Below, one piece after another: positions 1 through 64,000 of a stretch of 64,000 nt of DNA. The DNA comes from Leptonemataceae bacterium (GTDB lineage: Bacteria; Spirochaetota; Leptospiria; Leptospirales; Leptonemataceae). Where the stretch lies: contig OZ245742.1 in the NCBI GenBank assembly GCA_965227295.1, forward strand, positions 2,400,001 through 2,464,000. The letters are read 5' to 3'. The first letter of the stretch is position 1. Every line of letters begins with the position of its first letter. A program made the translations under genes and the position numbers. The notes under the pieces are model-generated. The model had not been told where the DNA came from, searched no databases, and worked only from the letters and a program-made list of their open reading frames with translations.

Positions 1-1434
1 ATGCGCAAGAAGTTAATAAACAATACTTTGCGAATTGTCGGGCGCGGGGTCGGTCTGGGGTTGCTTATGCTCTTCCTGCACGCCTGCGGCGGCGGGGCCT
101 GCCGCGAGCCGTTGGTGGACGACAGTTACGGCACCGTGGACACCGAGAGCATCAACGGCCTCGACGCCTTTTACGAATTGCTGGCCGTGAAGAACGGCGA
201 TGAAAAGCATGAACTGGAACGCTCTTCGTATCTTACGCATCGCATTCGTCGCGAAGCGGACGTCGTCGTTTTTTTTGAAAGCAATCACATCTACGGTGAA
301 GACTACTATCGTCGCCTGGAAGGCTGGTTGTACGGGCTCAGCACGGCCGAGATCGAGGAACTCGAACAGGTGGTTCCGGACGAGGAAGACTTCGAAAGCA
401 TTGAGGGCGTGTGGAATGCGCAACGCCGCCTGGCCCTGCAGGGAGAGGAAGATCGGGAACCCGACGAAGCGAACGAAGGCAACGAGGGCGATAAGTACAA
501 GACCATCCTCTATTTCTTAAAAGACACCGACGCGAGCATTGCGTTCTGGGAGTACGTGGCCGGTCAGGTCCGAGAATCCCCGGACCACGTGGCTTACTGC
601 GAGAGCATGATCGGTCGGGAGCGTTTCGCCCGTAACTTTAACAAACCGCCGGTTTACGCGCCGTTCGCCACGCGTTCGGAAAAGTATCCCGGCGGCGCGC
701 CCCAGGCGAATCTGTTGCGGGATCGCAGCGTGTTTCGTTCGGCGATCCCGCGTTATCCCGTGCGCACGGTGCCGGGTGCGGCGCGTTCGCTCTTCGGCCT
801 CGACGGCTGGGACGGCGTACCGGCCCGGACCCTGCTTGCCACCAGCGACGGTGACGACATCATCCGCCAGGTGGAGCTGCCGAACGCGCGCCTTATCGTC
901 GTCTTCAATTCGGAACCGTTCCTGAACTTTTCGCTGGTGCGTCCCGAGTATCGCCGCATGGCCCGGGATCTCATTCGCCATGCGTTGAACCAGGTGCCCG
1001 CGGGCCAGGAACCGAACATTGCCATCGTGCGCCGGCAGTTACTGCCGTCCGCGGACGCTGCCGAGAACGAGTTCGACTTCCTGCGTTTTCTGTTCGTGTT
1101 CCCGATCAATCTCATTGTCCTGCACTTCCTGTTGATCCTGGTGCTCTTTCTGCTTTCGCGCTGGCCGCACTGGCGCCCGCCGCTGGAAACGGCCCCGGCC
1201 GGCAACCGGGAGTTCCTGGAACACATTCGGGCCCTGGGCGTACGCTTAAGTCGCACTCGTCCGCGGTTAAAGGCCCTCGGGCCGCTGTTGCAGTACAAAC
1301 AAAAGACGACCGGCAAAGACTACAGCGAGGTCATTCGGCGATTGGAAGGCCAGACCGCGCGCAAAGCCGATGCACCGCCGGGGAACGCGAGCAATCATAC
1401 AAACGACGCTCTTGAATCCAGAAAGGAATACTGA
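1..1434 (+). CDS. Putative lipoprotein/membrane protein of MoxR-associated cluster (DUF4350-like)
   Basis: N-terminal hydrophobic stretch with Cys, C-terminal TM then 'REFLEHIRALG' segment; directly upstream of MoxR ATPase and DUF58 gene; start is at the window edge. Confidence 0.55.
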   Translation: MRKKLINNTLRIVGRGVGLGLLMLFLHACGGGACREPLVDDSYGTVDTESINGLDAFYELLAVKNGDEKHELERSSYLTHRIRREADVVVFFESNHIYGEDYYRRLEGWLYGLSTAEIEELEQVVPDEEDFESIEGVWNAQRRLALQGEEDREPDEANEGNEGDKYKTILYFLKDTDASIAFWEYVAGQVRESPDHVAYCESMIGRERFARNFNKPPVYAPFATRSEKYPGGAPQANLLRDRSVFRSAIPRYPVRTVPGAARSLFGLDGWDGVPARTLLATSDGDDIIRQVELPNARLIVVFNSEPFLNFSLVRPEYRRMARDLIRHALNQVPAGQEPNIAIVRRQLLPSADAAENEFDFLRFLFVFPINLIVLHFLLILVLFLLSRWPHWRPPLETAPAGNREFLEHIRALGVRLSRTRPRLKALGPLLQYKQKTTGKDYSEVIRRLEGQTARKADAPPGNASNHTNDALESRKEY

Positions 1435-1439
1435 GAATT

Positions 1440-2405
1440 ATGGCAGATACAAAAATTGTTCAAATGGCGGAGCGCATCGCAAAGTTGCGCGCGGAAATAT
1501 CCAAAGTCTACGTGGGCCAGCAGGAACTGGTTACCGGCGTCCTGGCCGCCCTCTTCGCCGGCGGTCACGTAATGATCGAGGGCGTGCCGGGTCTCGGCAA
1601 GACGCTCCTGGTGCGAGTCCTGGGCGTGGCCCTGGGATGCAACTTCTCGCGCATTCAGTTCACGCCGGACCTCATGCCGTCGGACATCACCGGCTCGCAC
1701 ATCTTCAATCAAAAAGAGGGCAAGTTCGTTTTCGTGCGCGGCCCGATCTTCACGAATCTGCTGCTGGCGGACGAGATCAACCGCTCACCGGCGAAGACGC
1801 ACTCGGCGTTGCTGGAGATCATGCAGGAACGTCAGGTGACCATCGACAATCGTCGGTATCCCATCGAACCGCCGTTCTTCGCGCTGGCCACTCAGAACCC
1901 GGTGGAGTCCGAAGGAACCTACGCCCTGCCGGAAGCGCAGTTAGATCGCTTTTTGTTGAAGTTACTGATCGAATACCCGAGCAAAGAGGAAGAACTGAAC
2001 ATCCTGCGTCTGCATTCCGAGGGCATGACCTTCGATACCCTCAACGAAACCGAGGTCCTCTTCAACGCGAAGAGCGTACTCGAGGTCATCGCCGCGGCGG
2101 AGAGCGTAAAAGTTTCGGAGGCCATCCTCGATTACATCGGCCGGTTGGTACGCTCCACCCGGGAACGGCGGGACATTTATTTGGGCTGTTCGCCGCGCGC
2201 GGGCATCGCGCTCCTGCGCACGTCGCGGGTCATGGCGTTGATGGAAGGTCGGGACTTCGTCATCCCGGACGACGTCAAACGATTGGTGGCGCCGGCGTTC
2301 CGGCATCGCCTGGTGCTCACGCCGGAGGCCGAGGTGGAAGGCCGCACCGCCGACGACATCATCCAGGAAGTCACGGCGTCGGTGGAAGTCCCGCGGGGAG
2401 AGTAA
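1440..2405 (+). CDS. moxR: MoxR family AAA+ ATPase
   Basis: Walker A GVPGLGKT, RIQFTPDLMPSD, Walker B LLADEINR, ATQNPVE, LPEAQLDRF, SPRA motifs. Confidence 0.95.
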   Translation: MADTKIVQMAERIAKLRAEISKVYVGQQELVTGVLAALFAGGHVMIEGVPGLGKTLLVRVLGVALGCNFSRIQFTPDLMPSDITGSHIFNQKEGKFVFVRGPIFTNLLLADEINRSPAKTHSALLEIMQERQVTIDNRRYPIEPPFFALATQNPVESEGTYALPEAQLDRFLLKLLIEYPSKEEELNILRLHSEGMTFDTLNETEVLFNAKSVLEVIAAAESVKVSEAILDYIGRLVRSTRERRDIYLGCSPRAGIALLRTSRVMALMEGRDFVIPDDVKRLVAPAFRHRLVLTPEAEVEGRTADDIIQEVTASVEVPRGE

Positions 2406-2416
2406 GCACCACCGCC

Positions 2417-3775
2417 GTGTTTTATCCTACGAACAAATTTCTTTTGCTGATGTTGCTCCCGCTGGGGACGGCGCTGGCCTTGCCGTTGCTGGAGTTCACG
2501 GCGGAGCTGGAGTTCTTAAAGGGGAACCAGGCCTTCATCATCGAAACCCTGGTTACGATCGATCTGTTGTTACTGGCCGTTTTCGCCATCGATGCGCTGA
2601 CGGTGCCGCGCCGTCGCCGCTTTCGCGCGGAGCGCAGCACGGATCCGGTCTTCTCGGCGAACTTTCCGCATCGGGTGAATCTGGACATCAACGTGGGCCG
2701 CGGTCGCGTGCGCAGTCGATTTCACGCCCGGGTCTACGACGACGCCCGGGAAGGCATGCACGTCCTCGGTTTTCCGCATCATACGACTCTGCAAACCGGG
2801 CGCAATCGCATCGAGTACCGCCTCCAGATCCCGCAGCGCGGTAACTATCCTTTAAAGAAAGTTTACATCACCTGCTACTCGCTGCTGGGATTCGTCCGCC
2901 GGGTCTATCACGTGCGTTGCGAGAGTCGCCTGCGCGTGTATCCGGACCTCAAGCGAGTGAGCCGCTACGCCCTGCTGGCGCGCAAGTCACACCTGGGCTT
3001 GATCGGCATTCGTCGGGCGCGCCGGGCCGGCGGCGACAACGAATTCGAGCGCCTGCGAGACTACGAGAACGACGACGAGTTTCGCCACATCGACTGGAAG
3101 GCCACGGCGAAGCAGTCCCGCCTCATTGTGCGCACCTACCAGATGCAGCAAAACCAGACCGTCATTTTCCTGGCGGACTGCGGCCGCATGATGACGGCGG
3201 AGTTCTTCGGCCGCTCGCTTTTGGACTACGCCCTGGACTCGATCTTAATGTTATCTCACGTAGCCTTAAAGCAGGGTGACCGCGTGGGCCTGATTGCCTT
3301 CGCCGGCAGCGTCATTCGTTACGTGAAACCGGCGCCCGGACCGGTGCAACACCGGCGCCTGGTGCAGGCCTGTTATGATTTGTTTCCCCGTCACGAGGAG
3401 AGCAACTACGACCACGTCTTTCAGTACCTCAACTCCGTGTCCCGGAAGCGCAGCCTGGTGACGCTCCTGACGAACGTGATCGACGACATGAACGCCGAGA
3501 TGATGCTTTCGTACCTCGGCGCCCTGGCCGGCCGGCATTTGCCGTTCGCCGTGTTGCTCAAGCAGCGGGAGATTCACGATCTCGTGGAGCGCGCGCCGTC
3601 GAACATGGACGATCTCTTTGAGCAGGCGGCCGCGGCGGACTTTCTGTTGTGGAAGGAGACCGTGGTCCAGAAACTCAAGAACCGCAACGTCCTGGCCTTA
3701 GAAGCGTTTCCGGATAACTTAGACGCCGCGCTGATCAACGAGTATTTGAAGATCAAAGCGCGTAAACTGCTCTGA
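2417..3775 (+). CDS. DUF58 domain (vWA-like) membrane protein
   Basis: EFERLRDY..DEFRHIDWKATAK motif, DCGRMM, two N-terminal TMs; follows moxR; GTG start at 2417 inferred because the 1370 start overlaps moxR. Confidence 0.85.
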   Translation: MFYPTNKFLLLMLLPLGTALALPLLEFTAELEFLKGNQAFIIETLVTIDLLLLAVFAIDALTVPRRRRFRAERSTDPVFSANFPHRVNLDINVGRGRVRSRFHARVYDDAREGMHVLGFPHHTTLQTGRNRIEYRLQIPQRGNYPLKKVYITCYSLLGFVRRVYHVRCESRLRVYPDLKRVSRYALLARKSHLGLIGIRRARRAGGDNEFERLRDYENDDEFRHIDWKATAKQSRLIVRTYQMQQNQTVIFLADCGRMMTAEFFGRSLLDYALDSILMLSHVALKQGDRVGLIAFAGSVIRYVKPAPGPVQHRRLVQACYDLFPRHEESNYDHVFQYLNSVSRKRSLVTLLTNVIDDMNAEMMLSYLGALAGRHLPFAVLLKQREIHDLVERAPSNMDDLFEQAAAADFLLWKETVVQKLKNRNVLALEAFPDNLDAALINEYLKIKARKLL

Positions 3776-3794
3776 CACCGGCCGCTCCTTTGCT

Positions 3795-4040
3795 TTACAG
3801 TTCGCCGGCGAGACGGCGATAGAAGGCGTAGCCGAGATTGCGCCGCAGGCAGTACTCCGCCAGCGACAGGCGCTGGGAGAGATAGTCGATGACCGTGAGG
3901 TTGTAGCGCAGCGGTTCGTGGGAGTGAATGGTGCGCGCGTGGTCGACGGCTTCTCGTACCAACAGGTCCGCGCGGTTTGCGAGGCGGTCGATGAGCCGAT
4001 CCTTGTTCTGGTGATGGAGTCGTTCCCGTAACTGTGCCAT
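3795..4040 (-). CDS. Small hypothetical protein
   Basis: Fills the gap downstream of the FG-GAP gene on the same strand; ATG at 4040 preceded by GAGGA; no recognisable motif. Confidence 0.5.
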   Translation of the reverse strand: MAQLRERLHHQNKDRLIDRLANRADLLVREAVDHARTIHSHEPLRYNLTVIDYLSQRLSLAEYCLRRNLGYAFYRRLAGEL

Positions 4041-4082
4041 GGTATCCTCGGACCCCATCATTTGTTTACATGCCTCGTTTCT

Positions 4083-5612
4083 TCAAGTCTTTTTCCCCCA
4101 CCGCACTATTTTGGCCGGCTCCCCGCCTGCCTGGTGCAACGTAACCGGTTCCATCCTGCCATCGCCGTCGAAGTCTCCGGAGGTAATCGCCCGCAGGCCG
4201 TCGGGAATCGGGATCGTGGTTTGTCGGCGAAAAGAGGGACCGCCGTTGCGATAGACCCAGAGTTGATCGACGGAATCGCTGCCCGTGAGGACATCCGGTC
4301 GGCCGTCGCGGTCGAGGTCCATCACCGCCACGGCATTGGGCGCGCCCGGGAGTTCGATCTGCTGCGCGATTTTCTTGCCGGCATCGATCTCTACGACAAG
4401 CAATACGCCGGTTTTTTCCCCGGCGAGGGCGAGGATGATCTGCCCGTTTGCTTCGGCCAGGCGGCCGGTCTCAAAATCATTCGGAAGCGGGATTTGCTGT
4501 TTCTGATACTCACCGCCGTCCGATCTTGCAAACACAACCAGGCCTGGCCCGCCTGCGCCCTTCACCAGCACGACCAGGCGATCGCCGGTCTTGCGTTGCG
4601 TGGCGACCAGGTCGATGCCCATTCCGTCCAGTTGGATCGAGTGCGGAGTGTCGTTTTCGTAGATGCGCAGTTCCGGGCTGTTTTTATGCAGCACGGCCAG
4701 GTCCGCGGTGCCGTCGGCGTTCCAGTCACCGGCGGCGATGCGAAAGGGATCGTGACCGGCAGGCAAAGCCTTCGCGCGACCGGGCAGACCGTCTGCGCGT
4801 CCGTAGAGCAGGGTGATGGTGCCGCCGTAGTTGTAGTTGCAGGCGGCGAGATCGATGCGCCCGTCCCCGTTAAAGTCTCCCGCCGCCAGGGCGATGGGAC
4901 CGAGGCCCGCGTCCGCACGGCCGAGCCTGGAAAAACCACCGGCCACGGGCAACACGCTCAGTTTGCCGCCGGGTGGTTGCCAGAACAAACGCGCCACGGC
5001 CCCGCCGCCGTTTTCGTAGTAGTCCATTTGCAGTTCGTACTCCCGGCCCGCGCTGAGCCGGACTTCGCCGGAATAACGGGCGGGAGACTGGTCCTGCCAG
5101 CGATCGATGATCTTACGGCCGTCGATGAACAGGCGCACTCCGTCATCGCTTTCCGTTGTGAATTCATATGTTCCGCTGACGGCCGGGCGCAGCTTCGCCG
5201 TCCAGCGAACGCTAAATGAATCTGCGCCAAAGTTAGTGGGGAAGGGGGCGTCGTTGCCCCAGTCGAAGTCGATGCTTGCGTCCGTACGACTGCGGCGTTT
5301 GCCGCTGAACTTGCGTGCCGCGTTTGCATCGTCGTAGTAGCGGCCGCGGGGCGGTTCCGTAAAACCGGCCGTGTTGCGCCCGGCGAACCGCACGGCGTCC
5401 GCACCGTAGTCCGCCAGGGCCAGCAGCGGGTTTCCGTCGCTGAGGAAATCCGCTGTAACAATATCGTGAGCGCCGTCGGCTGCATCCGTAAGGACGTAGG
5501 GTTCGTACGCGGCGCGGCTTTGCGGATGCAACGTGGATGCAGCGACCCAGGCCAGGGCAGTCGCCACGATCAACCGTCGGTAGTTCAAGAATGAACAAGG
5601 AAAACCGGTCAT
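4083..5612 (-). CDS. Secreted FG-GAP/VCBS repeat protein with inserted PA14 domain
   Basis: Signal-like N-terminus; repeats GDFNGDGRIDL, GDWNADGTADL, DLDRDGRPD, GDFDGDG; PA14 segment IDFDWG..FSVRWT..YEFTTESDDGVRLFIDG..MDYYENGGGA; start approximate. Confidence 0.8.
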   Translation of the reverse strand: MTGFPCSFLNYRRLIVATALAWVAASTLHPQSRAAYEPYVLTDAADGAHDIVTADFLSDGNPLLALADYGADAVRFAGRNTAGFTEPPRGRYYDDANAARKFSGKRRSRTDASIDFDWGNDAPFPTNFGADSFSVRWTAKLRPAVSGTYEFTTESDDGVRLFIDGRKIIDRWQDQSPARYSGEVRLSAGREYELQMDYYENGGGAVARLFWQPPGGKLSVLPVAGGFSRLGRADAGLGPIALAAGDFNGDGRIDLAACNYNYGGTITLLYGRADGLPGRAKALPAGHDPFRIAAGDWNADGTADLAVLHKNSPELRIYENDTPHSIQLDGMGIDLVATQRKTGDRLVVLVKGAGGPGLVVFARSDGGEYQKQQIPLPNDFETGRLAEANGQIILALAGEKTGVLLVVEIDAGKKIAQQIELPGAPNAVAVMDLDRDGRPDVLTGSDSVDQLWVYRNGGPSFRRQTTIPIPDGLRAITSGDFDGDGRMEPVTLHQAGGEPAKIVRWGKKT

Positions 5613-5652
5613 GCGGTTTAGTCCGGAGCGCCGAACATCGAGTTCGCCTTTT

Positions 5653-6594
5653 TCAGCGGAATTGCGGCACGTATTTTTGAAGAAACGTGTGCAGGTTCTC
5701 ACGATAGCCGGCGGGATTGACGAAGATGTCCTGGCCGTGTCTGGCGCCCCATTCGTTGATGTGCAGAGTTTTGCGTTCGTGCGGGACGGCCTCGTAGATG
5801 ACTTCGGAGTGATACGGCTTCGTTCCGGCGTCGGCCAGTGAGTGCGAAAGAAAGACCGGCGCCTGGATGGCCGCGGCGGCGGCGCGCGGCGAAACTTCTG
5901 CCGGCTGAAAGTTACAGCGCAATCCGGCCAGGAACATGGCCGGCGGCAGAATCGGTCCGACCACGGCCGCGCCGAAGTCCGCGCTCCCGCGTTCGTAGAA
6001 GATCGGCTGTAGATCGCTGTAGGGTGCATCGGCGCCGACGAAGGCCAGCTCCGGTTCCCGGCCTGCCGTAATCAACACAATGGCCGCGCCCATGGACTCG
6101 CCCATGAGGCCGATCTGCGACTTCGGCAATTGCGTCTTCGCCTGGAGCCAGTCGATCCAGTGTTTCATGTCCCGGCTCTCATGATATCCGTAGGTACCGC
6201 AACTGCCCTCGGACTCGCCGTGATAGCGGGCGTCCACCGTGAGCACGGAGCAACGGTACGGCGCTTCGGCGAACAAGCGGACGTACTTCAGCCCGCCCCA
6301 GCGCGTTCCGGTATGACCGTGGTGCAGGATCACCGCGCACTTGCCGGAGTTCGCGAAGTACCAGCCGTTCAGGGTGATCGTCTCGTCCGTGCCGGGATGT
6401 TCGGGAACCGTAACGCTCGCCTCTTCCGGAGGGCCGAGGCCGAACTCAGCGGCCACCGGTTGAAACTTGAGGTTCGTGCGATCTTCCTCTAACGTACGCT
6501 TGTGAAAGTGAATGATGACGTCCGAGAAGTAAAAGGCCGCGCCCCCGTAAATGAAGGCGATGAGGAGGATCAGTACGACGGCGATTCGTTTCAT
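5653..6594 (-). CDS. Alpha/beta hydrolase, N-terminally anchored
   Basis: HHGHTG oxyanion region, DARYHGES, nucleophile GESMG, C-terminal His (GARHG). Confidence 0.85.
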   Translation of the reverse strand: MKRIAVVLILLIAFIYGGAAFYFSDVIIHFHKRTLEEDRTNLKFQPVAAEFGLGPPEEASVTVPEHPGTDETITLNGWYFANSGKCAVILHHGHTGTRWGGLKYVRLFAEAPYRCSVLTVDARYHGESEGSCGTYGYHESRDMKHWIDWLQAKTQLPKSQIGLMGESMGAAIVLITAGREPELAFVGADAPYSDLQPIFYERGSADFGAAVVGPILPPAMFLAGLRCNFQPAEVSPRAAAAAIQAPVFLSHSLADAGTKPYHSEVIYEAVPHERKTLHINEWGARHGQDIFVNPAGYRENLHTFLQKYVPQFR

Positions 6595-6648
6595 CGCGTT
6601 GATTCGAACCTGGTGCGCTGCATCGGTCAAGCGAAATGAAAAAAGTGG

Positions 6649-8289
6649 TTGCGATCCGCGCGGATGGTTTGCATTTCATGCGTCCCCGTTATGGTCGTGC
6701 TCAGTCTCGTCATCGAATTTCAGAGCATCCTGGGCGACATTCGCATCCATCTTTTCGATCTGTTGCTGATCATCCTCTATCTCACGGGCATGGTCGCCTT
6801 CGGCATCTATTACAGCAAACACGTCGGCGGGGCCGCGGACTACTTTCTGGCCGGTAGAAGTTTGCCCTGGTGGATCGTGGGCATGTCCATCGTCGGTTCC
6901 AACGTCGGTTCCAACGATTACGTCGGCGCCGCGGGCGGAGGTTACGCCATCGGCATCGCCCAGGCGAACTTCGAATGGATCGGCGCCATCCCGGCCATGA
7001 TCCTCTGCGCCTTTTTGTTTATCCCGTACTTCTGGCGGGCCGGAGTCTACTCCATCCCCGAATACCTCGGCCTGCGCTACAACCAGGCCGTGCGGGCCAT
7101 CGCCGCGTTGATCCTCAGTTTCTTTTCGCTGTTTATCGTGGGCATCTATCTCTGGGCCGCGGCGCTGATGCTGCAAACTTACGTCGGCCTCGATCTAAGC
7201 GTGGCCATTGCAATTACGGCGGTCGTGGTCGGCATCTATACCATCACCGGCGGCATGGCGGCGGTGGCCATCAGCGATACGGTGCAGTTCTTGATCATGG
7301 TCGGCGGCGGCCTGGCGCTCACCGTACTCGGCATCGCCCGGGCCGGCGGTTTCGCAAGCTTCGCCGAAAAACTCAGCACGGAGTACCCGGAAAAACTGCA
7401 GGCCTTCCTGCCGGCCGATCATCCGGAGTTTCCCTGGCCGGGCGTGTTGCTCGGTCTCGCGCTGGTGATGTCGCCGTCGTACTGGTGCGCGAATCAGGTC
7501 ATATTACAACGCACGTTCGCGGCGAAGTCGCAATGGGACGGCCAGGCCTCCATGATCCTTGCCGCCTTCGCGAAAAGCATCATGCCGTTCTTGATCATCC
7601 TGCCCGGTTTTCTCGTGCTCGTTCTGAACTCGGAGCCGTTGGAACAACAGGACCAGGCGTTGCCCTGGCTCATCCGGGAAGTTCTGCCGCCCGGGCTCTC
7701 CGGTTTGCTCTTCGTGGCGTTCATCGCGGCGCTGCAATCTTCGGTGGACTCCACGCTCAACAGTACGGCCGTCATGATTACCCGGGACATTTACGGAGTC
7801 CTGCGTGGTGCCGATGCGCACGATCAAAACATTCGCGACGCGCACGATCTTGCGCTGGGCAAGTGGGTTACGTTTTCGGTCCTGGCGGCGGGAGTGGTCT
7901 TCGCGCTGAACATCCAGCTGTTCAAAGAAGAGTTCCGCGGCATCTATTCGTTCGTGCAACTCGGCCTGTCGTATTTTCAGGGGCCGATGTTTGCGTTACT
8001 CTTGCTGGGCATCCTGAGTCGCCGCATCAGTCCGGCGGCCGGCGTCTGGGGCCTCGTCCTCGGCGTGCTTTCGGCGATTCTTATGGGCAGTTCCGTGCTG
8101 CCCGGAATGACGGAGCCGCTAAACATGCTCTACATAGCTTTTTACAGCTTCGTGTTTACGGTCCTGGTGCTCTTCGTCGTGAGCGCCTTCACGACGCGCA
8201 AGAGCGATGCGGAACTGAGTAACCTGACCATCGGCACCACGCGCACCGTGGACGGCGTTCCGCTTTCCGGAGGCAAGCCGCGTGGCTGA
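6649..8289 (+). CDS. Sodium:solute symporter (SLC5/SSS family)
   Basis: DYFLAGRSLPWW, SIPEYLGLRY, YTITGGMAAV..SD, AALQSSVDSTLNS, about 13 TM segments; true start may be 6691. Confidence 0.9.
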   Translation: MRSARMVCISCVPVMVVLSLVIEFQSILGDIRIHLFDLLLIILYLTGMVAFGIYYSKHVGGAADYFLAGRSLPWWIVGMSIVGSNVGSNDYVGAAGGGYAIGIAQANFEWIGAIPAMILCAFLFIPYFWRAGVYSIPEYLGLRYNQAVRAIAALILSFFSLFIVGIYLWAAALMLQTYVGLDLSVAIAITAVVVGIYTITGGMAAVAISDTVQFLIMVGGGLALTVLGIARAGGFASFAEKLSTEYPEKLQAFLPADHPEFPWPGVLLGLALVMSPSYWCANQVILQRTFAAKSQWDGQASMILAAFAKSIMPFLIILPGFLVLVLNSEPLEQQDQALPWLIREVLPPGLSGLLFVAFIAALQSSVDSTLNSTAVMITRDIYGVLRGADAHDQNIRDAHDLALGKWVTFSVLAAGVVFALNIQLFKEEFRGIYSFVQLGLSYFQGPMFALLLLGILSRRISPAAGVWGLVLGVLSAILMGSSVLPGMTEPLNMLYIAFYSFVFTVLVLFVVSAFTTRKSDAELSNLTIGTTRTVDGVPLSGGKPRG

Positions 8290-8509
8290 GTCCCTGGTGC
8301 AATCGATCTTCACGTTCGTGCACGGACTGCCGCTGTGGTCCGCGAAGCTGTTCGCGCTGGCGATCTTCGCCGCGGCGATTGCGCTGGTATGGTTGCTGCC
8401 GAAGGCCTACGTCTACGCGGAGGGGGAGGTTCTTCCGTGGCAGAAGGACCTGCGCATCTGGGCGAGTCTGCTGTTGTTGGTCCAGCTCGGACTGTACTGG
8501 ATCTTCTGA
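8282..8509 (+). CDS. Small two-TM membrane protein coupled to the SSS transporter
   Basis: Start overlaps the symporter 3' end; two hydrophobic helices. Confidence 0.6.
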   Translation: MAESLVQSIFTFVHGLPLWSAKLFALAIFAAAIALVWLLPKAYVYAEGEVLPWQKDLRIWASLLLLVQLGLYWIF

Positions 8510-8513
8510 GGAT

Positions 8514-8550
8514 GGAGGCCCTCGCTACCTCTCACGGAAAAAGGGCCTCC
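8514..8550. terminator. Inverted repeat between convergent genes
   Basis: GGAGGCCCT...AGGGCCTCC 9-bp stem between the stops at 8509 and 8562. Confidence 0.35.
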
Positions 8551-8561
8551 CGGGCATCTAC

Positions 8562-8876
8562 TCAATTAAAGCCGATGAGCGTTTGCAGCTCTTCCATGGC
8601 CTTGTCTTTTTCGGCCACGCCGGTCTTCTTGATCGCCTTCTTTAAGACGTCGTTCCACTTCTTTTCCGGAACGTCTTCTTTCATTTCTTCGAGGAGTTCC
8701 AGGATGTCCACGTCCTCGGCCGTGTTGAAGATCTCTCTTTGATCGTAACGAAACAGAGAGAAGAGGCGTTCGATGTAAGAACCGACGTTCCCCCGATTGC
8801 CTCCGCCAACCCGGGCTTCTTTTTTTTCGGAGCGGCGGAGTTCCCGCTCGATTCGTTCCATTTCTGTGCGTTTCAT
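8562..8876 (-). CDS. Hypothetical charged helical protein
   Basis: Protein-like ORF with GAGGAAG upstream. Confidence 0.7.
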   Translation of the reverse strand: MKRTEMERIERELRRSEKKEARVGGGNRGNVGSYIERLFSLFRYDQREIFNTAEDVDILELLEEMKEDVPEKKWNDVLKKAIKKTGVAEKDKAMEELQTLIGFN

Positions 8877-8944
8877 AGCGTTCTTCCTCGTTATCTGTGT
8901 TCTTGAAGGACTGATTACATAATATCAGATTGCCGGCGTTCTAT

Positions 8945-9982
8945 TTAGAAGAATACCTTGGCCAGGCGCAGGATGCCCTGCTTCCAGGGAACCCGGTGCG
9001 AGACACCGCTGGCGTTTTCGAAATTGTCCTTGTTTGCCAGGTACCAGCGGTAGTTACGAACGAGGGCGTCCTTGTTCGAGAACTGCGGCTGCCAGCCCAG
9101 TTGTTCTTTCGCGCGGTCGATGGAAACGAAGCTATCCTTCGAAGCCGTTTCGTAAACCCACTTGTACAGCGGCGAAAGTTTCATGGCTTCGAGGATGCGC
9201 AGGGTCCAGATCATGGGCGCGGCCGGAAAACCGCTGATCTTTTTTCCGAAGCCGGCCTCGTCGAGTACGGCCTGGTAGTCTTCGCGCATGGTGGTGAATT
9301 CTTCCGCGCCGATGTTGAAGGTATCGTTGGCTTTGGTCTTCGGTTTCGTCGCGCTGAGATAGATGGCGTCGCAGAGGTCTTCCACGTCCAGGAGCTGGTA
9401 GCGGTTCTTGCCGTTGCCGATCATCGGGAAACCGTGGCCAGTGGCCGCCCAATCATACAACAGCGCGAACACGCCCAGGCGCTCCGGACCGATGAAGGAC
9501 TTCGGTCGAATGATGGGCACGATCATGCCCTGCTCGCGGTACTTCAGGCATTCCTCTTCGGCGAGGATCTTGGCCTTTCCGTACGGGCCGACGCCGTCCA
9601 GTTTGTCGTCTTCCACCAGGGGATGGTGATCGGGGATACCGTACACGGCGGTAGAGGATACATGCACGACGCGCTTGACCTTATTGGCCTTTGCGGCCTC
9701 CAGGACGTTGCGGGTGCCGTCCACGTCGGTGGTCATAATGTCTTCTTCGGTATACAGCGGCAATGCCGCCGCGGTATGGATGACAACGTCCGCCCCTTTC
9801 ATGGCGGCCTTGAGTTTTTCAAAGTCCCGGATATCGCCGGTGACCACTTTGATTTTGTCTTTTTCGGGATAATCGAATTCAGCAATGTCGTACGAGACAC
9901 ACTTGTGTTTCTTCGCCATCAGGTAGCGGACCAGGTTGATGCCGAGAAAGCCTGCCCCACCCGTGATAAAGTAGTTCGCCAT
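8945..9982 (-). CDS. NAD-dependent epimerase/dehydratase (extended SDR)
   Basis: ITGGAGFLG, HTAA, SSTAVYG, YGKAK catalytic YxxxK. Confidence 0.92.
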   Translation of the reverse strand: MANYFITGGAGFLGINLVRYLMAKKHKCVSYDIAEFDYPEKDKIKVVTGDIRDFEKLKAAMKGADVVIHTAAALPLYTEEDIMTTDVDGTRNVLEAAKANKVKRVVHVSSTAVYGIPDHHPLVEDDKLDGVGPYGKAKILAEEECLKYREQGMIVPIIRPKSFIGPERLGVFALLYDWAATGHGFPMIGNGKNRYQLLDVEDLCDAIYLSATKPKTKANDTFNIGAEEFTTMREDYQAVLDEAGFGKKISGFPAAPMIWTLRILEAMKLSPLYKWVYETASKDSFVSIDRAKEQLGWQPQFSNKDALVRNYRWYLANKDNFENASGVSHRVPWKQGILRLAKVFF

Positions 9983-10182
9983 AGAGATGTTCCTGCCGCC
10001 GCTCCGATTGCTCCGGTGCGGCCTTCATCGTGTATATTATTATGTCGGTCGAAATTGCCGGCGAGGGCGTACCGATCGACCGATACACCACTTAACGGGT
10101 TTTAAGAGCATTTATTTCAAGTCTTTCTCGCCCTCCGATGGGTATTCGGGGGCGATGCGAGTGCGGTGGGCGGAAGCCCGGC

Positions 10183-10623
10183 TCACGGGGCCGGGCAATC
10201 GGTGCGGGTGTAGGCAAAGGCGCCGGCGATGAGCCGATCACCCTGCCGTTGCCAGGTTTCGGAGGTGGTGCGGTCGGTATTGCCGGCGACGGTGGTGATG
10301 GAAAGCTGGAGGCTGTCCCCGGAAAGCTCGCCTTCCAGGGTACGGCGGTACTCCGCCACGTATCCGGCCCCGGGGTTCGAGACGGAGCCCTGGAGCTCGC
10401 CCTGGATTGTTGCCTTGCCCGAGGAACCCGGCGTTACGACGAGTCGCACCGTTTCTTTGACCGAGGTGGCTTCGCGTACGTAGCAAAGATGCACCGGTTC
10501 CTGGTCGGCGGAAGAACCCCGGGGCGGCGGCGGGACGGAGTCGTTGCAGGCCGGTACGAACATCGTAACGAAGAGCAACAGACTAAGTTTCGATAAAAAG
10601 GAGTTAGCATTCGGACAGGGCAT
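10183..10623 (-). CDS. Hypothetical lipoprotein
   Basis: Hydrophobic stretch then VPAC lipobox-like site; start uncertain. Confidence 0.5.
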   Translation of the reverse strand: MPCPNANSFLSKLSLLLFVTMFVPACNDSVPPPPRGSSADQEPVHLCYVREATSVKETVRLVVTPGSSGKATIQGELQGSVSNPGAGYVAEYRRTLEGELSGDSLQLSITTVAGNTDRTTSETWQRQGDRLIAGAFAYTRTDCPAP

Positions 10624-10731
10624 GACGAACCTCACGGTTCGAACATACACCCGGGCCCGGCGACGGTCCATAGGAATCCGTCGTCCCGCGGCTTCCCGGA
10701 GAGAAAGCCGCGGGAATCGGTAAGATTGTGC

Positions 10732-11145
10732 TCAGTAGGCGTAGCCGTAGGTATCACTGATCATCGGTGTGAGGATGAACGAGAACGGCGGGAAGATCCA
10801 CCACAGATTGGTGGCGGTCATGTTCGTGATTTCGCTTTTCGAAGAACCGCGCTCCCGCGTTTCCCGGGTGAACTCCGATACGCTGCCTTCCACGCTGGCA
10901 TCGCCTACCAGCGGTCGGTAGCCGAACAGAACATGCAGGGCGTAGTTGGTTGTGTTCACATAGGCCTTCGGGCGACCTTCCGGTGTTACGTTGCCGCTAA
11001 AATTCGTGGCCACGCTGGAGGTGCTGCAGGCCCCGAGAAAAACGACGACGCAGACCAGAGCGGCAAGAATGCGCAACCGGTGCAAGAAGCCGGAGGATCG
11101 GAATTGCGAGGTTGTGTCGGAAAAAGGGAAAGATTTGCGAGTCAT
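10732..11145 (-). CDS. Lipoprotein, possibly distantly TRL-like
   Basis: LGAC lipobox; GDASVE segment resembles GDASIE in the TRL-like proteins at 55862-56898. Confidence 0.6.
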   Translation of the reverse strand: MTRKSFPFSDTTSQFRSSGFLHRLRILAALVCVVVFLGACSTSSVATNFSGNVTPEGRPKAYVNTTNYALHVLFGYRPLVGDASVEGSVSEFTRETRERGSSKSEITNMTATNLWWIFPPFSFILTPMISDTYGYAY

Positions 11146-11227
11146 AACTTGCTCCTGAAGAGATACTCCAGGATCGGGGCGGGAGCGTCCGGACGCATCA
11201 AAAAAAGCGCAGGATTCATGGAAAGCC

Positions 11228-11803
11228 TCAGTTCGTGCCGCTGAGGTACTTCATGCGACTTTCAATGATCAGCTTGGAGAGCAGGATCGCCGCGTTGCGG
11301 GCGCGGTCCGCGGCGCGATGGCGGTCGCCTTCCAGCGGCAGATTCAGCGTGCGCAGGATTTCTACGAGTCCGACTTCCTGGCCCAGCGCGCGAAAGACCG
11401 CGGCCATGGTTTTGATGTTGATGTGAGACGCGCCGAAAGGATAGGCGGCGGCGTCGCGTCGGCACTGCTTCTTAATCACGCGGCGAATCTGGTTTCCATA
11501 GCTCGTCCACGGACGATGGCGGCAGAGATAATCCTGTTCCAGGGCGGCGCAGGCAGCGCCGAATTCCAGGCCGCGTTCGGCATCTTCCGGTGTAATGCCG
11601 GTAAGACTGGTGCACAGCGGACTCACGCTGGACCGCCGCGGCTTTACAATGATGCTGCGTTTATCGAGGATGCGTCCGCTGCGAACCTCCAGGGGGCAGA
11701 CCCCGATCTCGATGATTTCCGAAACCTGGCCGGGCGGCGGATCACCGGGCCAGCAGGTCATGGAAAGATCTATCGCAATCACCTGATCCAGAATCTTGTA
11801 CAT
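11228..11803 (-). CDS. DEDDh 3'-5' exonuclease family protein (ERI-1/KapD-like) with degenerate catalytic motifs
   Basis: IDLSMTCW, EIIEIG, VKP..S..CTSLTGIT, HINIK, LEGDRHRAADRARN. Confidence 0.8.
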   Translation of the reverse strand: MYKILDQVIAIDLSMTCWPGDPPPGQVSEIIEIGVCPLEVRSGRILDKRSIIVKPRRSSVSPLCTSLTGITPEDAERGLEFGAACAALEQDYLCRHRPWTSYGNQIRRVIKKQCRRDAAAYPFGASHINIKTMAAVFRALGQEVGLVEILRTLNLPLEGDRHRAADRARNAAILLSKLIIESRMKYLSGTN

Positions 11804-12155
11804 AGTCGCGCGGAGATTCGACCGGCGCCGGCGGCCTCCACTTTCAGTTTCCGCTTTGAGTGCGAGTTTCACAACCACTTTCCAGGCTGTCGGGGCGCTA
11901 CATTCCACCGACCGGAGTCTGTCCAAAATGAAAGAACGCCTCGCAAATATCGTCTCAGCGGGCTTTGAGTTACCGAAGCCGGGGCTTCCGCTGATCGAAC
12001 AGCTGCAGTACCTGATCGATCAGTGTCTGCCGGGCACCCTCGGCGTGCTCCCCATTACGATTTGATTTGTGATATTCTCAATGAAGCGGGCAAACGCGTT
12101 GCGCAGGGACGCTACAAATATACGCTGTCCAGAAGTTAAGAGCGCGATTGTGACT

Positions 12156-13340
12156 TCAGATGTACTCGTCTTTGTCTTTCTTGATGACGAGTGCGCCTTC
12201 TTCGTCGAGGCGGCGCGCGGAGTTCAGAATATAGGCGCGGGCGTCGTTGATCTCGCGGATGGATAACGGGCCGCGGCGATCGATCTCTTCCAGAATGTCC
12301 GCCGCACGATTCTGAGACATGGAGTTGAAGAAGTGCCGGCGAATGTCGTCGCCGGCGCCGCGCAGGGCCGCGGCCATGATTTCGTCGTCGCCCACCCGGG
12401 CGATCAGGAGACGCATCTCTTTGTGGTCCAGGGCTGTAAGTTCTTCGAAGGTGTAGAGACGGTCGCGGACGTTGTCGACCAGGTTCGGAGCGGCCTTGCC
12501 CAGGACATCCAGGATCTCGTCCTCGTCCCGGCGTTCCATCTGGTTGAGGATGTTCGCCAGGGTATCCGCGCCGCCGACCTCGGAATAGATTTCGGACGTG
12601 CGTTTTTCGAACTTTTCGCGCAGCACCCGGGCCACGCGTTGCACCGCCTCCGGATGAATGCGCGCGGTCTTCGCGATGCGCAGGGCCGTCTCCGAACGAA
12701 AGTCCGCGGGTAGATGGCGCATGACCGCCGCCGCGATCTTCGGCTTGAGGAACGACAGCGCCACCGCGGCGATCTGGTGGTGTTCCTGGGACAGGGTCGA
12801 CGCCAGGACCGGCGCATCGATGCGTTCCAGGAATTCGAAGTCGCGGTAGAGATCGTGCTGAGAAATGCGTCCGATGATTTCATTCGCCACGTCTTCGCCG
12901 TGGCTTAACTGTAGAATTTTCTTCGCGGCCTCGGTGCCGCCGCGCACCGGCTCGTCGAAGTCTTTGACGACGGTATCAAAATGTGCGAGGATTGCTTTTT
13001 TTTCGTCAGCGCTGATGCGGTCAATGCCGGCCATCTCGCCGACCAGGCGCTCGATCTCCGCGGGCTCAAGCTCTTTGAGAATGCCGGCGGCCTGGTCCGG
13101 TCCCAGGGCCAGCAGCAATCGCGCCGCCCGGCCGATGCCGGGGAGGCGTTCCATGTCTTCGATGTTCGGCCGGCCCGCGAGACCCGACGGACCACTGCCG
13201 CGGACCTGGGCGCGCAGGGCATTCAGTAAGCCGCCTTCGCCGACCGTGAGGTCCACGTTGGAACCAGTTTGCTTGCCGGATTTGGCGGACTGGCCCGCGC
13301 CGGCCTTGCCGCCCTGGGATTTCTTGCGCGCCGCTGCCAT
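12156..13340 (-). CDS. fliG: Flagellar motor switch protein FliG (stand-alone copy)
   Basis: AARLLLALG, GG..AAKKIL, EHHQIAAVALS, GGADTLANILN, YTFEEL, NSMSQNRA. Confidence 0.9.
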   Translation of the reverse strand: MAAARKKSQGGKAGAGQSAKSGKQTGSNVDLTVGEGGLLNALRAQVRGSGPSGLAGRPNIEDMERLPGIGRAARLLLALGPDQAAGILKELEPAEIERLVGEMAGIDRISADEKKAILAHFDTVVKDFDEPVRGGTEAAKKILQLSHGEDVANEIIGRISQHDLYRDFEFLERIDAPVLASTLSQEHHQIAAVALSFLKPKIAAAVMRHLPADFRSETALRIAKTARIHPEAVQRVARVLREKFEKRTSEIYSEVGGADTLANILNQMERRDEDEILDVLGKAAPNLVDNVRDRLYTFEELTALDHKEMRLLIARVGDDEIMAAALRGAGDDIRRHFFNSMSQNRAADILEEIDRRGPLSIREINDARAYILNSARRLDEEGALVIKKDKDEYI

Positions 13341-13427
13341 CGGTCAGTAATGTGACATAATCCCACTCCTGGCAAGCAGAATTGTACGCTTTCACAGGAG
13401 GCAGAGAGGATGCGAGATAGTTCCTCA

Positions 13428-14156
13428 CTACTTCTCATCTTTCCGTATATTCTTCCCCGTCTCACAGTACGCTTGCAACGGGCACTCCCCACACTTCGGA
13501 TTTCGCGGCCGGCAAACCAACGCGGACAGATCGATGATGGCCAGGTTCAAGGCCTGGCAGTGTTTCGAGTCCACGAACCGATCGGCCAGATGAAGGATGT
13601 CCCTGTCGCGGCGCGACTCGGCGTGATGAGGCAGGCCGTGCACGCGCGCGATGAAGCGCGCCACGTTCGCGTCCACGGCCGCCACACGCTCGTTCCACAG
13701 GCGAGTGCGAATCATGGCCCCGGAGTACGGTCCGACGCCTGGAATCGCTTCGAGATCGTCGCCGCGCCGCGGTCCGCCGGGTCCGTAGTGATCGCGGAGG
13801 TAGTGCAGGGTTTCGCGCATTTGTTTGCCGCGCCAGTGGAGGCCCAGGGGTTTCAGCATGCGTTCCACGCGCGACCAGGGAATCTCCAGGGCCTCGCCTG
13901 GCGTGCGAAACGATTCGGTGAAGTCCGCGTAGACCCGTGCGGCCTGATCGGCCCGGGTACGTCGGAGCATCATTTCGGCCATCAATAAATGAAACCAGTT
14001 GCCGGTCTTGCGCCAGGGATAGTCGCGTCCGGCCTCGCGAAACCATTGCAGCAATCGTCGGCGCAGCTCCCGCAGATGCGGGGTGATGTCTCGTTTTACG
14101 GCCGCCGTCGCGTTGCGGGGTGACGTTTTTTTGTTTCCATCTTCGCGGCGTCCCAT
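13428..14156 (-). CDS. HhH-GPD DNA glycosylase with [4Fe-4S] FCL motif, Mig (T:G mismatch)-like
   Basis: RDYPWR, EMMLRRT (MutY has LQQT), IPGVGPY, VDANV, CRPRNPKCGECPLQAYC; no C-terminal MutT-like domain. Confidence 0.8.
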   Translation of the reverse strand: MGRREDGNKKTSPRNATAAVKRDITPHLRELRRRLLQWFREAGRDYPWRKTGNWFHLLMAEMMLRRTRADQAARVYADFTESFRTPGEALEIPWSRVERMLKPLGLHWRGKQMRETLHYLRDHYGPGGPRRGDDLEAIPGVGPYSGAMIRTRLWNERVAAVDANVARFIARVHGLPHHAESRRDRDILHLADRFVDSKHCQALNLAIIDLSALVCRPRNPKCGECPLQAYCETGKNIRKDEK

Positions 14157-14234
14157 AAGTATCTCAGAAGCCCTGCACTCGCTAACAAGAATCTAACTGA
14201 ATCTTCGCGAATGTGAAATCCGGCTCCGCCATCC

Positions 14235-16025
14235 ATGACCGATCATCCTTTCACCAGTATGGACTCCGCTTCGTACCATTCCGATCGCTCCGGTCGCATT
14301 CTGGTCGTGGACGATAATCCTGCGGGGCGTCAGCTTTTGGTACGGCGGCTCACTTCTCTGGGCTACGAGGTCGACAGCGCCGAAAGCGGTCAGGAGGCCA
14401 TCGACGCCGTCGACCGCAAGGGTTATGATCTGGTGCTGCTGGACATCATCATGCCGGACATGTCCGGCATGGACGTCCTCCAGGTCCTCCGCGCCACTTA
14501 TTCGGAGATCGAGTTGCCGGTCATTATGGTTTCGGCCCTCGACGAAAGTTCGAATATTGCGGAGGCGCTGAACCACGGCGCCAACGATTACATTACCAAG
14601 CCCATCGACGTCATCATCGCCCGCGCACGCATTCGTACGCACCTGCGCCTCAAGCGTGCCGAAGAAGCCGTGCGCCGCGTGGACGCTTCCACCGGTCTCG
14701 CCAACAAGCTCCTGTTCACCGAACGTTGCAACCAGGCCTTTGCGTCCGCGCGGGAATTCGAAGGCGAGTTTACCGTGATGGTCTTCGGGGTGGATCGTTT
14801 CGAGCAATTCATGGAGTCCCTGGGCCTGGGCTCCGAAGAAGAGTTCGCCATGCTCGTGGCCGAACGTCTGCGCAAGGTCGTCCGTCAGGCGGATACCATC
14901 GCCCGGTTGTCGCGCCAGGACTTTGCCGTGTTGTTTCAGGACGGCCCGCAATCGCCGTCGGTACTGCGCGCCGTCGAAGAAATTCAAAACGGGCTGCGGG
15001 AACCCTTCGTCGTGGCCGGCAAAGAAATCACCAGCGGCGTGAGCGCCGGCGTGGCCTTCTACGCACCGAACAAACACTACGAGCGCGCCGAAGACGTGGC
15101 CCGGGACGCCACCATCGCCCGCAATCGCGCCCGGGACCTGGGCGGAGATCGTTCCGTCATTTTCGACGGCGAGATGCACGCCGCCGCCAGTCGTTTGTTG
15201 CAAACGGAGATCGATTTGCGCGCGGCCTTACAAAAGAACGAGCTCGTTGTATTTTATCAGCCCATCGTTTCGGCCGCCGACGGATCCGTGAACGGTTTTG
15301 AAGCGTTGATTCGCTGGAAGCATCCGCATCGCGGTCTGGTCTCGCCGGGAGATTTCATACCCCTGGCCGAGGAGACCGGGTTGATCATTCCCCTGGGCGA
15401 GTACGTGCTCACCGAGGTCTGTCGCCGGTTGAGGCAATGGCAGGGTTCACCGCTGGAGCGGCTCTTCGTGGCGGTGAACGTCTCCGCCCGGCAGTTCATG
15501 GACGCGGCCCCGCTTCGACGCATCAAAGACATTCTTCGCGAACACAAGGACGTGCTGCCGCACCTTAAAATGGAAGTGACCGAAAGCACGGCCATGCACG
15601 ACCTCGACTACAGTCGCCGCACTCTGAACGACTTCCGGGAGATGGGCGTGAGCCTGAGCATTGACGACTTCGGCACCGGCTACTCATCGCTTACGATGCT
15701 CAAGCAACTGCCGATCCAGACCGTTAAGATCGATCGATCTTTCGTTAAGGATTTACGCGGCCGTGGCGACGACCGCGCCATCATCCAGGCGATTCTGGAA
15801 CTTTCGAAGACCCTGGGACTGAACGTCATTGCCGAGGGCGTTGAGGATGAGTGGCAGGTGCGTTTCCTGGGCGGCATTCGCTGCGACGAGTTCCAGGGAT
15901 TTCTGTTTTCGCCGCCGCTGCCCTTCGATGAGGCCGAGGTTTACGTGCAAAACGGCCGCCGGCTGCCCACGAGCGCCGCCGGAGACGGCGGCGCGGATGG
16001 TTCAGGCGATCTTGCGTCGGCGTGA
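14235..16025 (+). CDS. REC-GGDEF(degenerate)-EAL c-di-GMP phosphodiesterase response regulator
   Basis: REC (VVDD, LLDIIMP, KP); GGDEF position reads SRQDF; EAL motifs YQPIV, EAL, VNVS, EVTE, DDFGTGYSS, KID, AEGVE, QG intact. Confidence 0.9.
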   Translation: MTDHPFTSMDSASYHSDRSGRILVVDDNPAGRQLLVRRLTSLGYEVDSAESGQEAIDAVDRKGYDLVLLDIIMPDMSGMDVLQVLRATYSEIELPVIMVSALDESSNIAEALNHGANDYITKPIDVIIARARIRTHLRLKRAEEAVRRVDASTGLANKLLFTERCNQAFASAREFEGEFTVMVFGVDRFEQFMESLGLGSEEEFAMLVAERLRKVVRQADTIARLSRQDFAVLFQDGPQSPSVLRAVEEIQNGLREPFVVAGKEITSGVSAGVAFYAPNKHYERAEDVARDATIARNRARDLGGDRSVIFDGEMHAAASRLLQTEIDLRAALQKNELVVFYQPIVSAADGSVNGFEALIRWKHPHRGLVSPGDFIPLAEETGLIIPLGEYVLTEVCRRLRQWQGSPLERLFVAVNVSARQFMDAAPLRRIKDILREHKDVLPHLKMEVTESTAMHDLDYSRRTLNDFREMGVSLSIDDFGTGYSSLTMLKQLPIQTVKIDRSFVKDLRGRGDDRAIIQAILELSKTLGLNVIAEGVEDEWQVRFLGGIRCDEFQGFLFSPPLPFDEAEVYVQNGRRLPTSAAGDGGADGSGDLASA

Positions 16026-17096
16026 GCCGCTGCTCTTCGCTTTGCCCTTCGAGCCCTTTGCGGATTTTTCACTAACGTTACGCGAAGATGACTTAACCTG
16101 GCCGCGGGTTTGCAACGGGGTCTTTTGCACGTTTTCGCGACCGATGAGGGCTTCCATGACGCCGAAGGCCACGGCCTGGGCCACGGGCACCGCCACGGCG
16201 TTGCCGAACTGTTTGTAGGCCTGGGTGTCCGAGACGACGATGTCGTAGTCCTCGGGAAAACCCATGAGCCGCGCGCATTCTCGCGGCGTGAGCCGACGGG
16301 GGTTGCTGTTCTTCACGGGGACGAGAATCTCGGAGCCGTCTTTGTAATACCGTGCGGAAAGCGTGCGGGCGATGCCGTCCGGTTCCACCATGCCGAAGCC
16401 GAAACCGTGGCCGGCCTTGCGGTGTTTTTCTTTGTAGGCCTGCAAGTAATTCCAGAGCCGGTCGCTGAGGACGTAGCGCTCGTCGAACTTTTCTTCGAGG
16501 ATGTCGGCGATGCGCGGTTCACGTTCCCGGGCGAGTTCCGGAAAACGAAACGTGCGGGCCGCGGCCTTGTCGCGAAAACCGACCAGGAAGATGCGCTCAC
16601 GATTCTGAGGCAGAACCTTCGCCGCATTCAGGATACGGTAGTCCATGTAGTAGCCGAGTTCGTCGGCCAGGGTCCGCCGGATGATTTCAAAGGTGCGTCC
16701 GCCGTCATGATAGACGAGGTTCTTGACGTTCTCCAGAACGAACGCCTTCGGTCGCCGGTCGCGTAAAATGCGCGCGACTTCAAAGAAGAGCGTGCCCTGG
16801 GTTTTGTCGAGGAAGCCGTGGGCCCGGCCGAGGGCGTTCTTCTTGCTCACGCCCGCAATCGAAAAGGCCTGGCAGGGGAAACCCGCCGTAAGCACGTCGA
16901 AGTTCGGGATGTCCGTCGAGGCGACCTCCCGGATGTCCCCGGTGGGTTCGTCCCCGAAGTTGGCCGAGTAGGTCTTCCGGGCGAACCGGTCCCACTCGCT
17001 GGAAAATACGCACTGGAGTCCCAGGGATTCGAAGGCTAACCGGAAGCCGCCGATCCCGGCAAAAAGGTCTATAAAACGCATACCGCCGTTCCGCAT
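16002..17096 (-). CDS. dcm: DNA (cytosine-5)-methyltransferase, Dcm/M.EcoRII-like
   Basis: FAGIGG, GFPCQ, GVSKKNALGRAHGF, ENV, QNRERIF, TLSARYYKDGSEIL, RRLTPRECARLMGF, YKQFGNAV; start 17096 or 17081. Confidence 0.92.
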   Translation of the reverse strand: MRNGGMRFIDLFAGIGGFRLAFESLGLQCVFSSEWDRFARKTYSANFGDEPTGDIREVASTDIPNFDVLTAGFPCQAFSIAGVSKKNALGRAHGFLDKTQGTLFFEVARILRDRRPKAFVLENVKNLVYHDGGRTFEIIRRTLADELGYYMDYRILNAAKVLPQNRERIFLVGFRDKAAARTFRFPELAREREPRIADILEEKFDERYVLSDRLWNYLQAYKEKHRKAGHGFGFGMVEPDGIARTLSARYYKDGSEILVPVKNSNPRRLTPRECARLMGFPEDYDIVVSDTQAYKQFGNAVAVPVAQAVAFGVMEALIGRENVQKTPLQTRGQVKSSSRNVSEKSAKGSKGKAKSSGSRRRKIA

Positions 17097-17249
17097 CGTC
17101 ACTGTAGTATTAGAATCGGCCGGTTTCGCGATTTGCCCGCGCAAATTCCTGCGACCGCCGCCGCCGATTAAGATAGAGTCGTCCGTCATTCGGTTCATGT
17201 CATCCTCCCAACGCGCACACTATAGCACGGGGGTGTGACATTATTTGTT

Positions 17250-17421
17250 ACTCCGAGGACCGAGAGGCCGAGGAAGACAAAAAAATTTACCACCGAGACG
17301 CCGGGGATACCGAGTTGAAGACGGGAGCAATCATCTTGTAAACATTCGGCGCTCATTGCCCGCCAGCCTTCGTACTCCACCAGATCTCCACATCTTCCCT
17401 CGAAGCCTCGGACCTCGGAGT
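17250..17421. repeat. Intergenic element with ~24-bp imperfect inverted arms (copy A)
   Basis: ACTCCGAGGACCGAGAGGCCGAGG (17250-17273) ... CCTCGAAGCCTCGGACCTCGGAGT (17398-17421). Confidence 0.75.
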
Positions 17422-17435
17422 CGCTCTTTCTTCTA

Positions 17436-19978
17436 TTAAAGTCCCAGCTCGTTCATCTGGTATCTCAGCCGGTTGCGCTTCATGCCCAGCATTTCCGCGG
17501 CCTTCGTTTTGTTGCCGTTCGTCCGCCGCAGCGCGTCCTCGATCAGCGCCCGGGAGTAGGATTGCAGGGCCTCGTCGAAGTTCGGTGGTGTCGCGTTCAT
17601 GTCAGGGGCGGCCGCGGTGAATACCGCGGGCCGGCCGGAACTCAGGGCTGCGACGGGCGCCACGGCGGAGCGGGATGCCTCGCGGACGGACGCCGGCAGA
17701 TGCTCCACGCCGATGTGAGCCGGGTCCGCGCGGTCGGCGGCCAGGGCCTGCATCAACACGTTTTCGAGTTCACGGATGTTGCCCGGCCAGCGGTAGGTCA
17801 GCAGCGCGGCGAGGGCTCGATCGTCGGGTTCCACGGGAGCGAGCCCCGTTTCTTCGCAGAAGTTCTTCAGAATAAAATCCACGAGCACGGGAATGTCCCG
17901 GCTCCGTTCCCGGAGGGGTGGTACATGGACGTGCAGGACGTTGATGCGGTACAGCAAATCCTCGCGGAACGTGCCCGCCTGGACCATGGTCGGCAGGTCG
18001 CGGTTGGTGGCGAAGATGAAACGACAGTCCGCCGGGCGCATCTCGGTCCCGCCGACGGGATGATACTGTCGCTCCTGTAAGAGGCGCAGGAGCTTCGCCT
18101 GCATTTCCAGCGGCAGCTCGCCGACCTCGTCGAAGAAGAGCGATCCGCCCGCGGCCTCGGCGACGCGGCCGGCCCGGGCGTTGCGCGCGTCGGTGAAAGC
18201 GCCCTTCACGTGGCCGAAGATCTCATCTTCCCAGAGCGTCGCCGGCACGGCGGCGCAGTTCACCGCGACGAACGGTCCGGCATCCCGGGGCTGTGTTTGC
18301 GCTTCCTGATCATCGTCGTTCGCCGTGTTGTCGTTGGAAAAGTGGATGAGCCGGGCGACCAGTTCCTTGCCGGTTCCGGTTTCTCCGGTAATGAGGATGG
18401 GCCGCTCGAACTCAGCGTAACGATGGGTGCGGCGAATCACTTCGCGCATGGCCGGGCTGGCCGTTACCAGGTTGCGGTCGCCGACGGAATGGATGATGGT
18501 TTGAGACTCGTCGTCTCCTGCGATGATGCGTTCGATCTCGTCGATGTGCTCGCTGTACTCGGTGTAGCGGTCCCGGGCGTTCTTCAGTACCCGCAACATG
18601 CCGGCGAAGGATTTCGAGAGGGCTACGAGCTCATCCCCTTCGATGTGCGTTGTCTCGTCCGCGACGTCCGGCTGATTGCGGCGTAGTTGGCCGAGGAGGC
18701 GCCGCAGGGGACGCGTCACCGTTTCCCGAAAGAGCAACGGGAATACCACTAACATGAACACGGTTGATGCCAGTACGGCCAGGCAGTACTCCAGGGCGAC
18801 GGCGTGGATCCGCGCGCGATAGTTGTCGTAGCTGAAGCCGTACTCCCGGCTGTCGTCGCGAAAAAAGACGAACGGCCGGCCGGCGATCCAGCGATACGAG
18901 CGTTGGAGTTTTTGAATGGGCGGTGCGCCCACGGCCGGCGGCAGAGTGGATGCCGTTTCCGATAGGCCGGCGTCCGCGGTCCAGAGTTCGGCCAGGGACT
19001 CCCCGGCCTGAACGGCATCGCTCCGTTCGAAGACGACGCGCCCGCGGTCGGTGTTGTTGCCGGGAAGTTCGATGACATATTCCAGGATCGACGGGGCCAG
19101 ACGTTCCAGGGGAACGGCCGCTTCCAGCAACTGCCCGGCGACGTGCACGTCTTCCAGGCGTTCGCGGTTGTACTGCTGTTCTTCACGCTGAATGGCCCGC
19201 ATGCCCAGGATCGAGAGCAGGGACATGATGGCCACGAGGGAGATGCCCACCAGCTTTACAATGAACGAAGACGGTTCGCTGGAAGTGTTTAAGTAGAACA
19301 AAACGTAGAGCGAAAAGATCAGCAGGAAGCCGGAGTTCTCCAGGAGGTTCACCGTTTGTCGGGAGCCGAAGCCCAGGGTCAGCAATACAAACAAGATCGG
19401 GATGGCGAGTTCGAGCAACGTCAGTACAAAGAAGGCGAGCGCCGGGCGATTGAAGCGCGAGTTCCCCGAACCGCGCAGGGCCTGGCGGCCGAGTACGATC
19501 AGCCCCCAGACAAAAGTGATCGCAACCAACGCCGGAATGTACGCGGAGTAGTAGGTACTCTCGTAGTTGTGATTCTGAAAGTTGTAGCGTACTTCCGCGA
19601 GACTTGCGCGCACGGCGTAGTCGCCGAAGGCCAGCACCGCGGCCGCGGCGGTGACGAAGAGGACGATGCGCGCCTCCCGCGGCCAGGCCGGCGACGGCAA
19701 GCGGTAGGCGAACTGGATTTTGAAGATCATGCCGAACAGGACGGCGGCCGCGGCATACCAGCCGGCGGTGCCCCAGGGAGCGTTGATGGAAAAACCAAAG
19801 AGCGAGCCCAGGTTGTAGACGCTGAAGATCAAAAAGAACCCGGCGAGCCAGTAGGTGCGCGTGGTCTTCTTCGGCAGGGACAGCAGATAGAATGCGCTCA
19901 GCAGGGTGAACAGCGTCGGCGTTAACCGGCCGAACGAGCTGGCAGTGAGTGAGATCGCGTCGACAATGAGGAACATAT
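17436..19978 (-). CDS. Membrane-bound sigma-54-dependent enhancer-binding protein (multi-TM sensor, HAMP-like, AAA+, HTH)
   Basis: About 8 N-terminal TMs plus a further TM; GETGTGKE, GAFTDA, FFDEVGE, FREDLLYR, WPGNIRELEN, Fis-type HTH GNKTKAAEMLG; start approximate. Confidence 0.9.
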
Positions 19979-20103
19979 GCCGCCAGTTTTTTGCCGGTGC
20001 CCGAATCTCTGCCGCCAAAAATTCGTCGGTCAGTCTTTTTCTACATACAGGTGCGTCGCGTTGATGCGGTGCGTGTCTGTTTTTGCGCCAGGGATTGGAA
20101 GGG

Positions 20104-20121
20104 TTGCGCCGGGAGGCGCAA
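20104..20121. promoter_or_regulatory. Candidate upstream activator sequence
   Basis: Perfect inverted repeat TTGCGCC-GGGA-GGCGCAA about 140 bp upstream of the sigma-54 site, with a further TTGCGCC half-site at 20083. Confidence 0.4.
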
Positions 20122-20260
20122 GTCCGGAGCGCGCAGCGCGCAGGACCGGAGCGATAGCGGAGCCCTGGAAAGCCCGCCGGGCCGCCGCCTCCGCGGCGCG
20201 GCGGCCCGGGGCGCCCAAATGCTCGTGTTCCAGGTCCTTGATTCTATTTGGTTTTTTGGA

Positions 20261-20276
20261 TGGCACACCTCTTGCA
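20261..20276 (+). promoter_or_regulatory. Sigma-54 (-24/-12) promoter
   Basis: TGGCAC-ACCTC-TTGCA matches the TGGCAC-N5-TTGCW consensus; adjacent to a divergent bEBP gene. Confidence 0.85.
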
Positions 20277-20338
20277 AATGTCCCGCGTACGGCAGTCGTG
20301 AACCGCCGTGAAAATAACAAATACCAGGAAGGGAATTC

Positions 20339-21172
20339 ATGAATTTGAAGAAACTCAGTTTGATGCTTGCGGCGTTCTTAATAGCCGGAAGCGCCGTGAG
20401 CCTCAGCGCCGCGGATTATACCATCTTCGTACACGGCCGCTCGGGCCAGAACCACTGCGGTACCGGGACGAGTGACAACAACAACTACTGGGGCTCCGCG
20501 AAGAACATCAATACTTCGACCACCAAATACTTCGTCGGTTACGACGGATCCTCGGACCCGCGGACGTGGGGGAATTGCCGCGCACAATCCAACATCAACA
20601 CGGTCTTCAATCAACGTTGCCGCGGTTCGAACAACTGCAAAGTGATCTGCCACAGCGCCGGTTGCTACGCCGTCGAGTACTTCCTCGATAAGACCTCCAC
20701 AAACTTCAACATCGACTTCGTGATGGCCTCGTCCAGCGCTGCCGGCGGATCGGAGCTGGCCAACCTGGCGTTCTGGGCCTGGGGCGGAATGGACAACGCC
20801 CTCAAGACCGGCAACGCCCGCGGTTCCTACAATCACAACGACATGAAAGGCGTCGGCATCTGGGCCATTGCCGGTTATCGTTCCCAGTGGTACGTGGACT
20901 GGATGCTGCCGGGTAAAGACGACGGCGCCGTGGCCCTGCACAGCACCTGCGGTCATCGTACCACCGGCTCGCACAGCAAGTGCAACCAGTCCCGCTACAG
21001 CTCGCACTTCATCTGGAGCGGCGGTTACAACAACAACAACGGCTGGAGCGGCGATCGCAAGGCTTACAACAAGACCCACACGGGCGACGGCAGTAACTCC
21101 ATCAACACGGCCATGAAGAAAGAATGGAACGACTGTAAGTCGACGACCATCAACGGCTTCCGCTGCAAATAA
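20339..21172 (+). CDS. Secreted Cys/Asn-rich alpha/beta-hydrolase (lipase/esterase-like)
   Basis: Signal peptide; IFVHG oxyanion motif, CHSAG nucleophile elbow, GGSELA, DDGAV; 10 Cys. Confidence 0.75.
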   Translation: MNLKKLSLMLAAFLIAGSAVSLSAADYTIFVHGRSGQNHCGTGTSDNNNYWGSAKNINTSTTKYFVGYDGSSDPRTWGNCRAQSNINTVFNQRCRGSNNCKVICHSAGCYAVEYFLDKTSTNFNIDFVMASSSAAGGSELANLAFWAWGGMDNALKTGNARGSYNHNDMKGVGIWAIAGYRSQWYVDWMLPGKDDGAVALHSTCGHRTTGSHSKCNQSRYSSHFIWSGGYNNNNGWSGDRKAYNKTHTGDGSNSINTAMKKEWNDCKSTTINGFRCK

Positions 21173-21224
21173 GCGCGAGCCCGACGCCGCCTCCGGCGCC
21201 GCCCTCATTATGAACCACTCACCG

Positions 21225-21257
21225 GCCGCGGCTCACCGGAGTCGCGGCTTTTTCTTT
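21225..21257 (+). terminator. Rho-independent terminator
   Basis: GCCGCGGCTC-ACCG-GAGTCGCGGC hairpin followed by TTTTTCTTT. Confidence 0.75.
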
Positions 21258-21444
21258 GCCGGCCGCCCGGTCGTTTGTGCGCGTTCTGCAAGAATTGTAC
21301 TTGATTGTCACAAATTGCAAGCTTGTTTGTCGCAGCTTTCGGACTGGCCCGGAATAATCCTTCATCCTGGTCAGATGTTGTTAGCGGATCTCACTACATC
21401 GAATTCGGGGACGATATCTATTCCTGCCCGTAGAATTTTCGTTG

Positions 21445-21472
21445 TAATTTTCGTTGCCGAATAGTCCGATAC
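21445..21472 (+). promoter_or_regulatory. Possible sigma-28 promoter of the chemotaxis operon
   Basis: TAAT-N16-TCCGATAC in an AT-rich region upstream of cheY; overlaps the direct repeat AATTTTCGTTG x2. Confidence 0.3.
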
Positions 21473-21653
21473 AAAACAGATTACTTGATGTTTTTTAGTA
21501 AAGGTCGCTCCGCCGGAACTAAAAAATACGGCAATCTGCTTTAAGGAAATAGTGATTAAAGACTAGAACGGGTAGATCACAGGTCAAATCACAACAGAGG
21601 TAACCACCATGAACGCAACGGCCTCCCGACACATCAAGTTAAACACCCCCGCT

Positions 21654-22025
21654 ATGGAATCCGCAAAATCCATTTTGATCATCGACGACTCCGCCTCCAT
21701 CCGCAAACTCGTTAGCATCGCTCTCGGCGGGCGGGGCTACGAACTCATTGAAAGCGTGGACGGTGCCGAAGGTCTCGACCTCGTGCGCAGTCGGAGCGTG
21801 GACCTGATCATCTGCGACGTCAACATGCCGAACCTGGACGGTATCTCGTTCCTGCAGAAAATTCGCGAAATCGACGCGCACCGTTTTACGCCGGTCATCA
21901 TGCTGACTACGGAATCCCAGGAAGCGCTGAAAGAGCAGGGCCATGCGGCCGGCGCCCGCGCCTGGATCGTCAAACCGTTTCAGGCGGAGCAGCTCGTGGC
22001 TGCAGTCGAACGTCTTCTGGTGTGA
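21654..22025 (+). CDS. cheY: Chemotaxis response regulator CheY
   Basis: IIDDS, CDVNMP, MLTTES, WIVKPF; first gene of the che operon; start may be 21609. Confidence 0.9.
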   Translation: MESAKSILIIDDSASIRKLVSIALGGRGYELIESVDGAEGLDLVRSRSVDLIICDVNMPNLDGISFLQKIREIDAHRFTPVIMLTTESQEALKEQGHAAGARAWIVKPFQAEQLVAAVERLLV

Positions 22026-22138
22026 GCTGACTGCTGTAGTCAACTCTCACTGAATTTTCACATAAATCGAACGCTGAGATTCGGAATTCCGGTTGGCGAA
22101 ATAGCGGGCCGGGATGTATTATTGTAGACGCGTCCCAA

Positions 22139-22540
22139 ATGAGTTTCCTGGAGATAGAAGATCGGAGCACGGGCGAGCGTTTTGTTCGTGTTCGCGGTGC
22201 CATGGTCATACGCCATGCTGCAAATCTGGCGGAAGAGTGGAAGACTGCCCGGGTCGGAGTCGATAATCTAATCGTCGATCTTTCCGGTGTCAGCGAGCTC
22301 GATAGCTCGGGTGTGCAGTTGCTCGTCGCTTTGAAAAAAGAATCGCTGGCTTCGGGAACATCGTTCAAACTCGTGCAGCACTCTCCGGCGGTTCTTTCCG
22401 TTTTCGCGCTCTACGGACTCGCCGCGTTTTTCGGCGACCGCATTCGACTCAAGTCGGGTGAGCGTGATGCCTACGGTTTTCTCTACGGGCTGCGACGTGG
22501 CAATTATGGATCTATCCGAAGCGAGAGACGTTTTTCTTGA
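22139..22540 (+). CDS. STAS domain (anti-anti-sigma-like) protein
   Basis: VDLSGVSELDSSGVQLL motif; lies between cheY and cheA. Confidence 0.8.
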   Translation: MSFLEIEDRSTGERFVRVRGAMVIRHAANLAEEWKTARVGVDNLIVDLSGVSELDSSGVQLLVALKKESLASGTSFKLVQHSPAVLSVFALYGLAAFFGDRIRLKSGERDAYGFLYGLRRGNYGSIRSERRFS

Positions 22541-24593
22541 TGAATGTGCCGAGTTGTTGGAGCGCATGGAGCAATGCCTGCTCGCCCTGGACGAAGATCC
22601 TGGTGACGACGAGGCCGGCCGCGCGCTCTTTCGGGCCGTGCATACCATCAAAGGTTCAGCCGGCGTCTTCGGCTTCAGCCACATCGAAGACTTCACCCAC
22701 GACCTGGAAAACCTCCTCGATCTTGTGCGCTCCGGCTCCGTTCCCGTGGAACCGGAACTGGTGCGCCTCTTTCTGGATTGCCGCGATCACATCGGCGTGC
22801 TGCTCGGTCTCATAGATGCTTCCGGTGTCGTGCATGCGGCGGGCACCGAGACCGCGGCCCGGGGCACCGTACTCATGCAACGCGTACGCGAGCGGCTCCC
22901 CGCTACGAAAGAAGATTCTTCTATAGAAGAGAGCGCAGGAAAGACCGCGGACAGCGCCGCGCATGCCGCCGCCGAAACGCACTGGCGCCTGAGCCTGGAA
23001 TTTCAACCGGACGTGTTTCGCCACGGCCTGGATCCGTTGCCGTTCGTTCGTTATCTGCGTGAAATCGGCACCATCCGCGACGTCATTACACACACTGATC
23101 GTGTGCCGACCCTGGAGCAGCTCGATCCCGAAAGCTGCGTGCTGGACTTCGAGATCCTGTTTACCGGCGCCGTCACCGAAGCACAGCTCCGGGAGGCCTT
23201 TGAGTTCGTTGAGCACGATTGCAAGATTCGCATTGAACGTGTTACGGAAGACGCGGTGAAGGATGAGGCCGCCGCCCCGAAGTCAGCCGGCGCAAGCCGC
23301 GTGCCGATCAGCGGCGACTCGTTCAGCGCCCTCGCGGCGGCCGGGCATCGGGAGAGTCGTTCCTTTCGCGTGGACGCGCGCAAGCTGGATCACCTGGTCA
23401 ACCTGGTCGGGGAGTTGGTCATCTCCACGGCGCACCTGGCCCAGGTCGCGGACTTCGACGAGAACTCCGGCGCGGCAAGCATTACGGATCAAGTATTGAA
23501 GCTCGTCGGCGAAATTCGTGACGGCGCCTTCGGCCTGCGCATGGTGCCCATCGGCGGCATCTTCAGTCGCTTTCGCCGTGCCGTGCACGATCTCTCCGCG
23601 GAGTTGCAGAAATCCGTCCGCCTGGAGACTCACGGCGGCGACACCGAACTGGATCGCAACATCGTCGAACGCCTCACCGATCCGCTCATGCACATCGTTC
23701 GTAATGCCGCGGACCACGGCCTGGAATCTCCCGCCGAACGCGCGCAGGCCGGCAAGGACCCCGAGGGTCGCATCACCCTGCACGCCTTCGGTGAGACCGG
23801 TGAGATTGTGATCGAAGTCAAGGACGACGGCCGCGGTCTCGACGCCGCCGCCATTCGACGCAAAGCCGAGAGCCAGGGGCTGGTCGCTCCGGAGCAGGAA
23901 CTCACGCGTGAAGAAGTGCTGCGTCTGATCTTTCATCCCGGCATGTCCACGGCGGCCAACGTTACGAACATTTCCGGCCGCGGCGTGGGCATGGACGTGG
24001 TGTTGCGGAACATCGAAGCGTTGCGCGGTCGGGTGGAGCTGGACTCCGAACCCGGCAAAGGGACCACTGTGCGTATCATCCTGCCGCTGACCCTGGCCAT
24101 CATCGACGGTTTTCTGGTGCGTGCCGGCGAAAGTCACTTCGTGATTCCCCTGGACATGGTGATGGAGTGCGTGGAGTTCGAAGAGGCCGGTACGGCCGCA
24201 CGCGGCGTGGTGAACCTGCGCGAAGAGGTGCTGCCCTTCGTTCGATTGACTTCGTTCTTCGAACTCACACCGCCGCCGCCGGGGGCGCGGACAAGCCTGG
24301 TCGTGGTCCGCCACGGCGCGCGCCGGGCCGGCCTGGTCGTCGAAGACCTGCTCGGCGAGTTTCAATCCGTCATTAAATCTCTGGGACCGCTCTTCGAGAA
24401 CGTGCGCGGCCTGAGCGGTTCTACGATCCTGGGCAACGGTGCCATCGCCCTTGTCCTCGACGTACCGACGTTGCTGGATCTGCTCGAAAACGAAGACGCG
24501 TCTTCGATGCGCGGCGGCGTGGATCTCTACAGTGTGCGCGAGGGATTGCTACGGGAACTGGAAGCGCCGGATGATTCGACACGGGGAGACTGA
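22506..24593 (+). CDS. cheA: Chemotaxis histidine kinase CheA
   Basis: Hpt [61 protein letters not shown]-terminal CheW domain. Confidence 0.96.
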
Positions 24594-24597
24594 GGCC

Positions 24598-27500
24598 ATG
24601 CGACGACTGAGTGTTACGCAACGAAAGTTAGTGATGAGCGCGCTGTGTGCGGCGGTGCTGGTCTGCGCTTTTACCGTGTCGGCCGACGTCACGGCGAACT
24701 GGGGCTACACCGGCGCGAATGGACCGCGGCACTGGGCGAAACTGAGCGACGAGTTCTCCGTATGCGCGAACGGACGGCGCCAGTCACCGATCGATTTACC
24801 GGAAGCGTCCGCGGGCACGTCCGCGGGTTCCGCGCCCATGCTTGCATTTACGTACGAAGCAAGCGATCTGGAAATCATCAACACCGGCCACACCATCCAG
24901 GCGAACGTGCCGCCGGGCAACAGCCTGCGCGTCGGTGATGATGTGTACGAACTCGTGCAGTTTCATTTTCACAGTCCGTCCGAGAACCAGGTCGACGGCC
25001 GCTCGTATCCCCTGGAGATGCACCTCGTCCATCGTAACGAGGACGGGGACCTGGCCGTGGTCGGCGTGCTGTTCGAAGACGGCCCGGCCAATGCGGAACT
25101 CGCCGGGATCTGGGAGGACCTGCCGGAGGATGCCGGGGCTACCGTCGAAGTATCGCTGAACCCGGAGCAGCTTCTGCCGGCGGAGCGTTCGTTCTACCGG
25201 TTCGGCGGTTCGCTGACCACGCCGCCGTGCAGCGAAGGCGTAGACTGGTTTGTCCTGGCGGAACCGCGGACGATTTCCACCGGGCAAGCCCGGGCCTTCG
25301 TCGATTTGATCGGCGAAAACGCACGTCCGCCGCAGCCGCTCTTCGGCCGCACGATCACTTTCGTGAGCGACGGCACGGCCCGCCGTCTCGGTGAGGCGGA
25401 GCTGACACCGCAGGCCCCCGGACAGGATGCTCCGCATGAGCCCGCGGACGGCGAGGGCGATTGGGGCCTGTACGCCTTTATCGCCGGCGTCCTTATTTTT
25501 GTTGCAATCTTTCTTTTTTTGATGATGCGTAAATCTGGAGACTCTATGAACTTTCTTGATCGTTTTACTCTACGTACGAAGATTCTCGGCCTCGTAATGC
25601 TGCTCATATTGATGAACGCCGCGGTAGCCGCTTACGTCATGCTGACGCTGAACAGCCTGGGCCGAGAACTCGTGGAAATCGCTGAGCGGGACCTGCCGCT
25701 GAGTGATGCCGTCGCCGCGGTGACGGAGAAGCAGCTGGAACAGGCTGTGACCTTTGAACGTACCCTGCGTTTTACGGATCGTCCGGCGCAGTTTCGCGAA
25801 AACGAACAGGCGTTCCTCAAACTCAACCGCCAGGTGGAAAAGGGCCTCGCTGAGACGCGCCAGTCCGTGGATGGTTTTTTGAACGGGCGATTGTCCTCCC
25901 GGGCCCGAACAGTTTTTGAAGATGCGTCCGTGCGCCTGGCGGAGATTGCCGAACTGCACGAGGACTACGGCGATCTCGGCACGGCGATGCTCGCGGCCGG
26001 CGGGGAGGCAGGTACGGCGGACGACCGACGTGTGGAAGAACTACAAACTACTGTTGACAAAATGTTAACGTCCCTCCAGCGCGATCTGGCGAAGTTTACC
26101 GAGGCCACCGCCCGGGACGCCGAGGAACACGAGCGAACCGCCTTTATCGTGGTGAGCGTTCTCTCCGTGGCGGTCTTGGTCCTCGGGCTGCTGCTGGGCC
26201 TGGGCATTGCACGGAACGTACTGCGCCAGCTCGGTGGAGATCCGGCGCTGCTGGCGACCATCGCGGAGCGAGTCGCCGGGGGCGAGTACGACGCCGCCGC
26301 GGAAGTAGTCGCTCAGGATAGTAGCGATGACGGAGACAACGAGGCCCGGGGGCTCATGGGATCCATGGTAACCATGGCCGCCAATCTCAAGGCGAACGTC
26401 GGTGAGATGCTGCGCGTCCAGGTGGCCCTCGATAACTCTTCGACGAACGTAATGATCTGCGATCCCGAGTTCACCATCATGTACATTAACAACGCCATGC
26501 GCAGTTTGTTCCAGCGGGCCGAGGCGGACATTCGCAAAGACCTGCCGCAGTTTTCGGCGGACTCCGTGCTCGGTTCGTCCATAGATCGATTCCACAAGAA
26601 CGTGGCGCACCAGCGCGGGGTCCTGAACAATCTGGCCGGCACGCATCGCACGACCATTCAGCTCGGCGGGCTCACTGTCGATTTTACTGTCAACGCGATC
26701 GTGGACTCCGACGGCAAGAAGTACGGCTTTGTCATGGAATGGAGGGACCGCACGGACGAGGTCGCCGTGGAACGCGAAGTGGAAGCCATTGTTACCTCCG
26801 CTTCGCGCGGGGATTTCACCGGTCGCATCGACATGCAGGGCAAACACGGATTCTTTGAGCGTCTCAGTGAAGGCATCAACGCGCTCATGGAAACCAGCGA
26901 TACCGGCCTAAGTGAAGTTGTGCGCGTGTTAACAGCCATGGAGGCCGGCAATCTTACGGATCGCATCGACAACGAGTACGACGGGACCTTCGGTCGTCTC
27001 AAGGACGCCTCCAATAATACCCAGGAGCGTCTCTCCGACGTAATCGTCAACGTGCGTTCGAATGCCGAGGCCCTGGCCGGCGCCTCGGAGGAAGTGAGCG
27101 CGACGGCGCAGTCCATGAGCCAGGGGGCCTCCGAGCAGGCGGCCAGCGTGGAAGAGACCGGCGCGTCCCTCGAAGAGATGACGGCCAGCATCACGCAAAA
27201 CGCGCAGAACGCGAAGGCGACGGAGGACATTGCCCTCAAGACCGCCACGTCCAGCGAGGAGGGCGGCAAGGCCGTCGCCGAAACCGTGGAAGCCATGCGC
27301 CGCATTGCGGAGAAGATCTCCATTATTGAAGAAATCGCGTATCAAACGAATCTCCTGGCGCTGAACGCCGCCATTGAAGCGGCCCGGGCCGGGGAACACG
27401 GCAAGGGTTTTGCGGTCGTAGCTACCGAAGTTCGTAAGTTAGCCGAGCGTTCCCAGGTGGCGGCGCAGGAAATCGGCGGCCTGGCTTCGAACAGCGTGGA

Positions 27501-27891
27501 CATTGCCGAACGCGCGGGCACGTTGTTGGATGAGATCGTGCCGAGCATTCGCAAGACCGCGGACCTGGTGCAGGAGATTACCGCGGCGTCCCAGGAACAG
27601 AACACGAACGTCGAACAGATCAATGCGGCGGTAGGCCAACTCGACAAGCTGGCCCAGAGCAACGCCTCTTCCGCCGAAGAACTGGCAAGTACCGCGGAAG
27701 AACTTTCCGGCCAGGCCCAGCAGTTGCAGCACATGATGGAGTTTTTCAAACTCAAAGCGGAAGCGGCCGGTAACGCCGGCACGATTCCCGGCTCTCCCGC
27801 CACGCCGGCGGCGAAACCGGAACCGAAGCCTGCGCCGCGCCTGGCTCCGACGCCGCCGGAATTTCAGGAGGACGATTTTGAGCGCTTCTGA
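24598..27891 (+). CDS. Chemoreceptor with N-terminal alpha-carbonic anhydrase, periplasmic helical domain, HAMP, Aer2-type PAS and MCP signalling domain
   Basis: Signal peptide; CA motifs [41 protein letters not shown]; 3 TMs; [55 protein letters not shown]-terminal DFERF. Confidence 0.92.
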
Positions 27892-28462
27892 GGCCGCGGA
27901 AACCCGGCGCGGCCGGGAAGAACAGTTTCTCACGTTTCACCTGGGCGACGAGGTCTACGGCATTGAAGTCCTGCGCGTGAAAGAGATTCTCCAGTACTCC
28001 GGCATCACGAAGGTGCCGCGGACGCCGCCGTACATCCAGGGTGTCATCAATCTCCGGGGCAGCGTGGTGCCGGTGGTGGATTTGCTGCACTTGTTTGCGG
28101 AAGCGTCCGTGAGCGTGGGACGCAAGACCTGTGTGATCATTGTGGAGGTTCGCTCCCAGGCGCAGGAGGGCGGCATTGAAGCGGGCATCATCGTGGACGC
28201 CGTGGACCAGGTACTGAACGTCAACACGACTTCGATCGAAGCGGCCCCCGGTTTTGGAACGAAGGCGGGTCCGAAGTTTATTCGCGGCATGGCGCCGCGC
28301 AACGCCGCCAGCGACGCCGCCGAATCCTCCGGGGACGAGGCGGGCGGCGACGCCGACCGACACAAGGACGAGGGCTTCGTGATTTTGCTGGACCTGGACA
28401 AAATCCTGGTGCCGGAACATCTGCAGGCCCTGGGCGATGCGAACGCCGTGTCGCAGGACTAA
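27878..28462 (+). CDS. cheW: Chemotaxis coupling protein CheW
   Basis: [33 protein letters not shown]. Confidence 0.92.
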
Positions 28463-28484
28463 GATACTCTGAGATTATGTTAGC

Positions 28485-29327
28485 ATGATGACGCAGTCCC
28501 CCGCCACGTCTCCCGCGGCCGAGCTCAGCGACGCCGACTTTTCCCTGTTCCGGACGCTCATGGCCGTCGAGGCCGGGGTTCACCTCGGAGACAACAAGAA
28601 GACCCTGGTCGTTTCCCGCCTCGGGCGTCGCGTGCGGGACCTGGCCGGAGGGAACTTCCGTGCGTACCACTCGCTCTTAAAGGATGATCCCGTGGAACTG
28701 CGCTTCGCCGTGGACGTGCTGACCACGAACGAAACGTTTTTCTTTCGTGAGCCGCAGCACTTTCAGTTCCTGGGACGGGAGATCCTGGCGCGGGCCTCCG
28801 GCAAACTGCGCATCTGGTCGGCGGCGTGTTCCACCGGCGAAGAACCCTACAGCATCGCCCTGGTCTGCGCGGACCGCGGTGTGTCGGCGCAGATCCTGGC
28901 CACGGATGTGAACGCCTCGGTCCTGGGCAAGGGCCGAGCGGCCTTGTATCCCCTGGAACGGAGCAGGGAGTTGCCCGCGTACTACTTAAAGAAATTCGGC
29001 CTGCGCGGCGTGCGTTCCATGGGACACTACTTCACGTTCACGCCGGAGGTTCGTCGCATGGTAACCTTTGATCGAATGAACCTTGTGGCCGGTGCGCTGC
29101 CGGGTCAGGAATTTGACTGTATCTTTCTCAGAAACGTAATGATCTACTTCTCCCGGGAGACCAAGGAGCAGGTACTGCGCCGCCTGGCAGGGTGTTTGAA
29201 GATCGGCGGTTACCTGATGATCGGTCACTCGGAGACCCTGCACGGCCTCGGCGCGAACACCGGTAATCGCAAGGCTTTCGGCTTCCAACTGGTGCGGCCG
29301 GCGATCTACCAACGGGTTGTGGAATGA
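28485..29327 (+). CDS. cheR: Chemotaxis methyltransferase CheR
   Basis: TTNETFFFRE, IWSAACSTGEEPYS, FLRNVMIYF, GHSE. Confidence 0.95.
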   Translation: MMTQSPATSPAAELSDADFSLFRTLMAVEAGVHLGDNKKTLVVSRLGRRVRDLAGGNFRAYHSLLKDDPVELRFAVDVLTTNETFFFREPQHFQFLGREILARASGKLRIWSAACSTGEEPYSIALVCADRGVSAQILATDVNASVLGKGRAALYPLERSRELPAYYLKKFGLRGVRSMGHYFTFTPEVRRMVTFDRMNLVAGALPGQEFDCIFLRNVMIYFSRETKEQVLRRLAGCLKIGGYLMIGHSETLHGLGANTGNRKAFGFQLVRPAIYQRVVE

Positions 29328-29848
29328 ATCATACGAGGCCGGAGTTCATAGTCGAAATCTTTTTGCAGCCCGGGGAGTTCCTCTGGGGCGACGAGAGCAA
29401 TCGCATTCGGACCCTCCTCGGCTCGTGCGTGAGCCTGACTTTCCATCATCCGAACTTAAACATCGGCGGGATGTGCCATTTTATGCTTCCTTCCCGGGAG
29501 CGAAAGCTGGATGAAGGCCTTTCGGGGCGTTACGCCGACGAGTGTCTGCTTTTGTTTATTGAAGCCATTCAACGCAGCGGGACGCGACCCCGGGACTACG
29601 AGGTCAAGATGTTCGGCGGCGGGAACATGTTCCCGACCCTGGCGGAACAGAAGGCCGGCGTCATCGGTGAGCGCAACGTAAACACGGCGCGCGATCTCAT
29701 TGCCCGGCACGGCCTCAAGCTGGTGGCCGAAGACGTCGGCGGCGTGGTACACCGGCGACTGCTCTTCGACGTATGGAGCGGGGACGTCTGGCTCAAACGC
29801 CTGGATCCGGTGCGCGAATCCCCGGCAGCGGTGGCACGGCCGTCTTAA
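29324..29848 (+). CDS. cheD: Chemoreceptor glutamine deamidase CheD
   Basis: TLLGSCV, GGMCHFMLP, KMFGGGNMF, IGERN, EDVGG. Confidence 0.93.
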   Translation: MNHTRPEFIVEIFLQPGEFLWGDESNRIRTLLGSCVSLTFHHPNLNIGGMCHFMLPSRERKLDEGLSGRYADECLLLFIEAIQRSGTRPRDYEVKMFGGGNMFPTLAEQKAGVIGERNVNTARDLIARHGLKLVAEDVGGVVHRRLLFDVWSGDVWLKRLDPVRESPAAVARPS

Positions 29849-29871
29849 TATGCGCCGGGTAATCCTTAGCA

Positions 29872-30972
29872 ATGGCAGATGAAGGCGGCATACGAGTCCT
29901 GGTGGTGGACGATTCGGCCGTGGTCCGCCGAACCATGACCGAAATTCTCCAGGACGACCCCGGCATTCGCAGCATCGAAACCGCGGCGGATCCCATCTTT
30001 GCCCGACAGAAGATGCAGGTCTTTCGCCCGGACGTCATGATCCTGGACATCGAGATGCCGCGCATGGACGGCCTCACGTTCTTAAAGCAGATCATGTCCG
30101 AGTCGCCGCTACCGGTGCTCATCTGTTCCACGCTCACCCAGGCCGGCGCCCCGGCGACGCTCGAAGCCATGCGCTACGGCGCCCTGGGGGTGATCGCGAA
30201 GCCCGGCCTGGGGTTGAAAGGTTATCTCGAAGATGAGGCCGATCGGCTGCGTCGTTCCGTGCGCCAGGCCGCCGGGGTCCGACTGAAGTCGCGTTCCGGC
30301 ACGGGTTCGCTGAAGGCGGAAGCCACCGCGGCGCGCGCCTTCGAGGCAAGCGCGGCAAAGAAGACGCCGGCAGTGAGCGGGCGCAGCGGATACGATTTGA
30401 TTGCCATGGGTACGTCGGCGGGCGGCACCACGGCCCTGGAGGTGGTGCTGAGCGCCCTACCGGTACAGTGCCCGGGCATCGTGGTGGTGCAGCACATGCC
30501 GGCGAAGTTCACCGCGGCCTTCGCGGACCGCCTGAACGCGCACAGCCCGCTGGATGTCAGCGAAGCGAAGGACGGCGACGAGGTCCGGCCGGGTACGGCG
30601 CTCATTGCTCCCGGGGATCGGCACATGGTACTGCGCTCATCTTCGGCAGGTAAAAGTTACTCGGTGCAAATTAAGGACGGTCCGCCGATCAATCATCATC
30701 GTCCGTCGGTGGACGTGTTGTTTCGTTCCGTCGCGGTTACGGCGGGGCCACGGGCGTTGGGTGTGATCATGACGGGCATGGGCGACGACGGCGCCGCGGG
30801 TCTGGAAGAGATGCGCGACGCCGGCGCGTATACGATCGGTCAGGACGAGGCCTCGTGCACGGTCTACGGCATGCCGCGGGCCGCGTTCGAACGCGGGGCG
30901 GTGATGCAACAGGTGGCGCTGACTTCGATTCCGGCGGCGATTCTGCGCGCGTTGTATGCGGCGAAGGGCTGA
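29872..30972 (+). CDS. cheB: Chemotaxis methylesterase CheB (REC + esterase)
   Basis: VVDDS, LDIEMP; GTSAGG, VQHMP, HRPSVDVLF, TGMGDDGA, YGMP. Confidence 0.95.
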   Translation: MADEGGIRVLVVDDSAVVRRTMTEILQDDPGIRSIETAADPIFARQKMQVFRPDVMILDIEMPRMDGLTFLKQIMSESPLPVLICSTLTQAGAPATLEAMRYGALGVIAKPGLGLKGYLEDEADRLRRSVRQAAGVRLKSRSGTGSLKAEATAARAFEASAAKKTPAVSGRSGYDLIAMGTSAGGTTALEVVLSALPVQCPGIVVVQHMPAKFTAAFADRLNAHSPLDVSEAKDGDEVRPGTALIAPGDRHMVLRSSSAGKSYSVQIKDGPPINHHRPSVDVLFRSVAVTAGPRALGVIMTGMGDDGAAGLEEMRDAGAYTIGQDEASCTVYGMPRAAFERGAVMQQVALTSIPAAILRALYAAKG

Positions 30973-31116
30973 GGCCGTAACGCAAACTCTGGATAACGTT
31001 ACCGTACGCAACGAATTCCGTTCGAACTACGGCGGCATGTTCGGAATGTTCGGCCTCTTCCTGGCATCGCCCGGGCGTACTCAAAATTTCCGTGCACCTG
31101 TAAAAATTTATGCGGT

Positions 31117-32037
31117 CTACGTTCGGGAGTCTCCTCCCTGAATTTCAGCTCTCAAGCGTGACGCATCCCGGGCGGGGGAAGCGCCGAAGAAGCGAGCGTA
31201 TTCCCGGGTAAACTGGGAGGCGCTTTCGTAGCCGACTTCTACGGCAACATGTGTTACCGGAATGCCTCCGAGCACCAACAGGCGCCTGGCCTCCAGCAGC
31301 CGCAGTCGTTTCTGGAATTGAAGGGGGCTCAGGCCGGTGATTTGTTTGAATCGGCGATGAAACGTCGTGACCGCCATGCCCGCCCTGGCTGCCAGACGTT
31401 TGATTTCCAGTGCTTCCGCGTAGTGACCGTGAATCCACTCCAGGGCCCTGTGGAGATTCGTTCCTCCTCCTTCCGCGAGGCAGTGTTGTCGCAGGCGCCA
31501 TCCCTGCGGGCCGGTCAGAACCCGGTACAGGATTTCGCGTTCATACGCCGGCGCAAGGCCGGGGATGTGTTCGGGTGTTTTTGTAAGTCGTAGCAAGCGC
31601 AGCCACGCATCGAGGAAGTCCGCCGTCGGTGTGCAGGCGGAGAAGGTTTCGATGGCAGCGCTGTCATCCCGGGAATCGTTCGAAAGATCTTTTAATAAAT
31701 CCAGAAGCGGAGGCCGTGTCAAGTTGAGGCCCAGCGATACGTACGGGAGGCCCCGCGGTCCCTGATGGACGCGTCCGGTTGCCGGCACCCGGGCGGGGAT
31801 GACGAAGTAGGACGGGGCCTTCAGCAGGACCACATCGGTGCCGATGGAAATCGTTTTCGCTCCCTGAACCACGAGTCCGATCATCGGTTCGTAAACGGCC
31901 GCGAGCTGGTGTTCGGGAACTTCACCGCGGATCATAACCACGCCGGGTAAACCGGTCTCTGTCGGTTCGGTGCCTGCTTCGATCGTTAGCCGGGCAATCT
32001 CGGCCAGGATATTCTGCATGTCTTGCGTCCGGCTCAT
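31117..32037 (-). CDS. AraC family transcriptional regulator (AraC_N type)
   Basis: YEP...QGAK, REILYRVL.GPQG, SPLQFQK.LRL, VGYESASQFTREY; divergent from the SDR. Confidence 0.9.
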   Translation of the reverse strand: MSRTQDMQNILAEIARLTIEAGTEPTETGLPGVVMIRGEVPEHQLAAVYEPMIGLVVQGAKTISIGTDVVLLKAPSYFVIPARVPATGRVHQGPRGLPYVSLGLNLTRPPLLDLLKDLSNDSRDDSAAIETFSACTPTADFLDAWLRLLRLTKTPEHIPGLAPAYEREILYRVLTGPQGWRLRQHCLAEGGGTNLHRALEWIHGHYAEALEIKRLAARAGMAVTTFHRRFKQITGLSPLQFQKRLRLLEARRLLVLGGIPVTHVAVEVGYESASQFTREYARFFGASPARDASRLRAEIQGGDSRT

Positions 32038-32198
32038 GAAAGGACTACGGGTCGCGTAATCAAATATAGAATGAATCCGCCCGGAAGCAAAATTTGTACG
32101 GAGTATGATCGGGCAAGAATAAAGCAGGATCGGATATTGACCGGCCTGTAAAAATCAAATAAGACTGTGGCTACAATGAATGATTACAGGAGCCAAAC

Positions 32199-32957
32199 AT
32201 GAAAGTAGCCATTGTTACGGGGGGAAGCAACGGGATCGGGAAAAGCACCGCCCTGGAGCTGGCACGGCACGGAGTCGGAGTCATCCTCACCTACTATGCG
32301 CATAAGGAAAGCGCCGACGATGTCGTTCGTGAAATCGAAGGATTCGGTGCCGCGCGAGCGACGGCGCTGCCGCTGGATCTGAGTCAAAAATCGAGCTTCG
32401 CGACGTTCGTCCGCCAGGTGAGGGAGCGTCTGGAAGAAATCTGGCAACGGACGACTTTCGACTATCTGGTGAACAACGGCGGGACCGGCGGCCCCATGAT
32501 GTTCTCGGACATGACGGAGGCGTACTTCGATCGAATCCTCCATACGAACTTTACGGGCCCCTTTTTCCTGACACAAGGCCTTGTCGCGTTTATGGAAGAT
32601 GGGGGACGCATCGTAAACACCTCCAGTTCGTCGCACAGCGGACCTGTTTTCCCGGGCTACTCCGTGTACGGGCCGGCCAAGGCGGCTCTTTCCGCCTGGA
32701 CCCGTTACCTGGCAAAGGAACTCGCACCGCGCAAGATTCGCGCGAACGCCATCTCGCCCGGCCCCGTGCACTCGAACTTCGGTGACGGAGCCTTCGACAA
32801 ACATCCGGAGTACATTCAGCCGCTGGCCGATCAGACGGCCCTCGGTCGCATTGGTCGACCCGAGGACGTCGCCCGGGTGATCGTCAATCTGTTGTCCGAC
32901 GACTTCGACTGGGTGACGGCGCAAGACCTGGAAGTCTCCGGCGGCTTTCTTTTGTAG
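32199..32957 (+). CDS. Short-chain dehydrogenase/reductase
   Basis: TGGSNGIG, LVNNGG, YGPAK, NAISPG, VSGG. Confidence 0.92.
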   Translation: MKVAIVTGGSNGIGKSTALELARHGVGVILTYYAHKESADDVVREIEGFGAARATALPLDLSQKSSFATFVRQVRERLEEIWQRTTFDYLVNNGGTGGPMMFSDMTEAYFDRILHTNFTGPFFLTQGLVAFMEDGGRIVNTSSSSHSGPVFPGYSVYGPAKAALSAWTRYLAKELAPRKIRANAISPGPVHSNFGDGAFDKHPEYIQPLADQTALGRIGRPEDVARVIVNLLSDDFDWVTAQDLEVSGGFLL

Positions 32958-32969
32958 GAAAACCGGCCC

Positions 32970-33407
32970 CTACAGCGTTTGCAAGTATCCGAAAAACAGA
33001 ACGGCGAATCCGCCGATCTCCGCCAGGATCAAGAGCAGCATCGAGCCGTGGATCATCACGGCCGGCAACCGGACGGGGCCCAGCACGTACGGTTTTCTAA
33101 ACTGATTGTCCGTATCACCTAAGACCGCGTGCACGAGATACGTCAATTGCGCAAACGCGAAAAAGGCGAGCACCGCGGCGGCCGACCAGAAGCGTACGCT
33201 CTCGGAGTACGGGTTTAACTCGACGAACCGGGCGAGCAACAGCGCGGCGAAGCTGTAGAGCAATGCCGCGCGATGCAGCACGCTCACGTACTCCGGGGCC
33301 ACGGCCGTCGCGCTGCGAACGATGCCGGCGTACTTGCCGATCCCGCTGATCAATCCCACCAGAAAAAAGACGCCCGCTGAAACATAACAGAGTTCCAATG
33401 CACTCAT
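32970..33407 (-). CDS. Hypothetical four-TM membrane protein
   Basis: Four hydrophobic helices with His residues (HRAAL, HAVL, HGSM); GAGG upstream. Confidence 0.65.
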   Translation of the reverse strand: MSALELCYVSAGVFFLVGLISGIGKYAGIVRSATAVAPEYVSVLHRAALLYSFAALLLARFVELNPYSESVRFWSAAAVLAFFAFAQLTYLVHAVLGDTDNQFRKPYVLGPVRLPAVMIHGSMLLLILAEIGGFAVLFFGYLQTL

Positions 33408-33473
33408 AAACACCTCGCATGATTTGTAATTCGTTGCGAGTTTAACCGATTGAGCCGGTCGTGTCGTCCTGAT

Positions 33474-34595
33474 CTATAATCCGGCACCGCCGCTCCGGCG
33501 ATAGGCTTGCGGTGTAACGCCGAATTCTTCGCGAAAGGCCCGGTGAAAAGCGGACTTCGACTGGAAGCCGACCGCCATGGCGACGGACAGCACGGTGCGT
33601 TCCGGTTCTTCACGCAGCATTGTCGCCGCCGCGTGGCTGCGGTGTCGATTGACGAAGCCCGCAAAGTTCAGTTGCAGATGATCGTTCAACAATTCCGAGA
33701 GCTGGTGCGCGGACAGGCCGCAGGCTTCGGCCAGGCGTGCGAGGCGCAGGTCTTCATCGGCGTAGTGTTTTTCCTCGATCATCAATCGATCCAGCTCATC
33801 GAGCACGGCATCCACCCGCACGCCGCTGAGTTTGCTGCGGGCGTACCGTGTCTTTGCCAGGGCCTGTTCGAATTCCAGGAGCGCGGCGGGGCGGCGTCCG
33901 GAAAACCAGAAGACCAGGACCGCGACGACGGCGTGGGACCAGGCGCTGCTCCGAAACAAGAACGGCACTCCGAAGAGATAGCCGGTGATGTCCGCGACGA
34001 TCATGAGCCAGACGTAAGCGAGCAAGATCCGCGCAAACCAGCGTAACTCGAAGTCCAGCGCATCCGCGGCGTTCACGCCTTCGGCCTGCCGACGCAACGG
34101 AATCCAGAGCGCGTAGGCCAGGATCGAAAGTTTCGGGCCGATCACCCACAAGAGCAGGAGCCAGTCCGCCGACGAACGCTCCACCGGTACGGAGACAGGC
34201 AACCGGTGCAGCAGTTCGATTTGTTCCGGAGCGGATACGGCGAGCCAGGCCGGTACCGGCAGAACGGCCAGGATCGGCAGGAGCCAGTGCCACCATCCCG
34301 GCCGTCGCTGCTCCTGCGATGAAACACCGATGCGGCTGTAATAGAAATAGAGGATCGGCCCGATCGCATATAACAAAGGGACGGGTGCAACAAACCACGC
34401 GGGAGCGAGCGCGACCAGGCCGGAGAGACACCAGGCCTCCCAGGTCAGACGCACTCCGGAAATCAAAACGAAGGCCGTGCCGGCAACGGGTACGCTCCGT
34501 CCCGGCGGGCGCAGCGTGAGCCCGATGCCCCACACGAGACAGAACACACCGCCGAATCCGATCAGTGCGAAATCAAAAAGCTGCGCCGACGACAT
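33474..34595 (-). CDS. Membrane-bound AraC family regulator (about 7 TM + HTH)
   Basis: Multiple TMs, then YARSKL, DEDLRLARLA, HQLSELLN, GFQSKSAFHRAF, TPQAYR. Confidence 0.85.
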   Translation of the reverse strand: MSSAQLFDFALIGFGGVFCLVWGIGLTLRPPGRSVPVAGTAFVLISGVRLTWEAWCLSGLVALAPAWFVAPVPLLYAIGPILYFYYSRIGVSSQEQRRPGWWHWLLPILAVLPVPAWLAVSAPEQIELLHRLPVSVPVERSSADWLLLLWVIGPKLSILAYALWIPLRRQAEGVNAADALDFELRWFARILLAYVWLMIVADITGYLFGVPFLFRSSAWSHAVVAVLVFWFSGRRPAALLEFEQALAKTRYARSKLSGVRVDAVLDELDRLMIEEKHYADEDLRLARLAEACGLSAHQLSELLNDHLQLNFAGFVNRHRSHAAATMLREEPERTVLSVAMAVGFQSKSAFHRAFREEFGVTPQAYRRSGGAGL

Positions 34596-34754
34596 GTTTA
34601 GTGGAAGGTAGCCAACAGTGATCTCAGAGAGCAAGCAGGGTTCCTTGCAAACATCCCAGGCCCGTAAGCTCTAATTAAATTCTAGTACGGGCTACCGTAT
34701 AAAGAAACACATTAAAACTTGATCAAATTTCGCCGGGATGTTAGCTCTAGTATC

Positions 34755-36440
34755 ATGTCAAGGGAAGGTCGCCGGGCGGCCGTTCGTTATACGATCCTCT
34801 ATTTAGTTGCGGCCTTCGCATGGATCATTATCGGAGACCAGGTGCTGGAGCACCGGGTGGGCGCTCATGAGAATTCCAGCCTCAATGTCACGAGCTTTCA
34901 AACTCTGAAAGGCGGCCTCTTCGTGCTCTTAACGGGGATCGGCCTGTTCGTACTGTTTCACCGCGCCCTGCATCGGGAAAGTCAGCTCCAGAGGACCATG
35001 CGTCTGCTCCTGGAAAACGCGAACGATTTGATCTTTCGTTATCGTCTGCAACCGGACCGCGGCTTCGAGTACGTCAGCCCGGCGTGCCTCGCCATTACAG
35101 GCTACACCCAGGAAGAGTATTATGCCGATCCGGGACTCGGAGACAGGCTCATTCATCCGGACGACCGCGGTCTTCTGAAAAATTTAGAAGACAACCTGGA
35201 GCGGCCCGTGGTCTTGCGCTGGATTCGTAAGGACGGTTCCATTGTGTTTACCGAGCAGGTCAGCCACGGTGTGCGGGATGCCGACGGAGCACTGGTCGCC
35301 ATTGAAGGCGTCGCCCGGGATGTGAGCGAACGGATTCAACAATCTTACGAACTGCACGAAAAGGAAATGCGTTTCCATGTGGCGGTCAGTAATTTTCCGG
35401 ACCCCTTTCTGATCTACGATGGTTCCCGGCGCATCATTTTCGCCAACGCGGCTCGTGAGAATCTCAGCGAGACCGTTATCGAAGATCTCCTCTATCAGCG
35501 TGACGAGGAACTCTACGGCATGGAAAATGTGCAGGACTATGTCATCCTCCTGGAAGATGCTCTGCGCAGCCGTTCCATTCACGAAGCCGGGGTGACGGTA
35601 ACGTGGAACGATCGTCGGCATCGTCTGCATACCAGGGTTGTGCCCATCATCGAACGTGCACCGGAAAGGCGGGTGCGCGAACTTTTGGTCATCCTGCGGG
35701 ATATGACTGAGATGGAAATTATGCAGGCCCAGTTGGACCAGGCCGGTCGCATGGCCACACTGGGGGAACTGGCGGCGAGCGTGGTGCACGAGATCAATCA
35801 ACCTCTGTCCGTCATCAAAATGGCCGCGAACTTACTCGCCAACGAAGAACGGCCGAGCCCGGAGTTTGTAAAGGAACGCACTGAAAAAATAACGAATAGT
35901 GTCCGTCGCCTGGAGTACTTTACAATGCACCTCCGTCAATTCGGGCGCGTGGATACACAGCAACTGAAGAGCATGGATCTCGGCGAATGCGTGCGTTCCT
36001 CAATCCTGCTGGTCGCCGAGCGCATGCATTCTCACGCAATCACCGTACGCAATACTCTGCCGGAACGTACGTTTTTCGTTCACGGCGATCCGTTTCGTCT
36101 TGAGCAGGTGTTCGTAAACATTCTGCTCAACGCGCACGATGCCATCGAGGACAGCGAGGTCTCGCGGCGGGAAATCATCGTCTCCGGCGGCATCCAGGCC
36201 GGCGGCTTCATTGCCGTTCGCATTTTTAACTCGGGGCCGCCCATCACGCCGGAAGTTCACCGCCGGCTCTTCGAACCGTTCTTTACGACGAAAACGGAAG
36301 GCCGGGGCATGGGACTCGGCCTGTCCATCAGCTTTCGCATTGTGCAGGCTCACGGCGGTACGATCCGCGCGCTCGAACAGGATGAAGGCGCAACCTTTAT
36401 TGTGAGTCTGCCGCAAATTCTCGACACCGGAGGAACATAG
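34755..36440 (+). CDS. PAS-domain sensor histidine kinase
   Basis: 2 TMs, two PAS domains, H-box VHEINQP, N-box ILLNAHDA, FEPFFTTK, GMGLGL. Confidence 0.92.
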   Translation: MSREGRRAAVRYTILYLVAAFAWIIIGDQVLEHRVGAHENSSLNVTSFQTLKGGLFVLLTGIGLFVLFHRALHRESQLQRTMRLLLENANDLIFRYRLQPDRGFEYVSPACLAITGYTQEEYYADPGLGDRLIHPDDRGLLKNLEDNLERPVVLRWIRKDGSIVFTEQVSHGVRDADGALVAIEGVARDVSERIQQSYELHEKEMRFHVAVSNFPDPFLIYDGSRRIIFANAARENLSETVIEDLLYQRDEELYGMENVQDYVILLEDALRSRSIHEAGVTVTWNDRRHRLHTRVVPIIERAPERRVRELLVILRDMTEMEIMQAQLDQAGRMATLGELAASVVHEINQPLSVIKMAANLLANEERPSPEFVKERTEKITNSVRRLEYFTMHLRQFGRVDTQQLKSMDLGECVRSSILLVAERMHSHAITVRNTLPERTFFVHGDPFRLEQVFVNILLNAHDAIEDSEVSRREIIVSGGIQAGGFIAVRIFNSGPPITPEVHRRLFEPFFTTKTEGRGMGLGLSISFRIVQAHGGTIRALEQDEGATFIVSLPQILDTGGT

Positions 36441-36443
36441 AAT

Positions 36444-37193
36444 ATGGAATATGACACAATTTTAGTTGTAGATGACGAAGAAGACATCTGTTCCGAGTTG
36501 AATATTTTTCTTTCGAAACAAAAGTTCCGGGTGCTGACCGCGCTGAACGGAGAAGATGCCATGGAGCTCTTTCGCATCTATTCACCGGCCGTGACGGTTA
36601 CCGACTATCGCATGCCGAAGATGGACGGCCTGGAACTCCTGCAGCAGATCAAGGGCACGGCACCGCAGGCCGAGGTCATTTTCATCTCCGGTCACGCGGA
36701 CATGCGGACCGCGGTCCAGGCGATCCAGAAGCATGCCTTTGATTTTCTGTCGAAGCCTATCGATCTCGATGAACTGCACGCGAAAGTGAAGGCCGCCCTT
36801 GAGCGGGTCCGCAATAATGAACTGAATCATTCCACGTATCGCGGTACGGCGCTCACTCACGAGCGCTACGAAGTCCCCCACGACGCTTCCATTCTCTTTC
36901 TGCTGACGCCTCTCGACAGCAACCAGCGCCAGCGCACCATGCAGGAGTTTCAGAAACTCACGGAGCAACGCAAGCTGGGGCCGGCCGTGATCGTTTCCCT
37001 GGGAAGCGTCGAGTACATAAACAATGTGGGCCTGAATACGTTGCTCGATATTCAAAAAGAGTTGCAAAACGACGGCAAACGCGTGTTGCTCACTCAGCTC
37101 AGCCCGCGGGTCTATCAGTATCTCAAGACACTCGGCTACCATGAAACCTTCCAGATCACGCAAAACGTGGAGAGCGCTCTGGCCTTACTGTAA
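36444..37193 (+). CDS. Response regulator with C-terminal STAS domain
   Basis: VVDDE, TDYRMP, ISGH, KP; C-terminal LGSVEYINNVGL..VLLTQLSPRV..L..LG STAS-like fold. Confidence 0.85.
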   Translation: MEYDTILVVDDEEDICSELNIFLSKQKFRVLTALNGEDAMELFRIYSPAVTVTDYRMPKMDGLELLQQIKGTAPQAEVIFISGHADMRTAVQAIQKHAFDFLSKPIDLDELHAKVKAALERVRNNELNHSTYRGTALTHERYEVPHDASILFLLTPLDSNQRQRTMQEFQKLTEQRKLGPAVIVSLGSVEYINNVGLNTLLDIQKELQNDGKRVLLTQLSPRVYQYLKTLGYHETFQITQNVESALALL

Positions 37194-37944
37194 GCGCTCG
37201 TTCGTCGACGTTTTCATCCTGGCACTCTGCTGCGCAACCTGCGCGGCTCCCCGCGAGAACGAAACCGGGACGGCCCTCGAACTCTTCGCCATTTTGGGAG
37301 CCGTCACCGTCGTGCAGATCGCCGCCGCCAACGCGGCGCGAACCTGTTCGGAATCCAGCCGTTCGAATCAGTCTAACCTGGGCCGGCCGCGTATCGCGTC
37401 GCCGTCTTTCCGCGCGGAAGATTCCACCGCCCTCGTCATCGGCGACAGCACGGCGGCGATCGGTCTGTTCGTGTCGGGCCACTATTCGCAGTCCACCGAA
37501 GTGCTCGGCCTGCCCGGGGCGACGTGTTGTGATATGGCGGAGCAACTTCCGGCGGCGCAGGCTGCGGCCCCCGAGAAAGTGATGGTCTCCACCGCGTGCG
37601 GGAACGATATTCTGAGCGGCCTTTCCGGGGACCTCGTCGTTGCCAACGGACGTTATCTCTTTGATCAGGTGGCCGCGCGGTACGGCGGCGCACAGTTGGT
37701 CGGCGTGGCCATTCATCCGACGCTCTTCGATACTTTGAATGTGCGGAAGGAAGAGACCAACGCCGAACTCCGGGCCCACGTCGAAGGACTCGGCGGTTGT
37801 TGGATTCCCATGCTTTCGATCTTCGGTGTCAGCGCCGGCGAACGCGCTCCGGCATCGCTGATGCTCGACACGATTCATTACAACGAAACGGTGTACGCGG
37901 AATTAAGGACGGCGGCGGAGTCCTTGTGCGGCATGATTTTATGA
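37141..37944 (+). CDS. SGNH/GDSL hydrolase, probably exported
   Basis: Block I GDS, block II PGAT, block III GND, block V DTIH; start uncertain. Confidence 0.75.
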   Translation: MKPSRSRKTWRALWPYCKRSFVDVFILALCCATCAAPRENETGTALELFAILGAVTVVQIAAANAARTCSESSRSNQSNLGRPRIASPSFRAEDSTALVIGDSTAAIGLFVSGHYSQSTEVLGLPGATCCDMAEQLPAAQAAAPEKVMVSTACGNDILSGLSGDLVVANGRYLFDQVAARYGGAQLVGVAIHPTLFDTLNVRKEETNAELRAHVEGLGGCWIPMLSIFGVSAGERAPASLMLDTIHYNETVYAELRTAAESLCGMIL

Positions 37945-37953
37945 TTGATTTCA

Positions 37954-39681
37954 TCATCGTGTGATTCCCGCGCCCAGGTTGTCGCCGGCGGTTTCGCCGG
38001 TAAAGAACGCGTCCGGTGCGGCCAGCGAGCGACCGTCCAGGCCGGTGGCGCCTCCGTAAAAAACGTAGAGTGCCCCGGACTGCGCGCCGGCGAGATAGCC
38101 CTGGGCCGCCAGGATGGCGTCGCTGTAACCGTCGCCGTTCAGATCGACCACGTTCGCCACGCCGAAGCGGTCGTTGTTGTTCTGTCCGGTGAACGTAACC
38201 GACGCGGCGTTGCCCACGGTCCCGGAAGTCCGGGCGAACCCCGTGGACGATCCGTAAATGACGTACGTTTCGCCCACGACCGTACCGACTTCGCTCGCGG
38301 TCAGGGCGAGATCTTCGAAGCCGTCACCGTTGAAGTCACCGTTGTTGCCGAAGATCAAAAAATCACTCGCCGCGTTGCCGTCGTAGATGACGTCGGCGGA
38401 CGTCACCGAGTCCGTACTCCCCGCCGCGATGCCGCTCGTGCCGCCGTAGTAAATATAAGCGCGTCCCGCGGACGAATTGGCGGAGGGCGCCATGATCAAA
38501 AGATCGCCGTAGCCGTCGGAGTTCCAGTCCCCGCTCCCGAGAAAACGAGCAAACTCGTCGCCGGGATTCTCGCCGGTGAGCGCACCGTTCGCCTGTGCGA
38601 GGGCGTCACCGCTGCTCCAATTCGTCGAACTGCCGTAGTAGATATACGCGCGATCGCGGTTGGTGGCTCCGACCACAAGATCGTCGAAGCCGTCGCCGTT
38701 GTAATCATGGCTGTAGACGAAGGCCCCGTACTCGTTGCCCCCCGCTTCGCCGGTAAAGACGACGTCGGCCTGATCGCCGGCGGAAAGATCGAGGGACGCA
38801 AGACCGCTCGCGGTCCCGTAAAAGACATAGACCCGCCCCTGGGAGCCGTTGTATATCCGGGCTCCGACGGCAAGATCACGATGCCCGTCCCCGTTGAAGT
38901 CGCCGGTAGTATTCACAAAAGCGAAGTTATCGCCGGCGTTCTCTCCGGCGATGCTGACGTCCGGCGGATTCGTGCTCGTAGTGCCGCTGCTCAGTCCGCC
39001 GGACTTGCCGTAGTAGACGATGGTCCTTCCGCGGCCCGTACCGAAGTTGAACGCGCCGACCACGAGATCGCCGACGCCGTCGTTGTTCATGTCGTCAATG
39101 AGTGACAGGGCTCCCGGCAGGCCTTCCGTGGAGCCGGTGATGTTGACATCCGCCGCGGCGATGCTGTTGCTTCCGCTCCGTTGCGTTTCTGATCCGTAGA
39201 GTACGTATGCACGCCCGTTGCCGCCGCCGCCCGGATACGAGATGGCGCCCGTCAGGAAGTCTTCGTAGCCGTCGGCGTTGACGTCGCGGTACGGCGTTAA
39301 CTGAAGCGTCCTGGTTGTTTGCGCCGTGCAGAGGCCCAGGGAGTCGATGGCTCGCAACGACACGGAAACATTCCGGCCGGCGTTGCGCGGAACGGAGATG
39401 CTGTAGCTGCCGTCCGCGCCCGTGCTCGCCGCTTCGAACGCGCCCCCGTTAAACGAAGCGTACACCGTCGCGTTAGCCGCCGTGCCGCTGATGCGCCGGG
39501 CATAGAATGAACCGTTCGTCGCCGTGGTAGGAAACGTGCCGGTATCCGGCGGACAGACCTGATACAGGTACGCCGTGACGGCGGGATTGCAGAACCCGTC
39601 CGCGACCAGGCAATCGGCCTCTTGCGCGCGGCAGTGTACAAATGTAAACGTAATAGATATTAACAGCAGAATCAGTCGCAC
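37954..39681 (-). CDS. Integrin-alpha-like FG-GAP repeat lipoprotein
   Basis: Seven D(F/V)NGDGY.DL..GA / GRAY(V/I)YYG repeats; FVHC lipobox-like site; Ig-like segment before the propeller; GTG start inferred. Confidence 0.85.
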   Translation of the reverse strand: MRLILLLISITFTFVHCRAQEADCLVADGFCNPAVTAYLYQVCPPDTGTFPTTATNGSFYARRISGTAANATVYASFNGGAFEAASTGADGSYSISVPRNAGRNVSVSLRAIDSLGLCTAQTTRTLQLTPYRDVNADGYEDFLTGAISYPGGGGNGRAYVLYGSETQRSGSNSIAAADVNITGSTEGLPGALSLIDDMNNDGVGDLVVGAFNFGTGRGRTIVYYGKSGGLSSGTTSTNPPDVSIAGENAGDNFAFVNTTGDFNGDGHRDLAVGARIYNGSQGRVYVFYGTASGLASLDLSAGDQADVVFTGEAGGNEYGAFVYSHDYNGDGFDDLVVGATNRDRAYIYYGSSTNWSSGDALAQANGALTGENPGDEFARFLGSGDWNSDGYGDLLIMAPSANSSAGRAYIYYGGTSGIAAGSTDSVTSADVIYDGNAASDFLIFGNNGDFNGDGFEDLALTASEVGTVVGETYVIYGSSTGFARTSGTVGNAASVTFTGQNNNDRFGVANVVDLNGDGYSDAILAAQGYLAGAQSGALYVFYGGATGLDGRSLAAPDAFFTGETAGDNLGAGITR

Positions 39682-39737
39682 CGGGAAATTGCAGTCCGTG
39701 CAAGCCGGGCGATCAAGGAAAAAATTATCGTATTGAA

Positions 39738-40892
39738 TCAAACCACATCAAACACGATCAACGTTACATCGTCATAGAATCTTTCGCCGCCGGTGAGCCT
39801 GCGCAAATGCCGCAGTAACGTTTCCGTAAACTCATCCGGTGATAGGTCGCGATGTTCCCGAACGAACTCTTTGAGGCCGTCGTCGCCGAACAGGGAAATG
39901 TCCCCGGCGATTTCGGTGACGCCGTCGGTGTAGAGTACAATGCGATCACCGGCGTCCAGGTCCATCACCAGTTCCTGAAACTTCGGCGACGAGGCGATGC
40001 CGATGGGAAAACCCTTCGAGTAGAGTTCGAACATTTCATCGGTGCGCCGGCGATAGAGCAGCGGGCGGGTCTGCCCGGCCAGGGTATAGTAGAGCTTGCG
40101 GCGAGTCGGATACACGCGCACGTACAGCGCCGTTAAGAACATACCCTGCACGCTGTAGCGTAAGACCGTCTCGTTGATCACGCCCAGCAACGCCGGGCCG
40201 TCCTCGGAGAGGCCGATGTTATGTTGAAAGGCCATCTTCGTGACCGCGGAAAAAAACGCGCCGGGAATGCCGTGACCGCTCACGTCGGCGAGCAGAATGC
40301 CGAGCATCTCACCGTTCTCCGCTTGCGGCGGGCGCTGGATAAAATCAAAAAAGTCGCCGCCCACTTTGTCCATGGGAATGTACTGCGCGACGAAGTCCAG
40401 ACCCGGTATCTGTGGATGAAAACCGGGCAGCAGCTTGTGTTGCAGCTCGCGCGCCATGTCCAATTCGCTTTCAATGATGCGATTGCGTTCGGCGAGCAGT
40501 CGCCGGTACTCGGAGATGCGAATCAACGACGCCACCCGCGCGATGAGCTCCCGCGGATCGAACGGCTTGGCGATGTAGTCGTCCGCGCCGTGCTGCAATC
40601 CCTCGAGCTTCGATTCGGTTTCCGTTCGGGCCGTGAGCATGACCACCGGAATCGCCTGGAGGTACGGGTCCTTCTTGAGTTCGCGGGTCGCCTCGTAGCC
40701 GTTCATCTCCGGCATGAGCACGTCCATGAGGATCAGGTCCGGGCGTGCGCTGCGGGCCAGGCCGAGGCCCTCGCGACCGTTCTCCGCCGTGAGCAAAGTG
40801 TACTCCCGGCCCAGCAGCTTTTCGATCAGCATGCGCATGTCCGGATTGTCATCCACGACCAGGACGGTGGCCTTAGCTTTTTCTGTTTTCAC
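39738..40892 (-). CDS. REC + PP2C/SpoIIE (RsbU-like) phosphatase
   Basis: VVDD, MDVLMP, KPF; GGDFFD, ADVSGHG, LYTDG, DDVT. Confidence 0.92.
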   Translation of the reverse strand: MKTEKAKATVLVVDDNPDMRMLIEKLLGREYTLLTAENGREGLGLARSARPDLILMDVLMPEMNGYEATRELKKDPYLQAIPVVMLTARTETESKLEGLQHGADDYIAKPFDPRELIARVASLIRISEYRRLLAERNRIIESELDMARELQHKLLPGFHPQIPGLDFVAQYIPMDKVGGDFFDFIQRPPQAENGEMLGILLADVSGHGIPGAFFSAVTKMAFQHNIGLSEDGPALLGVINETVLRYSVQGMFLTALYVRVYPTRRKLYYTLAGQTRPLLYRRRTDEMFELYSKGFPIGIASSPKFQELVMDLDAGDRIVLYTDGVTEIAGDISLFGDDGLKEFVREHRDLSPDEFTETLLRHLRRLTGGERFYDDVTLIVFDVV

Positions 40893-40893
40893 C

Positions 40894-41520
40894 TTAGAGT
40901 TCCTGGCGGGAGCGGATGCTGCGCGCGAGCGTGCTGCGGTCGGCGTATTCGATGGAAGCGCCGGTGGGCAGGCCGTGGGAGATGCGTGTAATGCGGACGT
41001 CGCCGGCCGCGGTCAGGCGTTCGTGGATGTAGTGGGCGGTGGCGTCTCCTTCCAGCGTCGGATTCGTGGCGATGAATACCTCGGTGACGGGCGCACTGTT
41101 CGTTGCGGTCTCGCCGCCGGAGCGATCCTGGATGCGTGCAAAGAGTTCGTTCAGGCGCAGGTCTTCCGGGCCGATGCCGTCCAGCGGGGAGAGGGCGCCC
41201 AGCAGCACGTGATACACGCCGCTATACTCGCCGGTTTTTTCGATGGCGAAGATGTCTCCGGGTTCCTCCACCACGCAGAGGGTGCCGTGTTCCCGGGCGG
41301 GGTTGGCGCAGATGTAACACAGCCCCGGACTTTCGGAGAGGCCGCCGCAGTCCGTGCAGAAGTGCACGTTGGATCTCAGTTCACGAATGGCGTCGCTCAA
41401 CTGGCCGGCCTGGAGTTCTTCGCTTTTTAAGATATGAAAGGCGATGCGCAGGGCGCTCCGCTCGCCGATGCCCGGGAGCGTCGTTAACATACGCACAAGT
41501 TTCTCTAAGGCCGGGAACAT
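40894..41520 (-). CDS. recR: Recombination mediator RecR
   Basis: LPGIG..SA.R, C4 zinc finger, YHVL.G.LSPLDG, ATNPTLEGDAT, EYAD. Confidence 0.96.
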   Translation of the reverse strand: MFPALEKLVRMLTTLPGIGERSALRIAFHILKSEELQAGQLSDAIRELRSNVHFCTDCGGLSESPGLCYICANPAREHGTLCVVEEPGDIFAIEKTGEYSGVYHVLLGALSPLDGIGPEDLRLNELFARIQDRSGGETATNSAPVTEVFIATNPTLEGDATAHYIHERLTAAGDVRITRISHGLPTGASIEYADRSTLARSIRSRQEL

Positions 41521-41532
41521 AATCGTCGCCGT

Positions 41533-41877
41533 CTACAGGCCGAACATCTTTTCCATGCCGGGGATGGGAAAACCGCCGGTTACGTTTTTCATTTCGTGGG
41601 ACACGGCTTCCCGGGCGCGCCGGTTCGCCTCGTTCAGCGCCGAGATGATCAGTTCTTCCACCATGGCCTTTTCATCCGGCACCAGCAGCGCCGGGTCGAT
41701 GTCCACGTTCTTGACCTGGCCGTCGCCGGAGACGGTGACCTTCACCATGCCGGCCCCGGCTTCGCCGGTGATGGACATGCGGGACAGGCGTTCGCGCATC
41801 TGCTCCACCTGGTTTTTCATGTCGCCCAGGTTTTTGCCCAGGTTCTTAAAGAGATCCGAAAAGTTAAAATCACTCAT
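41533..41877 (-). CDS. ybaB: YbaB/EbfC nucleoid-associated protein
   Basis: GEAGAGMVKV, EELIISALNEA; lies between dnaX and recR. Confidence 0.93.
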   Translation of the reverse strand: MSDFNFSDLFKNLGKNLGDMKNQVEQMRERLSRMSITGEAGAGMVKVTVSGDGQVKNVDIDPALLVPDEKAMVEELIISALNEANRRAREAVSHEMKNVTGGFPIPGMEKMFGL

Positions 41878-43168
41878 GTTGGCCGTCTCCCCCGCTGTCC
41901 GGCGAATCCAGGTCCGGTGCGTCGTTTACCACGGTTCCCAGGAATTGTTTTTGCAGTTCGAACTCCGGGTTGTACTCCGGGCCGCCCTGCATGGCCGCCG
42001 ACAGTTTGTTGAGTTTCTTTATGACGCCGCTCACCGACGGGCGGCTCAATTTTTCTTTAAGCGCGATCAGTTCAATCTCCACCAGCACGCGGGTTTCGTA
42101 GGAGTTGCGCAGGCGCAGCGCAAATGATTTCGTGAGCAGTGAGTAGACGCCTTCGAAGATCGTCGTGAGCCGCACGGCGTCGAGCTCACTCAGTCTTTCC
42201 TGGAGCGTGTGGATCTCGGGGCCGGGAATGCCCAGAAACTCCGGATCGTCCACGCCCCGGCGGACGTGAATGGCCATGCGCAGAAAGTCCAGATACTCCC
42301 AGATGAAACGCCCCAGGTCGCCGCCGGAAGCGAAGACCTCGTGGATGGGCTGCAAAAGATCGTTCTGCGAATCGCCTGTGCCGTGGAGTTGTTCGGTGAG
42401 TTCCAGGAATAATTCCAGCGGGACGTGGCCGGTCAGTTCCTTCACTTTCGCGGCCTCGAGTTTGTCCCCGCAGTAGGTGATGGCCTGTTCCATAAACGAC
42501 AGGCTGTCGCGCACGGAGCCGTCGCCGCGCCGGGCGATCCAGAACAACGCCTCGTCCTCGGCGCCGATGCCCTCGCGTTCGCACAGCTCGCGCAGGTAGT
42601 TCTGAATGATCTTAAGTGGAACTTTTCGAAAGTTAAAGACCTGGCAGCGCGAGAGAATCGTTTCGGGGATTTTGTTCAGCTCGGTGGTGGCCAGAATGAA
42701 CATGACGTGCGGCGGCGGCTCTTCGAGGGTTTTCAGCAGGGCATTGAACGACTCGGTGGTGAGCATGTGGACTTCATCGATGATGTAGACCTTCTTGCGG
42801 GAGACCATGGGCTGGAACTTAACGTTCTCACGCAGTTCGCGCACGTGCTGGATGCCGCGGTGCGAGGCCGCGTCGATCTCCATGACGTCGAGGGAGTTGC
42901 CGGAGAGAATTGCGAGACACGATTCGCAGGCGTTGCAGGGTTCGCCGTCGTCACCGGGACTGAGGCAGTTCACGCGTTTGGCCAGCAGACGGGCGATGGT
43001 GGTTTTGCCCACACCCCGCGGACCGAAGAAGAGATACGCCGAGCCCAGGCGACCGGAGTCGAAGGCATTGCGCAACGCCCGCACGGCGGTCTGTTGTTCT
43101 ACGACTTCGCTGAACTTCTGCGGCCGGTACTTCCGGGCCAGGACGAGGTGAGGAGTGGTGGATTCCAT
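41870..43168 (-). CDS. dnaX: DNA polymerase III subunit gamma/tau
   Basis: LARKYRP, GPRGVGKTT, zinc Cys, EIDAAS, DEVHML, SRC. Confidence 0.96.
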   Translation of the reverse strand: MESTTPHLVLARKYRPQKFSEVVEQQTAVRALRNAFDSGRLGSAYLFFGPRGVGKTTIARLLAKRVNCLSPGDDGEPCNACESCLAILSGNSLDVMEIDAASHRGIQHVRELRENVKFQPMVSRKKVYIIDEVHMLTTESFNALLKTLEEPPPHVMFILATTELNKIPETILSRCQVFNFRKVPLKIIQNYLRELCEREGIGAEDEALFWIARRGDGSVRDSLSFMEQAITYCGDKLEAAKVKELTGHVPLELFLELTEQLHGTGDSQNDLLQPIHEVFASGGDLGRFIWEYLDFLRMAIHVRRGVDDPEFLGIPGPEIHTLQERLSELDAVRLTTIFEGVYSLLTKSFALRLRNSYETRVLVEIELIALKEKLSRPSVSGVIKKLNKLSAAMQGGPEYNPEFELQKQFLGTVVNDAPDLDSPDSGGDGQHE

Positions 43169-43180
43169 ATATTATTTAGA

Positions 43181-43292
43181 ACTCCGAGGACCGCGGGGCC
43201 GAGGTTTCTTTAGGGAGGATGGTCGCAGGGAGAGCGCATGCAGGTTCTGGTTGCTCTCCGGTTCTGTTTCTCGGTACCTCGGCCCTCGGAGT
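43181..43292. repeat. Intergenic element with ~24-bp imperfect inverted arms (copy B)
   Basis: ACTCCGAGGACCGCGGGGCCGAGG (43181-43204) ... TCTCGGTACCTCGGCCCTCGGAGT (43269-43292). Confidence 0.75.
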
Positions 43293-43368
43293 TCCATCGT
43301 ATTTAATAAGAACCGCGCGAACCCGCAAGATGGTTGTCCCGTGCTCTGCGGTCAAGAAAATGGACGGC

Positions 43369-43941
43369 ATGGCATCGATCGCGGTTATCGCCGGTCTGGG
43401 CAATCCCGGAGAGAAGTATCGCATGACGCGGCACAACGCGGGCTTTCTGGTCGTGGAGGAACTGGCGCGCCGTCTGAACGTTCCATTGAGCGATCAGAAA
43501 TGGAAGGCCGAGTTCGGTCGCGGACGGGCGCGGGTACCCCGGGGCGACGGGAGTGAGATAACCTGCGACGTGGTGCTGCTGAAACCCCTGGACTTCATGA
43601 ATCACAGCGGACGTTCGGTGGGCCCGGCGCTGAAATTCTTTCAGGCCGGAGTGGACGATCTGCTCGTGGTGCACGACGAAAGTGAGATTGCCTTCGCCGA
43701 ACTGCGAACCAAGGTCGGTGGCGGCCACAAGGGGCACAACGGCCTGCGGGACATCATCGATCAGACCGGCTCCCGGGATTTCCATCGCTTGCGGGTGGGC
43801 GTCGGCCGGCCTGCCGAGGGCCGCGGCCTGGCCGATTACCTGCTGGGGCCTTTCAGCAAGGACGAGCAGGGCGAACTCCCCCATCTTGTGGACCGCGCCG
43901 TGGATGAGTCTCTCAAATGGCTGGCTGCCCGGGCCGGCTGA
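43369..43941 (+). CDS. pth: Peptidyl-tRNA hydrolase
   Basis: GLGNPG..Y..TRHNAGF, KP..FMN.SG, VHDE, GHNGL, RLRVGVGRP. Confidence 0.95.
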   Translation: MASIAVIAGLGNPGEKYRMTRHNAGFLVVEELARRLNVPLSDQKWKAEFGRGRARVPRGDGSEITCDVVLLKPLDFMNHSGRSVGPALKFFQAGVDDLLVVHDESEIAFAELRTKVGGGHKGHNGLRDIIDQTGSRDFHRLRVGVGRPAEGRGLADYLLGPFSKDEQGELPHLVDRAVDESLKWLAARAG

Positions 43942-44093
43942 ACGTTTGCGGCCTGTGAATCCTTCCCACCCCGGCAAACTCTGCCGAAATCTCCTGATTC
44001 CGCCTGCCTCCGGCGCAAAAATTCATTGCGATTTTAGTGAGGTCTCATCAATATTTAGTGAGCATATGCAGGTGCATTTGCGTCGGATAAGGC

Positions 44094-44414
44094 ATGGCGT
44101 CACAGGCTGGAACACAACATCGGAACCTCGAACTCCGCACCGAGGCCAAGCTGGAGTACTGGGACGAAAGCTATCCTGATCACTGTCGCACGCTGTACGC
44201 GGACTGGATGCGGGCCGGAGCGCGGCAAGAGGACGGCCAGGTCATCTGGAGACAAATGGCCCGGCAGGAACTGAACCGGAACCGCGGCCTGGCCCTCTAT
44301 CTCCGCGAGCGCCTGGGCGCCGGCGACGACGCCGAGCGGCGTCTCATCCAGGATGTGATCCGTTCTCCCGAGCATACCTCGTCGAGCTACCACTCGGTTC
44401 CGTCCGGGGTTTGA
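44094..44414 (+). CDS. Hypothetical protein
   Basis: 106-aa ORF with genome-like GC3 usage; no motif; lies immediately upstream of the tandem repeat array. Confidence 0.55.
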   Translation: MASQAGTQHRNLELRTEAKLEYWDESYPDHCRTLYADWMRAGARQEDGQVIWRQMARQELNRNRGLALYLRERLGAGDDAERRLIQDVIRSPEHTSSSYHSVPSGV

Positions 44415-44438
44415 TTTTGTGGTACGCCGGTGCCACAA

Positions 44439-45494
44439 CTCTTGAACTATCGGAAAGTTTTATTTGTTCGAGTACGCCCCGAATCGTGATGTAAGTTGCG
44501 GACAGTGTGCATTAAGGCCTTTATGGTTACGGCTGGTTCCAGCAGATGAGCGGAGGTCATGCCGGGGAATGTGGTAAGGCGCACCGGAACGGCGTCTTCG
44601 CCGTAGGAAACGCTCCGGTAGCTGAGTCACAAACCGACGTCCGGTGTCGGCAAGGCCCCGCTTGTTGGGGCCGCGGCAGTTGGTTCCCCACTGGCGGACT
44701 ATCTTAACAAGACGAAAAACCACAACTCCCGCTTCGCTGTAGCCAAAAAAGCCCTTCACGATTGCGCAATTTAGCTGATGTTTCTCGCGGCAACCGCTGC
44801 GAACCGCAGCTCTTGATCTACCGGAAAGTTTTATTCGTTCGAGTACGCCCCGAATCGTGGTGTAAGTTGCGGCCAGTTTGGATTAAGACTTTTATTGGTA
44901 CAGCTGGTTCCAGGCGACCACGGAGGTCATGCCGGGGAATGTGGTAAGGCGCACCGGAACGGCGTCTTCGTCGCAAGAAACGTTGCGGGAGCTGAGTCAC
45001 AATCCGACGTCCGGGTCGAACACAGCGTTCTTAGCAAAACGAAAATCCACAACTCCCGCTTCGCCGTAGCCAAAAAAAGCCCTTCAACGTTTTACGACTT
45101 ACTTCACGTTCCTCACGGCAACCGCTGCGAACCGCAGCTCTTGAACTACCGGAAAGTTTTATTCGTTCGAGTATGCCCCGAATCGTGGTGTAAGTTGCGG
45201 CCAGTGTGCATTAAGGCCTTTATGGTTACGGCTCGTTCCAGGCGACCACGGAGGTTGTGCCGGGGAATGTGGTACGGCGCACCGGAACGGCGTCTTCGCC
45301 GTAGGAAACGCTGCGGGAGTTGAGTCGTTAACCGACGTCCGGGTCGAGGCGGACTATCTTAACAAAACGAAAATCCACAACTCCCGCAAAGCTGTAGCCA
45401 AATCAACCCCTCAGCCATTGCGCAACTTACTTTATGTGTCTCACGGCAAACGCCGTGAACCGCAGCTCTTGAACTACCGAAAACGTTTGATTTG
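44439..45494 (+). repeat. Tandem array of three long non-coding units (371, 328, 328 bp) plus a partial fourth; candidate structured RNA
   Basis: Unit start CTCTTGA(A/T)CTA(C/T)CG(G/A)AAA recurs at 44439, 44810, 45138 and 45466; long shared blocks between units; no conserved ORF. Confidence 0.9.
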
Positions 45495-45510
45495 CTTCGA
45501 GGAGTATCCT

Positions 45511-46311
45511 TCAGCGCAAATCGTATTCGTCCACGAAGCCGGCGACGGCGTCGAAGTATTTGTCGACGTGCATAAGAATGTCGTTGTGTCCCGCGTCCAG
45601 GATGCACTTGCGTTTACGATCATGGGGCACGGCTTCGAAGTTTTCTTCGGCCTGTTCCGGCGGGAGCAGGTAATCACTCGCGCCGTGGATGATCAGAACC
45701 GGTAACTGTAACTCTTTTAATTTTAAGTGATTCGAGAATTCCGTGTAGAGGCGCTGCTCGTGTTCGCCGGCATCGATCTGAAAGAGACGCAGCAGGTGGC
45801 GTACATCGCTGAAGCCGCTTTCCAGGATGAGGCTGCTGAAGCGTTCGGACATCTCCCGGGCGAGCAATGCCGCCGGCCCGCTGCCCAACGAACGGCCGAA
45901 GAGAATCGGCCGCGGGGCCCCGGAGTCCGCCGCCCCGAGTTGCGCGAGCTCGTTCAGGAAAAACTCGGCGGCGGGAATCGCATCCGAGCGCAGGTTCCGC
46001 GGCGTGGGTTTGCCGTCGCTCCAGCCGTAGCCGCGATAGTCGACCATGAACAGGTTCAATCGAATGCGATGATAGTACGGCGCGATGGCGTCATAGTCGG
46101 AGACGATCTCGCCGTTGCCGTGAAACGCAAAGACCGTCGGCCACGCCGGATCGGCGAGATACCAGCGCGCGCCCAGGGAGGTCGTGTCTTCTACGGGGAT
46201 GTCATAGTCGCGAGCGTTCGGCGGCGGATCGTTCCGGAACTTGCGAGGAAAAAAGATCGCCGCGGCAAACTCGGGATCACTGAGGAATTGTTCGTAACTT
46301 CTGCCGGGCAT
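45511..46311 (-). CDS. Alpha/beta hydrolase (ABHD/BEM46-like)
   Basis: FHGNGE, DYRGYG, GRSLG, IHGASD, AGHND. Confidence 0.9.
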   Translation of the reverse strand: MPGRSYEQFLSDPEFAAAIFFPRKFRNDPPPNARDYDIPVEDTTSLGARWYLADPAWPTVFAFHGNGEIVSDYDAIAPYYHRIRLNLFMVDYRGYGWSDGKPTPRNLRSDAIPAAEFFLNELAQLGAADSGAPRPILFGRSLGSGPAALLAREMSERFSSLILESGFSDVRHLLRLFQIDAGEHEQRLYTEFSNHLKLKELQLPVLIIHGASDYLLPPEQAEENFEAVPHDRKRKCILDAGHNDILMHVDKYFDAVAGFVDEYDLR

Positions 46312-46328
46312 ACTTTAACAATCTTTCC

Positions 46329-46438
46329 ACTCCGAGGACCGAGTTACCGAGTCAAGAAAACCGAGCGCCGTCATAGCCCGCGTGCTTGAAGCAAACGAAA
46401 GCCTCCACAAAAAACCTCGGCCCCTCGGTCCTCGGAGT
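46329..46438. repeat. Intergenic element with ~24-bp imperfect inverted arms (copy C)
   Basis: ACTCCGAGGACCGAGTTACCGAGT (46329-46352) ... CCTCGGCCCCTCGGTCCTCGGAGT (46415-46438). Confidence 0.75.
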
Positions 46439-46455
46439 CGGATCTTTTACAGAAT

Positions 46456-47676
46456 TCAGTCGTCGTTCTGATAGATCTTTTTCAGATCACCCGCGATGTT
46501 TTTTTGCATGGCCTCGTTCGTGCCGCCGCCGATGCTCAGTAGAATGGCGTCGCGCAGCATACGTTCCACCGGATACTCGCGGATGTAACCGTAGCCGCCC
46601 AGGACCTGGATGGCGTTGCGTGCCACGCGTTCGGCCATGTTCGTGGCGACGAGTTTCGCGGACGCGGCGCCGAGAGAATTGCGCGAGTCCGGATTGAGCT
46701 TCGCGGCGACGTCGTAGACCAGGGTCTTCGCGGCCAGGTAGTCCGCGTAGCTCTCGGAGAGGAGTCGCTGGATTTGCCCGTGATCCACGAGGGCTTTGCC
46801 GAAAGACTTGCGATCGTTAATGGAATAGTTCGCCATCTCGTCGATGCAGCGCCGGGCGATGCCGATGGACTGCGCCGCCAGCGTGACGCGTTCGATCTCC
46901 AGATTGCGCATCATCGATTTGACGCCTTTGTTCTCGGCGCCCAGTAAGTTCTCCGCGGGAACTTCTAAGTCCTCGAAGTACAGGACGCAGGTGTTCGAGG
47001 CCTTCATACCCATCTTGCGCTCTTTCTTGCCGACCTGAAAGCCCGGCCACGCGCTCTCAATGAGGAAGGTGGTCATGGCCTTTTCGTTCGGATCCAGCTT
47101 TGCGTAGATGCAGAAGTAGTCGCCGACGTCGCCGTTCGTAATGAACTGCTTCGCCCCGTTGAGCACGTAGCGATCGCCCTTCTTCACGGCGGTGGTGCTC
47201 ATGCCCAGGACGTCCGTGCCGACGGAGGGTTCGGTCATGCCCATGCCGCCGACCTTCGAACCGTCCAGGACGCCCGGCAGGTACCGGCGGCGCTGTTCAT
47301 CGTTCGCGTTCACGAACATGTTGTTCACGAAGAGTACCTCGTGGGCGAGGTACGAGAGCGTAAACGCCGGATCGGTGCGGGACAGCTCCTCATGCACAAT
47401 GCACTCGGCCACGGCGTCCATGCCGGCCCCGCCGTACTCCTCGGGGACCGTGAGGCCGAAGAGGCCCAGTTCGGAGCCCAGGCGCCGGAAGAGTTCGATG
47501 TTGAAGGTCTCCGACTCGTCGTATTGCTCCGCCTGGGCTTCGACTTCGCTCAGGCTGAATTTTTCCACCATCTCCCGGAGTTCCCGATGCGCGGGAGTAG
47601 GGTTGAACAGATCGTGGGTGTCTTTTTCGAGATTTTCCGGGGATGCTTGCGGGGAATTTGCTGCGATGGCCGTCAT
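46456..47676 (-). CDS. Acyl-CoA dehydrogenase (isovaleryl-CoA dehydrogenase-like)
   Basis: GMTEPSVGTD, NGAKQFITNG, KMGMKAS, LEIERV, IQVLGGYGY, IGGGTNE. Confidence 0.92.
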   Translation of the reverse strand: MTAIAANSPQASPENLEKDTHDLFNPTPAHRELREMVEKFSLSEVEAQAEQYDESETFNIELFRRLGSELGLFGLTVPEEYGGAGMDAVAECIVHEELSRTDPAFTLSYLAHEVLFVNNMFVNANDEQRRRYLPGVLDGSKVGGMGMTEPSVGTDVLGMSTTAVKKGDRYVLNGAKQFITNGDVGDYFCIYAKLDPNEKAMTTFLIESAWPGFQVGKKERKMGMKASNTCVLYFEDLEVPAENLLGAENKGVKSMMRNLEIERVTLAAQSIGIARRCIDEMANYSINDRKSFGKALVDHGQIQRLLSESYADYLAAKTLVYDVAAKLNPDSRNSLGAASAKLVATNMAERVARNAIQVLGGYGYIREYPVERMLRDAILLSIGGGTNEAMQKNIAGDLKKIYQNDD

Positions 47677-47784
47677 ATCCAGTAAGGAATAAGGATTCCG
47701 TCGCGGAAGTCTACTTTTTTCCGTACGGCCCGCGTTTCTACTTTCCACACTACGGAGGCCCGAAAGCCTGGATCCGTCGCTCTT

Positions 47785-48165
47785 ATGTTCTCAGGGATGT
47801 CTCTGCCACTGTTCATCGCGGCCATTGCCGATGCCGTGATCGTCGTCGCGCTCCACGCTTACCTCGGTCGACTCTACCGGAACGCTCTGACGAGCATCGA
47901 AGAGAAGAACGCCGGCTTCTGGTTTTACTATCGCGAGGCCATGCGCCGCGTCCTGTCCGGCCGACCGGGCTCCGGCGAGTGGTTGATCTGCGTGCACTAC
48001 ATCGCGCTGCATCTTCTCGTGCCCTTGCTGGGCTTCGGTCTATTTCTGAGAACGGACGGAAACTTCATCGTAGTCATCCTTACCGTCTTCTGGAGTGTGC
48101 AGTTGGTGCAGCGTCTCTTTCCCGGCAACGACGACGAGGAAACGGCGCACGAGCCGAAGCATTGA
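47785..48165 (+). CDS. Hypothetical membrane protein
   Basis: Three hydrophobic segments; fills the gap upstream of etfB. Confidence 0.55.
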   Translation: MFSGMSLPLFIAAIADAVIVVALHAYLGRLYRNALTSIEEKNAGFWFYYREAMRRVLSGRPGSGEWLICVHYIALHLLVPLLGFGLFLRTDGNFIVVILTVFWSVQLVQRLFPGNDDEETAHEPKH

Positions 48166-48322
48166 CGGGATTTCCCGGGATGCCCCGGGGAATTTCATTG
48201 ACCGGGCATCTCCTTACAAAATCGTTGCACTCCCGGAGCGGGCGTTTCGACGTACCGCTTTTGTTGTGTTTTTACCAATATAACGCTCGCAAATACTACA
48301 TTCACAGGAGACATAGCCCCTC

Positions 48323-49084
48323 ATGAATATCTTCGTACTGGTGAAGCAGGTCCCCGATACCGAAACCCGAATTAAGACTCAGGGCACGGGCATCGACGAA
48401 AACGGGATCAAGTGGATCGTATCCCCCTTCGATGAGCACGCTCTGGAAGAAGCGCTGCGTCAGAAAGAAAAAGCCGGCGCCACGGTTACGGCCGTTTCCC
48501 TCGGACCGGCCCGCTGTGTAGAAGCGCTGCGCACCGCGTACGCCCTCGGCGTGGACAACGCAATTCACCTGAAAGAAGACGAGTACAATGTCTTCGACGT
48601 GAACCACACCGCCGCCACCCTGGCCGCCTTCTTAAAGGACGCGGGTGCCGACGTCATCCTGTCCGGTCACATCGCCATTGACTCCCAGTCCTCCATGGTT
48701 CCGGCCATGATCGCCGAGCGCCTGGGCGTCGCAAACATCAACAACGCCATCGAGCTCAGCATCGACGGCGGCAAAGTAAAGGTTAAACGCGAGATCGAAG
48801 GCGGCACCGCCGAGATGGAATCGGCCACGCCGGTGGTCATTACGGCTGCCAAGAACCTGAACGATCCGCGGTACCCGTCGCTCAAGGGCATCATGGCTTC
48901 CAAGAAGAAGAAGATCGAAGAGAAGTCCGCCGCGGATCTCGGTGTGGATGCTCCGAAGATCGAAATGCTGAACATGGAACCGCCGCCTCCGCGTCCCCCG
49001 GGACGCATCGTCGAAGGCGACTCTCCGGAAGCGAAGGCCGCCGAGGTGGTTAAGGCCCTGCGCGACGAAGCGAAGGTCGTTTAA
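48323..49084 (+). CDS. etfB: Electron transfer flavoprotein beta subunit
   Basis: VKQVPD, FDEHALEEAL, REIEGG, PRYPSLKGIM. Confidence 0.95.
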   Translation: MNIFVLVKQVPDTETRIKTQGTGIDENGIKWIVSPFDEHALEEALRQKEKAGATVTAVSLGPARCVEALRTAYALGVDNAIHLKEDEYNVFDVNHTAATLAAFLKDAGADVILSGHIAIDSQSSMVPAMIAERLGVANINNAIELSIDGGKVKVKREIEGGTAEMESATPVVITAAKNLNDPRYPSLKGIMASKKKKIEEKSAADLGVDAPKIEMLNMEPPPPRPPGRIVEGDSPEAKAAEVVKALRDEAKVV

Positions 49085-49128
49085 TCGCACACCATTTCGA
49101 ACAGGAAGTTATACAGGAGTAATCAACA

Positions 49129-50067
49129 ATGGCAGTACTTGCAGTCGCCGAACTCAAAGGCGAAGATCTTAAGAAAGTCTCAAAAGAACTCGTTTCCGCG
49201 GGCCGCAAGATCAGCGATCAGGTGATCGCCCTTCTGATCAACGGTACCGACGCTCACGCAAAAGAACTCTTCGAAGCCGGCGCCGATATCGTCGTGAAAA
49301 ACGGCACCGCCGAATACAGCCCGCAGGGTTACGCGAACGTGGCCGCCGCGGTGGCTCAGGAAAAGGGCGTGAAGGTCGTCCTCGCTCCGCATTCCGTACA
49401 GGGCAAAGACTTCGCCGGCCGCCTGGCCGTGAAGCTGAACGCCACCCTGGCCGCGGACGTGGTGGAAATCAAAGGTTCCGAAGACGCGGTGGAAATTCGT
49501 AAGCCGGTGTACTCCGGTAAAGCCTACGCGAACATGAAGCTGAGCGGCGGCGCGGTGGTTACCATTCGCCCGAACTCTCAGGAAATCATCAGCCACTCCG
49601 GCCCGGAGACCATTGAATCTTCCGACGCCGGCGAGGGCGAAGTTACCGCACGCCTGGCCAACATTGACGGCGCCGCGGGCACCAAGATTCAGCTCACCGA
49701 AGCTCCGATCATCGTATCCGGTGGTCGCGGCATCAAGGGCCCGGAAAACTGGCCGCTGCTTCAGGAACTCTGCGACACCATCGGTGCCGCCCTGGGCGCC
49801 AGCCGTGCCGCTGTAGACGCCGGCTGGATCGATCATGCGCATCAGGTCGGCCAGACCGGTAAAACGGTCTCCCCGAACTGTTATATTGCTTGCGGGATCT
49901 CGGGAGCGATCCAGCATCTGGCGGGCATGGGTTCCTCGAAAGTGATCGTCGCGGTCAACAAGGACCCGGAAGCCCCCATCTTCAAAGTGGCAACGTACGG
50001 GGTTGTGGATGATCTCTTTCAGGTGGTTCCGGCACTCACCGCCGAGTTCAAAAAAGTTCTCGGCTGA
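49129..50067 (+). CDS. etfA: Electron transfer flavoprotein alpha subunit
   Basis: [45 protein letters not shown]. Confidence 0.96.
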
Positions 50068-50107
50068 GCATCGTGGAAAACGCGGCGTCGTTTGGGCGCC
50101 GCGATCC

Positions 50108-50677
50108 GTGATTTTCTTCTCTTTAATTGCAGGGCTGGTGCTTGCGTTCGCAACGCCGGCCCTTTATTCGCAGTCCGCGCCGCGGGAAGTACAGGCCGTC
50201 GTCCAGAAGATGGCCTCCCTCGGTAGTTTCCGCGCGAACGTCAGCATCGGCGGTGCGTCGGGTGTCCTGTCTTACTCCCGCGGTAAATTTCACTTAAAAC
50301 TCGGCGACGGTCGGGTAATTGCGAGCAACGGCCGCACCGTGGTCGTCTACAATCCCGCGAGCCGGGTGGCCGGAAAGCAACCGGTGGGCGGCGGCGGCGG
50401 ATTGGGCTGGTTACTCAGCGGTTTTGACTATCGTGTCGCGGGCAATCAGGCGACGGGGCGTGCCATCAACGGTTCCGCCCGGGTGTCCGAGGTAAAAATT
50501 GCCTGGAGCAGCGAGTACGTGCTGACGAAGCTGTCCATGAAGCGGCAGGACAGCGACTCGTGGTTTACGATTACGCTGCGGAACGTGCGTCCCGTTACGG
50601 GCTTTCCGGCCGCGCTCTTTTCGTACAAGCCCCCGGCGGGTTCACGAACGGTGGAGAACCCGCTCAACCGCAACTGA
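50108..50677 (+). CDS. LolA-like outer-membrane lipoprotein carrier
   Basis: Signal peptide; SFRAN, SNGRTVVVYNP, C-terminal FSYKPPAG; start approximate. Confidence 0.6.
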   Translation: MIFFSLIAGLVLAFATPALYSQSAPREVQAVVQKMASLGSFRANVSIGGASGVLSYSRGKFHLKLGDGRVIASNGRTVVVYNPASRVAGKQPVGGGGGLGWLLSGFDYRVAGNQATGRAINGSARVSEVKIAWSSEYVLTKLSMKRQDSDSWFTITLRNVRPVTGFPAALFSYKPPAGSRTVENPLNRN

Positions 50678-50731
50678 TCAACCAAACCCCGTTGCACTCC
50701 GGGCGCGCGTGCGCCGACAATCATCAGGCAG

Positions 50732-52576
50732 ATGGATCCCACGCTTACCACAGCTCAGGCGCATCAGTTGTTCGGGGAGCTGTACCGGAAGTCCCGTCCG
50801 GCCGAGCTCCAGGCCAAAGTCGATAAGATCGTCGAGTCCACGAACGACGTTTTCGTGCGGATCAAACGAATCGAGGACCTGGACGCGGGCTACGATGAGG
50901 AACGACGGCGTGCGCGGCAGCAAGAAGAGGCAGCCCGGGGCGGCGGCCAATCTCAACGCCGCGGCTCTGCCGGTGGCGGCGCTGGGCGTTCCAGTGCGAA
51001 GAAACGTCCGGCCACGAAGCAGCCGCAGAAATCGCAGCGTCGGCGGGGCGGTGGGGGCCTCTTCGCCTGGCTTTTCGGCGGTGGCGGCGGGAACGAGATC
51101 AGCCGCTGGGGCGAAGAGACGAAGACCCTGGAGTCCGGCTTCTTCAACGTAAATCCGAAACTCTCCCCGGCGGTGCCGGCGATTTTCGAAGGCGTGGTGC
51201 AGGAGCACATCTCCAATTGCGCGAAGGGCTTTCGCTTCGCGGCCGGCGGCGCCTGGGAAAACATGCCGCCGGAGAAGTACAACGCCATCATCGCCGCGTA
51301 CCAGTTCTTCAGTGAGTTCGTGAAGTGCGGACCGACCTTCCGCAAGTCCGAGAATCCGGAGGTCTGGATCACCGAAACGATCAAGATGCAGAAGTTCTAC
51401 GCGCTGCTCTTGCAGTTTCCGGACTACGCCCAGGTCATTACGAAAGAACTTCCGGAGTACTTAAAGAAGGTCCCGGACGCGCAGCCCTTCGCGGCGGCCG
51501 TGAAGATCGCCATGGACTACGTGGCCGGTCTCGAAAAACGCACGCCCACGTTGAAGAACGCTATCATTGCGCTGTATGTTCTCGCGCGCAAACGTTTAGT
51601 CTCCTGGGAAGACGTCACGGCGGAACTGAAGATCGGCAAGCCGGCGCTGGACAACTATCGCGGGCCGGAGCAGGTGATGACGCGCATCCAGCAGCGCATC
51701 ACCGATCTCAAGAACAAGTTCGAGAACGCCCAAAGCGAACTCAAAGAAATCGAAAAGATCAAGAACGAGTACTTCGACACCGACGACAACGGTCGCCTGC
51801 GAACGGACTTCCTGAATCCCATCGTCTCTCAGGTGGTGCACCGCAGCTACGGCGAAAACGCGATTACCGACAACCTGCTGGCCAGTTTCAAGCGCGAGCC
51901 GCATCGTTTGCTGTTCGCCACGCTGAAAGACTTCGACATTTCCTACACGAATTTCCTCGGCGGCTCCGTGAACGTACGCACGGACGGTCACCATCACGAG
52001 GACGTATTGATCTTCAAGCAGGGCCTGTTCCGGGCGCACCTGGATAAATTCAACGGCGTGTACCGTGACGCCGAGGCGTTCATGAAGAAGTACCGCGACA
52101 TCAGCTATTCCTTCGCGGACTTCATGAATGAACTCAAGAAGATGCCGGACGATCCCATTGTGCGGAGTTTTCATAACCTCGTCAAACATACGAACGATCT
52201 CTGGTCCAAGATCAACTTTGATTTGCAGACGGTCATCAACAACCATAAGAACGCGATGGAGCGCGAGCGCCTGGGCAAGATCAACGATCACATTAAACAA
52301 ACCCGGGCGACCCCCGTGGAAAGCTTCGAGATCGAGGCGCGCTTCATTCCCTTCGCCGACAACCGGGTCATTACTACGGATCGCCTGAACGACAAAACCG
52401 TTTCCCAGGTTCTGGAGGACATGGTGCGCAACATGTACAACTATCTTTACATTTTCCGGGACGCCGAGATGAACCGCGCCCTGAATTCCGGGCCGACGTT
52501 GATCAAACGCGCCGCCGAGCTGAAGGAAAAGCTCGGCCGCCTGGGAGTAAACACGGACGACCTCCCGGTCGGCTGA
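50732..52576 (+). CDS. Large hypothetical helical/coiled-coil protein
   Basis: 614-aa ORF with genome-typical codon usage, a Gly/Arg-rich linker and a coiled-coil region; no recognised family. Confidence 0.75.
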   Translation: MDPTLTTAQAHQLFGELYRKSRPAELQAKVDKIVESTNDVFVRIKRIEDLDAGYDEERRRARQQEEAARGGGQSQRRGSAGGGAGRSSAKKRPATKQPQKSQRRRGGGGLFAWLFGGGGGNEISRWGEETKTLESGFFNVNPKLSPAVPAIFEGVVQEHISNCAKGFRFAAGGAWENMPPEKYNAIIAAYQFFSEFVKCGPTFRKSENPEVWITETIKMQKFYALLLQFPDYAQVITKELPEYLKKVPDAQPFAAAVKIAMDYVAGLEKRTPTLKNAIIALYVLARKRLVSWEDVTAELKIGKPALDNYRGPEQVMTRIQQRITDLKNKFENAQSELKEIEKIKNEYFDTDDNGRLRTDFLNPIVSQVVHRSYGENAITDNLLASFKREPHRLLFATLKDFDISYTNFLGGSVNVRTDGHHHEDVLIFKQGLFRAHLDKFNGVYRDAEAFMKKYRDISYSFADFMNELKKMPDDPIVRSFHNLVKHTNDLWSKINFDLQTVINNHKNAMERERLGKINDHIKQTRATPVESFEIEARFIPFADNRVITTDRLNDKTVSQVLEDMVRNMYNYLYIFRDAEMNRALNSGPTLIKRAAELKEKLGRLGVNTDDLPVG

Positions 52577-52648
52577 AGGCCGCATTCGTAATCATTACTG
52601 ACCTAAGCTTTACACAATACAATCTTTGCATTTCAGGAGTCTTTCATT

Positions 52649-53860
52649 ATGTCCATCGGTAAAATCGGCATTCTCACGTCCGGCGGCGACTGCGGCGGAT
52701 TGAACGGCGTCGTCAAAGGCGCCGCCGCGACGGCGCTGCATCACGGCATCGAACCGTATCTCATCCCCAACGGCTACGCGGGCCTCTACAATCTTACCGA
52801 CTTCGACAAACTCACGTTGCTCGACCGCGCACGCCTGGAACGCTTTCACATTTACGAGGCGGGCAGCGAGGCCGGGAACTCCCGCGTGAAGGTCGCCAAA
52901 ATCAAAGACGAAACCAAGTACGAACGCATCACCGTCGGCCTGAAGAAACACGGCCTGGACGCCGTTGTCATCGCCGGCGGGGACGATACCGGCAGCGTCG
53001 TCGTGGACCTGGCCGGCCGCGGCATTCCGTGTCTGCACGCGCCGAAGACCATGGACCTCGACCTCATGACTTACAGCGTCGGCGGCGATTCCACGATCAA
53101 TCGCATTGCGAACTTCGTACGCGATCTCTATACGACGGGCATTACCCATAACCGCATCATCGTGATGGAAGTCTTCGGTCGTTACGCCGGTCACACGGCC
53201 TTTCGCGGCGGCATCACGGCCGAGGCGGATGCCGTTCTCATTCCGGAAATCAAAGTGGACTTCGACGTGCTGTACCAACACGTGAAAGACGCTTTCGTGC
53301 GTCGGGTGGAGTCTTCGGATCATAACGCCGGTTGTGCCATGGTTGTGGTCGCCGAGGGTTTGCGGGACGCGTCCGGCAAAGAGCTCGTGGATGAAAGCGC
53401 GCCGGCCGACGCCTTCGGTCACAAGCCGTTGATGGGCGCGGGCAAGTATGTCGTTAAGGAACTCGAAAAACGCATTAAGGCCGATGCGAGCATCAAAGAG
53501 TTTATGCAACGCACGGGACAGTTCGTCGAAGGCGTCTACGAGATCCCCGAGATTCGAGAGATTCGTCCTTCGCACCTGGTGCGTTGCGGTTCTACGTCGG
53601 CAGTGGATGCGAACTTCGGCGTACAGGTCGGCGCCGGTGCCGTGGAACTGGCGCGCAACAAGGTCTTCGGCGTTACGGTCGTCGGATATCGCGAAGGTGT
53701 GGTGCAGTACATGGACTGCGCCGAGGCCATTGAGCAGCGTTTCGTTGACGAAGCGGAGATCGCAATGTACGAGGCCATGGGCACCTGCTTCGGCCGTAAG
53801 ATCCAGGCACCGAATGCTAAGCTGGAAAAATTTTCGGGGCGACCGATTCGGCCGCATTGA
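52649..53860 (+). CDS. pfk: 6-phosphofructokinase, PPi-dependent type
   Basis: TSGGDCGGLN, GGDD, PKTMD.D, MEVFGR.AG, VVAEG. Confidence 0.9.
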   Translation: MSIGKIGILTSGGDCGGLNGVVKGAAATALHHGIEPYLIPNGYAGLYNLTDFDKLTLLDRARLERFHIYEAGSEAGNSRVKVAKIKDETKYERITVGLKKHGLDAVVIAGGDDTGSVVVDLAGRGIPCLHAPKTMDLDLMTYSVGGDSTINRIANFVRDLYTTGITHNRIIVMEVFGRYAGHTAFRGGITAEADAVLIPEIKVDFDVLYQHVKDAFVRRVESSDHNAGCAMVVVAEGLRDASGKELVDESAPADAFGHKPLMGAGKYVVKELEKRIKADASIKEFMQRTGQFVEGVYEIPEIREIRPSHLVRCGSTSAVDANFGVQVGAGAVELARNKVFGVTVVGYREGVVQYMDCAEAIEQRFVDEAEIAMYEAMGTCFGRKIQAPNAKLEKFSGRPIRPH

Positions 53861-53865
53861 GGGAG

Positions 53866-53889
53866 CCCTGTAAAGAAGAATTTACAGGG
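53866..53889. terminator. Hairpin after pfk
   Basis: CCCTGTAAA-GAAGAA-TTTACAGGG perfect 9-bp stem just after the stop. Confidence 0.45.
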
Positions 53890-54022
53890 AGGATGGGAGG
53901 TCGTGAGGGAAGAGAGGTTATTCGGGGGCCGCTATTGTGATCGGTGAAAGGACGGACGTTGGTCGGCAAGCGCGCATTCGGCCACCAACCTGATTCATAA
54001 AATCTCTCGTCCTCTCTACCTC

Positions 54023-54658
54023 TCATCCTCCCTGTTGGTTGAGCTTTAAAAGAGCCGTCAACTCGCCGAGCATCATGGCGCTGGCTCCCCAAATTTTATC
54101 TTGCTGAAACTTAAAGAACGGTACCTTTGTGCGGCCGCGGGGCATCTCCCGATGTTCGTAGGCGCGGTTCGTTGCATCCAGAAAGATGTCCACCGGGATC
54201 TCCAGAATCTCATCCACCTCGCGCGGATCCGGCACGAAATCCGGGCGGCGATCACTCCAACCGACATACGAAGAAACCAGGTAACCGCTCGGCGGGACAT
54301 AGAGTTGCGTAAGTTCGCCCAGGACTTCTACATCCGCCGGCCGGATCCCCAGCTCCTCCTCGCTCTCGCGCAGTGCCGTTTCGCGAAGATCGCTGTCGTG
54401 TTCCTCGTAGGCGCCGCCGGGGAAACTGATCTGTCGCGAATGCGGCCCGGTGTTGTCCGGTCTGCGCATCATGGGGATGTGCACGGTCTCGTCGTCCGGA
54501 TGCGGATAGAACAGGATCAGCACGGCGGCGAGCTTCGCGTCTTCCGGCGATGACAGGCCGATTTCCGGACCCGGTCGATGGTCCGGCGCCATGGTGTATT
54601 GGGCCGCAGCGCCCGGAAGCGGGCTGGACAGCGCGCGCCGTAGTTGCTCACGGATCAT
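54023..54658 (-). CDS. Nudix hydrolase, CoA pyrophosphatase type
   Basis: AAVLI, HSRQISFPGG, TALRESEEELG, IWGASA. Confidence 0.9.
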   Translation of the reverse strand: MIREQLRRALSSPLPGAAAQYTMAPDHRPGPEIGLSSPEDAKLAAVLILFYPHPDDETVHIPMMRRPDNTGPHSRQISFPGGAYEEHDSDLRETALRESEEELGIRPADVEVLGELTQLYVPPSGYLVSSYVGWSDRRPDFVPDPREVDEILEIPVDIFLDATNRAYEHREMPRGRTKVPFFKFQQDKIWGASAMMLGELTALLKLNQQGG

Positions 54659-54715
54659 GGTGTCATAAAATTGTTGTAAGATGGTCCGGGCGACTCATTT
54701 GTATGTGTGCGCTCA

Positions 54716-55765
54716 ATGTGGATCGGCAACCTGATCGCGGTAATCGTTTTGTCCCTCCCGCCGCCGATGACAGCCGCCGATCCGGTTGGCGGAAGTGAAT
54801 TTCGAACGATGCCCGGCAGCGAGGACACCCAGGGCTATCACCTTGATTTTACGAGTGACGACCGTCGGACCCGCCTTTATGTATCTTTGATTGTTTCGAA
54901 TTTCGGCCCGGGCGAACAGAGCAACGGCGCCTCGGTGATCCTTGCGCGCGCAGGCGAAGAACCACGGATATGGACCGCCGGTTACTCGCATCGCAGCCTT
55001 ATCGCGCAGCCCGGGCGCTTCGGCTTAAAGATCGGCCGGTGTAAGTTAAGCCTGGACGCCCTGGGTCGCGTGCACGTGAAGCTCTGGCTGCCCGATCCGG
55101 ACATCACGATCCGTCTGCGCCTTGAGCCGCAGGTCAATCCCGTCCGCCTGACCGACGGGCCCGTGCGAGTCTCCCGGACGGATAACGCCTACTTTGAGGC
55201 CACGCTGCCGGTTCCCTTCGGCCGCGCCGCCGGAACGATCCACATCGCCGGAGAAACAGAGCACAGCATTGCCGGCACGGCCGGCCTTGCCTATCTCTTC
55301 GCCGATCATCCCATGTATCCGTACGCCCGACGCTTGCATGTGTTGCGGGCGAGGGAGCCCGACGGCGGGCGCGGTGTCTACCTGGCGGTTTTCGAGGGAA
55401 GCGACGAAGCCCGCCTGGCGCTGTTCGGTGCCGCGGTGTGGACCGAGAAGGGGGGGGTGGTCCGGCGCGGCCGTGTGCGCGGCATGCGTGCGACGTACGA
55501 GCGCGACGAGCGAGGGCTGCCGTTGCGGGTGGAGTACGATCTGGCCGTCGACGGCACATCCTGCGTGCTGGCGCTGGAACGCTCGTCTGCGGTGGCGCGT
55601 TTCTTAATTCTCGAGCACGTTCCGTGGTTGGTGGGATTGCTTCTGCGCTGGACCGGTGCGGAGCCGTCGGTGCTGCACGCGGCCGGCAGGCTGGGTGGAT
55701 GTTCGGAGGCGGCGTCCGGGTTCATGGATGCCAGTTGGACGTATTACGTGATTCGGGACGGCTGA
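54716..55765 (+). CDS. Hypothetical secreted beta-rich protein
   Basis: Signal-like N-terminus and beta-strand-like pattern; family not recognised. Confidence 0.55.
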   Translation: MWIGNLIAVIVLSLPPPMTAADPVGGSEFRTMPGSEDTQGYHLDFTSDDRRTRLYVSLIVSNFGPGEQSNGASVILARAGEEPRIWTAGYSHRSLIAQPGRFGLKIGRCKLSLDALGRVHVKLWLPDPDITIRLRLEPQVNPVRLTDGPVRVSRTDNAYFEATLPVPFGRAAGTIHIAGETEHSIAGTAGLAYLFADHPMYPYARRLHVLRAREPDGGRGVYLAVFEGSDEARLALFGAAVWTEKGGVVRRGRVRGMRATYERDERGLPLRVEYDLAVDGTSCVLALERSSAVARFLILEHVPWLVGLLLRWTGAEPSVLHAAGRLGGCSEAASGFMDASWTYYVIRDG

Positions 55766-55861
55766 GGCCGGGGAGAGGGATGAAAAAGCAACAGATCGAT
55801 CCTGGAAGAAGGCCGGTCGTCAAGTTAGAGACAACCGGCCTATCAACGGTCTCGAATCCGC

Positions 55862-56206
55862 TTATTGCGCAGGAACTCCGCGAACGATGGTGCACATTCT
55901 GCTGTAAAGCCCAAGAATGTTGAACATAGACCGGTCAACCGTCCGAATCTCGGCGATGCGATACTCGCGAGCGATCTCCGGAACTGTGTCACCGCCGAAA
56001 ACGGCAAATACATAGATCCTCTGGATGCAGGATTCTCCCGTAACGAGTCTTTCCTCTGAGTTCAACGTGCCGCCGTAAGTGCCAATCTTTGTTTGTGTAA
56101 AGATTCCGCCACCGGGGCCGGTACCGTGAATGGCACCGATATTGATGCAGGCTCCCGAGCCTACGACGAGAGAAAGAACAACTGCTAATTGTAAAATACG
56201 TTTCAT
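55862..56206 (-). CDS. TRL-like family lipoprotein (copy 3)
   Basis: SGAC lipobox; GESC, I.TVD, ILGLYS..CT.V.G. Confidence 0.75.
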   Translation of the reverse strand: MKRILQLAVVLSLVVGSGACINIGAIHGTGPGGGIFTQTKIGTYGGTLNSEERLVTGESCIQRIYVFAVFGGDTVPEIAREYRIAEIRTVDRSMFNILGLYSRMCTIVRGVPAQ

Positions 56207-56225
56207 TGATCAACCTCCCTTCGGC

Positions 56226-56561
56226 TCAATTGCCGGTAATTACAGTACACCAGTCTTGCATAAAGGTCGAAAACGACAGCTTATGGCTGACCGATGTGAT
56301 GTTCTGAATGCCACTTTTTCTTGCGGCGGCTTCAATGGATGCGTCCCCGAAGCCGAACGTCAGGCCCAGTAGCGGAATGCCGTATGCGGTGGCACACGCT
56401 TCACCCTCTCTGTCCGTGGGCGCTACAGCACCATTTGCTGAGACTCCGGCCGCAGAATAGTTCACGAAATATGTCGCGCCTGGATGACCTTGTTGTACTA
56501 CGTAGCACTGCGGCAGAAGTAACAAGGCGCCCAAGGAGCACGCTGTTATGAGTTTTTTCAT
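56226..56561 (-). CDS. TRL-like family lipoprotein (copy 2)
   Basis: GEACA, GDASIEAAA...GI, CTVITG. Confidence 0.8.
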   Translation of the reverse strand: MKKLITACSLGALLLLPQCYVVQQGHPGATYFVNYSAAGVSANGAVAPTDREGEACATAYGIPLLGLTFGFGDASIEAAARKSGIQNITSVSHKLSFSTFMQDWCTVITGN

Positions 56562-56583
56562 AGCGATAACCTCCTTACTTTAG

Positions 56584-56898
56584 TTACTGGCCCGCCACTA
56601 CGGTGCACAGTTCGCTGTACAAACCCAGAACGCTGAAGCCTTCAAGGTTAATCGTATAAACCTCCGTGATGCCCGCGTTGCCGGCCGCACTGTCTACGCT
56701 GCCGTCGCCCGTGGCAACCCAGCCGAGAATACTGGTAACGCAGGATTGGCCCACCTTTTGTCCGCCGGTCTGTTTTCCGTACATGCCAATCTTGGTGCTG
56801 GTAAAAATCGAGCCACCGGGGCCATATCCGGTGCTGGCGCAACTGATACCGAGAGCGAGAGCCGCAGCCGCAACAGTAATCATTAATTTGTTAAACAT
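56584..56898 (-). CDS. TRL-like family lipoprotein (copy 1)
   Basis: GISC lipobox; GQSC.TSILGWVATGD.SV..AA...GI, LGLYSELCTVV.G. Confidence 0.8.
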   Translation of the reverse strand: MFNKLMITVAAAALALGISCASTGYGPGGSIFTSTKIGMYGKQTGGQKVGQSCVTSILGWVATGDGSVDSAAGNAGITEVYTINLEGFSVLGLYSELCTVVAGQ

Positions 56899-57059
56899 GT
56901 TCTTTGATCCTCCAAAATATAGCTTTGATCAAGAAGTTAAGATTGGTCACCTCAGGGATACCTCATGGTAACTGTCAACCAAACAAAGTCGAATAAAAGT
57001 TTGAAGTGCTAAAGCCGGGTGCCGGGTAGACAGAATTCTAAACAAAGTTGAGTAATTTC

Positions 57060-58109
57060 CTAAGCCACCGTAATCCCGCTCTCCAGATAAACATCCTGGA
57101 TTGCGTTCAGCAGCTTCACGCCTTCGTCCATGGGCCGTTGAAACGCCTTGCGTCCCGAAATCAAACCCATGCCGCCGGCCCGTTTGTTGATTACGGCCGT
57201 ACGTACCGCTTCGGCGAAGTCGTTATCGCCCGAAGCACCACCGGAATTGATGAGGCCCGCGCGTCCCATGTAGCAGTTCGCCACCTGGTAACGACAGAGA
57301 TCGATGGGATGATCCGACGCGAGATCGGAGTACATCTTCGGGTGCGACTTCGCGAATTTGATCGCCGTAAAGCCGCCGTTGTTTTCCGGAAGTTTTTGTT
57401 TGATGATGTCCGCTTCGATGGTGACGCCCAGGTGGTTCGCCTGGGCCGTAAGGTCCGCGGCGACGTGATAGTCTTTATCCTGCTTGAACGCGGAGTTGCG
57501 CGTGTAACACCAGAGGACCGTGGCCATGCCGAGTTGATGCGCGCGATAGAACGCCTCCGCAACTTCGACGATCTGGCGGTTGGACTCCTCCGAACCGAAG
57601 TAGATCGTCGCACCCACCGCGCTCGCGCCCATGTCCCAGGCCTGTTCCACCTGACCGAACATGATCTGATCGTACTTGTTCGGATAGGTCATGAGTTCGT
57701 TGTGGTTCAGCTTAACGAGAAAGGGAATGCGGTGCGCGTAGCGGCGACCCACGGCACCCAGCACGCCGAACGTCGAGGCCACGGCGTTGCATCCGCCCTC
57801 GATGGCCAGCTTCACGATGTTCTCGGGATCGAAGTACAGGGGATTCGGCGCGAACGAGGCGCCGGCCGTGTGCTCAATGCCCTGGTCCACGGGTAGAATC
57901 GAAACGTAACCGGTGCCGCCGAGACGACCGGTACTGAAGAGTTGCTCGATGGAGCGCAATACCTGCGGCGGCCGATCCGTGGGGCCGAAGATGCGATCCG
58001 TGAAGTCCGGCCCGGGTAGATGCAGGAGGTCCTTCGAAATTTTCGGGGTGTGGTTCAGCAGGCTGTCGGCGTCCGAACCCAGGTATTCTACGATTTTATC
58101 TTTACTCAT
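57060..58109 (-). CDS. fbaB: Class I fructose-bisphosphate aldolase (DhnA/FbaB type)
   Basis: [46 protein letters not shown]. Confidence 0.95.
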
Positions 58110-58139
58110 GTTGTTTCTCTAGAAGTTAGTGGTGTGCTC

Positions 58140-58808
58140 TTAGTTGGCGGCGTCTTCTTTCAGTCGTGTGATGAGGGCTTCCGCCGTCAGCCCCTCGTTG
58201 TATTCTTTGGCGTAGATTTCCAGTTCCACCACGGAGCCGGCGCTTTCGCTGAGATCGGCCTCCGCGGCCGAGAACAGCTCCCGGCGCAGCACTACGAAGG
58301 ACTCGTCGCTTTCGTAGAGCTTGAGCGCGCGGGTGAACGTGCCGGCGGGGGTGCTGCTTTCGGCGGGAACCGACTCCCACGCGGGTTCGCCGCCGGTGTA
58401 AGCCGATAGCACGTTGCCCGAAAAGGTCATGGCCTCGCCCTTGTTGCCCCGCCGCACGATGCGGACGATGCTCAGGGAATCCCCCTGGCCGTAGAGCAGC
58501 ACTTCCAGAGGGGCCGGAGAACCGGGGAGGTCCACCGCGTTGGCGCGGGACGCCTCGGATTCTTCCGAAACGGCCGACGGAACCAGGCGCAGGACTCCGG
58601 AGGAGTCGGAAGTGCCGGGGGCCGCGCGCTCTTCCCAGCCGGAACGCTGTAGCTTTGCAGACGTGGCCGAAGGCGAGGCCCCCCACTGAAAGTCGCCGAG
58701 GGCGGCCGGCGGTTGGTTGAGATCCACTGTGGGTTTCGCGCCCCCGCAGTAAGAGGCGCCCAGCGCCAGAGTTGTGAAGAGTGCAGGAACGACGATGTTG
58801 CGAATCAT
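58140..58808 (-). CDS. Hypothetical lipoprotein
   Basis: Signal peptide ending ASYC; FQWG motif. Confidence 0.6.
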   Translation of the reverse strand: MIRNIVVPALFTTLALGASYCGGAKPTVDLNQPPAALGDFQWGASPSATSAKLQRSGWEERAAPGTSDSSGVLRLVPSAVSEESEASRANAVDLPGSPAPLEVLLYGQGDSLSIVRIVRRGNKGEAMTFSGNVLSAYTGGEPAWESVPAESSTPAGTFTRALKLYESDESFVVLRRELFSAAEADLSESAGSVVELEIYAKEYNEGLTAEALITRLKEDAAN

Positions 58809-58986
58809 GCATTCCGATTTCGCCCCCCGTACTCACATCACAAGCATATTTTTACAGCCTGTTCACATGCGAAATCACCGGAAAACGATTGCCACCATAG
58901 GCCGCCTATGGGACATAATCTAAGATTATCCAATTCTTGACCTAAGCAATTATTTACTATTATTTGTTAAGTGGTCGGCGGGCATC

Positions 58987-60504
58987 ATGAAGTACGACAA
59001 GATTCGCGGAAAGAGCGTAGCCGAATGTATGATGAAGCTGCGCAGCGCCTACGGCTCCCAGGCGGTCATTCTCTCCACGCGCGAAGTGAAAGAAGGCGGC
59101 CTTTTAGGTTCGGGCCTGTTTTCCCGCAAGCTCTACGAAATCGATTTTATGCTTCCGGAGGACGGCACATCGTCCTCCTCGCGTTCCCTCATTTCCCCGC
59201 GGGGTCGGGACGCCCGCAACGCCTCGCTGCGGCGCACGCTCCTGGACGCGGTCGACGCCGCCGCCGATCGCAAGCGCGGTTCGGAACAGGAAGCATCCCC
59301 GGAACGTGGTTCCGCGAAAGACGGCGAGGGCCGCGAAAAATCCGGAGACCGCGCCGGCGATTCCCGGCCTGCGCTTGCGGATCAGCCGGCCGGGGAGATT
59401 CCCCCGCTGCCGTCCTCTTTCCCCGCGCCGCCGGCCGCAAAGCCGGAGCCGGAAGTCGCGGCCCTGCCCGCCGGCTTCGAGCCGCCGTCGGCCTCCGAGC
59501 GGGCCGCTCTGGACATGCTGCTCGCGGAAGACGATCCGGAAGATGCGCTGGTCCGCCGGGAAAAGCGGCGTTCTTCGTTTCCCGACACGCCGGCCGCGGA
59601 AGCAGTGCCGCCCTGGCGCGCCGCGCCGGAGGAGGCGCCGCCCCGATCTGCCGCAGCTTCCGAGGGCCGCGATGGCGAACAATTTGCCCGGACCCTCTAC
59701 CGCATCCGGGACCGATTGCTGTCGGCCCAGCTCAGTCGGGAGTTCGCGGACCGTTTCCTCATGCGCGTGGACGATAGTCTCTCGAAAGTAGAAAAAAGCC
59801 GCTATCGGAACGTGGAGAGCCGGTCGCTGGAAGCCCTCTCCGAAATGATCCGCACCGTGCCGGACATCGCTCCGCCGCGGGGCGAATGCCGGGCCGTTAT
59901 GCTGATCGGGCCGACCGGTTCGGGCAAAACCACCAGTCTGGCAAAGCTGGCGGCGAAGTATCATCTCATGGAGAGTCGCGAGGTCAGCATTTACAGCCTG
60001 GATCACTACCGCCTGGCGGCGACGGAGCAACTCAAAACCTACGCTGGCGTAATGGACGTTCCGTTTTTCGCGCCGTTTTCTCCGGCGGAGTTCGCCGAGT
60101 GCATGCGTCGGGACGGCGCGGAACTCATGCTCATCGATACTTCCGGAATCGGTCACCGGGACACGGAGCGGCTGGAGCAGCTCTACGAATACGTGGAGGC
60201 CTGCGAGGTCCGCCTGGAGAAGCACCTGGTGCTCGCGGCGAACACGAACGGAGCGTTGCTGGAAAAAATATTGCTTGCGTATGACCGGATTGGCTTTGAT
60301 AAAATCATACTGACCAAGCTCGATGAGTCAGATTTTGTTGGTGCGTTCATTGAGGTTGCCGATAAATACAACAGGCCGTTCAGCTTTTTGATGAACGGTC
60401 AGGATGTGCCCGGGAGCATCGTCGCGGCATCTTCAATGGAGCTGGCGCGTATGGTCCTGCGAGAAGAGCAGGGCGCGACTTCGGTTGGCACCAACATATC
60501 CTGA
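58987..60504 (+). CDS. flhF: Flagellar SRP-family GTPase FlhF
   Basis: N-terminal AVILSTREV; GPTGSGKTTSLAKLAA, D.YRLAA.EQLKTY, DTSG, TKLDE, GQDVP. Confidence 0.93.
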   Translation: MKYDKIRGKSVAECMMKLRSAYGSQAVILSTREVKEGGLLGSGLFSRKLYEIDFMLPEDGTSSSSRSLISPRGRDARNASLRRTLLDAVDAAADRKRGSEQEASPERGSAKDGEGREKSGDRAGDSRPALADQPAGEIPPLPSSFPAPPAAKPEPEVAALPAGFEPPSASERAALDMLLAEDDPEDALVRREKRRSSFPDTPAAEAVPPWRAAPEEAPPRSAAASEGRDGEQFARTLYRIRDRLLSAQLSREFADRFLMRVDDSLSKVEKSRYRNVESRSLEALSEMIRTVPDIAPPRGECRAVMLIGPTGSGKTTSLAKLAAKYHLMESREVSIYSLDHYRLAATEQLKTYAGVMDVPFFAPFSPAEFAECMRRDGAELMLIDTSGIGHRDTERLEQLYEYVEACEVRLEKHLVLAANTNGALLEKILLAYDRIGFDKIILTKLDESDFVGAFIEVADKYNRPFSFLMNGQDVPGSIVAASSMELARMVLREEQGATSVGTNIS

Positions 60505-60519
60505 GGAATCTGACATAAA

Positions 60520-61500
60520 ATGGAAATTATGGATCAGGCTGCCAGCCTCAGAAAACTGGCCGGGGACCGAGGCGGCACTGCAGGGACGACCACTCTGGAA
60601 CGAACCGAACAGGAAGCGACCACGACCGCGGAAGAGGGCATCACCGAAACCGCGGTGGGTGTCGAAGAGTCTCCCGTGCAAACCCGGGTCGTGGCCGTCA
60701 CGTCCGGCAAGGGCGGCGTCGGCAAATCCACTCTTTCGGTGAACCTTGCCATTGCCCTCGGCAAACTCGGTCGGCGGGTGCTGCTCTTCGACGGGGACCT
60801 CGGTCTCGCCAACGTCAATGTGATGATGGGCATCATCCCCGAGTTCAACATCTACGAAGTACTCAAAGGCAAGAAGCGCCTGCGGGACATCGTCATCCCC
60901 ACGTCCTACGGCATTGACATCATTGCCGGGGCGAACGGCATCTCCCAACTGGCGAACCTGGACGAGGCCCAGCGCGAACTCTTTCTCGAACAACTCGGTG
61001 AACTTACCGGCTACGACATTATGATGATCGACACCGGCGCCGGTGTGGGCGCGAACGTGCTCGGCCTGGTAACACCGGCCGACGAAATCGTCGTGGTTAC
61101 GACGCCGGAACCTACGGCCATCACGGACGCCTACGGCATGATCAAGAGCATCGTGGCGGCGACAGGGCAGGAAAAACCAATCAAGCTCGTGGTGAACCGG
61201 GCGCCGTCGGCCATTGAGGCCAAGCGCGTCGCCGATCGTCTCATGAGCATTTCAGGGCAGTTCTTGAAGACCGGGGTGCAGAGCCTCGGTTTCGTGTTTG
61301 AAGAGAATCTGGTGCAGAAGAGCATTCGTTCCCAGCGGCCGCACGTCGTGCTGTATCCTGGCTCGAAGAGTTCGGCCTGCATCAATCACATCGGCGCGCG
61401 CCTGGTGAACGCGTCGGTGAAAGAGGATTCCCAGGGGATCCTGGGCTTTTTTCAGCAGTTCCTCGGACTCGTTTCGTCTAAGAGCACGGGGGACCTGTAA
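60520..61500 (+). CDS. flhG: MinD-like ATPase FlhG/FleN
   Basis: DQAASLR, SGKGGVGKS, DGDLGLAN, DTGAG, TPEPTAITDAY. Confidence 0.94.
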   Translation: MEIMDQAASLRKLAGDRGGTAGTTTLERTEQEATTTAEEGITETAVGVEESPVQTRVVAVTSGKGGVGKSTLSVNLAIALGKLGRRVLLFDGDLGLANVNVMMGIIPEFNIYEVLKGKKRLRDIVIPTSYGIDIIAGANGISQLANLDEAQRELFLEQLGELTGYDIMMIDTGAGVGANVLGLVTPADEIVVVTTPEPTAITDAYGMIKSIVAATGQEKPIKLVVNRAPSAIEAKRVADRLMSISGQFLKTGVQSLGFVFEENLVQKSIRSQRPHVVLYPGSKSSACINHIGARLVNASVKEDSQGILGFFQQFLGLVSSKSTGDL

Positions 61501-61540
61501 GCGGCTTTGAGCTGCGTGATTATGAAGCAGCGGAAGTGAA

Positions 61541-61972
61541 TTGGACCTTTTGATGAAATTCATCGCGGCGTTTGCGGCGCTCGGTTTGATTCTCTCCGTA
61601 ACGTTCGGTTTTGTCGGCGGAAACCGCATCTTTCCGTTGATTATGACGGCGCTGGTTTGCACCGCGTTGTCCGGGGGCCTGGGCGCCGGTACCTATAAGG
61701 TACTGGAACAACGGGTGCCTGAATTTTTCGATCTCTTTCGCGGGCCGCAGAGCCTGGAAGGAGAGATGAGCGACATCGAACTCGGCGACGAGGGCGACTA
61801 CGGCGACGACGAGATGTCCGTCGACCGGAGTGACGACGAAGACGACGGCGGAGTAGAATCCGACTCGAAACAATTTGGTGATCATATCATCGTAGACAAA
61901 ATTAAGATCAAGAACGAGCCGAAGCTGATCGCCGAAGCGATCCGCACCATGCTTGCGAAAGACGATAAGTAG
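61541..61972 (+). CDS. Membrane protein with acidic tail between flhG and fliA
   Basis: Two TMs, acidic linker, C-terminal PKLIAEAIRTML. Confidence 0.7.
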   Translation: MDLLMKFIAAFAALGLILSVTFGFVGGNRIFPLIMTALVCTALSGGLGAGTYKVLEQRVPEFFDLFRGPQSLEGEMSDIELGDEGDYGDDEMSVDRSDDEDDGGVESDSKQFGDHIIVDKIKIKNEPKLIAEAIRTMLAKDDK

Positions 61973-62011
61973 AAACGACGAGTAACAGCAGCAAACGCCT
62001 CCGGCGGAACG

Positions 62012-62809
62012 ATGGGCAAAATCTGGGACAAATACAAAGACCACGAAGAGATCGAACTCTGGCGTGAATATCGCCGGACGAAGAATCGCGAGATTCGCGA
62101 CTTTCTCGTCGAGAAGTACTCCCCCCTGGTAAAGTACGTGGCCGGCAAGGTGGCCATCGGCATGCCGCAGAACGTGGAGTTCGACGACCTCGTCAGCTAC
62201 GGTTCCTTCGGATTGTTGGACGCCATTGAGAAGTTCGATCCGGACCGCGACATTAAGTTCAAAACGTACGCCATGACCCGCATCCGCGGCGCCATCTTCG
62301 ACGAGCTGCGCAGCATCGACTGGATTCCGCGTTCCATTCGCCAGAAGGCGAAGCAGGTCGAGGAAACCATCGCCACGCTGGAAAACAAACTCGGCCACAC
62401 CGTGGACGACGAAGACATCGCGAAAGAAATGAATCTTTCGTTAGATGAGCTGCATTCATTGTTAACGAAAATCAGCGGGACCTCCATGATCTCGCTGAAC
62501 GACATCTGGTACCTCGGCGACGACAACGACGAGGTCTCGTTCATGGAGACTCTGGAGTCGCCTCAGAACCTAAACCCCGACACGCTCATCGAAAAAGAAG
62601 AGATCAAGGCAGTCATCGTTGAGGCCATCAAACACCTGCCGGACAAAGAGAAAAAGGTCATCGTGCTGTATTACTACGAAGATCTTACTTTGAAAGAGAT
62701 CGGCGAGGTGCTTGAGGTTACCGAGTCTCGGATCTCGCAACTGCACACGAAAGCCATCATGCGTTTGCGCGGCAAACTCATGCGCATGAAGAACGCGCTG
62801 AAGAAGTAG
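62012..62809 (+). CDS. fliA: RNA polymerase sigma-28 factor (FliA/WhiG)
   Basis: [59 protein letters not shown]. Confidence 0.96.
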
Positions 62810-63077
62810 GGCGGTCGGCGTGGTCCTGATACTCCATTCATCCGCCTGATCCGGAGAAGGCCGGTCGTTTGTATCCGCCCGAGATGCCTGGCAAGGAATC
62901 GTTTCGCAGGGACGTGGTCCTTATCTTTGCCCCGGCGGCAAACACACCTCCCGGGCCTGCGCGCTTGTAGGACGACTTTTCCTCAAGTAGTCCTTCAGCC
63001 GACACGTCTTCTTCGTTTTTTCGGCCTTTCTCAATTTTTGGATTGATCCAAATACGGTTCTCCGGGATACTTAACGC

Positions 63078-63602
63078 ATGGAAACCATCGTGACCGCCGC
63101 GTCTCTTATCACCGGATTCCTGGGTTTGCTGTTCGCGATCTTGCACAGCAGCAGTTCCGTGCGCCGGGACCTGAAAGCCGATATCTCCGTTCTACGAACC
63201 GATGTTTCCGTTCTACGAACCGATGTTTCCGTTCTGCGAACCGATCTCTCTGATTTGAGGACGGATCACAAGTCGTTGAGTTCGGAACTGAAGGCGGATC
63301 ACGAATCGCTGCGTTCGGAACTGAAGGCGGATCACGAATCGCTGCGTTCGGAACTGAAGGCGGATCACGAATCGCTGCGTTCGGAACTGAAGGCGGATCA
63401 CGACTTACTGCGTTCGGAACTGAAGACGGAAATCGTCGGCCTCGCCCGGCGTGTCGATTCTCGCATCGATACCCTGGAAGAACGCATGGCCGAGGGGTTT
63501 CGCCTGTTACGTGAGGATCACCGCTATCTCCGTGGCCGCGTCGACCATCTCACGGACAACCTGGCCGTGCGCCGGTTGATTATGCATCCACGGGAGGCGT
63601 GA
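63078..63602 (+). CDS. Membrane-anchored coiled-coil repeat protein (Bdr/DUF1640-like architecture)
   Basis: N-terminal TM; TDVSVLR-type 7-aa and SELKADHESLR 11-aa repeats. Confidence 0.7.
   Translation: METIVTAASLITGFLGLLFAILHSSSSVRRDLKADISVLRTDVSVLRTDVSVLRTDLSDLRTDHKSLSSELKADHESLRSELKADHESLRSELKADHESLRSELKADHDLLRSELKTEIVGLARRVDSRIDTLEERMAEGFRLLREDHRYLRGRVDHLTDNLAVRRLIMHPREA
63178..63425 (+). repeat. Intragenic VNTR: 21-bp x3 followed by 33-bp x4 plus a partial copy
   Basis: CCGATGTTTCCGTTCTACGAA-type units at 63178-63240; TTCGGAACTGAAGGCGGATCACGAATCGCTGCG units from 63281. Confidence 0.92.
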
Positions 63603-63663
63603 GCCGCCGCCCGTTTTCTTCTAAATTTTTCCGGATTTTCCGCTCGTTTCCTTTCGACGACCC

Positions 63664-63691
63664 TAAAGTACCCCCCTTCAATTTTCGATCT
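63664..63691 (+). promoter_or_regulatory. Possible sigma-28 promoter
   Basis: TAAA-N16-TTCGATCT upstream of a GGAGG RBS and a FlaG-like ORF, near fliA. Confidence 0.35.
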
Positions 63692-63714
63692 TGTTCAACA
63701 ATGGAGGGTAGCCT

Positions 63715-64000
63715 ATGGAAACCCTGATGAAGGACAACATGCACTCAACCGGAGCGGCGCAGGCGCACTCAGAAGTGAGCCGGGCGCGGGAACTGGCGGG
63801 AGCCGCGGTGCGCAATGCGCGCACGAAACTCGCGGATTCCGCCGAAAGCGGCGCTGCGCATGACCATCCACAACGCTACACGGACGTAGCCGACACCCCC
63901 GAAAATCGCGAGCGCGTGGATTCCGCGCTGAAGGCCCTGGAGCTGGTTCATCCGGAACTGAGCGCCGAGAACTCGCGATACCAGGTACGGGTCCATCCGG
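63715..64000 (+). CDS. Partial ORF running off the window, possibly FlaG-like (absent from the ORF track)
   Basis: GGAGG RBS then ATG at 63715; open to the window end: METLMKDN...RERVDSALKALE...SRYQVRVHP, resembling the helix-strand start of the FlaG domain. Confidence 0.45.
   Translation, partial: METLMKDNMHSTGAAQAHSEVSRARELAGAAVRNARTKLADSAESGAAHDHPQRYTDVADTPENRERVDSALKALELVHPELSAENSRYQVRVHP

Follow-up and report, generated by a model that had tools for sequence, protein, structure and literature searches.

The window analysed here, 64,000 nucleotides of contig OZ245742.1 from a Leptonemataceae bacterium, contains a chemotaxis operon in which the gene order, as judged from Pfam matches, is cheY-STAS-cheA-(CA-receptor gene)-cheW-cheR-cheD-cheB (Table 1). 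The longest cheA open reading frame (ORF) overlaps the STAS gene, so the start of cheA is uncertain. A terminator-like hairpin is present at 21224-21249, upstream of cheY. The stretch 24598-27891, which had been annotated initially as a single uninterrupted ORF, does indeed translate without a stop into a protein of 1097 aa (P0001). The longest ORF call for this frame extends 5' to GTG 24439, but ATG 24598 is a credible start, and is preferred because it follows the cheA stop by 5 nt and is preceded by GGGGAG. The genes that would be looked for in the neighbourhood of a methyl-accepting chemotaxis protein (MCP) gene all flank it: cheY, cheA and cheW, and the adaptation genes cheR, cheD and cheB.

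Table 1. Features of the CA-receptor gene and its operon (residue numbers are those of P0001)
Feature	Position	Strand	Basis or remark
cheY-like response regulator, operon gene 1	21609..22025	+	Pfam Response_reg, E 2.5e-27
STAS gene (RsbV-like anti-sigma antagonist)	22139..22540	+	Pfam STAS_2 and STAS, E 8.5e-15
cheA histidine kinase	22458..24593	+	Pfam Hpt, H-kinase_dim, HATPase_c, CheW; stop 24591-24593
SD-like GGGGAG of CA-receptor gene	24583..24588	+	9 nt 5' of ATG 24598; read from sequence
Whole CA-chemoreceptor ORF (P0001)	24598..27891	+	1097 aa + stop
Signal peptide, 1-29	24598..24684	+	Hydropathy peak 11-29 and sequence; predicted
Alpha-CA domain, 34-254	24697..25359	+	Pfam, PDB sequence search, residue positions
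Acidic, Pro-rich flexible linker, 255-287	25360..25458	+	AlphaFold2 pLDDT <50 for 266-287
TM1, about 288-311, outside to inside	25459..25530	+	Hydropathy 2.84; model helix 289-312
T7 homopolymer, longest run in ORF	25514..25520	+	Other frames stop: TGA TGA 25520-25525, TAA 25529-25531
Internal SD-like GGAGA and ATG 25546 (Met317)	25537..25548	+	GGAGA 25537-25541; CA-less P0168 starts here
TM2, about 329-351, inside to outside	25582..25650	+	Hydropathy; model helix 325-391 continues into LBD helix 1
Periplasmic four-helix-bundle LBD, 352-514	25651..26139	+	AlphaFold2 pLDDT 93.7, four helices
TM3, about 515-538	26140..26211	+	Hydropathy 2.99; model helix 473-544
HAMP-like segment with acidic insert, 539-601	26212..26400	+	Homologous segment of P0297 is PF00672
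Aer2-type PAS, 602-722	26401..26763	+	Gapless alignment to 3vol, 4hi4; Pfam PAS_4/PAS_8
Di-HAMP, 723-830	26764..27087	+	Aligned to 3vol HAMP pair (723-814); Pfam HAMP_2 750-809
Kinase-control (MCP signalling) module, 831-1060, 34H-like	27088..27777	+	Pfam MCPsignal; gaps vs Tsr
C-terminal pentapeptide DFERF	27874..27888	+	Sequence; P0168 ends DFQRF
cheW	27878..28462	+	Pfam CheW, E 7e-32
cheR	28485..29327	+	Pfam CheR and CheR_N
cheD	29324..29848	+	Pfam CheD
cheB	29872..30972	+	Pfam Response_reg and CheB_methylest

Pfam matches on P0001 comprise Carb_anhydrase (41-254), PAS_8/PAS_4 (606-722), HAMP_2 (750-809) and MCPsignal (877-1018), so both Carb_anhydrase and MCPsignal occur in one protein, and the domain order that had been proposed, from signal peptide to MCP domain, is agreed upon by Pfam, PDB sequence search, hydropathy and structure model. 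At the N-terminus, a predicted Sec-type signal peptide, whose n-region is basic (RR, RK) and which has a hydrophobic core and, ahead of Asp30, a VSA motif, precedes what appears to be a catalytically complete alpha-carbonic anhydrase (CA). The PF00194 match scored 145.5 bits (cutoff 27; E 2.8e-42), and residues 34-253 match the bacterial alpha-CAs 4xz5 and 5hpj at E about 1e-61. Each of the residues singled out in the initial annotation is where it was said to be: the zinc ligands His123, His125 and His142 (codons at 24964, 24970 and 25021), the proton-shuttle His98 (GHTIQ), Thr207 (LTTPP) and the putative disulfide pair Cys56/Cys211, both of whose members are invariant among 150 aligned CAs; Glu129 is also present. 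For comparison with other CAs we refer to positions such as the Thr199/Glu106 gate by human CA II numbering. The fused enzyme of P0001 is apparently active. Secreted alpha-CAs (4xz5, 5hpj, 1kop, 4c3t), which it matches at E 1e-57 to 1e-61, have the same active-site residues and Cys pair, but are free periplasmic or secreted enzymes, whereas the CA of P0001 is tethered to a receptor.

Hydropathy analysis revealed four hydrophobic segments (11-29, 291-309, about 329-351 and 515-533), the last three of which would be membrane spans. The linker preceding TM1 (255-287) is net acidic, the 17-residue loop between TM1 and TM2 (312-328) is basic (net +3), and Arg residues follow TM3, a pattern that fits the out-in-out-in topology proposed at the outset, with CA and ligand-binding domain (LBD) on the same side of the membrane; this predicted topology is also backed by the structure model. 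In the AlphaFold2 model of the 560-aa module the interdomain pTM was 0.50, which, together with the disordered linker, suggests that the CA is leashed loosely and not docked rigidly. The PDB folds closest to the LBD are four-helix-bundle (4HB) chemoreceptor LBDs, none of them at E<=0.001. The HAMP-like segment after TM3 (about 539-601) gave no Pfam match in P0001 at E<=0.01.

Beyond this segment, residues 602-814 align without gaps to the Pseudomonas aeruginosa Aer2 PAS-HAMP chain 3vol (E 5.7e-58). The PAS domain keeps His666 at the position of the haem ligand, His671 and Trp715; the haem His and Trp of Aer2 are residues 234 and 283, numbers which fit the chain offset of 3vol. By this alignment the PAS domain is predicted to be of the haem type and to bind O2. 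According to PMC10107281, the E-eta His is the haem ligand and the I-beta Trp stabilizes O2, and an Aer2-type core consists of the last PAS-haem domain, a di-HAMP and a kinase-control module. In such receptors an H-beta Leu is displaced on O2 binding. P0001 has the first two of these residues and a di-HAMP directly after the PAS, but the H-beta Leu is replaced by Phe696 (counted by hand from the 3vol alignment), although it is kept in P0168, to which the receptor part is most closely related. The kinase module (MCPsignal, PF00015: 126.6 bits, cutoff 34.6, E 1.2e-36, residues 877-1018), which has the hairpin-tip sequence conserved in MCPs, aligns to Escherichia coli Tsr at E 3e-49, and two symmetric 7-residue gaps relative to Tsr (36H) make it look, in this one pairwise alignment, like a 34H module and not the 36H module of Aer2. 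Thus, the likeness to P. aeruginosa Aer2/McpB that had been seen in the PAS-HAMP-HAMP block is substantiated in the gapless fit and the His666/Trp715 pair, but does not extend to Phe696 or the 34H-like module. The NCBIfam equivalog model for Vibrio Aer2 was still the best NCBIfam model for P0001, but its cutoff was not reached (364 bits against 1200) and only residues 598-1057 were matched. The DFERF tail may tether adaptation enzymes, if it acts like the EWEEF tail described for VvAer2 (PMC10107281).

The initial annotation knew of no characterised CA-chemoreceptor fusion, and literature searches likewise found no published description of one; but the architecture is not a one-off, as 56 other CA-MCP proteins of the same topology were found in public genome and metagenome data from several phyla (labelled at source as Spirochaetia, Leptospiraceae, Thermodesulfobacteriota, Desulfobacteraceae, Betaproteobacteria and Magnetoovum), some of them annotated there as 'methyl-accepting chemotaxis protein/carbonic anhydrase'. 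All 57 (P0001 counted) have the CA, a linker and then three hydrophobic segments at similar spacing, and P0001 shows the full family pattern of alpha-CA, linker, TM1, short loop, TM2, helical LBD, TM3 and MCP, with a linker of about 33-36 residues (17-142 in the family, median 82), a TM1-TM2 spacing of 32 (20-48) and a TM2-TM3 spacing of 192 (median 195). Uncharacterised examples such as P0063, P0079, P0069, P0070 and P0210 have the same order as P0001 from signal peptide to MCP, with catalytic residues kept. Across the 56 fused CAs, the three zinc His residues are retained in 55, 56 and 56, and the shuttle His in 54, while Thr199, Thr200, Glu106, Gln92 and the Cys pair are each found in all 56, so it seems that enzyme function, and not the fold alone, has been maintained in the fusions. 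In most of these relatives the kinase module is 60-73% identical to that of P0001. In contrast to P0001, none of the 56 has a PAS domain, and a HAMP_2 array was found only in P0062.

To judge from their sequences, P0001 is therefore the only protein found in which a CA is combined with an intact haem-type Aer2 PAS. The nearest approach to it is P0060, a metagenome ORF of 797 aa (35% identity over 771 columns), in which a CA (52% identical), an LBD of the same type, a HAMP, a related PAS and the first part of a di-HAMP lie in one frame. Unlike P0001, it lacks the haem His and Trp in its PAS, and neither a hydrophobic signal peptide nor TM1 is present. The N-terminus, the C-terminus and the junction are rich in Arg, Pro and Ala, as when GC-rich DNA is read out of frame, and the ORF stops within the di-HAMP. 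P0060 probably represents a copy that is decaying or laden with errors, but its PAS would imply that CO2 and O2 inputs are not an obligate pair. In the CA tree, P0001 was placed among stand-alone CAs, without starred support, and forcing it into the main fused group cost 46.7 lnL (AU test, p-AU 0.07). A single clade of all 56 fused CAs was rejected (p-AU 0.0099), suggesting that fusion or fission took place more than once.

The LBD is shared widely within the family. A query with residues 317-545 matched 41 other proteins among 425 compared, 37 with a CA and four without, and the P0001 type of LBD is common to 34 of the 56 other CA-MCP proteins. With P0001 counted, 38 of the 42 proteins with a matching LBD carry a CA, although the sampling is biased. 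Together with the retention of catalytic residues in 55-56 of the 56 fused CAs, this lends support to the initial idea that the enzyme feeds the receptor. That 24598-27891 is one genuine gene, for a chemoreceptor that crosses the membrane three times and uses its tethered enzyme as a signal converter, is in our view about as likely as not. In the likeliest mechanism, the tethered CA would make periplasmic HCO3-/H+ at the LBD follow CO2 rapidly, and the PAS-haem would add an O2 input. Uncatalysed hydration of CO2 takes tens of seconds; if a receptor array held many CA domains in its periplasmic layer, HCO3-/H+ at the LBDs could track ambient CO2 within milliseconds. The LBD might read HCO3- or H+ through its conserved ionisable residues (Glu357, Glu363, Asp365, Glu387/Arg388, Arg437, His454, Glu480, Glu509 and Glu512), and the signal would pass by way of TM3 to the HAMP-like segment. 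The PAS-haem, lying between the periplasmic input and the di-HAMP, would then, as in Aer2, add or gate an input from O2 (or NO/CO). Output would be through CheA/CheY, with adaptation by CheR/CheD/CheB, and may take either a flagellar or a partner-switching (STAS) route. The taxis at first envisaged as output is unsafe: there is a STAS gene in the operon, and PMC10107281 reports Aer2-type systems to be without direct modulation of flagellar motility, and RsbV/RsbU genes to occur in Vibrio Aer2 che clusters. What one enzyme molecule makes is soon lost by diffusion, which tells against the enzyme-converter model; the model would need an array-level density of CA or a merely kinetic role.

How might the same observations arise without such a converter? 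That there is one ORF depends on the T7 run at the CA/MCP junction being of the right length. If the run in the organism were of 6 or 8 nt (through a homopolymer assembly error or slippage), there would be two genes, one for a membrane-anchored periplasmic CA of about 309-312 aa and one for an Aer2-like receptor of 781 aa starting from GGAGA/ATG 25546, co-transcribed and cooperating in trans or not at all. No other homopolymer run in the ORF is as long, stops follow it immediately in the two other frames, and the SD-like GGAGA is 5 nt ahead of ATG 25546. Moreover, P0168, which has no CA, starts exactly at Met317 and aligns through to the C-terminus (53% identity over 781 aa), and three further CA-less proteins with the same LBD begin at the same point. 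However, in 56 proteins from independent assemblies the junction is read through, and TM1, the short loop and the N-terminal motif of the MCP are the same; several of them retain a Met there (e.g. in a ..MNFLN.. motif), so that this Met and motif are the family norm and no sign of error; off-frame stops are to be expected in an AT-rich, Phe/Leu-coding stretch, and P0060 likewise has CA and receptor in one frame. We therefore consider two genes decidedly unlikely. Should the run turn out to be wrong in the assembly, the finding for the family would stand, and the locus would encode a co-transcribed pair instead of a fusion.

If the gene is single, the fusion might still serve co-localization or co-expression and not sensing, with a housekeeping CA (equilibrating periplasmic CO2/HCO3- for transport or pH homeostasis) merely held at the pole by the receptor or co-produced with it, and an LBD ligand that is unrelated. 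The CA does resemble an ordinary secreted enzyme, and those nearest to it by identity stand alone (the closest being P0332, at 55%); the model shows a flexible leash and does not dock the CA with confidence; and the same LBD type exists without a CA, P0168 and the three other CA-less proteins indicating that it can work without one fused to it. Yet repeated fusion of a housekeeping enzyme to chemoreceptors, as suggested by rejection of a single clade, would be hard to explain, as would the preferential pairing of CA fusions with one LBD type, and we think this reading unlikely. It is highly improbable, in our estimation, that the CA is itself a ligand-binding sensor, in which occupancy of the zinc site (by CO2/HCO3-, by inhibitory anions such as HS- or NO3-, or by Zn) alters the conformation of the CA or how it touches the LBD, and is relayed via TM1. 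The TM1-TM2 hairpin is indeed very short (centre-to-centre median 37 residues across the 57 proteins), so TM1 must adjoin the signalling helices of the TM2/TM3 bundle. Against this, a disordered linker of 17-142 aa would give poor mechanical coupling, alpha-CAs are rigid enzymes, and the catalytic machinery is conserved in full, down to the proton shuttle, as would be expected if the enzyme turns over and does more than bind. In RPTP gamma/zeta, by comparison, the CA-like domains have lost their zinc ligands, and that of RPTP gamma is catalytically dead.

We know of no dedicated bacterial CO2 chemoreceptor, nor did literature searches reveal one. For CO2 detection by motile bacteria, an intact CA leashed beside an LBD provides a concrete and testable mechanism. 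If the tethered-converter reading is right, these would be among the few chemoreceptors whose input stage is an enzyme, and the CA+4HB module could be reusable as the front end of a CO2 biosensor. We suggest further, tentatively and with rather more doubt than conviction, that one polypeptide combines a CA/4HB CO2 channel with an Aer2 haem-O2 channel, as a member of a class of tethered-enzyme gas chemoreceptors reporting the balance of both respiratory gases to one kinase. As the only intact haem-PAS fusion found, P0001 would then be a natural system for the integration of periplasmic and cytoplasmic inputs via stacked HAMP domains.

Enzyme-assisted CO2 sensing occurs in animals (CA4 on sour-taste cells, CAII with guanylyl cyclase-D, and the CA-like ectodomain of RPTP gamma), and follows the same logic, in that a CA converts CO2 to HCO3-/H+ beside a sensor that reads the product, but there enzyme and sensor are separate proteins. 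In the pH taxis of E. coli (Tar/Tsr) and the bicarbonate chemotaxis of Helicobacter pylori, the periplasmic domain of an ordinary receptor senses H+ or HCO3-, but, unlike P0001, these receptors have no enzyme attached. The CO2 regulation of Mycobacterium tuberculosis PhoPR, reported to be sensitive to CA inhibitors (PMC11895460), resembles the animal systems in this logic and in keeping enzyme and sensor apart as two proteins; neither this system nor those of animals is a chemoreceptor, in contrast to P0001. For the cytoplasmic half, the closest parallels are the Aer2 (McpB) of P. aeruginosa and the Aer2 of Vibrio, which share with P0001 the haem-His and Trp PAS, the di-HAMP, the kinase-control module, an xFxxF/xWxxF-like tail and, according to PMC10107281, a che cluster with CheD, CheR and CheB (and, in Vibrio, RsbV/STAS). 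Those proteins are soluble, with no periplasmic part, whereas P0001 adds a CA, three membrane spans and a 4HB LBD ahead of the core. The LiAer2 of Leptospira interrogans, compared here by description only, is by contrast a membrane-embedded receptor of the Aer2 type (PMC10107281) with three PAS domains, for which no CA is reported.

The reading frame that carries both the alpha-carbonic anhydrase (CA) and the chemoreceptor (24598–27891, +; product P0001) translates as 1097 codons with no internal stop, and the initial annotation was right to describe a single uninterrupted ORF joining the two. A mechanical ORF call reaches upstream to a GTG at 24439; ATG 24598, which lies five bases past the stop codon of cheA (24591–24593) and has GGGGAG ahead of it (24583–24588, by sequence reading), is the credible start. 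In a PDB sequence search, the bacterial alpha-CAs 4xz5 and 5hpj match residues 34–253 (E about 1e-61), and the residues singled out from the sequence alone were all where the annotation had placed them: the zinc ligands His123, His125 and His142, the proton-shuttle His98, Thr207 and the pair Cys56/Cys211.

A Kyte–Doolittle scan found four hydrophobic segments (11–29, 291–309, about 329–351 and 515–533). The first, in which the n-region is basic and Asp30 is preceded by a VSA motif, reads as a cleavable signal peptide; a lipoprotein signal was rejected on reading the sequence, as the residues preceding Cys23 do not match a lipobox. The remaining three (TM1–TM3) are set off by an acidic, proline-rich stretch after the CA (255–287), a loop (312–328) of net charge +3 and arginines directly past TM3, and the charges of the loop and of these arginines are consistent with the positive-inside rule. 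This arrangement would put the CA and the 352–514 ligand-binding domain (LBD) both in the periplasm, in agreement with the earlier proposal that the enzyme lies on the same outer side as the LBD. From 41 aligned sequences, AlphaFold2 models residues 345–521 as a four-helix bundle (4HB; pLDDT 93.7). Foldseek returned no PDB match to the LBD at E ≤ 0.001, the best folds being the 4HB chemoreceptor LBDs of Vc1313, PcaY_PP and Tar (8bsa, 6s33 and 4z9h), matches that support the predicted fold class only; in the ESM Atlas, the clusters matched by residues 1–600 were all generic 4HB/HAMP ones, with scores near 0.90.

The fusion is not the one-off that it might have appeared to be. When residues 1–330 were searched against 5.8 billion protein clusters, only proteins of 603–1920 aa being admitted, 186 matches were obtained, and a search of the 120 listed for the architecture PF00194 plus PF00015 found both in 55 (including the query). 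BLAST matches to both CA and MCP parts were present in at least 57 of the 425 proteins collected (thus at least 56 besides P0001), the additions being P0119, with a partial MCP, and P0210, which came from a phmmer search and was later confirmed as a fusion. All 57 share the order of CA, linker and three hydrophobic segments at similar spacing, with a CA–TM1 linker of 17–142 aa (median 82), and 45 have an N-terminal hydrophobic segment by our own threshold. The loop past TM1 is short and continues directly into the usual MCP N-terminal motif ..MNFLN.MKVG.., with which the 13-residue junction stretch of P0001 agrees. The source names of the fusions include Spirochaetia, Leptospiraceae, Thermodesulfobacteriota, Desulfobacteraceae, Betaproteobacteria/Sterolibacterium and Magnetoovum. 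In the literature searched (full text, with few subscription journals) no CA–chemoreceptor fusion or bacterial CO2 chemoreceptor of this kind was described; a Pelobacter genome paper (PMC3543383) came up, but its passages are unrelated. Public annotations do show the architecture, which is therefore not unseen but uncharacterised.

The LBD type was not a criterion in selecting the fused set, which was chosen on residues 1–330 only. A BLAST comparison of residues 317–545 with all 425 collected proteins found 41 others with the LBD type of P0001: 33 CA–MCP fusions together with P0210 (hence 34 of the 56 other fusions), three truncated CA-bearing ORFs (P0060, P0047 and P0038) and four CA-less, PAS-containing MCPs (P0168, P0176, P0297 and P0279). 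From these counts it seems that this LBD type goes with CA, in a sample biased by having been collected via the CA or via the PAS/MCP part. The ionisable positions conserved in this LBD are concentrated in two places, the part of helix 1 directly above TM2 and the part of helix 4 that leads up to TM3; in 41 rows, conservation was Glu357 37/41, Glu363 33/41, Asp365 36/41, Glu387 34/41, Arg388 34/41, Arg437 28/41, His454 31/41, Glu480 34/41, Glu509 31/41 and Glu512 37/41.

How might such a receptor work? Uncatalysed hydration of CO2 takes tens of seconds. With a CA tethered in the periplasmic layer of a receptor array, HCO3- and H+ at the LBD would track CO2 on a sub-second scale, as chemosensory adaptation requires. 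The LBD would then respond to HCO3- or H+. Lying between the transmembrane input and the di-HAMP, the PAS-haem would contribute or gate a signal for O2, and CheA/CheY with CheR/CheD/CheB would complete the pathway. We consider this scheme of CA-fed sensing, oxygen input and che output about evenly balanced between being right and wrong. The CA might instead be a binding sensor acting through TM1, to which the linker leads in every fusion. When 56 fused CAs were aligned with 94 stand-alone ones, the three zinc histidines proved to be kept in 55/56, 56/56 and 56/56 of the fused CAs, Thr199, Thr200, Glu106, Gln92 and both cysteines in all 56, and the shuttle histidine in 54. By these residues, the fused CAs appear to be maintained by selection as enzymes and not to be inactive binding modules, and a binding sensor is very improbable. 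It is unlikely, too, that the CA is merely co-localised with the receptor; the association of CA with one LBD type speaks against that reading, and the predicted structure of residues 1–560 is in its favour. In that model the CA and LBD cores are confident, residues 266–287 have pLDDT <50 and pTM is only 0.50, from which the CA would hang on a flexible tether, with no confident docking.

The further possibility, that there are in reality two genes, turns on a run of seven T (25514–25520) in the last codons of TM1, the longest homopolymer of the ORF. Both other frames stop at once (TGA TGA at 25520–25525 and TAA at 25529–25531), and GGAGA (25537–25541) is followed by ATG 25546, which is Met317 and the start position of P0168, a CA-less homologue. 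One base more or less in the T run would, from the sequence, split the product into a CA of about 310 aa, anchored in the membrane, and a receptor of 781 aa. The junction could reflect a mistake in the assembly, a fusion of recent date, a switch prone to slippage, or an internal start that has been kept and yields a CA-less receptor as well. The homologous junction is, however, read through in 56 independent ORFs and in P0060, which argues against an artefact, and we regard two separate genes as decidedly unlikely.

A FastTree phylogeny of 150 CAs divides the 56 fused ones into a main group of 46 and a second of nine, and the CA of P0001 lies among stand-alone CAs, nearest to P0332 (55%), a placement without support in a tree whose deep support is weak. 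AU tests used 91 rows, comprising all 56 fused CAs and 35 of the 94 stand-alone ones (15 chosen by nearness, plus every fourth of the rest); P0060 and P0210 were left out of the CA trees. On this subset a single clade for all fused CAs was rejected (p-AU 0.0099), and the joining of the window's CA to the main fused group, which was named after the tree had been seen, was not rejected (p-AU 0.07). The LBD tree was poorly resolved, P0001 and P0168 grouping with SH-aLRT 89 (not starred). Judging by the CA trees, the two parts seem to have fused or split on more than one occasion.

Among the proteins found, P0001 alone combines CA with an intact haem-PAS. PAS is absent from all 56 other fusions listed, among which P0062 alone has a HAMP_2 array, and a CA is missing from all 47 other proteins brought up by a search with residues 300–830. 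When phmmer was run exhaustively against 1.84 billion representatives, the best 150 matches included no other protein aligned to P0001 from end to end; the longest collinear fusion match among them was P0063 (query 19–605), and the top match to the receptor part was P0168 (781 aa, 53% identical, no CA), whose Met1 stands opposite Met317 and which aligns to a common DFxRF tail. That tail, DFERF in P0001 (27874–27888, +) and DFQRF in P0168, has the form xFxxF, a variation on the pentapeptide xWxxF by which other receptors tether CheR/CheB. P0060, a metagenome ORF of 797 aa, is the one other ORF found that links CA to a PAS receptor. In a single frame it encodes a CA that is 52% identical, an LBD of the same type, HAMP, a PAS that is related but lacks both the haem His and the Trp, and the start of a di-HAMP, inside which it ends. 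It has neither a hydrophobic signal peptide nor TM1, and its N-terminus, CA–receptor junction and C-terminus are Arg/Pro/Ala-rich, as GC-rich DNA would be when read out of frame. P0060 may be read as an error-laden or decaying relative; it shows that linkage of CA to a PAS receptor exists in a second, distant lineage, and that haem input is not obligatory. A genome-contig scan gave only one, unrelated locus (L001), with a Gemmatimonadota CA (40% identity) and, by its ORF list, no receptor-sized ORF continuing from the CA match.

Features of the receptor and its neighbourhood (domains in residues of P0001, other features in nucleotides of the window)
Feature	Position	Strand	Remarks
Carb_anhydrase	residues 41–254		Pfam, E 2.8e-42
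PAS_8/PAS_4	residues 606–722		Pfam
HAMP_2	residues 750–809		Pfam
MCPsignal	residues 877–1018		Pfam, E 1.2e-36
FG-GAP repeat protein	4083–6029	-	
FliG-like protein	12156–13340	-	
MutY/Nth-like glycosylase	13428–14156	-	short
RR-GGDEF-EAL protein	14235–16025		
C5 cytosine DNA methyltransferase	16002–17198	-	
Sigma-54 activator	17436–20018	-	860 aa
277-aa ORF	20339–21172	+	
Terminator-like hairpin	21224–21249		strong
cheY	21609–22025		operon order cheY-STAS-cheA-receptor-cheW-cheR-cheD-cheB
STAS	22139–22540		between cheY and cheA
cheA	22458–24593		directly ahead of receptor
cheW, cheR, cheD, cheB	27878–30972		past receptor, in this order
PAS histidine kinase/response-regulator-STAS region	34719–37193	+	
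FG-GAP repeat protein	37954–39741	-	
Response-regulator-SpoIIE phosphatase	39738–40892	-	RsbU-like PP2C
flhF and MinD/FlhG-like ATPase	58987–61500	+	

The receptor gene lies within a che operon, just upstream of which are the 277-aa ORF (no Pfam or NCBIfam match) and then the hairpin. Further upstream is a divergent gene for a sigma-54 activator, which could regulate the operon and in which Pfam recognises nothing over about the first 515 residues. The PAS histidine kinase, response-regulator-STAS protein and SpoIIE phosphatase are 4–9 kb downstream of the operon. The che gene set resembles that of Aer2-containing F7 clusters which, in Vibrio, also hold RsbV/RsbU (PMC10107281). By analogy with the RsbU/RsbV of those clusters, the operon's STAS gene and the downstream genes suggest a partner-switching output. 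Taxis, for which the annotation proposed assays, is not to be assumed as the output here, because in the same paper the Aer2 systems of the species studied are stated to have no direct effect on flagellar motility (PMC10107281).

Elsewhere in the window (G+C about 61%), flagellar genes are scattered: the FliG-like protein, with an N-terminal extension of roughly 60 residues, is encoded far from flhF and the MinD/FlhG-like ATPase. The C5 methyltransferase gene adjoins that for the RR-GGDEF-EAL protein, beside the glycosylase gene, and no restriction enzyme partner was seen around 13428–17198. Best matches include Leptospira-named NCBIfam families (Lsa14 adhesin, LvrB and LIC_12097; 56584–56898, -, and 34719–36440, +), a hint that the lineage is spirochaete-like or related. 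The two large FG-GAP repeat proteins, one with a PA14 domain, probably act at the cell surface or in adhesion. No match came from scanning the 64-kb window for Rfam families and tRNA genes.

Finally, we consider how far P0001 belongs with Aer2. In the PDB search, residues 602–814 align without gaps to the PAS-HAMP fragment of Pseudomonas aeruginosa Aer2 (3vol; E 5.7e-58). In this alignment His666 and Trp715 sit at the haem-ligand and O2-stabilising positions, which we take to be residues 234 and 283 of Aer2, numbers that fit the chain offset, and an Aer2-like haem pocket is indicated. The H-beta Leu position, counted by hand, is occupied by Phe696, and comparison with Escherichia coli Tsr (36H) gives two symmetric 7-residue gaps, one in each arm, implying a 34-heptad module; thus two typical Aer2 features, the H-beta Leu and the 36H module, are missing. 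The top NCBIfam model is the Vibrio Aer2 equivalog, at 364 bits against a cutoff of 1200 and covering residues 598–1057 only. The Aer2 core, given in PMC10107281 as the last PAS-haem, di-HAMP and kinase control, is by sequence present in P0001. According to the same source, LiAer2 is membrane-bound, as P0001 is predicted to be, whereas the Pseudomonas and Vibrio Aer2 receptors are not (PMC10107281). With the core present, two features failing and a membrane-bound form, P0001 may be called Aer2-type in its sensing core, rather than an orthologue of Aer2.

What the first reader, a model, noticed from the sequence alone, without database searches (positions are those of the whole stretch)
24598..27891. 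Chemoreceptor fusing an exported alpha-carbonic anhydrase to an Aer2-type heme-PAS receptor: candidate CO2/pH plus O2 sensing system
Seen in sequence: one uninterrupted ORF encodes signal peptide, alpha-CA (~24700-25360), TM, short loop, TM, periplasmic helical domain, TM, HAMP, PAS (~26425-26754), HAMP, HAMP, MCP signalling domain. The CA keeps the three Zn-ligand His (QFHFH at 24964/24970, EMH at 25021), the proton-shuttle His (GHTIQ), the LTTPP Thr and the disulfide Cys pair. Established knowledge: alpha-CAs convert CO2 to HCO3- plus H+, and the PAS-HAMP-HAMP block resembles Pseudomonas aeruginosa Aer2/McpB. Inference: the topology puts the enzyme on the same outer side as the ligand-binding domain, so CO2 could be turned into a local pH or bicarbonate signal while the cytoplasmic PAS reads O2. 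I do not know of a characterised CA-chemoreceptor fusion but cannot confirm novelty.
Basis: partly seen in the sequence, partly recalled or inferred. Interest (0 to 1): 0.92.

Follow-up and report, generated by a model that had tools for sequence, protein, structure and literature searches.

The report
Carbonic anhydrase tethered to oxygen chemoreceptor
One real gene joins a CO2-converting enzyme outside the cell membrane to a chemotaxis receptor with an oxygen-sensing heme domain inside; related bacteria have attached two unrelated CO2-converting enzymes at the same spot, which makes these receptors strong but untested candidates for bacterial CO2 sensors.

Summary
The ORF is real: 1097 aa, with no frameshift in two public assemblies that bridge the junction. 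It encodes a signal peptide, an alpha-carbonic anhydrase (CA) with an intact active site, a flexible linker, an extra TM helix and then a complete membrane-bound receptor: four-helix-bundle sensor, heme-type PAS, di-HAMP and 34H signalling domain. It sits in an F8-like che operon.

CA-receptor fusion is a family, not a one-off: 42 alpha-CA fusions. This scan noted that before in another genome (e1-3879117). New here:
- The unrelated beta-CA sits at the same position on the same receptor bodies in 97 of 120 proteins.
- Unfused CA genes lie directly upstream of receptor genes in 9 of 160 sampled loci.

The CA+PAS pairing is unique among the 139 fusions examined, and same-genus orthologues lack the CA. 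So dual CO2/O2 sensing is a local chimera, not the family's rule.

Best reading: the tethered CA turns CO2 into H+/HCO3- for the adjacent sensor domain; untested. An in-frame internal start may also yield a CA-less isoform. No description was found in ten literature searches; beta-CA appears only as a row in one supplementary domain table.

The parts
21609..22025 (+). cheY (single receiver domain)
   Evidence: Pfam Response_reg
22139..22540 (+). STAS-domain protein
   Evidence: Pfam STAS/STAS_2
22458..24593 (+). cheA (Hpt, dimer, HATPase, CheW-like); its stop is 4 nt before the fusion gene
   Evidence: Pfam; ORF list
24598..27891 (+). CA-chemoreceptor fusion gene (P0001, 1097 aa)
24598..24684 (+). 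Sec-type signal peptide, residues 1-29 (read from sequence: basic start, hydrophobic core, V-S-A end; no predictor run)
24694..25365 (+). alpha-carbonic anhydrase domain; His123/125/142, His98, Glu129, Thr207, Cys56-Cys211 kept
   Evidence: model pLDDT about 90 and fold match 4XZ5/1KOQ
25366..25461 (+). flexible periplasmic linker (34 aa here, 18-243 aa in relatives)
   Evidence: pLDDT under 50 at 265-289
25462..25527 (+). extra transmembrane helix that returns the chain to the cytoplasm
25537..25548 (+). GGAG plus in-frame ATG (Met317): relic or working internal start of the receptor half
25573..26217 (+). TM1 - periplasmic four-helix-bundle ligand-binding domain - TM2
   Evidence: model pLDDT 95.5; nearest folds Vc1313, McpS, PcaY_PP; atlas TarH/4HB_MCP_1 0.95
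26224..26397 (+). divergent HAMP with an acidic insert in the connector (no Pfam hit)
   Evidence: sequence
26413..26763 (+). Aer2-type PAS; His666 (26593) and Trp715 (26740) align with the Aer2 E-eta His and I-beta Trp
26764..27033 (+). di-HAMP of the Aer2 core
27034..27762 (+). kinase-control (MCPsignal) domain, class 34H, with methylation-site-like EQ/EE pairs
27874..27888 (+). C-terminal pentapeptide DFERF (xZxxZ pattern for CheR/CheB docking)
27878..28462 (+). cheW
28485..29327 (+). cheR
29324..29848 (+). cheD
29872..30972 (+). cheB

Best explanation
An enzyme-primed chemoreceptor. The CA is exported and stays tied to the receptor by a flexible linker and an extra membrane helix (shown as sequence anatomy). 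It is probably catalytically active (inferred from residues). It brings periplasmic CO2 into equilibrium with H+ and HCO3- far faster than the uncatalysed reaction, next to the four-helix-bundle sensor and, in a receptor array, as a dense enzyme patch (inferred). The bundle reads the product, proton or bicarbonate, and signals through TM2 and HAMP to CheA of the F8-like operon (inferred; ligand unknown). In this genome the module sits on a membrane-bound Aer2-core receptor whose heme PAS most likely reads O2 (by homology), so this one protein would integrate both inputs. The CA acts as a supplier of signal rather than as a mechanical lever, because the linker length is not conserved.
For: - Zn-ligand His triad intact in 41 of 43 alpha-CA domains aligned; Thr199- and Trp209-equivalents and both Cys in 43 of 43.
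- Same signal-CA-linker-TM-loop-TM-sensor-TM layout in the alpha fusions (42 of 198 proteins held).
- The non-homologous beta-CA sits in the same slot in 97 of 120 proteins examined, 96 with C-[SA]-D-S-R and HxxCGA motifs, 35 with the same small sensor family. A large sensor (about 280 aa) occurs with both alpha (6) and beta (50) CA.
- Unfused alpha-CA genes lie directly upstream of an MCP gene in 7 of 80 genome loci and 2 of 80 metagenome loci, 6 of them with this sensor family. Two are inside che operons in the same slot as here (L079: cheA-CA-MCP-cheW-cheR-cheD-cheB; L130), and CA genes lie inside che operons of two family relatives (L194, L027).
- PAS-di-HAMP matches Aer2 3VOL.
- Precedent for the logic: the CA-to-periplasmic-proton model proposed for PhoPR, itself unproven (PMC11895460 passages).
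Against: - No activity, binding or taxis data.
- The sensor family is widespread without any CA (Colwellia's family; the same-genus orthologues). Its conserved residues do not differ between CA-linked and CA-free members.
- Nine relatives keep signal peptide, linker and extra TM but have no CA, so the scaffold does not need the enzyme.
- P0001's own sensor is diverged from the family consensus (long branch; His 1.1% against 3.6%).
- The genome has a second, free-standing alpha-CA.
Confidence: 0.55

Rival explanations
1. Scaffold use. The receptor array only anchors an active CA at the cell pole, for periplasmic pH buffering or carbon capture. The sensor binds its own, unrelated ligand; enzyme and receptor share expression and location but not signal.
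For: The sensor family occurs mostly without CA. Linkers vary from 18 to 243 aa. A CA-less isoform from Met317 is plausible. CA-less scaffolds exist.
Against: It does not explain why both CA classes recur on mainly two sensor families, nor why unfused CA genes sit in che operons. A lipid or single-TM anchor would do the job.
Confidence: 0.2
2. The CA domain is itself the sensor. It binds CO2/HCO3- and acts on the receptor by docking on the bundle or by changing dimer or array packing, as proposed for the CA-like domain of RPTP-gamma.
For: Precedent (PMC11215419 passages). One fusion, P0107, has lost His94-, Glu106- and His64-equivalents, and P0016 lacks His94 and His64. Some beta fusions carry two or three CA copies.
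Against: 41 of 43 keep the full Zn triad, whereas RPTP-gamma is inactive. Two unrelated folds are unlikely to dock on the same bundle surface. The linker is unconserved and predicted disordered.
Confidence: 0.12
3. The CA protects or tunes another input. It keeps periplasmic pH steady around a pH-sensitive receptor so that the real signal (an organic ligand, or O2 at the PAS) is read without acid noise.
For: The sensor family is strongly acidic with conserved His (net -0.12 per residue). The PAS is intact.
Against: The acidic make-up is shared by CA-free members (-0.09). Most fusions have no PAS.
Confidence: 0.08
4. An incidental read-through or assembly artefact joined two neighbouring genes in this genome only.
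For: T7 run with stops in both shifted frames just before Met317. Same-genus orthologues are unfused. P0024 looks like such an artefact: it has no TM between CA and receptor.
Against: Contigs from two runs bridge the site unchanged. A proper TM with a basic cytoplasmic loop is present. 41 other alpha fusions have the same join, including G019 in the same family and operon slot.
Confidence: 0.03

Closest known systems
Leptospira interrogans Aer2 (Orillard and Watts 2022; seen only through passages of PMC10107281 and PMC13401364)
   Same: Membrane-embedded Aer2 with a periplasmic domain and the PAS-di-HAMP-kinase-control core. 981-aa three-PAS receptors that fit this description sit in cheA-MCP-cheW-cheD operons of the sister family and share 65 of 117 PAS residues with P0001.
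   Different: P0001 has one PAS, a different periplasmic domain (34 of 154, score 55), an extra TM and the CA.
Pseudomonas aeruginosa Aer2/McpB (PDB 3VOL, 4HI4)
   Same: PAS-HAMP-HAMP block, E 1e-59; His and Trp hallmarks; C-terminal pentapeptide.
   Different: Soluble, class 36H, F7 system (PMC7184735 passages). P0001 is membrane-bound and 34H.
Four-helix-bundle chemoreceptor sensors (Vc1313 8BSA, PcaY_PP 6S18, McpS 2YFA, Tar/Tsr)
   Same: Fold of the periplasmic domain (Z about 15, rmsd 1.9-2.4).
   Different: 8-13% identity, and designed helical bundles score as high, so the ligand cannot be inferred. These entries are sensor domains only; I know of no appended enzyme in them (recalled).
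Periplasmic bacterial alpha-CAs (T. crunogena 4XZ5, P. profundum 5HPJ, N. gonorrhoeae 1KOP)
   Same: 42-48% identity, same fold and active site.
   Different: Free-standing enzymes, not receptor domains.
RPTP-gamma/zeta of animals
   Same: Extracellular alpha-CA-like domain on a transmembrane signalling protein implicated in CO2/HCO3- sensing (PMC11215419 passages).
   Different: Its CA domain is inactive (two Zn His lost) and the output is a phosphatase.
H. pylori TlpA; M. tuberculosis PhoPR with CA; SulP-CA fusions
   Same: Bicarbonate as a chemoreceptor signal (PMC8406319 passages). Proposed CA-generated periplasmic protons read by a sensor (PMC11895460 passages). A CA fused to a partner membrane protein (reference title in PMC1635747).
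   Different: TlpA is a dCache receptor without CA; in PhoPR the CA is a separate protein and the link is unproven; SulP is a transporter.

Membership tests
alpha-carbonic anhydrase | Pfam PF00194 above cut-off and the CA fold | tested here: met
   145 bits against 27; Foldseek E 4e-21 to 4XZ5
alpha-carbonic anhydrase | Three Zn His, gatekeeper Thr/Glu, proton-shuttle His (human CA II numbering recalled) | tested here: met
   His123, His125, His142, Glu129, Thr207, His98
alpha-carbonic anhydrase | CO2 hydration activity | not testable with these tools
   needs an assay
Aer2 core receptors | PAS directly followed by di-HAMP and kinase-control domain (definition in PMC10107281) | tested here: met
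Aer2 core receptors | E-eta His and I-beta Trp in the PAS | tested here: met
   His666 and Trp715 align with those of 3VOL; which 3VOL residues these are is recalled
Aer2 core receptors | Binds b-type heme and O2 | not testable with these tools
   needs spectroscopy
Classical F7 Aer2/McpB | Soluble, no periplasmic domain, class 36H | tested here: not met
   three TM helices; 7 residues missing in each arm against Tsr, so 34H; definition from PMC7184735; NCBIfam Aer2 model 364 bits against cut-off 1200
F8 chemosensory class | 34H receptor; cheA, W, Y, B, R with cheD | tested here: met
   definitions from passages
F8 chemosensory class | CheA falls in the F8 class by class-specific HMM or phylogeny | not tested
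   no class models on hand; STAS as an F8 mark is recalled
4HB ligand-binding domains (4HB_MCP_1/TarH) | Four-helix bundle between two TM helices | tested here: met
4HB ligand-binding domains (4HB_MCP_1/TarH) | Pfam PF12729 or PF02203 hit | tested here: inconclusive
   no hit for P0001; hits near the cut-off in relatives
RPTP-gamma-type CA-like sensor domain | Catalytically dead CA (Zn His lost) | tested here: not met
   triad intact

The most novel reading that the evidence does not exclude
Bacteria have an undescribed class of chemoreceptor with a built-in catalytic antenna. A tethered CA, recruited twice from unrelated enzyme families, converts CO2 into a signal read by the adjacent sensor, giving CO2 taxis. 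This protein adds a heme PAS, so that one receptor compares CO2 outside with O2 inside. A retained internal start sets the ratio of enzyme-bearing to plain receptor in the array.
Probability: 0.4. Interest if true: 0.92.

Novelty: new variant of a known kind. Interest (0 to 1): 0.8.

Why it matters
I found no bacterial chemoreceptor for which CO2 sensing through a built-in enzyme has been shown (ten searches; the library lacks most subscription journals). Convergent use of alpha- and beta-CA in one slot, plus unfused operon pairs, points to the chemistry (CO2, HCO3-, H+) as the selected input. That names a candidate ligand for two orphan sensor-domain families and gives direct tests, including in a cultured strain (Desulfopila aestuarii DSM 18488, P0201). 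This particular protein would be a single-chain CO2/O2 integrator, useful for understanding how bacteria position themselves in respiratory gradients and as a biosensor part.

Tried and rejected
- Frameshift artefact at the T7 run: rejected.
- Expression: no RNA holder listed.
- Origin of the alpha-CA module: unresolved. FastTree scattered the fused CAs, while IQ-TREE grouped 26 of 33 with SH-aLRT 85 (15 near-copies plus P0024 and P0107 left out, 24 free-standing CAs chosen by hand). AU tests rejected neither a single fused clade (p 0.59) nor a sister tie to the genome's own free CA (p 0.58). I claim neither one nor many alpha origins.
- PAS region of the full-length model: unusable (pLDDT under 50), because no other row of the alignment has a PAS.
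- Fusions: none found in a 401-genome phylum sample around G442, 301 genomes of G444's phylum or 201 of G443's family. The 891-906-aa open frames are same-frame CA and MCP genes separated by stops. The sister family f2 had no alpha-CA in 75 genomes searched.
- The G-x-M count for beta fusions (24 of 93) was not position-anchored and is not used; by eye most lack an internal Met.
- Promoter and terminator scans were at chance level.
- Sensor residues specific to CA-linked receptors: none seen.
- Names for cluster members could not be looked up.
- The LiAer2 paper itself is not held.
- Literature searches with no description of the fusion; two searches were for comparators. Most hits were seen only as listings. 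In PMC8547431, supplement 4 was held cut, and bioRxiv supplements are closed, so a catalogue entry for alpha-CA could have been missed.
Full report
1. Observation. The frame 24598-27891 is open and the domains are as stated. The gene starts 4 nt after the cheA stop, inside cheY-STAS-cheA-receptor-cheW-cheR-cheD-cheB. The genome is one 5.94-Mb contig. Its family's fused relatives include a protein labelled Leptospiraceae (P0021), so I take it as a Leptospirales spirochaete; this is an inference. A T7 run at 25514-25520 was the obvious artefact risk, since a one-base slip either way gives a stop. Contigs of runs X1 and X2 cross it unchanged. Both runs are of one study and X1 may be the source sample; run X3 laid nothing.

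2. Anatomy. In order: signal peptide, alpha-CA (33-256), 34-aa linker, extra TM, basic cytoplasmic loop, TM1, periplasmic bundle, TM2, divergent HAMP, PAS, di-HAMP, signalling domain, Pro/Ala tail and DFERF. The CA matches solved bacterial alpha-CAs by sequence and fold. The sensor folds as a four-helix bundle (pLDDT 95.5). Its nearest natural matches are Vc1313, McpS and PcaY_PP at 8-13% identity, with designed bundles scoring as high, so the ligand is unknown. The PAS-di-HAMP aligns without gaps to Aer2 3VOL and keeps His666 and Trp715. PMC10107281 (passages) calls the E-eta His a defining feature and describes L. interrogans Aer2 as membrane-embedded with a periplasmic domain. The signalling domain lacks seven residues in each arm against Tsr, so it is 34H, the F8 class (PMC7184735 passages).

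3. The fusion is a family. Of 198 proteins held after searches have alpha-CA plus a signalling domain (three truncated), all with the CA-linker-TM-TM-sensor-TM order; only P0001 has a PAS. The Zn triad is intact in 41 of 43 domains aligned (41 fusions plus P0022 and P0024; the fragment P0101 left out). In the own family, 22 of 42 genomes have an alpha-CA and three have it in a long frame: G000, G019 and G022. G019 has it in the same operon slot, and G021 has cheY-STAS-cheA-CA cut by a contig end. Two of 401 phylum genomes besides G000 and 5 of 331 genomes in the class of G1146 have long CA frames; all were confirmed as fusions. One of these equals P0014, labelled Thermodesulfobacteriota. I had found the family before reading it and treat it as a repeat, not as support.

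4. Convergence. Among receptors with the same sensor family I found beta-CA in the CA slot (P0105, P0129, P0143). A search with P0105 gave 457 hits. Of 120 proteins examined (the 118 new ones listed, plus P0105 and P0129), 97 have beta-CA plus a signalling domain (three truncated), 96 keep the active-site motifs, 35 carry the same small sensor and none has a PAS. A large sensor of about 280 aa occurs in 6 alpha and 50 beta fusions. They come from sulfate reducers and planctomycetes among others, including cultured Desulfopila aestuarii DSM 18488. Alpha- and beta-CA are unrelated folds (established knowledge), so the shared feature is the reaction. These include Colwellia (cheA-CA-MCP-cheW-cheR-cheD-cheB), Arcobacter, Ca. 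Thiodiazotropha and Ideonella. Six of the nine MCPs have this sensor family.

5. Results against a simple story. The same-genus genomes G001 and G002 have the same operon with a receptor of the same sensor, PAS and signalling domain (58 of 175, 54-61 of 117 and 193-195 of about 240 identical) but no CA. The sensor family is common without CA, and its conserved residues do not separate CA-linked from CA-free members (the CA-free set includes fragments). Nine relatives keep signal peptide, linker and extra TM with no CA. None of 84 other Aer2-core relatives has a CA family. So the CA is a plug-in module and CA+PAS is a local combination. Trees could not settle where this CA came from.

6. Internal start. 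Met317 matches the start of the CA-less orthologues and follows GGAG by 5 nt; the genome's 16S tail is the standard one. Its pairing energy, -6.4 kcal/mol, is reached by 4.8% of 2075 internal ATGs sampled, but also by three other internal Met of this gene. Among 37 alpha fusions that could be anchored (of 42), 15 have Met in the four-residue window, against about 10% expected. Of 11 fusions with DNA, 5 have a Shine-Dalgarno-like motif plus a start codon there, 1 has the motif without a start, and 5 have neither. The loop Gly is GGA in 6 of the 8 genes that have one (1.7 expected, P about 0.001), although synonymous sites between those six genes are saturated (20-43% same codon). The pattern was chosen after seeing the data, and kin are not independent. 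It suggests that a CA-less isoform is made in some lineages (my estimate 0.4); in this genome it may be only a relic of a recent join.

7. Mechanism. Shown: anatomy, residues, recurrence, convergence, operon context. Inferred: activity, ligand, coupling. Uncatalysed CO2 hydration takes seconds or more (recalled), longer than CO2 stays in the periplasm and longer than a chemotactic comparison. A CA packed with the receptors would make CO2 changes visible as H+ or HCO3- on that time scale. The extra TM is not joined to the HAMP, and linkers run from 18 to 243 aa, which favours product delivery over leverage. Rivals are scaffold use, direct binding as in RPTP-gamma, pH buffering and artefact. The output of F8 systems is itself poorly known (bioRxiv 10.64898/2026.05.11.724241 passages), so 'taxis' is not assured.

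8. Novelty. Ten searches returned no description of a CA-chemoreceptor fusion; most hits were seen as listings only. PMC8547431 lists Pro_CA as a putative ligand-binding domain in 4 receptors in two supplementary tables, with no mention found in the main text and no alpha-CA entry in the files held, one of which was cut. JGI auto-names some of these proteins 'methyl-accepting chemotaxis protein/carbonic anhydrase'. bioRxiv 2025.06.24.661292 has no mention in its main text. The parts are known kinds; the combination appears catalogued at most and unstudied. Verdict: real, new variant of a known kind, interest 0.8.

Noticed in passing
P0083, P0092, P0093, P0096, P0098, P0135, P0138, P0156, P0162: Three-TM chemoreceptors with a signal peptide and a low-complexity periplasmic tail but no enzyme; P0139 keeps only the start of a beta-CA. 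Possibly CA-deleted forms, or a tail with its own role.
   Followed up: partly
P0254, P0256, P0257, P0259, P0262, P0272: Tandem beta-CA domains fused to PF07396 (a phosphate-selective porin family, name recalled) in proteins of about 1000 aa: a possible CA-porin fusion.
   Followed up: no
P0038, P0042-P0048, P0050-P0053: A recurring 630-650-aa secreted protein with N-terminal PF21027/PF22352/PKD-like domains and a C-terminal alpha-CA.
   Followed up: no
P0035; P0040-P0041; P0055: alpha-CA fused to amidohydrolase, fasciclin or flavodoxin-type domains (family names recalled from the accessions).
   Followed up: no
P0107: CA-receptor fusion with a degenerate active site and a 243-aa His-rich linker: a candidate pseudo-enzyme sensor.
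   Followed up: partly
window 13428-14156 and 16002-17198 (-): HhH-GPD glycosylase and C5 cytosine methylase on the same strand, separated by a REC-GGDEF-EAL gene on the other strand; resembles a methylase plus mismatch-glycosylase pair (recalled).
   Followed up: partly
window 12156-13340 (-): A FliG paralogue away from other flagellar genes, about 8 kb upstream of the che operon.
   Followed up: partly
window 17436-20018 (-) and 20339-21172 (+): Multi-TM sigma-54 activator divergent from a secreted Cys/Asn-rich 277-aa protein with no Pfam or NCBIfam hit.
   Followed up: partly
L210 (G1162:C9:216000-234000): The CA fusion lies in a run of five receptor genes within one che cluster.
   Followed up: no
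G000:C1:5461710-5462585: A second, free-standing alpha-CA; the genome has about 22 receptor genes and four cheA clusters.
   Followed up: partly

Follow-up and report, generated by a model that had tools for sequence, protein, structure and literature searches.

To our knowledge, the intergenic repeats described so far in bacteria mostly have units of tens of bases, as in the REP, BIME, BOX, MIRU and heptamer arrays. The BOX elements of Streptococcus pneumoniae and the NIMEs of Neisseria are assembled from modules of tens of bases and are bounded by inverted-repeat modules, and the MIRUs of Mycobacterium tuberculosis are units of 40-100 bp with small frames that overlap the neighbouring genes. 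The LDR and Sib/Ibs loci of E. coli are type I toxin-antitoxin systems, each with a small hydrophobic ORF and an antisense RNA and present in few copies; the RNAs OLE, GOLLD, HEARO/omega RNA and ROOL have helices supported by covariation and are represented in Rfam. REP elements are described as palindromes of 20-40 bp in alternating orientation (PMC2817692, PMC3733652), and the roles proposed for them there include termination, mRNA stabilisation and protein binding (PMC2817692, PMC3733652, bioRxiv 10.64898/2026.03.23.713779).

The locus considered here lies at positions 44439-45509 of the window, by which we mean the whole stretch of 64,000 nt that was analysed. Both the unit alignment and a profile of the family bear out the proposal, made in an earlier sequence-only reading, of tandem units of about 330 bp, with three full units and one partial unit; Tandem Repeats Finder reports a repeat of period 328 at 44697-45501 (2.5 copies, 83% matches). 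The same reading took these units for a large structured RNA. We favour a different account, at a probability of roughly 0.55: the locus is one array of a species-specific mosaic family of intergenic repeats, that is, repeated DNA and not an RNA gene.

The array in the window

The array takes up the whole gap between two convergent genes (Table 1). Directly 3' of the stop codon of the upstream ORF, which has a 103-aa ORF at its syntenic place in a congeneric assembly (G002), stands the degenerate tail of a preceding unit; a peptidyl-tRNA hydrolase gene lies further upstream. Units 1 and 2 are 77% and 84% identical to unit 3, respectively, and the best match of unit 3 (87%) lies elsewhere in the genome. 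Unit 1 owes its greater length to an insertion module that replaces 5 nt for a net gain of 43 nt and that is also present at other arrays; the module consists of a GC hairpin (stem 44654-44659/44667-44672) and a patch resembling part of module A, one of the two modules described below.

Table 1. Features of the array and its flanks, in positions of the window
Feature	Position	Strand	Basis and remarks
Upstream flanking ORF, 106 aa, no known family	44094..44414	+	ends just before the array
Degenerate tail of preceding unit (~model 313-330)	44421..44438	+	by eye; outside the profile match
Unit 1, 371 bp, model 1-330 with insertion	44439..44809	+	alignment, profile
Insertion module in unit 1	44645..44692	+	alignments
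Unit 2, 328 bp	44810..45137	+	Tandem Repeats Finder, alignment, profile
Unit 3, 328 bp	45138..45465	+	Tandem Repeats Finder, alignment, profile
Module A of unit 3 (~model 20-165)	45157..45302	+	solitary copies, array phases; coordinates approximate
P1 5' arm in unit 3, partner 45421-45430	45190..45199	+	inverted repeat of invariant blocks
Module B of unit 3 (~model 170-330)	45307..45465	+	solitary copies, array phases; coordinates approximate
P3 5' arm in unit 3, partner 45378-45388	45312..45322	+	exact inverted repeat; perfect only in unit 3
B core of unit 3	45335..45404	+	invariant blocks, variable spacers of fixed length
Partial unit 4 (~model 1-43)	45466..45509	+	ends where the convergent hydrolase gene has its stop codon
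Downstream convergent gene, alpha/beta hydrolase	45511..46311	-	Hydrolase_4 5.5e-15, Abhydrolase_1 4.1e-14

The units share no conserved reading frame, as had been noticed from the sequence: conserved stops interrupt the frames across units, conservation shows no relaxation at third positions (0.829, 0.826 and 0.862 by codon position), and neither the stop map nor the consensus frames revealed a conserved small ORF. The ORFs of the array have no Pfam match, and one of 142 aa found a single match among 5.8 billion proteins, which comes from this same genome. A small ORF on the minus strand resembling a type I toxin was considered and rejected because its start codon is not conserved.

Inverted repeats and the case for an RNA

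The proposed RNA was a large structured molecule read from the + strand, held together by conserved nested stems. The stems are indeed present in unit 3, where P1 and P3 are exact inverted repeats and P2 pairs with two G-U pairs; the RNA itself found no backing in Rfam, in covariation or in the stability of the fold. Conservation of the stems stands only in part: the core of P1, with its 6 pairs, and the greater part of P2 form throughout 115 units because both of their arms fall in invariant sequence blocks, but an arm that varies is not followed by its partner. Four of the 11 pairs of P3 are formed in fewer than 30% of these 115 units, the partners of pair 61/288 vary independently (GC 82, AC 26), and the combinations at pair 94/258 (GC 52, AC 36, GU 19, AU 8) lie near the product of their margins. 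In a covariation test of P1-P3 on the 28 units that BLAST matched best to unit 3, 78.3% of cells were paired, as against 78.9% in shuffles (497 of the 500 shuffles were at least as high), with 1 double-change pair where 2.8 were expected. The compensatory swap that had been pointed out in a small hairpin is present in the window, but about 200 copies show no association at positions 164/181, 167/178 and 169/176. A scan of all stacks of at least four pairs yielded at most nine double-change cells.

Two further candidate signals of pairing were rejected. The strongest mutual-information pairs lie no more than 38 nt apart and are not Watson-Crick, and the top pairs proved to be local haplotype blocks and misaligned hairpin variants and not helices. 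Apparent covariation between sites 209 and 242 (TA 189, CG 8) gives no evidence of pairing because the eight CG copies belong to one old, mostly solitary subfamily and thus count as one evolutionary event.

Folding was equally unremarkable: RNAalifold on 50 units (330 columns) gave a weak consensus of −16.0 kcal/mol on the plus strand and −23.1 kcal/mol on the minus strand, and the energies of 20 units compared with dinucleotide shuffles (30 for each) had mean z values of +0.42 and 0.00, respectively. Rfam returned no relevant match at E≤10 for 43500-46500, the two weak and irrelevant matches lying outside the units, and the expectation that no tRNA or tmRNA would be found held. No sigma-70-like promoter was detected in the window's array; terminator-like matches were unconvincing and not common to the three units, and sigma-54-like and ECF-like motifs at the unit junction were, by eye, no more convincing. 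For annotation, the lesson is that an RNA structure should not be deduced from a neat nest of inverted repeats in a single member of a repeat family.

A looser kind of RNA could still be envisaged, in which the arrays are transcribed, either together with the gene upstream or from a promoter that each unit would carry, and serve as largely unstructured or locally structured 3'-UTR elements, processed small RNAs or sponges. The lack of a sigma-70-like promoter and a clear terminator, of covariation, of any Rfam match in this genome or its relatives and of folding energies beyond those of shuffles weighs against such transcripts, and we regard them as unlikely, though several features of the family described below speak in their favour.

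A dispersed family of composite units

The genome of this organism is a single contig of 5,938,550 bp with 59.8% G+C, of which the window covers 2400001-2464000, and the unit in the window is one of many. BLAST with the unit found 318 pieces in 108 clusters, and a 330-position profile found 318 matches at 115 intergenic loci, amounting to 74,937 bp or 1.26% of the genome; 115 of the profile matches cover at least 300 model positions. The profile reads 113 of the 115 loci on one strand only, and mean pairwise identity among 50 full units is 79%. The contigs of two independent short-read runs break up inside the window's array, none spanning it, and their joints are cross-matches between repeats. 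An artefact of assembly or collapse is a rival reading in favour of which nothing was found. We consider it practically dismissed, given that the units differ by 13-23%, that the flanks are unique, and that the flanks are found in the contigs of both runs at depths of about 200 and about 10 with repeat words 20-200 times higher; the excess of repeat words shows that the copy number is real and not produced by the assembly.

Array starts cluster at about model positions 1, 20-27 and 145-186 and array ends at about 165-216 and 313-330, some extending a few tens of bases further. Solitary loci fall into three kinds: those of about 20-165 with a GC-rich hairpin after them, those of about 145/185-328 and those of about 20-330. 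These phases and the three solitary kinds show that the unit of about 330 bp combines, in head-to-tail order, two non-coding modules that are unrelated to each other, A (~145 bp) and B (~150 bp), and that the arrays are alternations of A and B. All but the shortest profile matches lie in arrays or are solitary copies, none of them inside a larger element.

Solitary copies of module A are usually followed by a third, optional component, hairpin H, a GC-rich sequence of about 57 nt whose inner stem and its loop do not vary and whose outer stem, of 13-14 bp, lies beyond an internal loop; copies that are intact have folding energies of about −31 to −60 kcal/mol. At least seven variants of its stem have changed on both arms, and the stem is thus kept by compensatory changes. 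With at most three mismatches H has 42 copies, all in this genome among those compared and always on the strand of the array; a probe of H that also carries about 40 nt of module A gave 159 merged matches, 158 of them in or within 150 nt of arrays, and roughly 20 arrays end in H as judged by eye. The window's array lacks H and has the other hairpin insertion, in unit 1, instead. Stem-loops of the palindromic REP type are seen in the optional H and in the unit 1 insertion, but not in modules A and B, which make up the unit. H either precedes a re-start of the unit or replaces its short-hairpin region at the same place, and this substitution at one position of the unit is a point in favour of a transcribed element. 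By analogy with the proposals for REP elements, the hairpin modules would most likely work at the 3' ends of transcripts, as stem-loops that terminate or stabilise them. A variant specific to first units, also considered, was unsupported (18 A-type and 11 B-type first units; 77 and 37 among later units).

Gene contexts were assigned with our own simple codon-usage gene caller, a crude tool that gave 4,866 genes and 4,093 gaps. On this basis 54 arrays fall in convergent gaps (21.8 expected), 53 in tandem gaps (70.5 expected) and 8 in divergent gaps (22.7 expected), a bias with a chi-square p of 5e-14 for the 115 arrays under the crude gene calls. The arrays are thus 2.5-fold enriched between convergent genes, depleted before promoters and situated mostly at gene 3' ends. 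Many start or end 0-30 nt from a stop codon, and the number that start within about 20 nt of one would suit elements transcribed with the upstream gene. Their orientation in tandem gaps (23 with the genes, 30 against) tells against such elements and argues for tolerance of the position over a strand-specific role. Gaps with an array have a median length of about 655 nt, compared with 46-125 nt for those lacking one. Co-orientation with the leading strand is mild (72 of 115 arrays, p = 0.009, versus 53% of genes, with origin and terminus placed by GC skew) and counts against the account that we favour. Each 500 kb of the chromosome holds 8-12 arrays, a fairly even spread. The genes beside the arrays are ordinary and unrelated to one another: none of their families is enriched, the largest cluster comprising 6 of 433 genes.

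Identity between units averages 86.0% for the 59 pairs that share an array and 78.9% for the 6,496 pairs from different arrays, and 45 of the 83 units in multi-unit arrays have their nearest neighbour in the same array. The median best identity between units is 87.6%, and no near-identical dispersed copies were seen. When one unit is taken from each of 68 arrays, 144 of the 330 sites are at least 95% conserved and 89 fall below 80%. Singleton changes, at 0.58, 0.65 and 0.34 per site, are nevertheless spread evenly whether a site is conserved or variable, and the variable sites carry shared alleles whose linkage extends to about 40 nt or less. Purifying selection, read at one stage from the heterogeneity among sites, was dropped in the light of the singleton test and of a coalescent-type expectation arrived at by reasoning. 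We infer that the pattern reflects old shared alleles shuffled by short-tract conversion; since singletons are equally frequent at conserved sites and linkage ends at about 40 nt, selection is not to be claimed from this genome alone, and we judge the high conservation of the 144 sites to be explicable by shared ancestry and gene conversion, though selection may also contribute.

Relatives, spread and comparison with known systems

Used as a query, the whole unit matched 2 of 41 genomes including this one, the other being G002 with two weak matches. A pattern drawn up for the B core has 149 occurrences in this genome, 9 in G002 and 2 in G001, both of them congeneric, and is absent from 153 other genomes of the order, with no hits for reversed-pattern controls. 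A species-representative collection held 24 B-core stretches, 10 of them confirmed by the profile at E<1e-4, all from two congeneric assemblies; a metagenome scan gave 55 stretches, none of which had the downstream block and all of which look like chance or coding matches. What is found outside this genome is only a core of B of about 75-110 nt. The best block of module A (191 copies in this genome) and hairpin H have no matches in G001 or G002. The window's syntenic gap in both relatives has no profile match at E≤10. A block at model positions 145-163 is mildly enriched in the genomes of both relatives at no more than three mismatches (21 matches against 3 in the control for G001, 11 against 2 for G002), an enrichment that may be coding or compositional.

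The foreign copies of the B core are single and span about 75-130 nt, with the invariant blocks and the lengths of the spacers unchanged; their neighbours are ordinary genes, for example those for IMP dehydrogenase, aldehyde dehydrogenase, thiolase and a FliN-like protein. Eight copies in this genome are of the foreign type, and these are mostly solitary. At two of three G002 sites no array stands beside the gene's best match in this genome, which we took as the ortholog. The third G002 gap also holds an array in this genome, on the opposite strand, and one array-bearing gap common to both genomes is compatible with chance.

Five pairs of orthologous proteins from the three species are 52-84% identical, and persistence of the B core over such a distance suggests, from the sequences compared, that it has a sequence-specific partner and some function and is more than junk, a point against the account that we favour. 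The invariant blocks and fixed-length variable spacers common to the three species are among the features that a transcribed element would explain. So are the extra hairpins that three foreign copies carry at one point, which differ in sequence between two B copies of G002; different hairpins at one insertion point are common in RNAs, and they too tell against the favoured account. Set against this, the 11 loci of relatives have no Rfam match at E≤1, and the cross-species B core has no consensus fold on either strand (−0.1 and −2.8 kcal/mol).

The same conservation of primary sequence without base-pairing, and the fixed spacer lengths between invariant blocks, could mean that the units are arrays of DNA sites for a sequence-specific protein, for example an architectural or nucleoid protein, a topoisomerase or a recombinase. 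Binding by such proteins has been reported for BIMEs, the even distribution of the arrays along the chromosome would agree with it, and a function of this kind would not depend on orientation relative to the genes. We nonetheless think it improbable: no candidate protein was found, the blocks are by eye neither dyad-symmetric nor internally repeated, and conservation within this genome can be explained without selection.

How the family spreads bears on a second proposal of the sequence-only reading, a non-autonomous folded mobile repeat. The copies are dispersed, non-coding and numerous, and some members have compensated hairpins, so the proposal comes close to the data. No mobilising gene was found; a linked transposase or reverse transcriptase, which had been named as something to look for, was not seen beside the arrays in this genome. 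Flanks gave no sign of target-site duplication, the longest word shared by the two sides averaging 5.17 as compared with 5.20 in mismatched flanks, a comparison whose power is limited by the fuzzy boundaries. Long terminal inverted repeats are lacking too, a 7-nt imperfect inverted match near the monomer ends being all that was seen by eye.

An element with a multimeric intermediate, either rolling-circle DNA or reverse-transcribed RNA, could insert as concatemers of variable phase, and head-to-tail arrays with variable start and end phases and no target-site duplication are what it would leave behind. The genome has 10 reverse-transcriptase matches, several in identical copies, which would be in keeping with the RNA route. 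All of these loci, however, lie more than about 6 kb from any array, and Rfam shows no match to a ribozyme or intron model. For the DNA route, the Y1 transposase model PF01797 has no match in this genome (the control search found it in 6 of 14 genomes), nor has the Y2 HUH transposase, for which the control was silent. The phases cluster at module borders and are not random, and the absence of near-identical dispersed copies, the median best identity of 87.6% and the 45 of 83 units with nearest neighbours in their own array also disagree with insertion as concatemers, which we rate as quite improbable.

On the account that we favour, the arrays appear to be sustained by unequal homologous recombination or slippage between units, which would make them grow and shrink, and by gene conversion, which would exchange short patches between units. 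New loci would be seeded without target-site duplication, candidate routes being ectopic recombination, an enzyme acting in trans, or excised unit circles or array fragments that insert again, and copies would survive where promoters stay undisrupted.

It is rather doubtful, in our estimate, that the 330-bp unit is a working part of the chromosome and not just tolerated DNA. If it is, the family may be a bacterial satellite of a new kind, able to spread with no transposase, target duplication or terminal repeats, for instance when unit circles are excised and insert again; or it may consist of transcribed or bound modules of unit length, the B core being, as its sequence may indicate, recognised by a dedicated protein or RNA partner. 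Should close strains become available for comparison, the way in which long repeats spread through a bacterial chromosome and become homogenised could be studied in this family, along with the question whether the arrays insulate convergent genes.

Set beside the systems introduced above, the family is far from the large RNAs and the toxin-antitoxin repeats. Like OLE, GOLLD, HEARO/omega RNA and ROOL, it has non-coding units of about 300 nt that occur in multiple copies, as those RNAs do in some genomes, but it lacks their Rfam match and covariation and shows no excess stability. The LDR and Sib/Ibs loci likewise first came to attention as repeats, in tandem between genes and a few hundred bases in length, whereas the present family has about 300 units and no conserved small ORF. 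Target-site duplications and terminal inverted repeats shared with an autonomous element, by which MITEs are recognised, are not seen here, and neither are the Rfam intron match and adjacent reverse transcriptase expected of a group II intron or retroelement.

The intergenic repeats are closer. The REP and BIME sequences of Enterobacteria and Pseudomonas share with this family a high copy number, non-coding intergenic position, modular mosaics in regular arrays and GC-rich stem-loops. The extragenic location mostly at gene 3' ends is shared as well (54, 53 and 8 arrays in convergent, tandem and divergent gaps against 21.8, 70.5 and 22.7). The alternating orientation of REPs is not, as the units at 113 of 115 loci all face one way; the family further differs in its 330-bp period, in the direct orientation of all modules, in the roughly 85% of the unit that is non-palindromic, and in that no RAYT (Y1 transposase) gene was found in the genome. 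BOX and NIME elements resemble it as modular intergenic repeats with an inner module that is tandemly repeated to a variable extent, at about a hundred or more loci per genome, but the modules here measure about 150 bp, and no inverted repeats were found at the ends. MIRUs likewise form head-to-tail tandem repeats with variable unit numbers at dozens of intergenic loci, while the unit here is a 330-bp composite with no conserved frame.

A limited literature search found no description of dispersed tandem arrays of such long units in bacteria. What sets the family apart is the combination of non-coding, two-module units of 330 bp in direct arrays, at about 115 loci and over more than 1% of a compact genome, with no recognisable mobilising gene, and in this it resembles a satellite or higher-order repeat of the eukaryotic style more than the usual bacterial elements. 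Taken together, the best reading is that of a mosaic intergenic repeat of the BIME, BOX and MIRU kind with an unusually long unit.

Possible subfamily layers and module junctions

Eight copies of the repeat in the source genome (G000) carry both base states typical of the module B core in the two congeneric genomes, G001 and G002. These copies are more diverged and most are solitary, and they may therefore represent an older layer that gave rise to the array-forming subfamily. A 19-nt block of module A (positions 145-163 of the 330-position family profile; up to three mismatches) was matched 21 times in G001 and 11 times in G002, compared with 3 and 2 matches for the reversed control; this block is somewhat enriched in both genomes, where its matches may belong to related elements or may stem from coding sequence or composition.

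The inserted module of unit 1 in the window array recurs in other arrays as a shortcut junction from module B to module A (for example, near C1:4856511 and 3226237 of the G000 contig), a recurrence that suggests recombination between modules at microhomologies.

Features discussed in this part and their coordinates
Feature	Coordinates	Description
ORF preceding array	window 44094-44414	106 aa
Inserted module of unit 1	window 44645-44692	6-bp GC hairpin plus patch like part of module A
G001/G002-type copies 1-4	G000:C1 1527226-1527516; 776285-776590; 1378562-1378855; 5640622-5640924	
G001/G002-type copies 5-8	G000:C1 4461422-4461665; 1423576-1423761; 3619084-3619171; 1339365-1339692	
Close arrays (among others)	G000:C1 47426-53469; 5142674-5159931; 2984747-2989219	
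RVT_1 matches (examples)	G000:C1 40883-41494; 765390-766001; 32821-33507	

Array spacing and the upstream reading frame

Same-orientation arrays on the G000 contig often lie 1-6 kb from each other, occupying successive convergent gaps; approximately 17 such close pairs were counted by eye, compared with a rough expectation of approximately 13 under random spacing. The ORF preceding the window array could be assigned to no Pfam family; its best match, GNT-I (E = 0.021), fell short of the cut-off. In G002, a 103-aa ORF occupies the syntenic position.

Reverse transcriptases of the source genome

None of the ten RVT_1 (reverse-transcriptase) matches on the G000 contig adjoins a repeat array. Grouped by identical score, the matches form sets of two, one, two and four copies, together with one single match located in a 341-aa open frame. 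Together, the ten matches resemble those expected from several group II intron families that are still active, and a retron or DGR-type reverse transcriptase is perhaps also among them.
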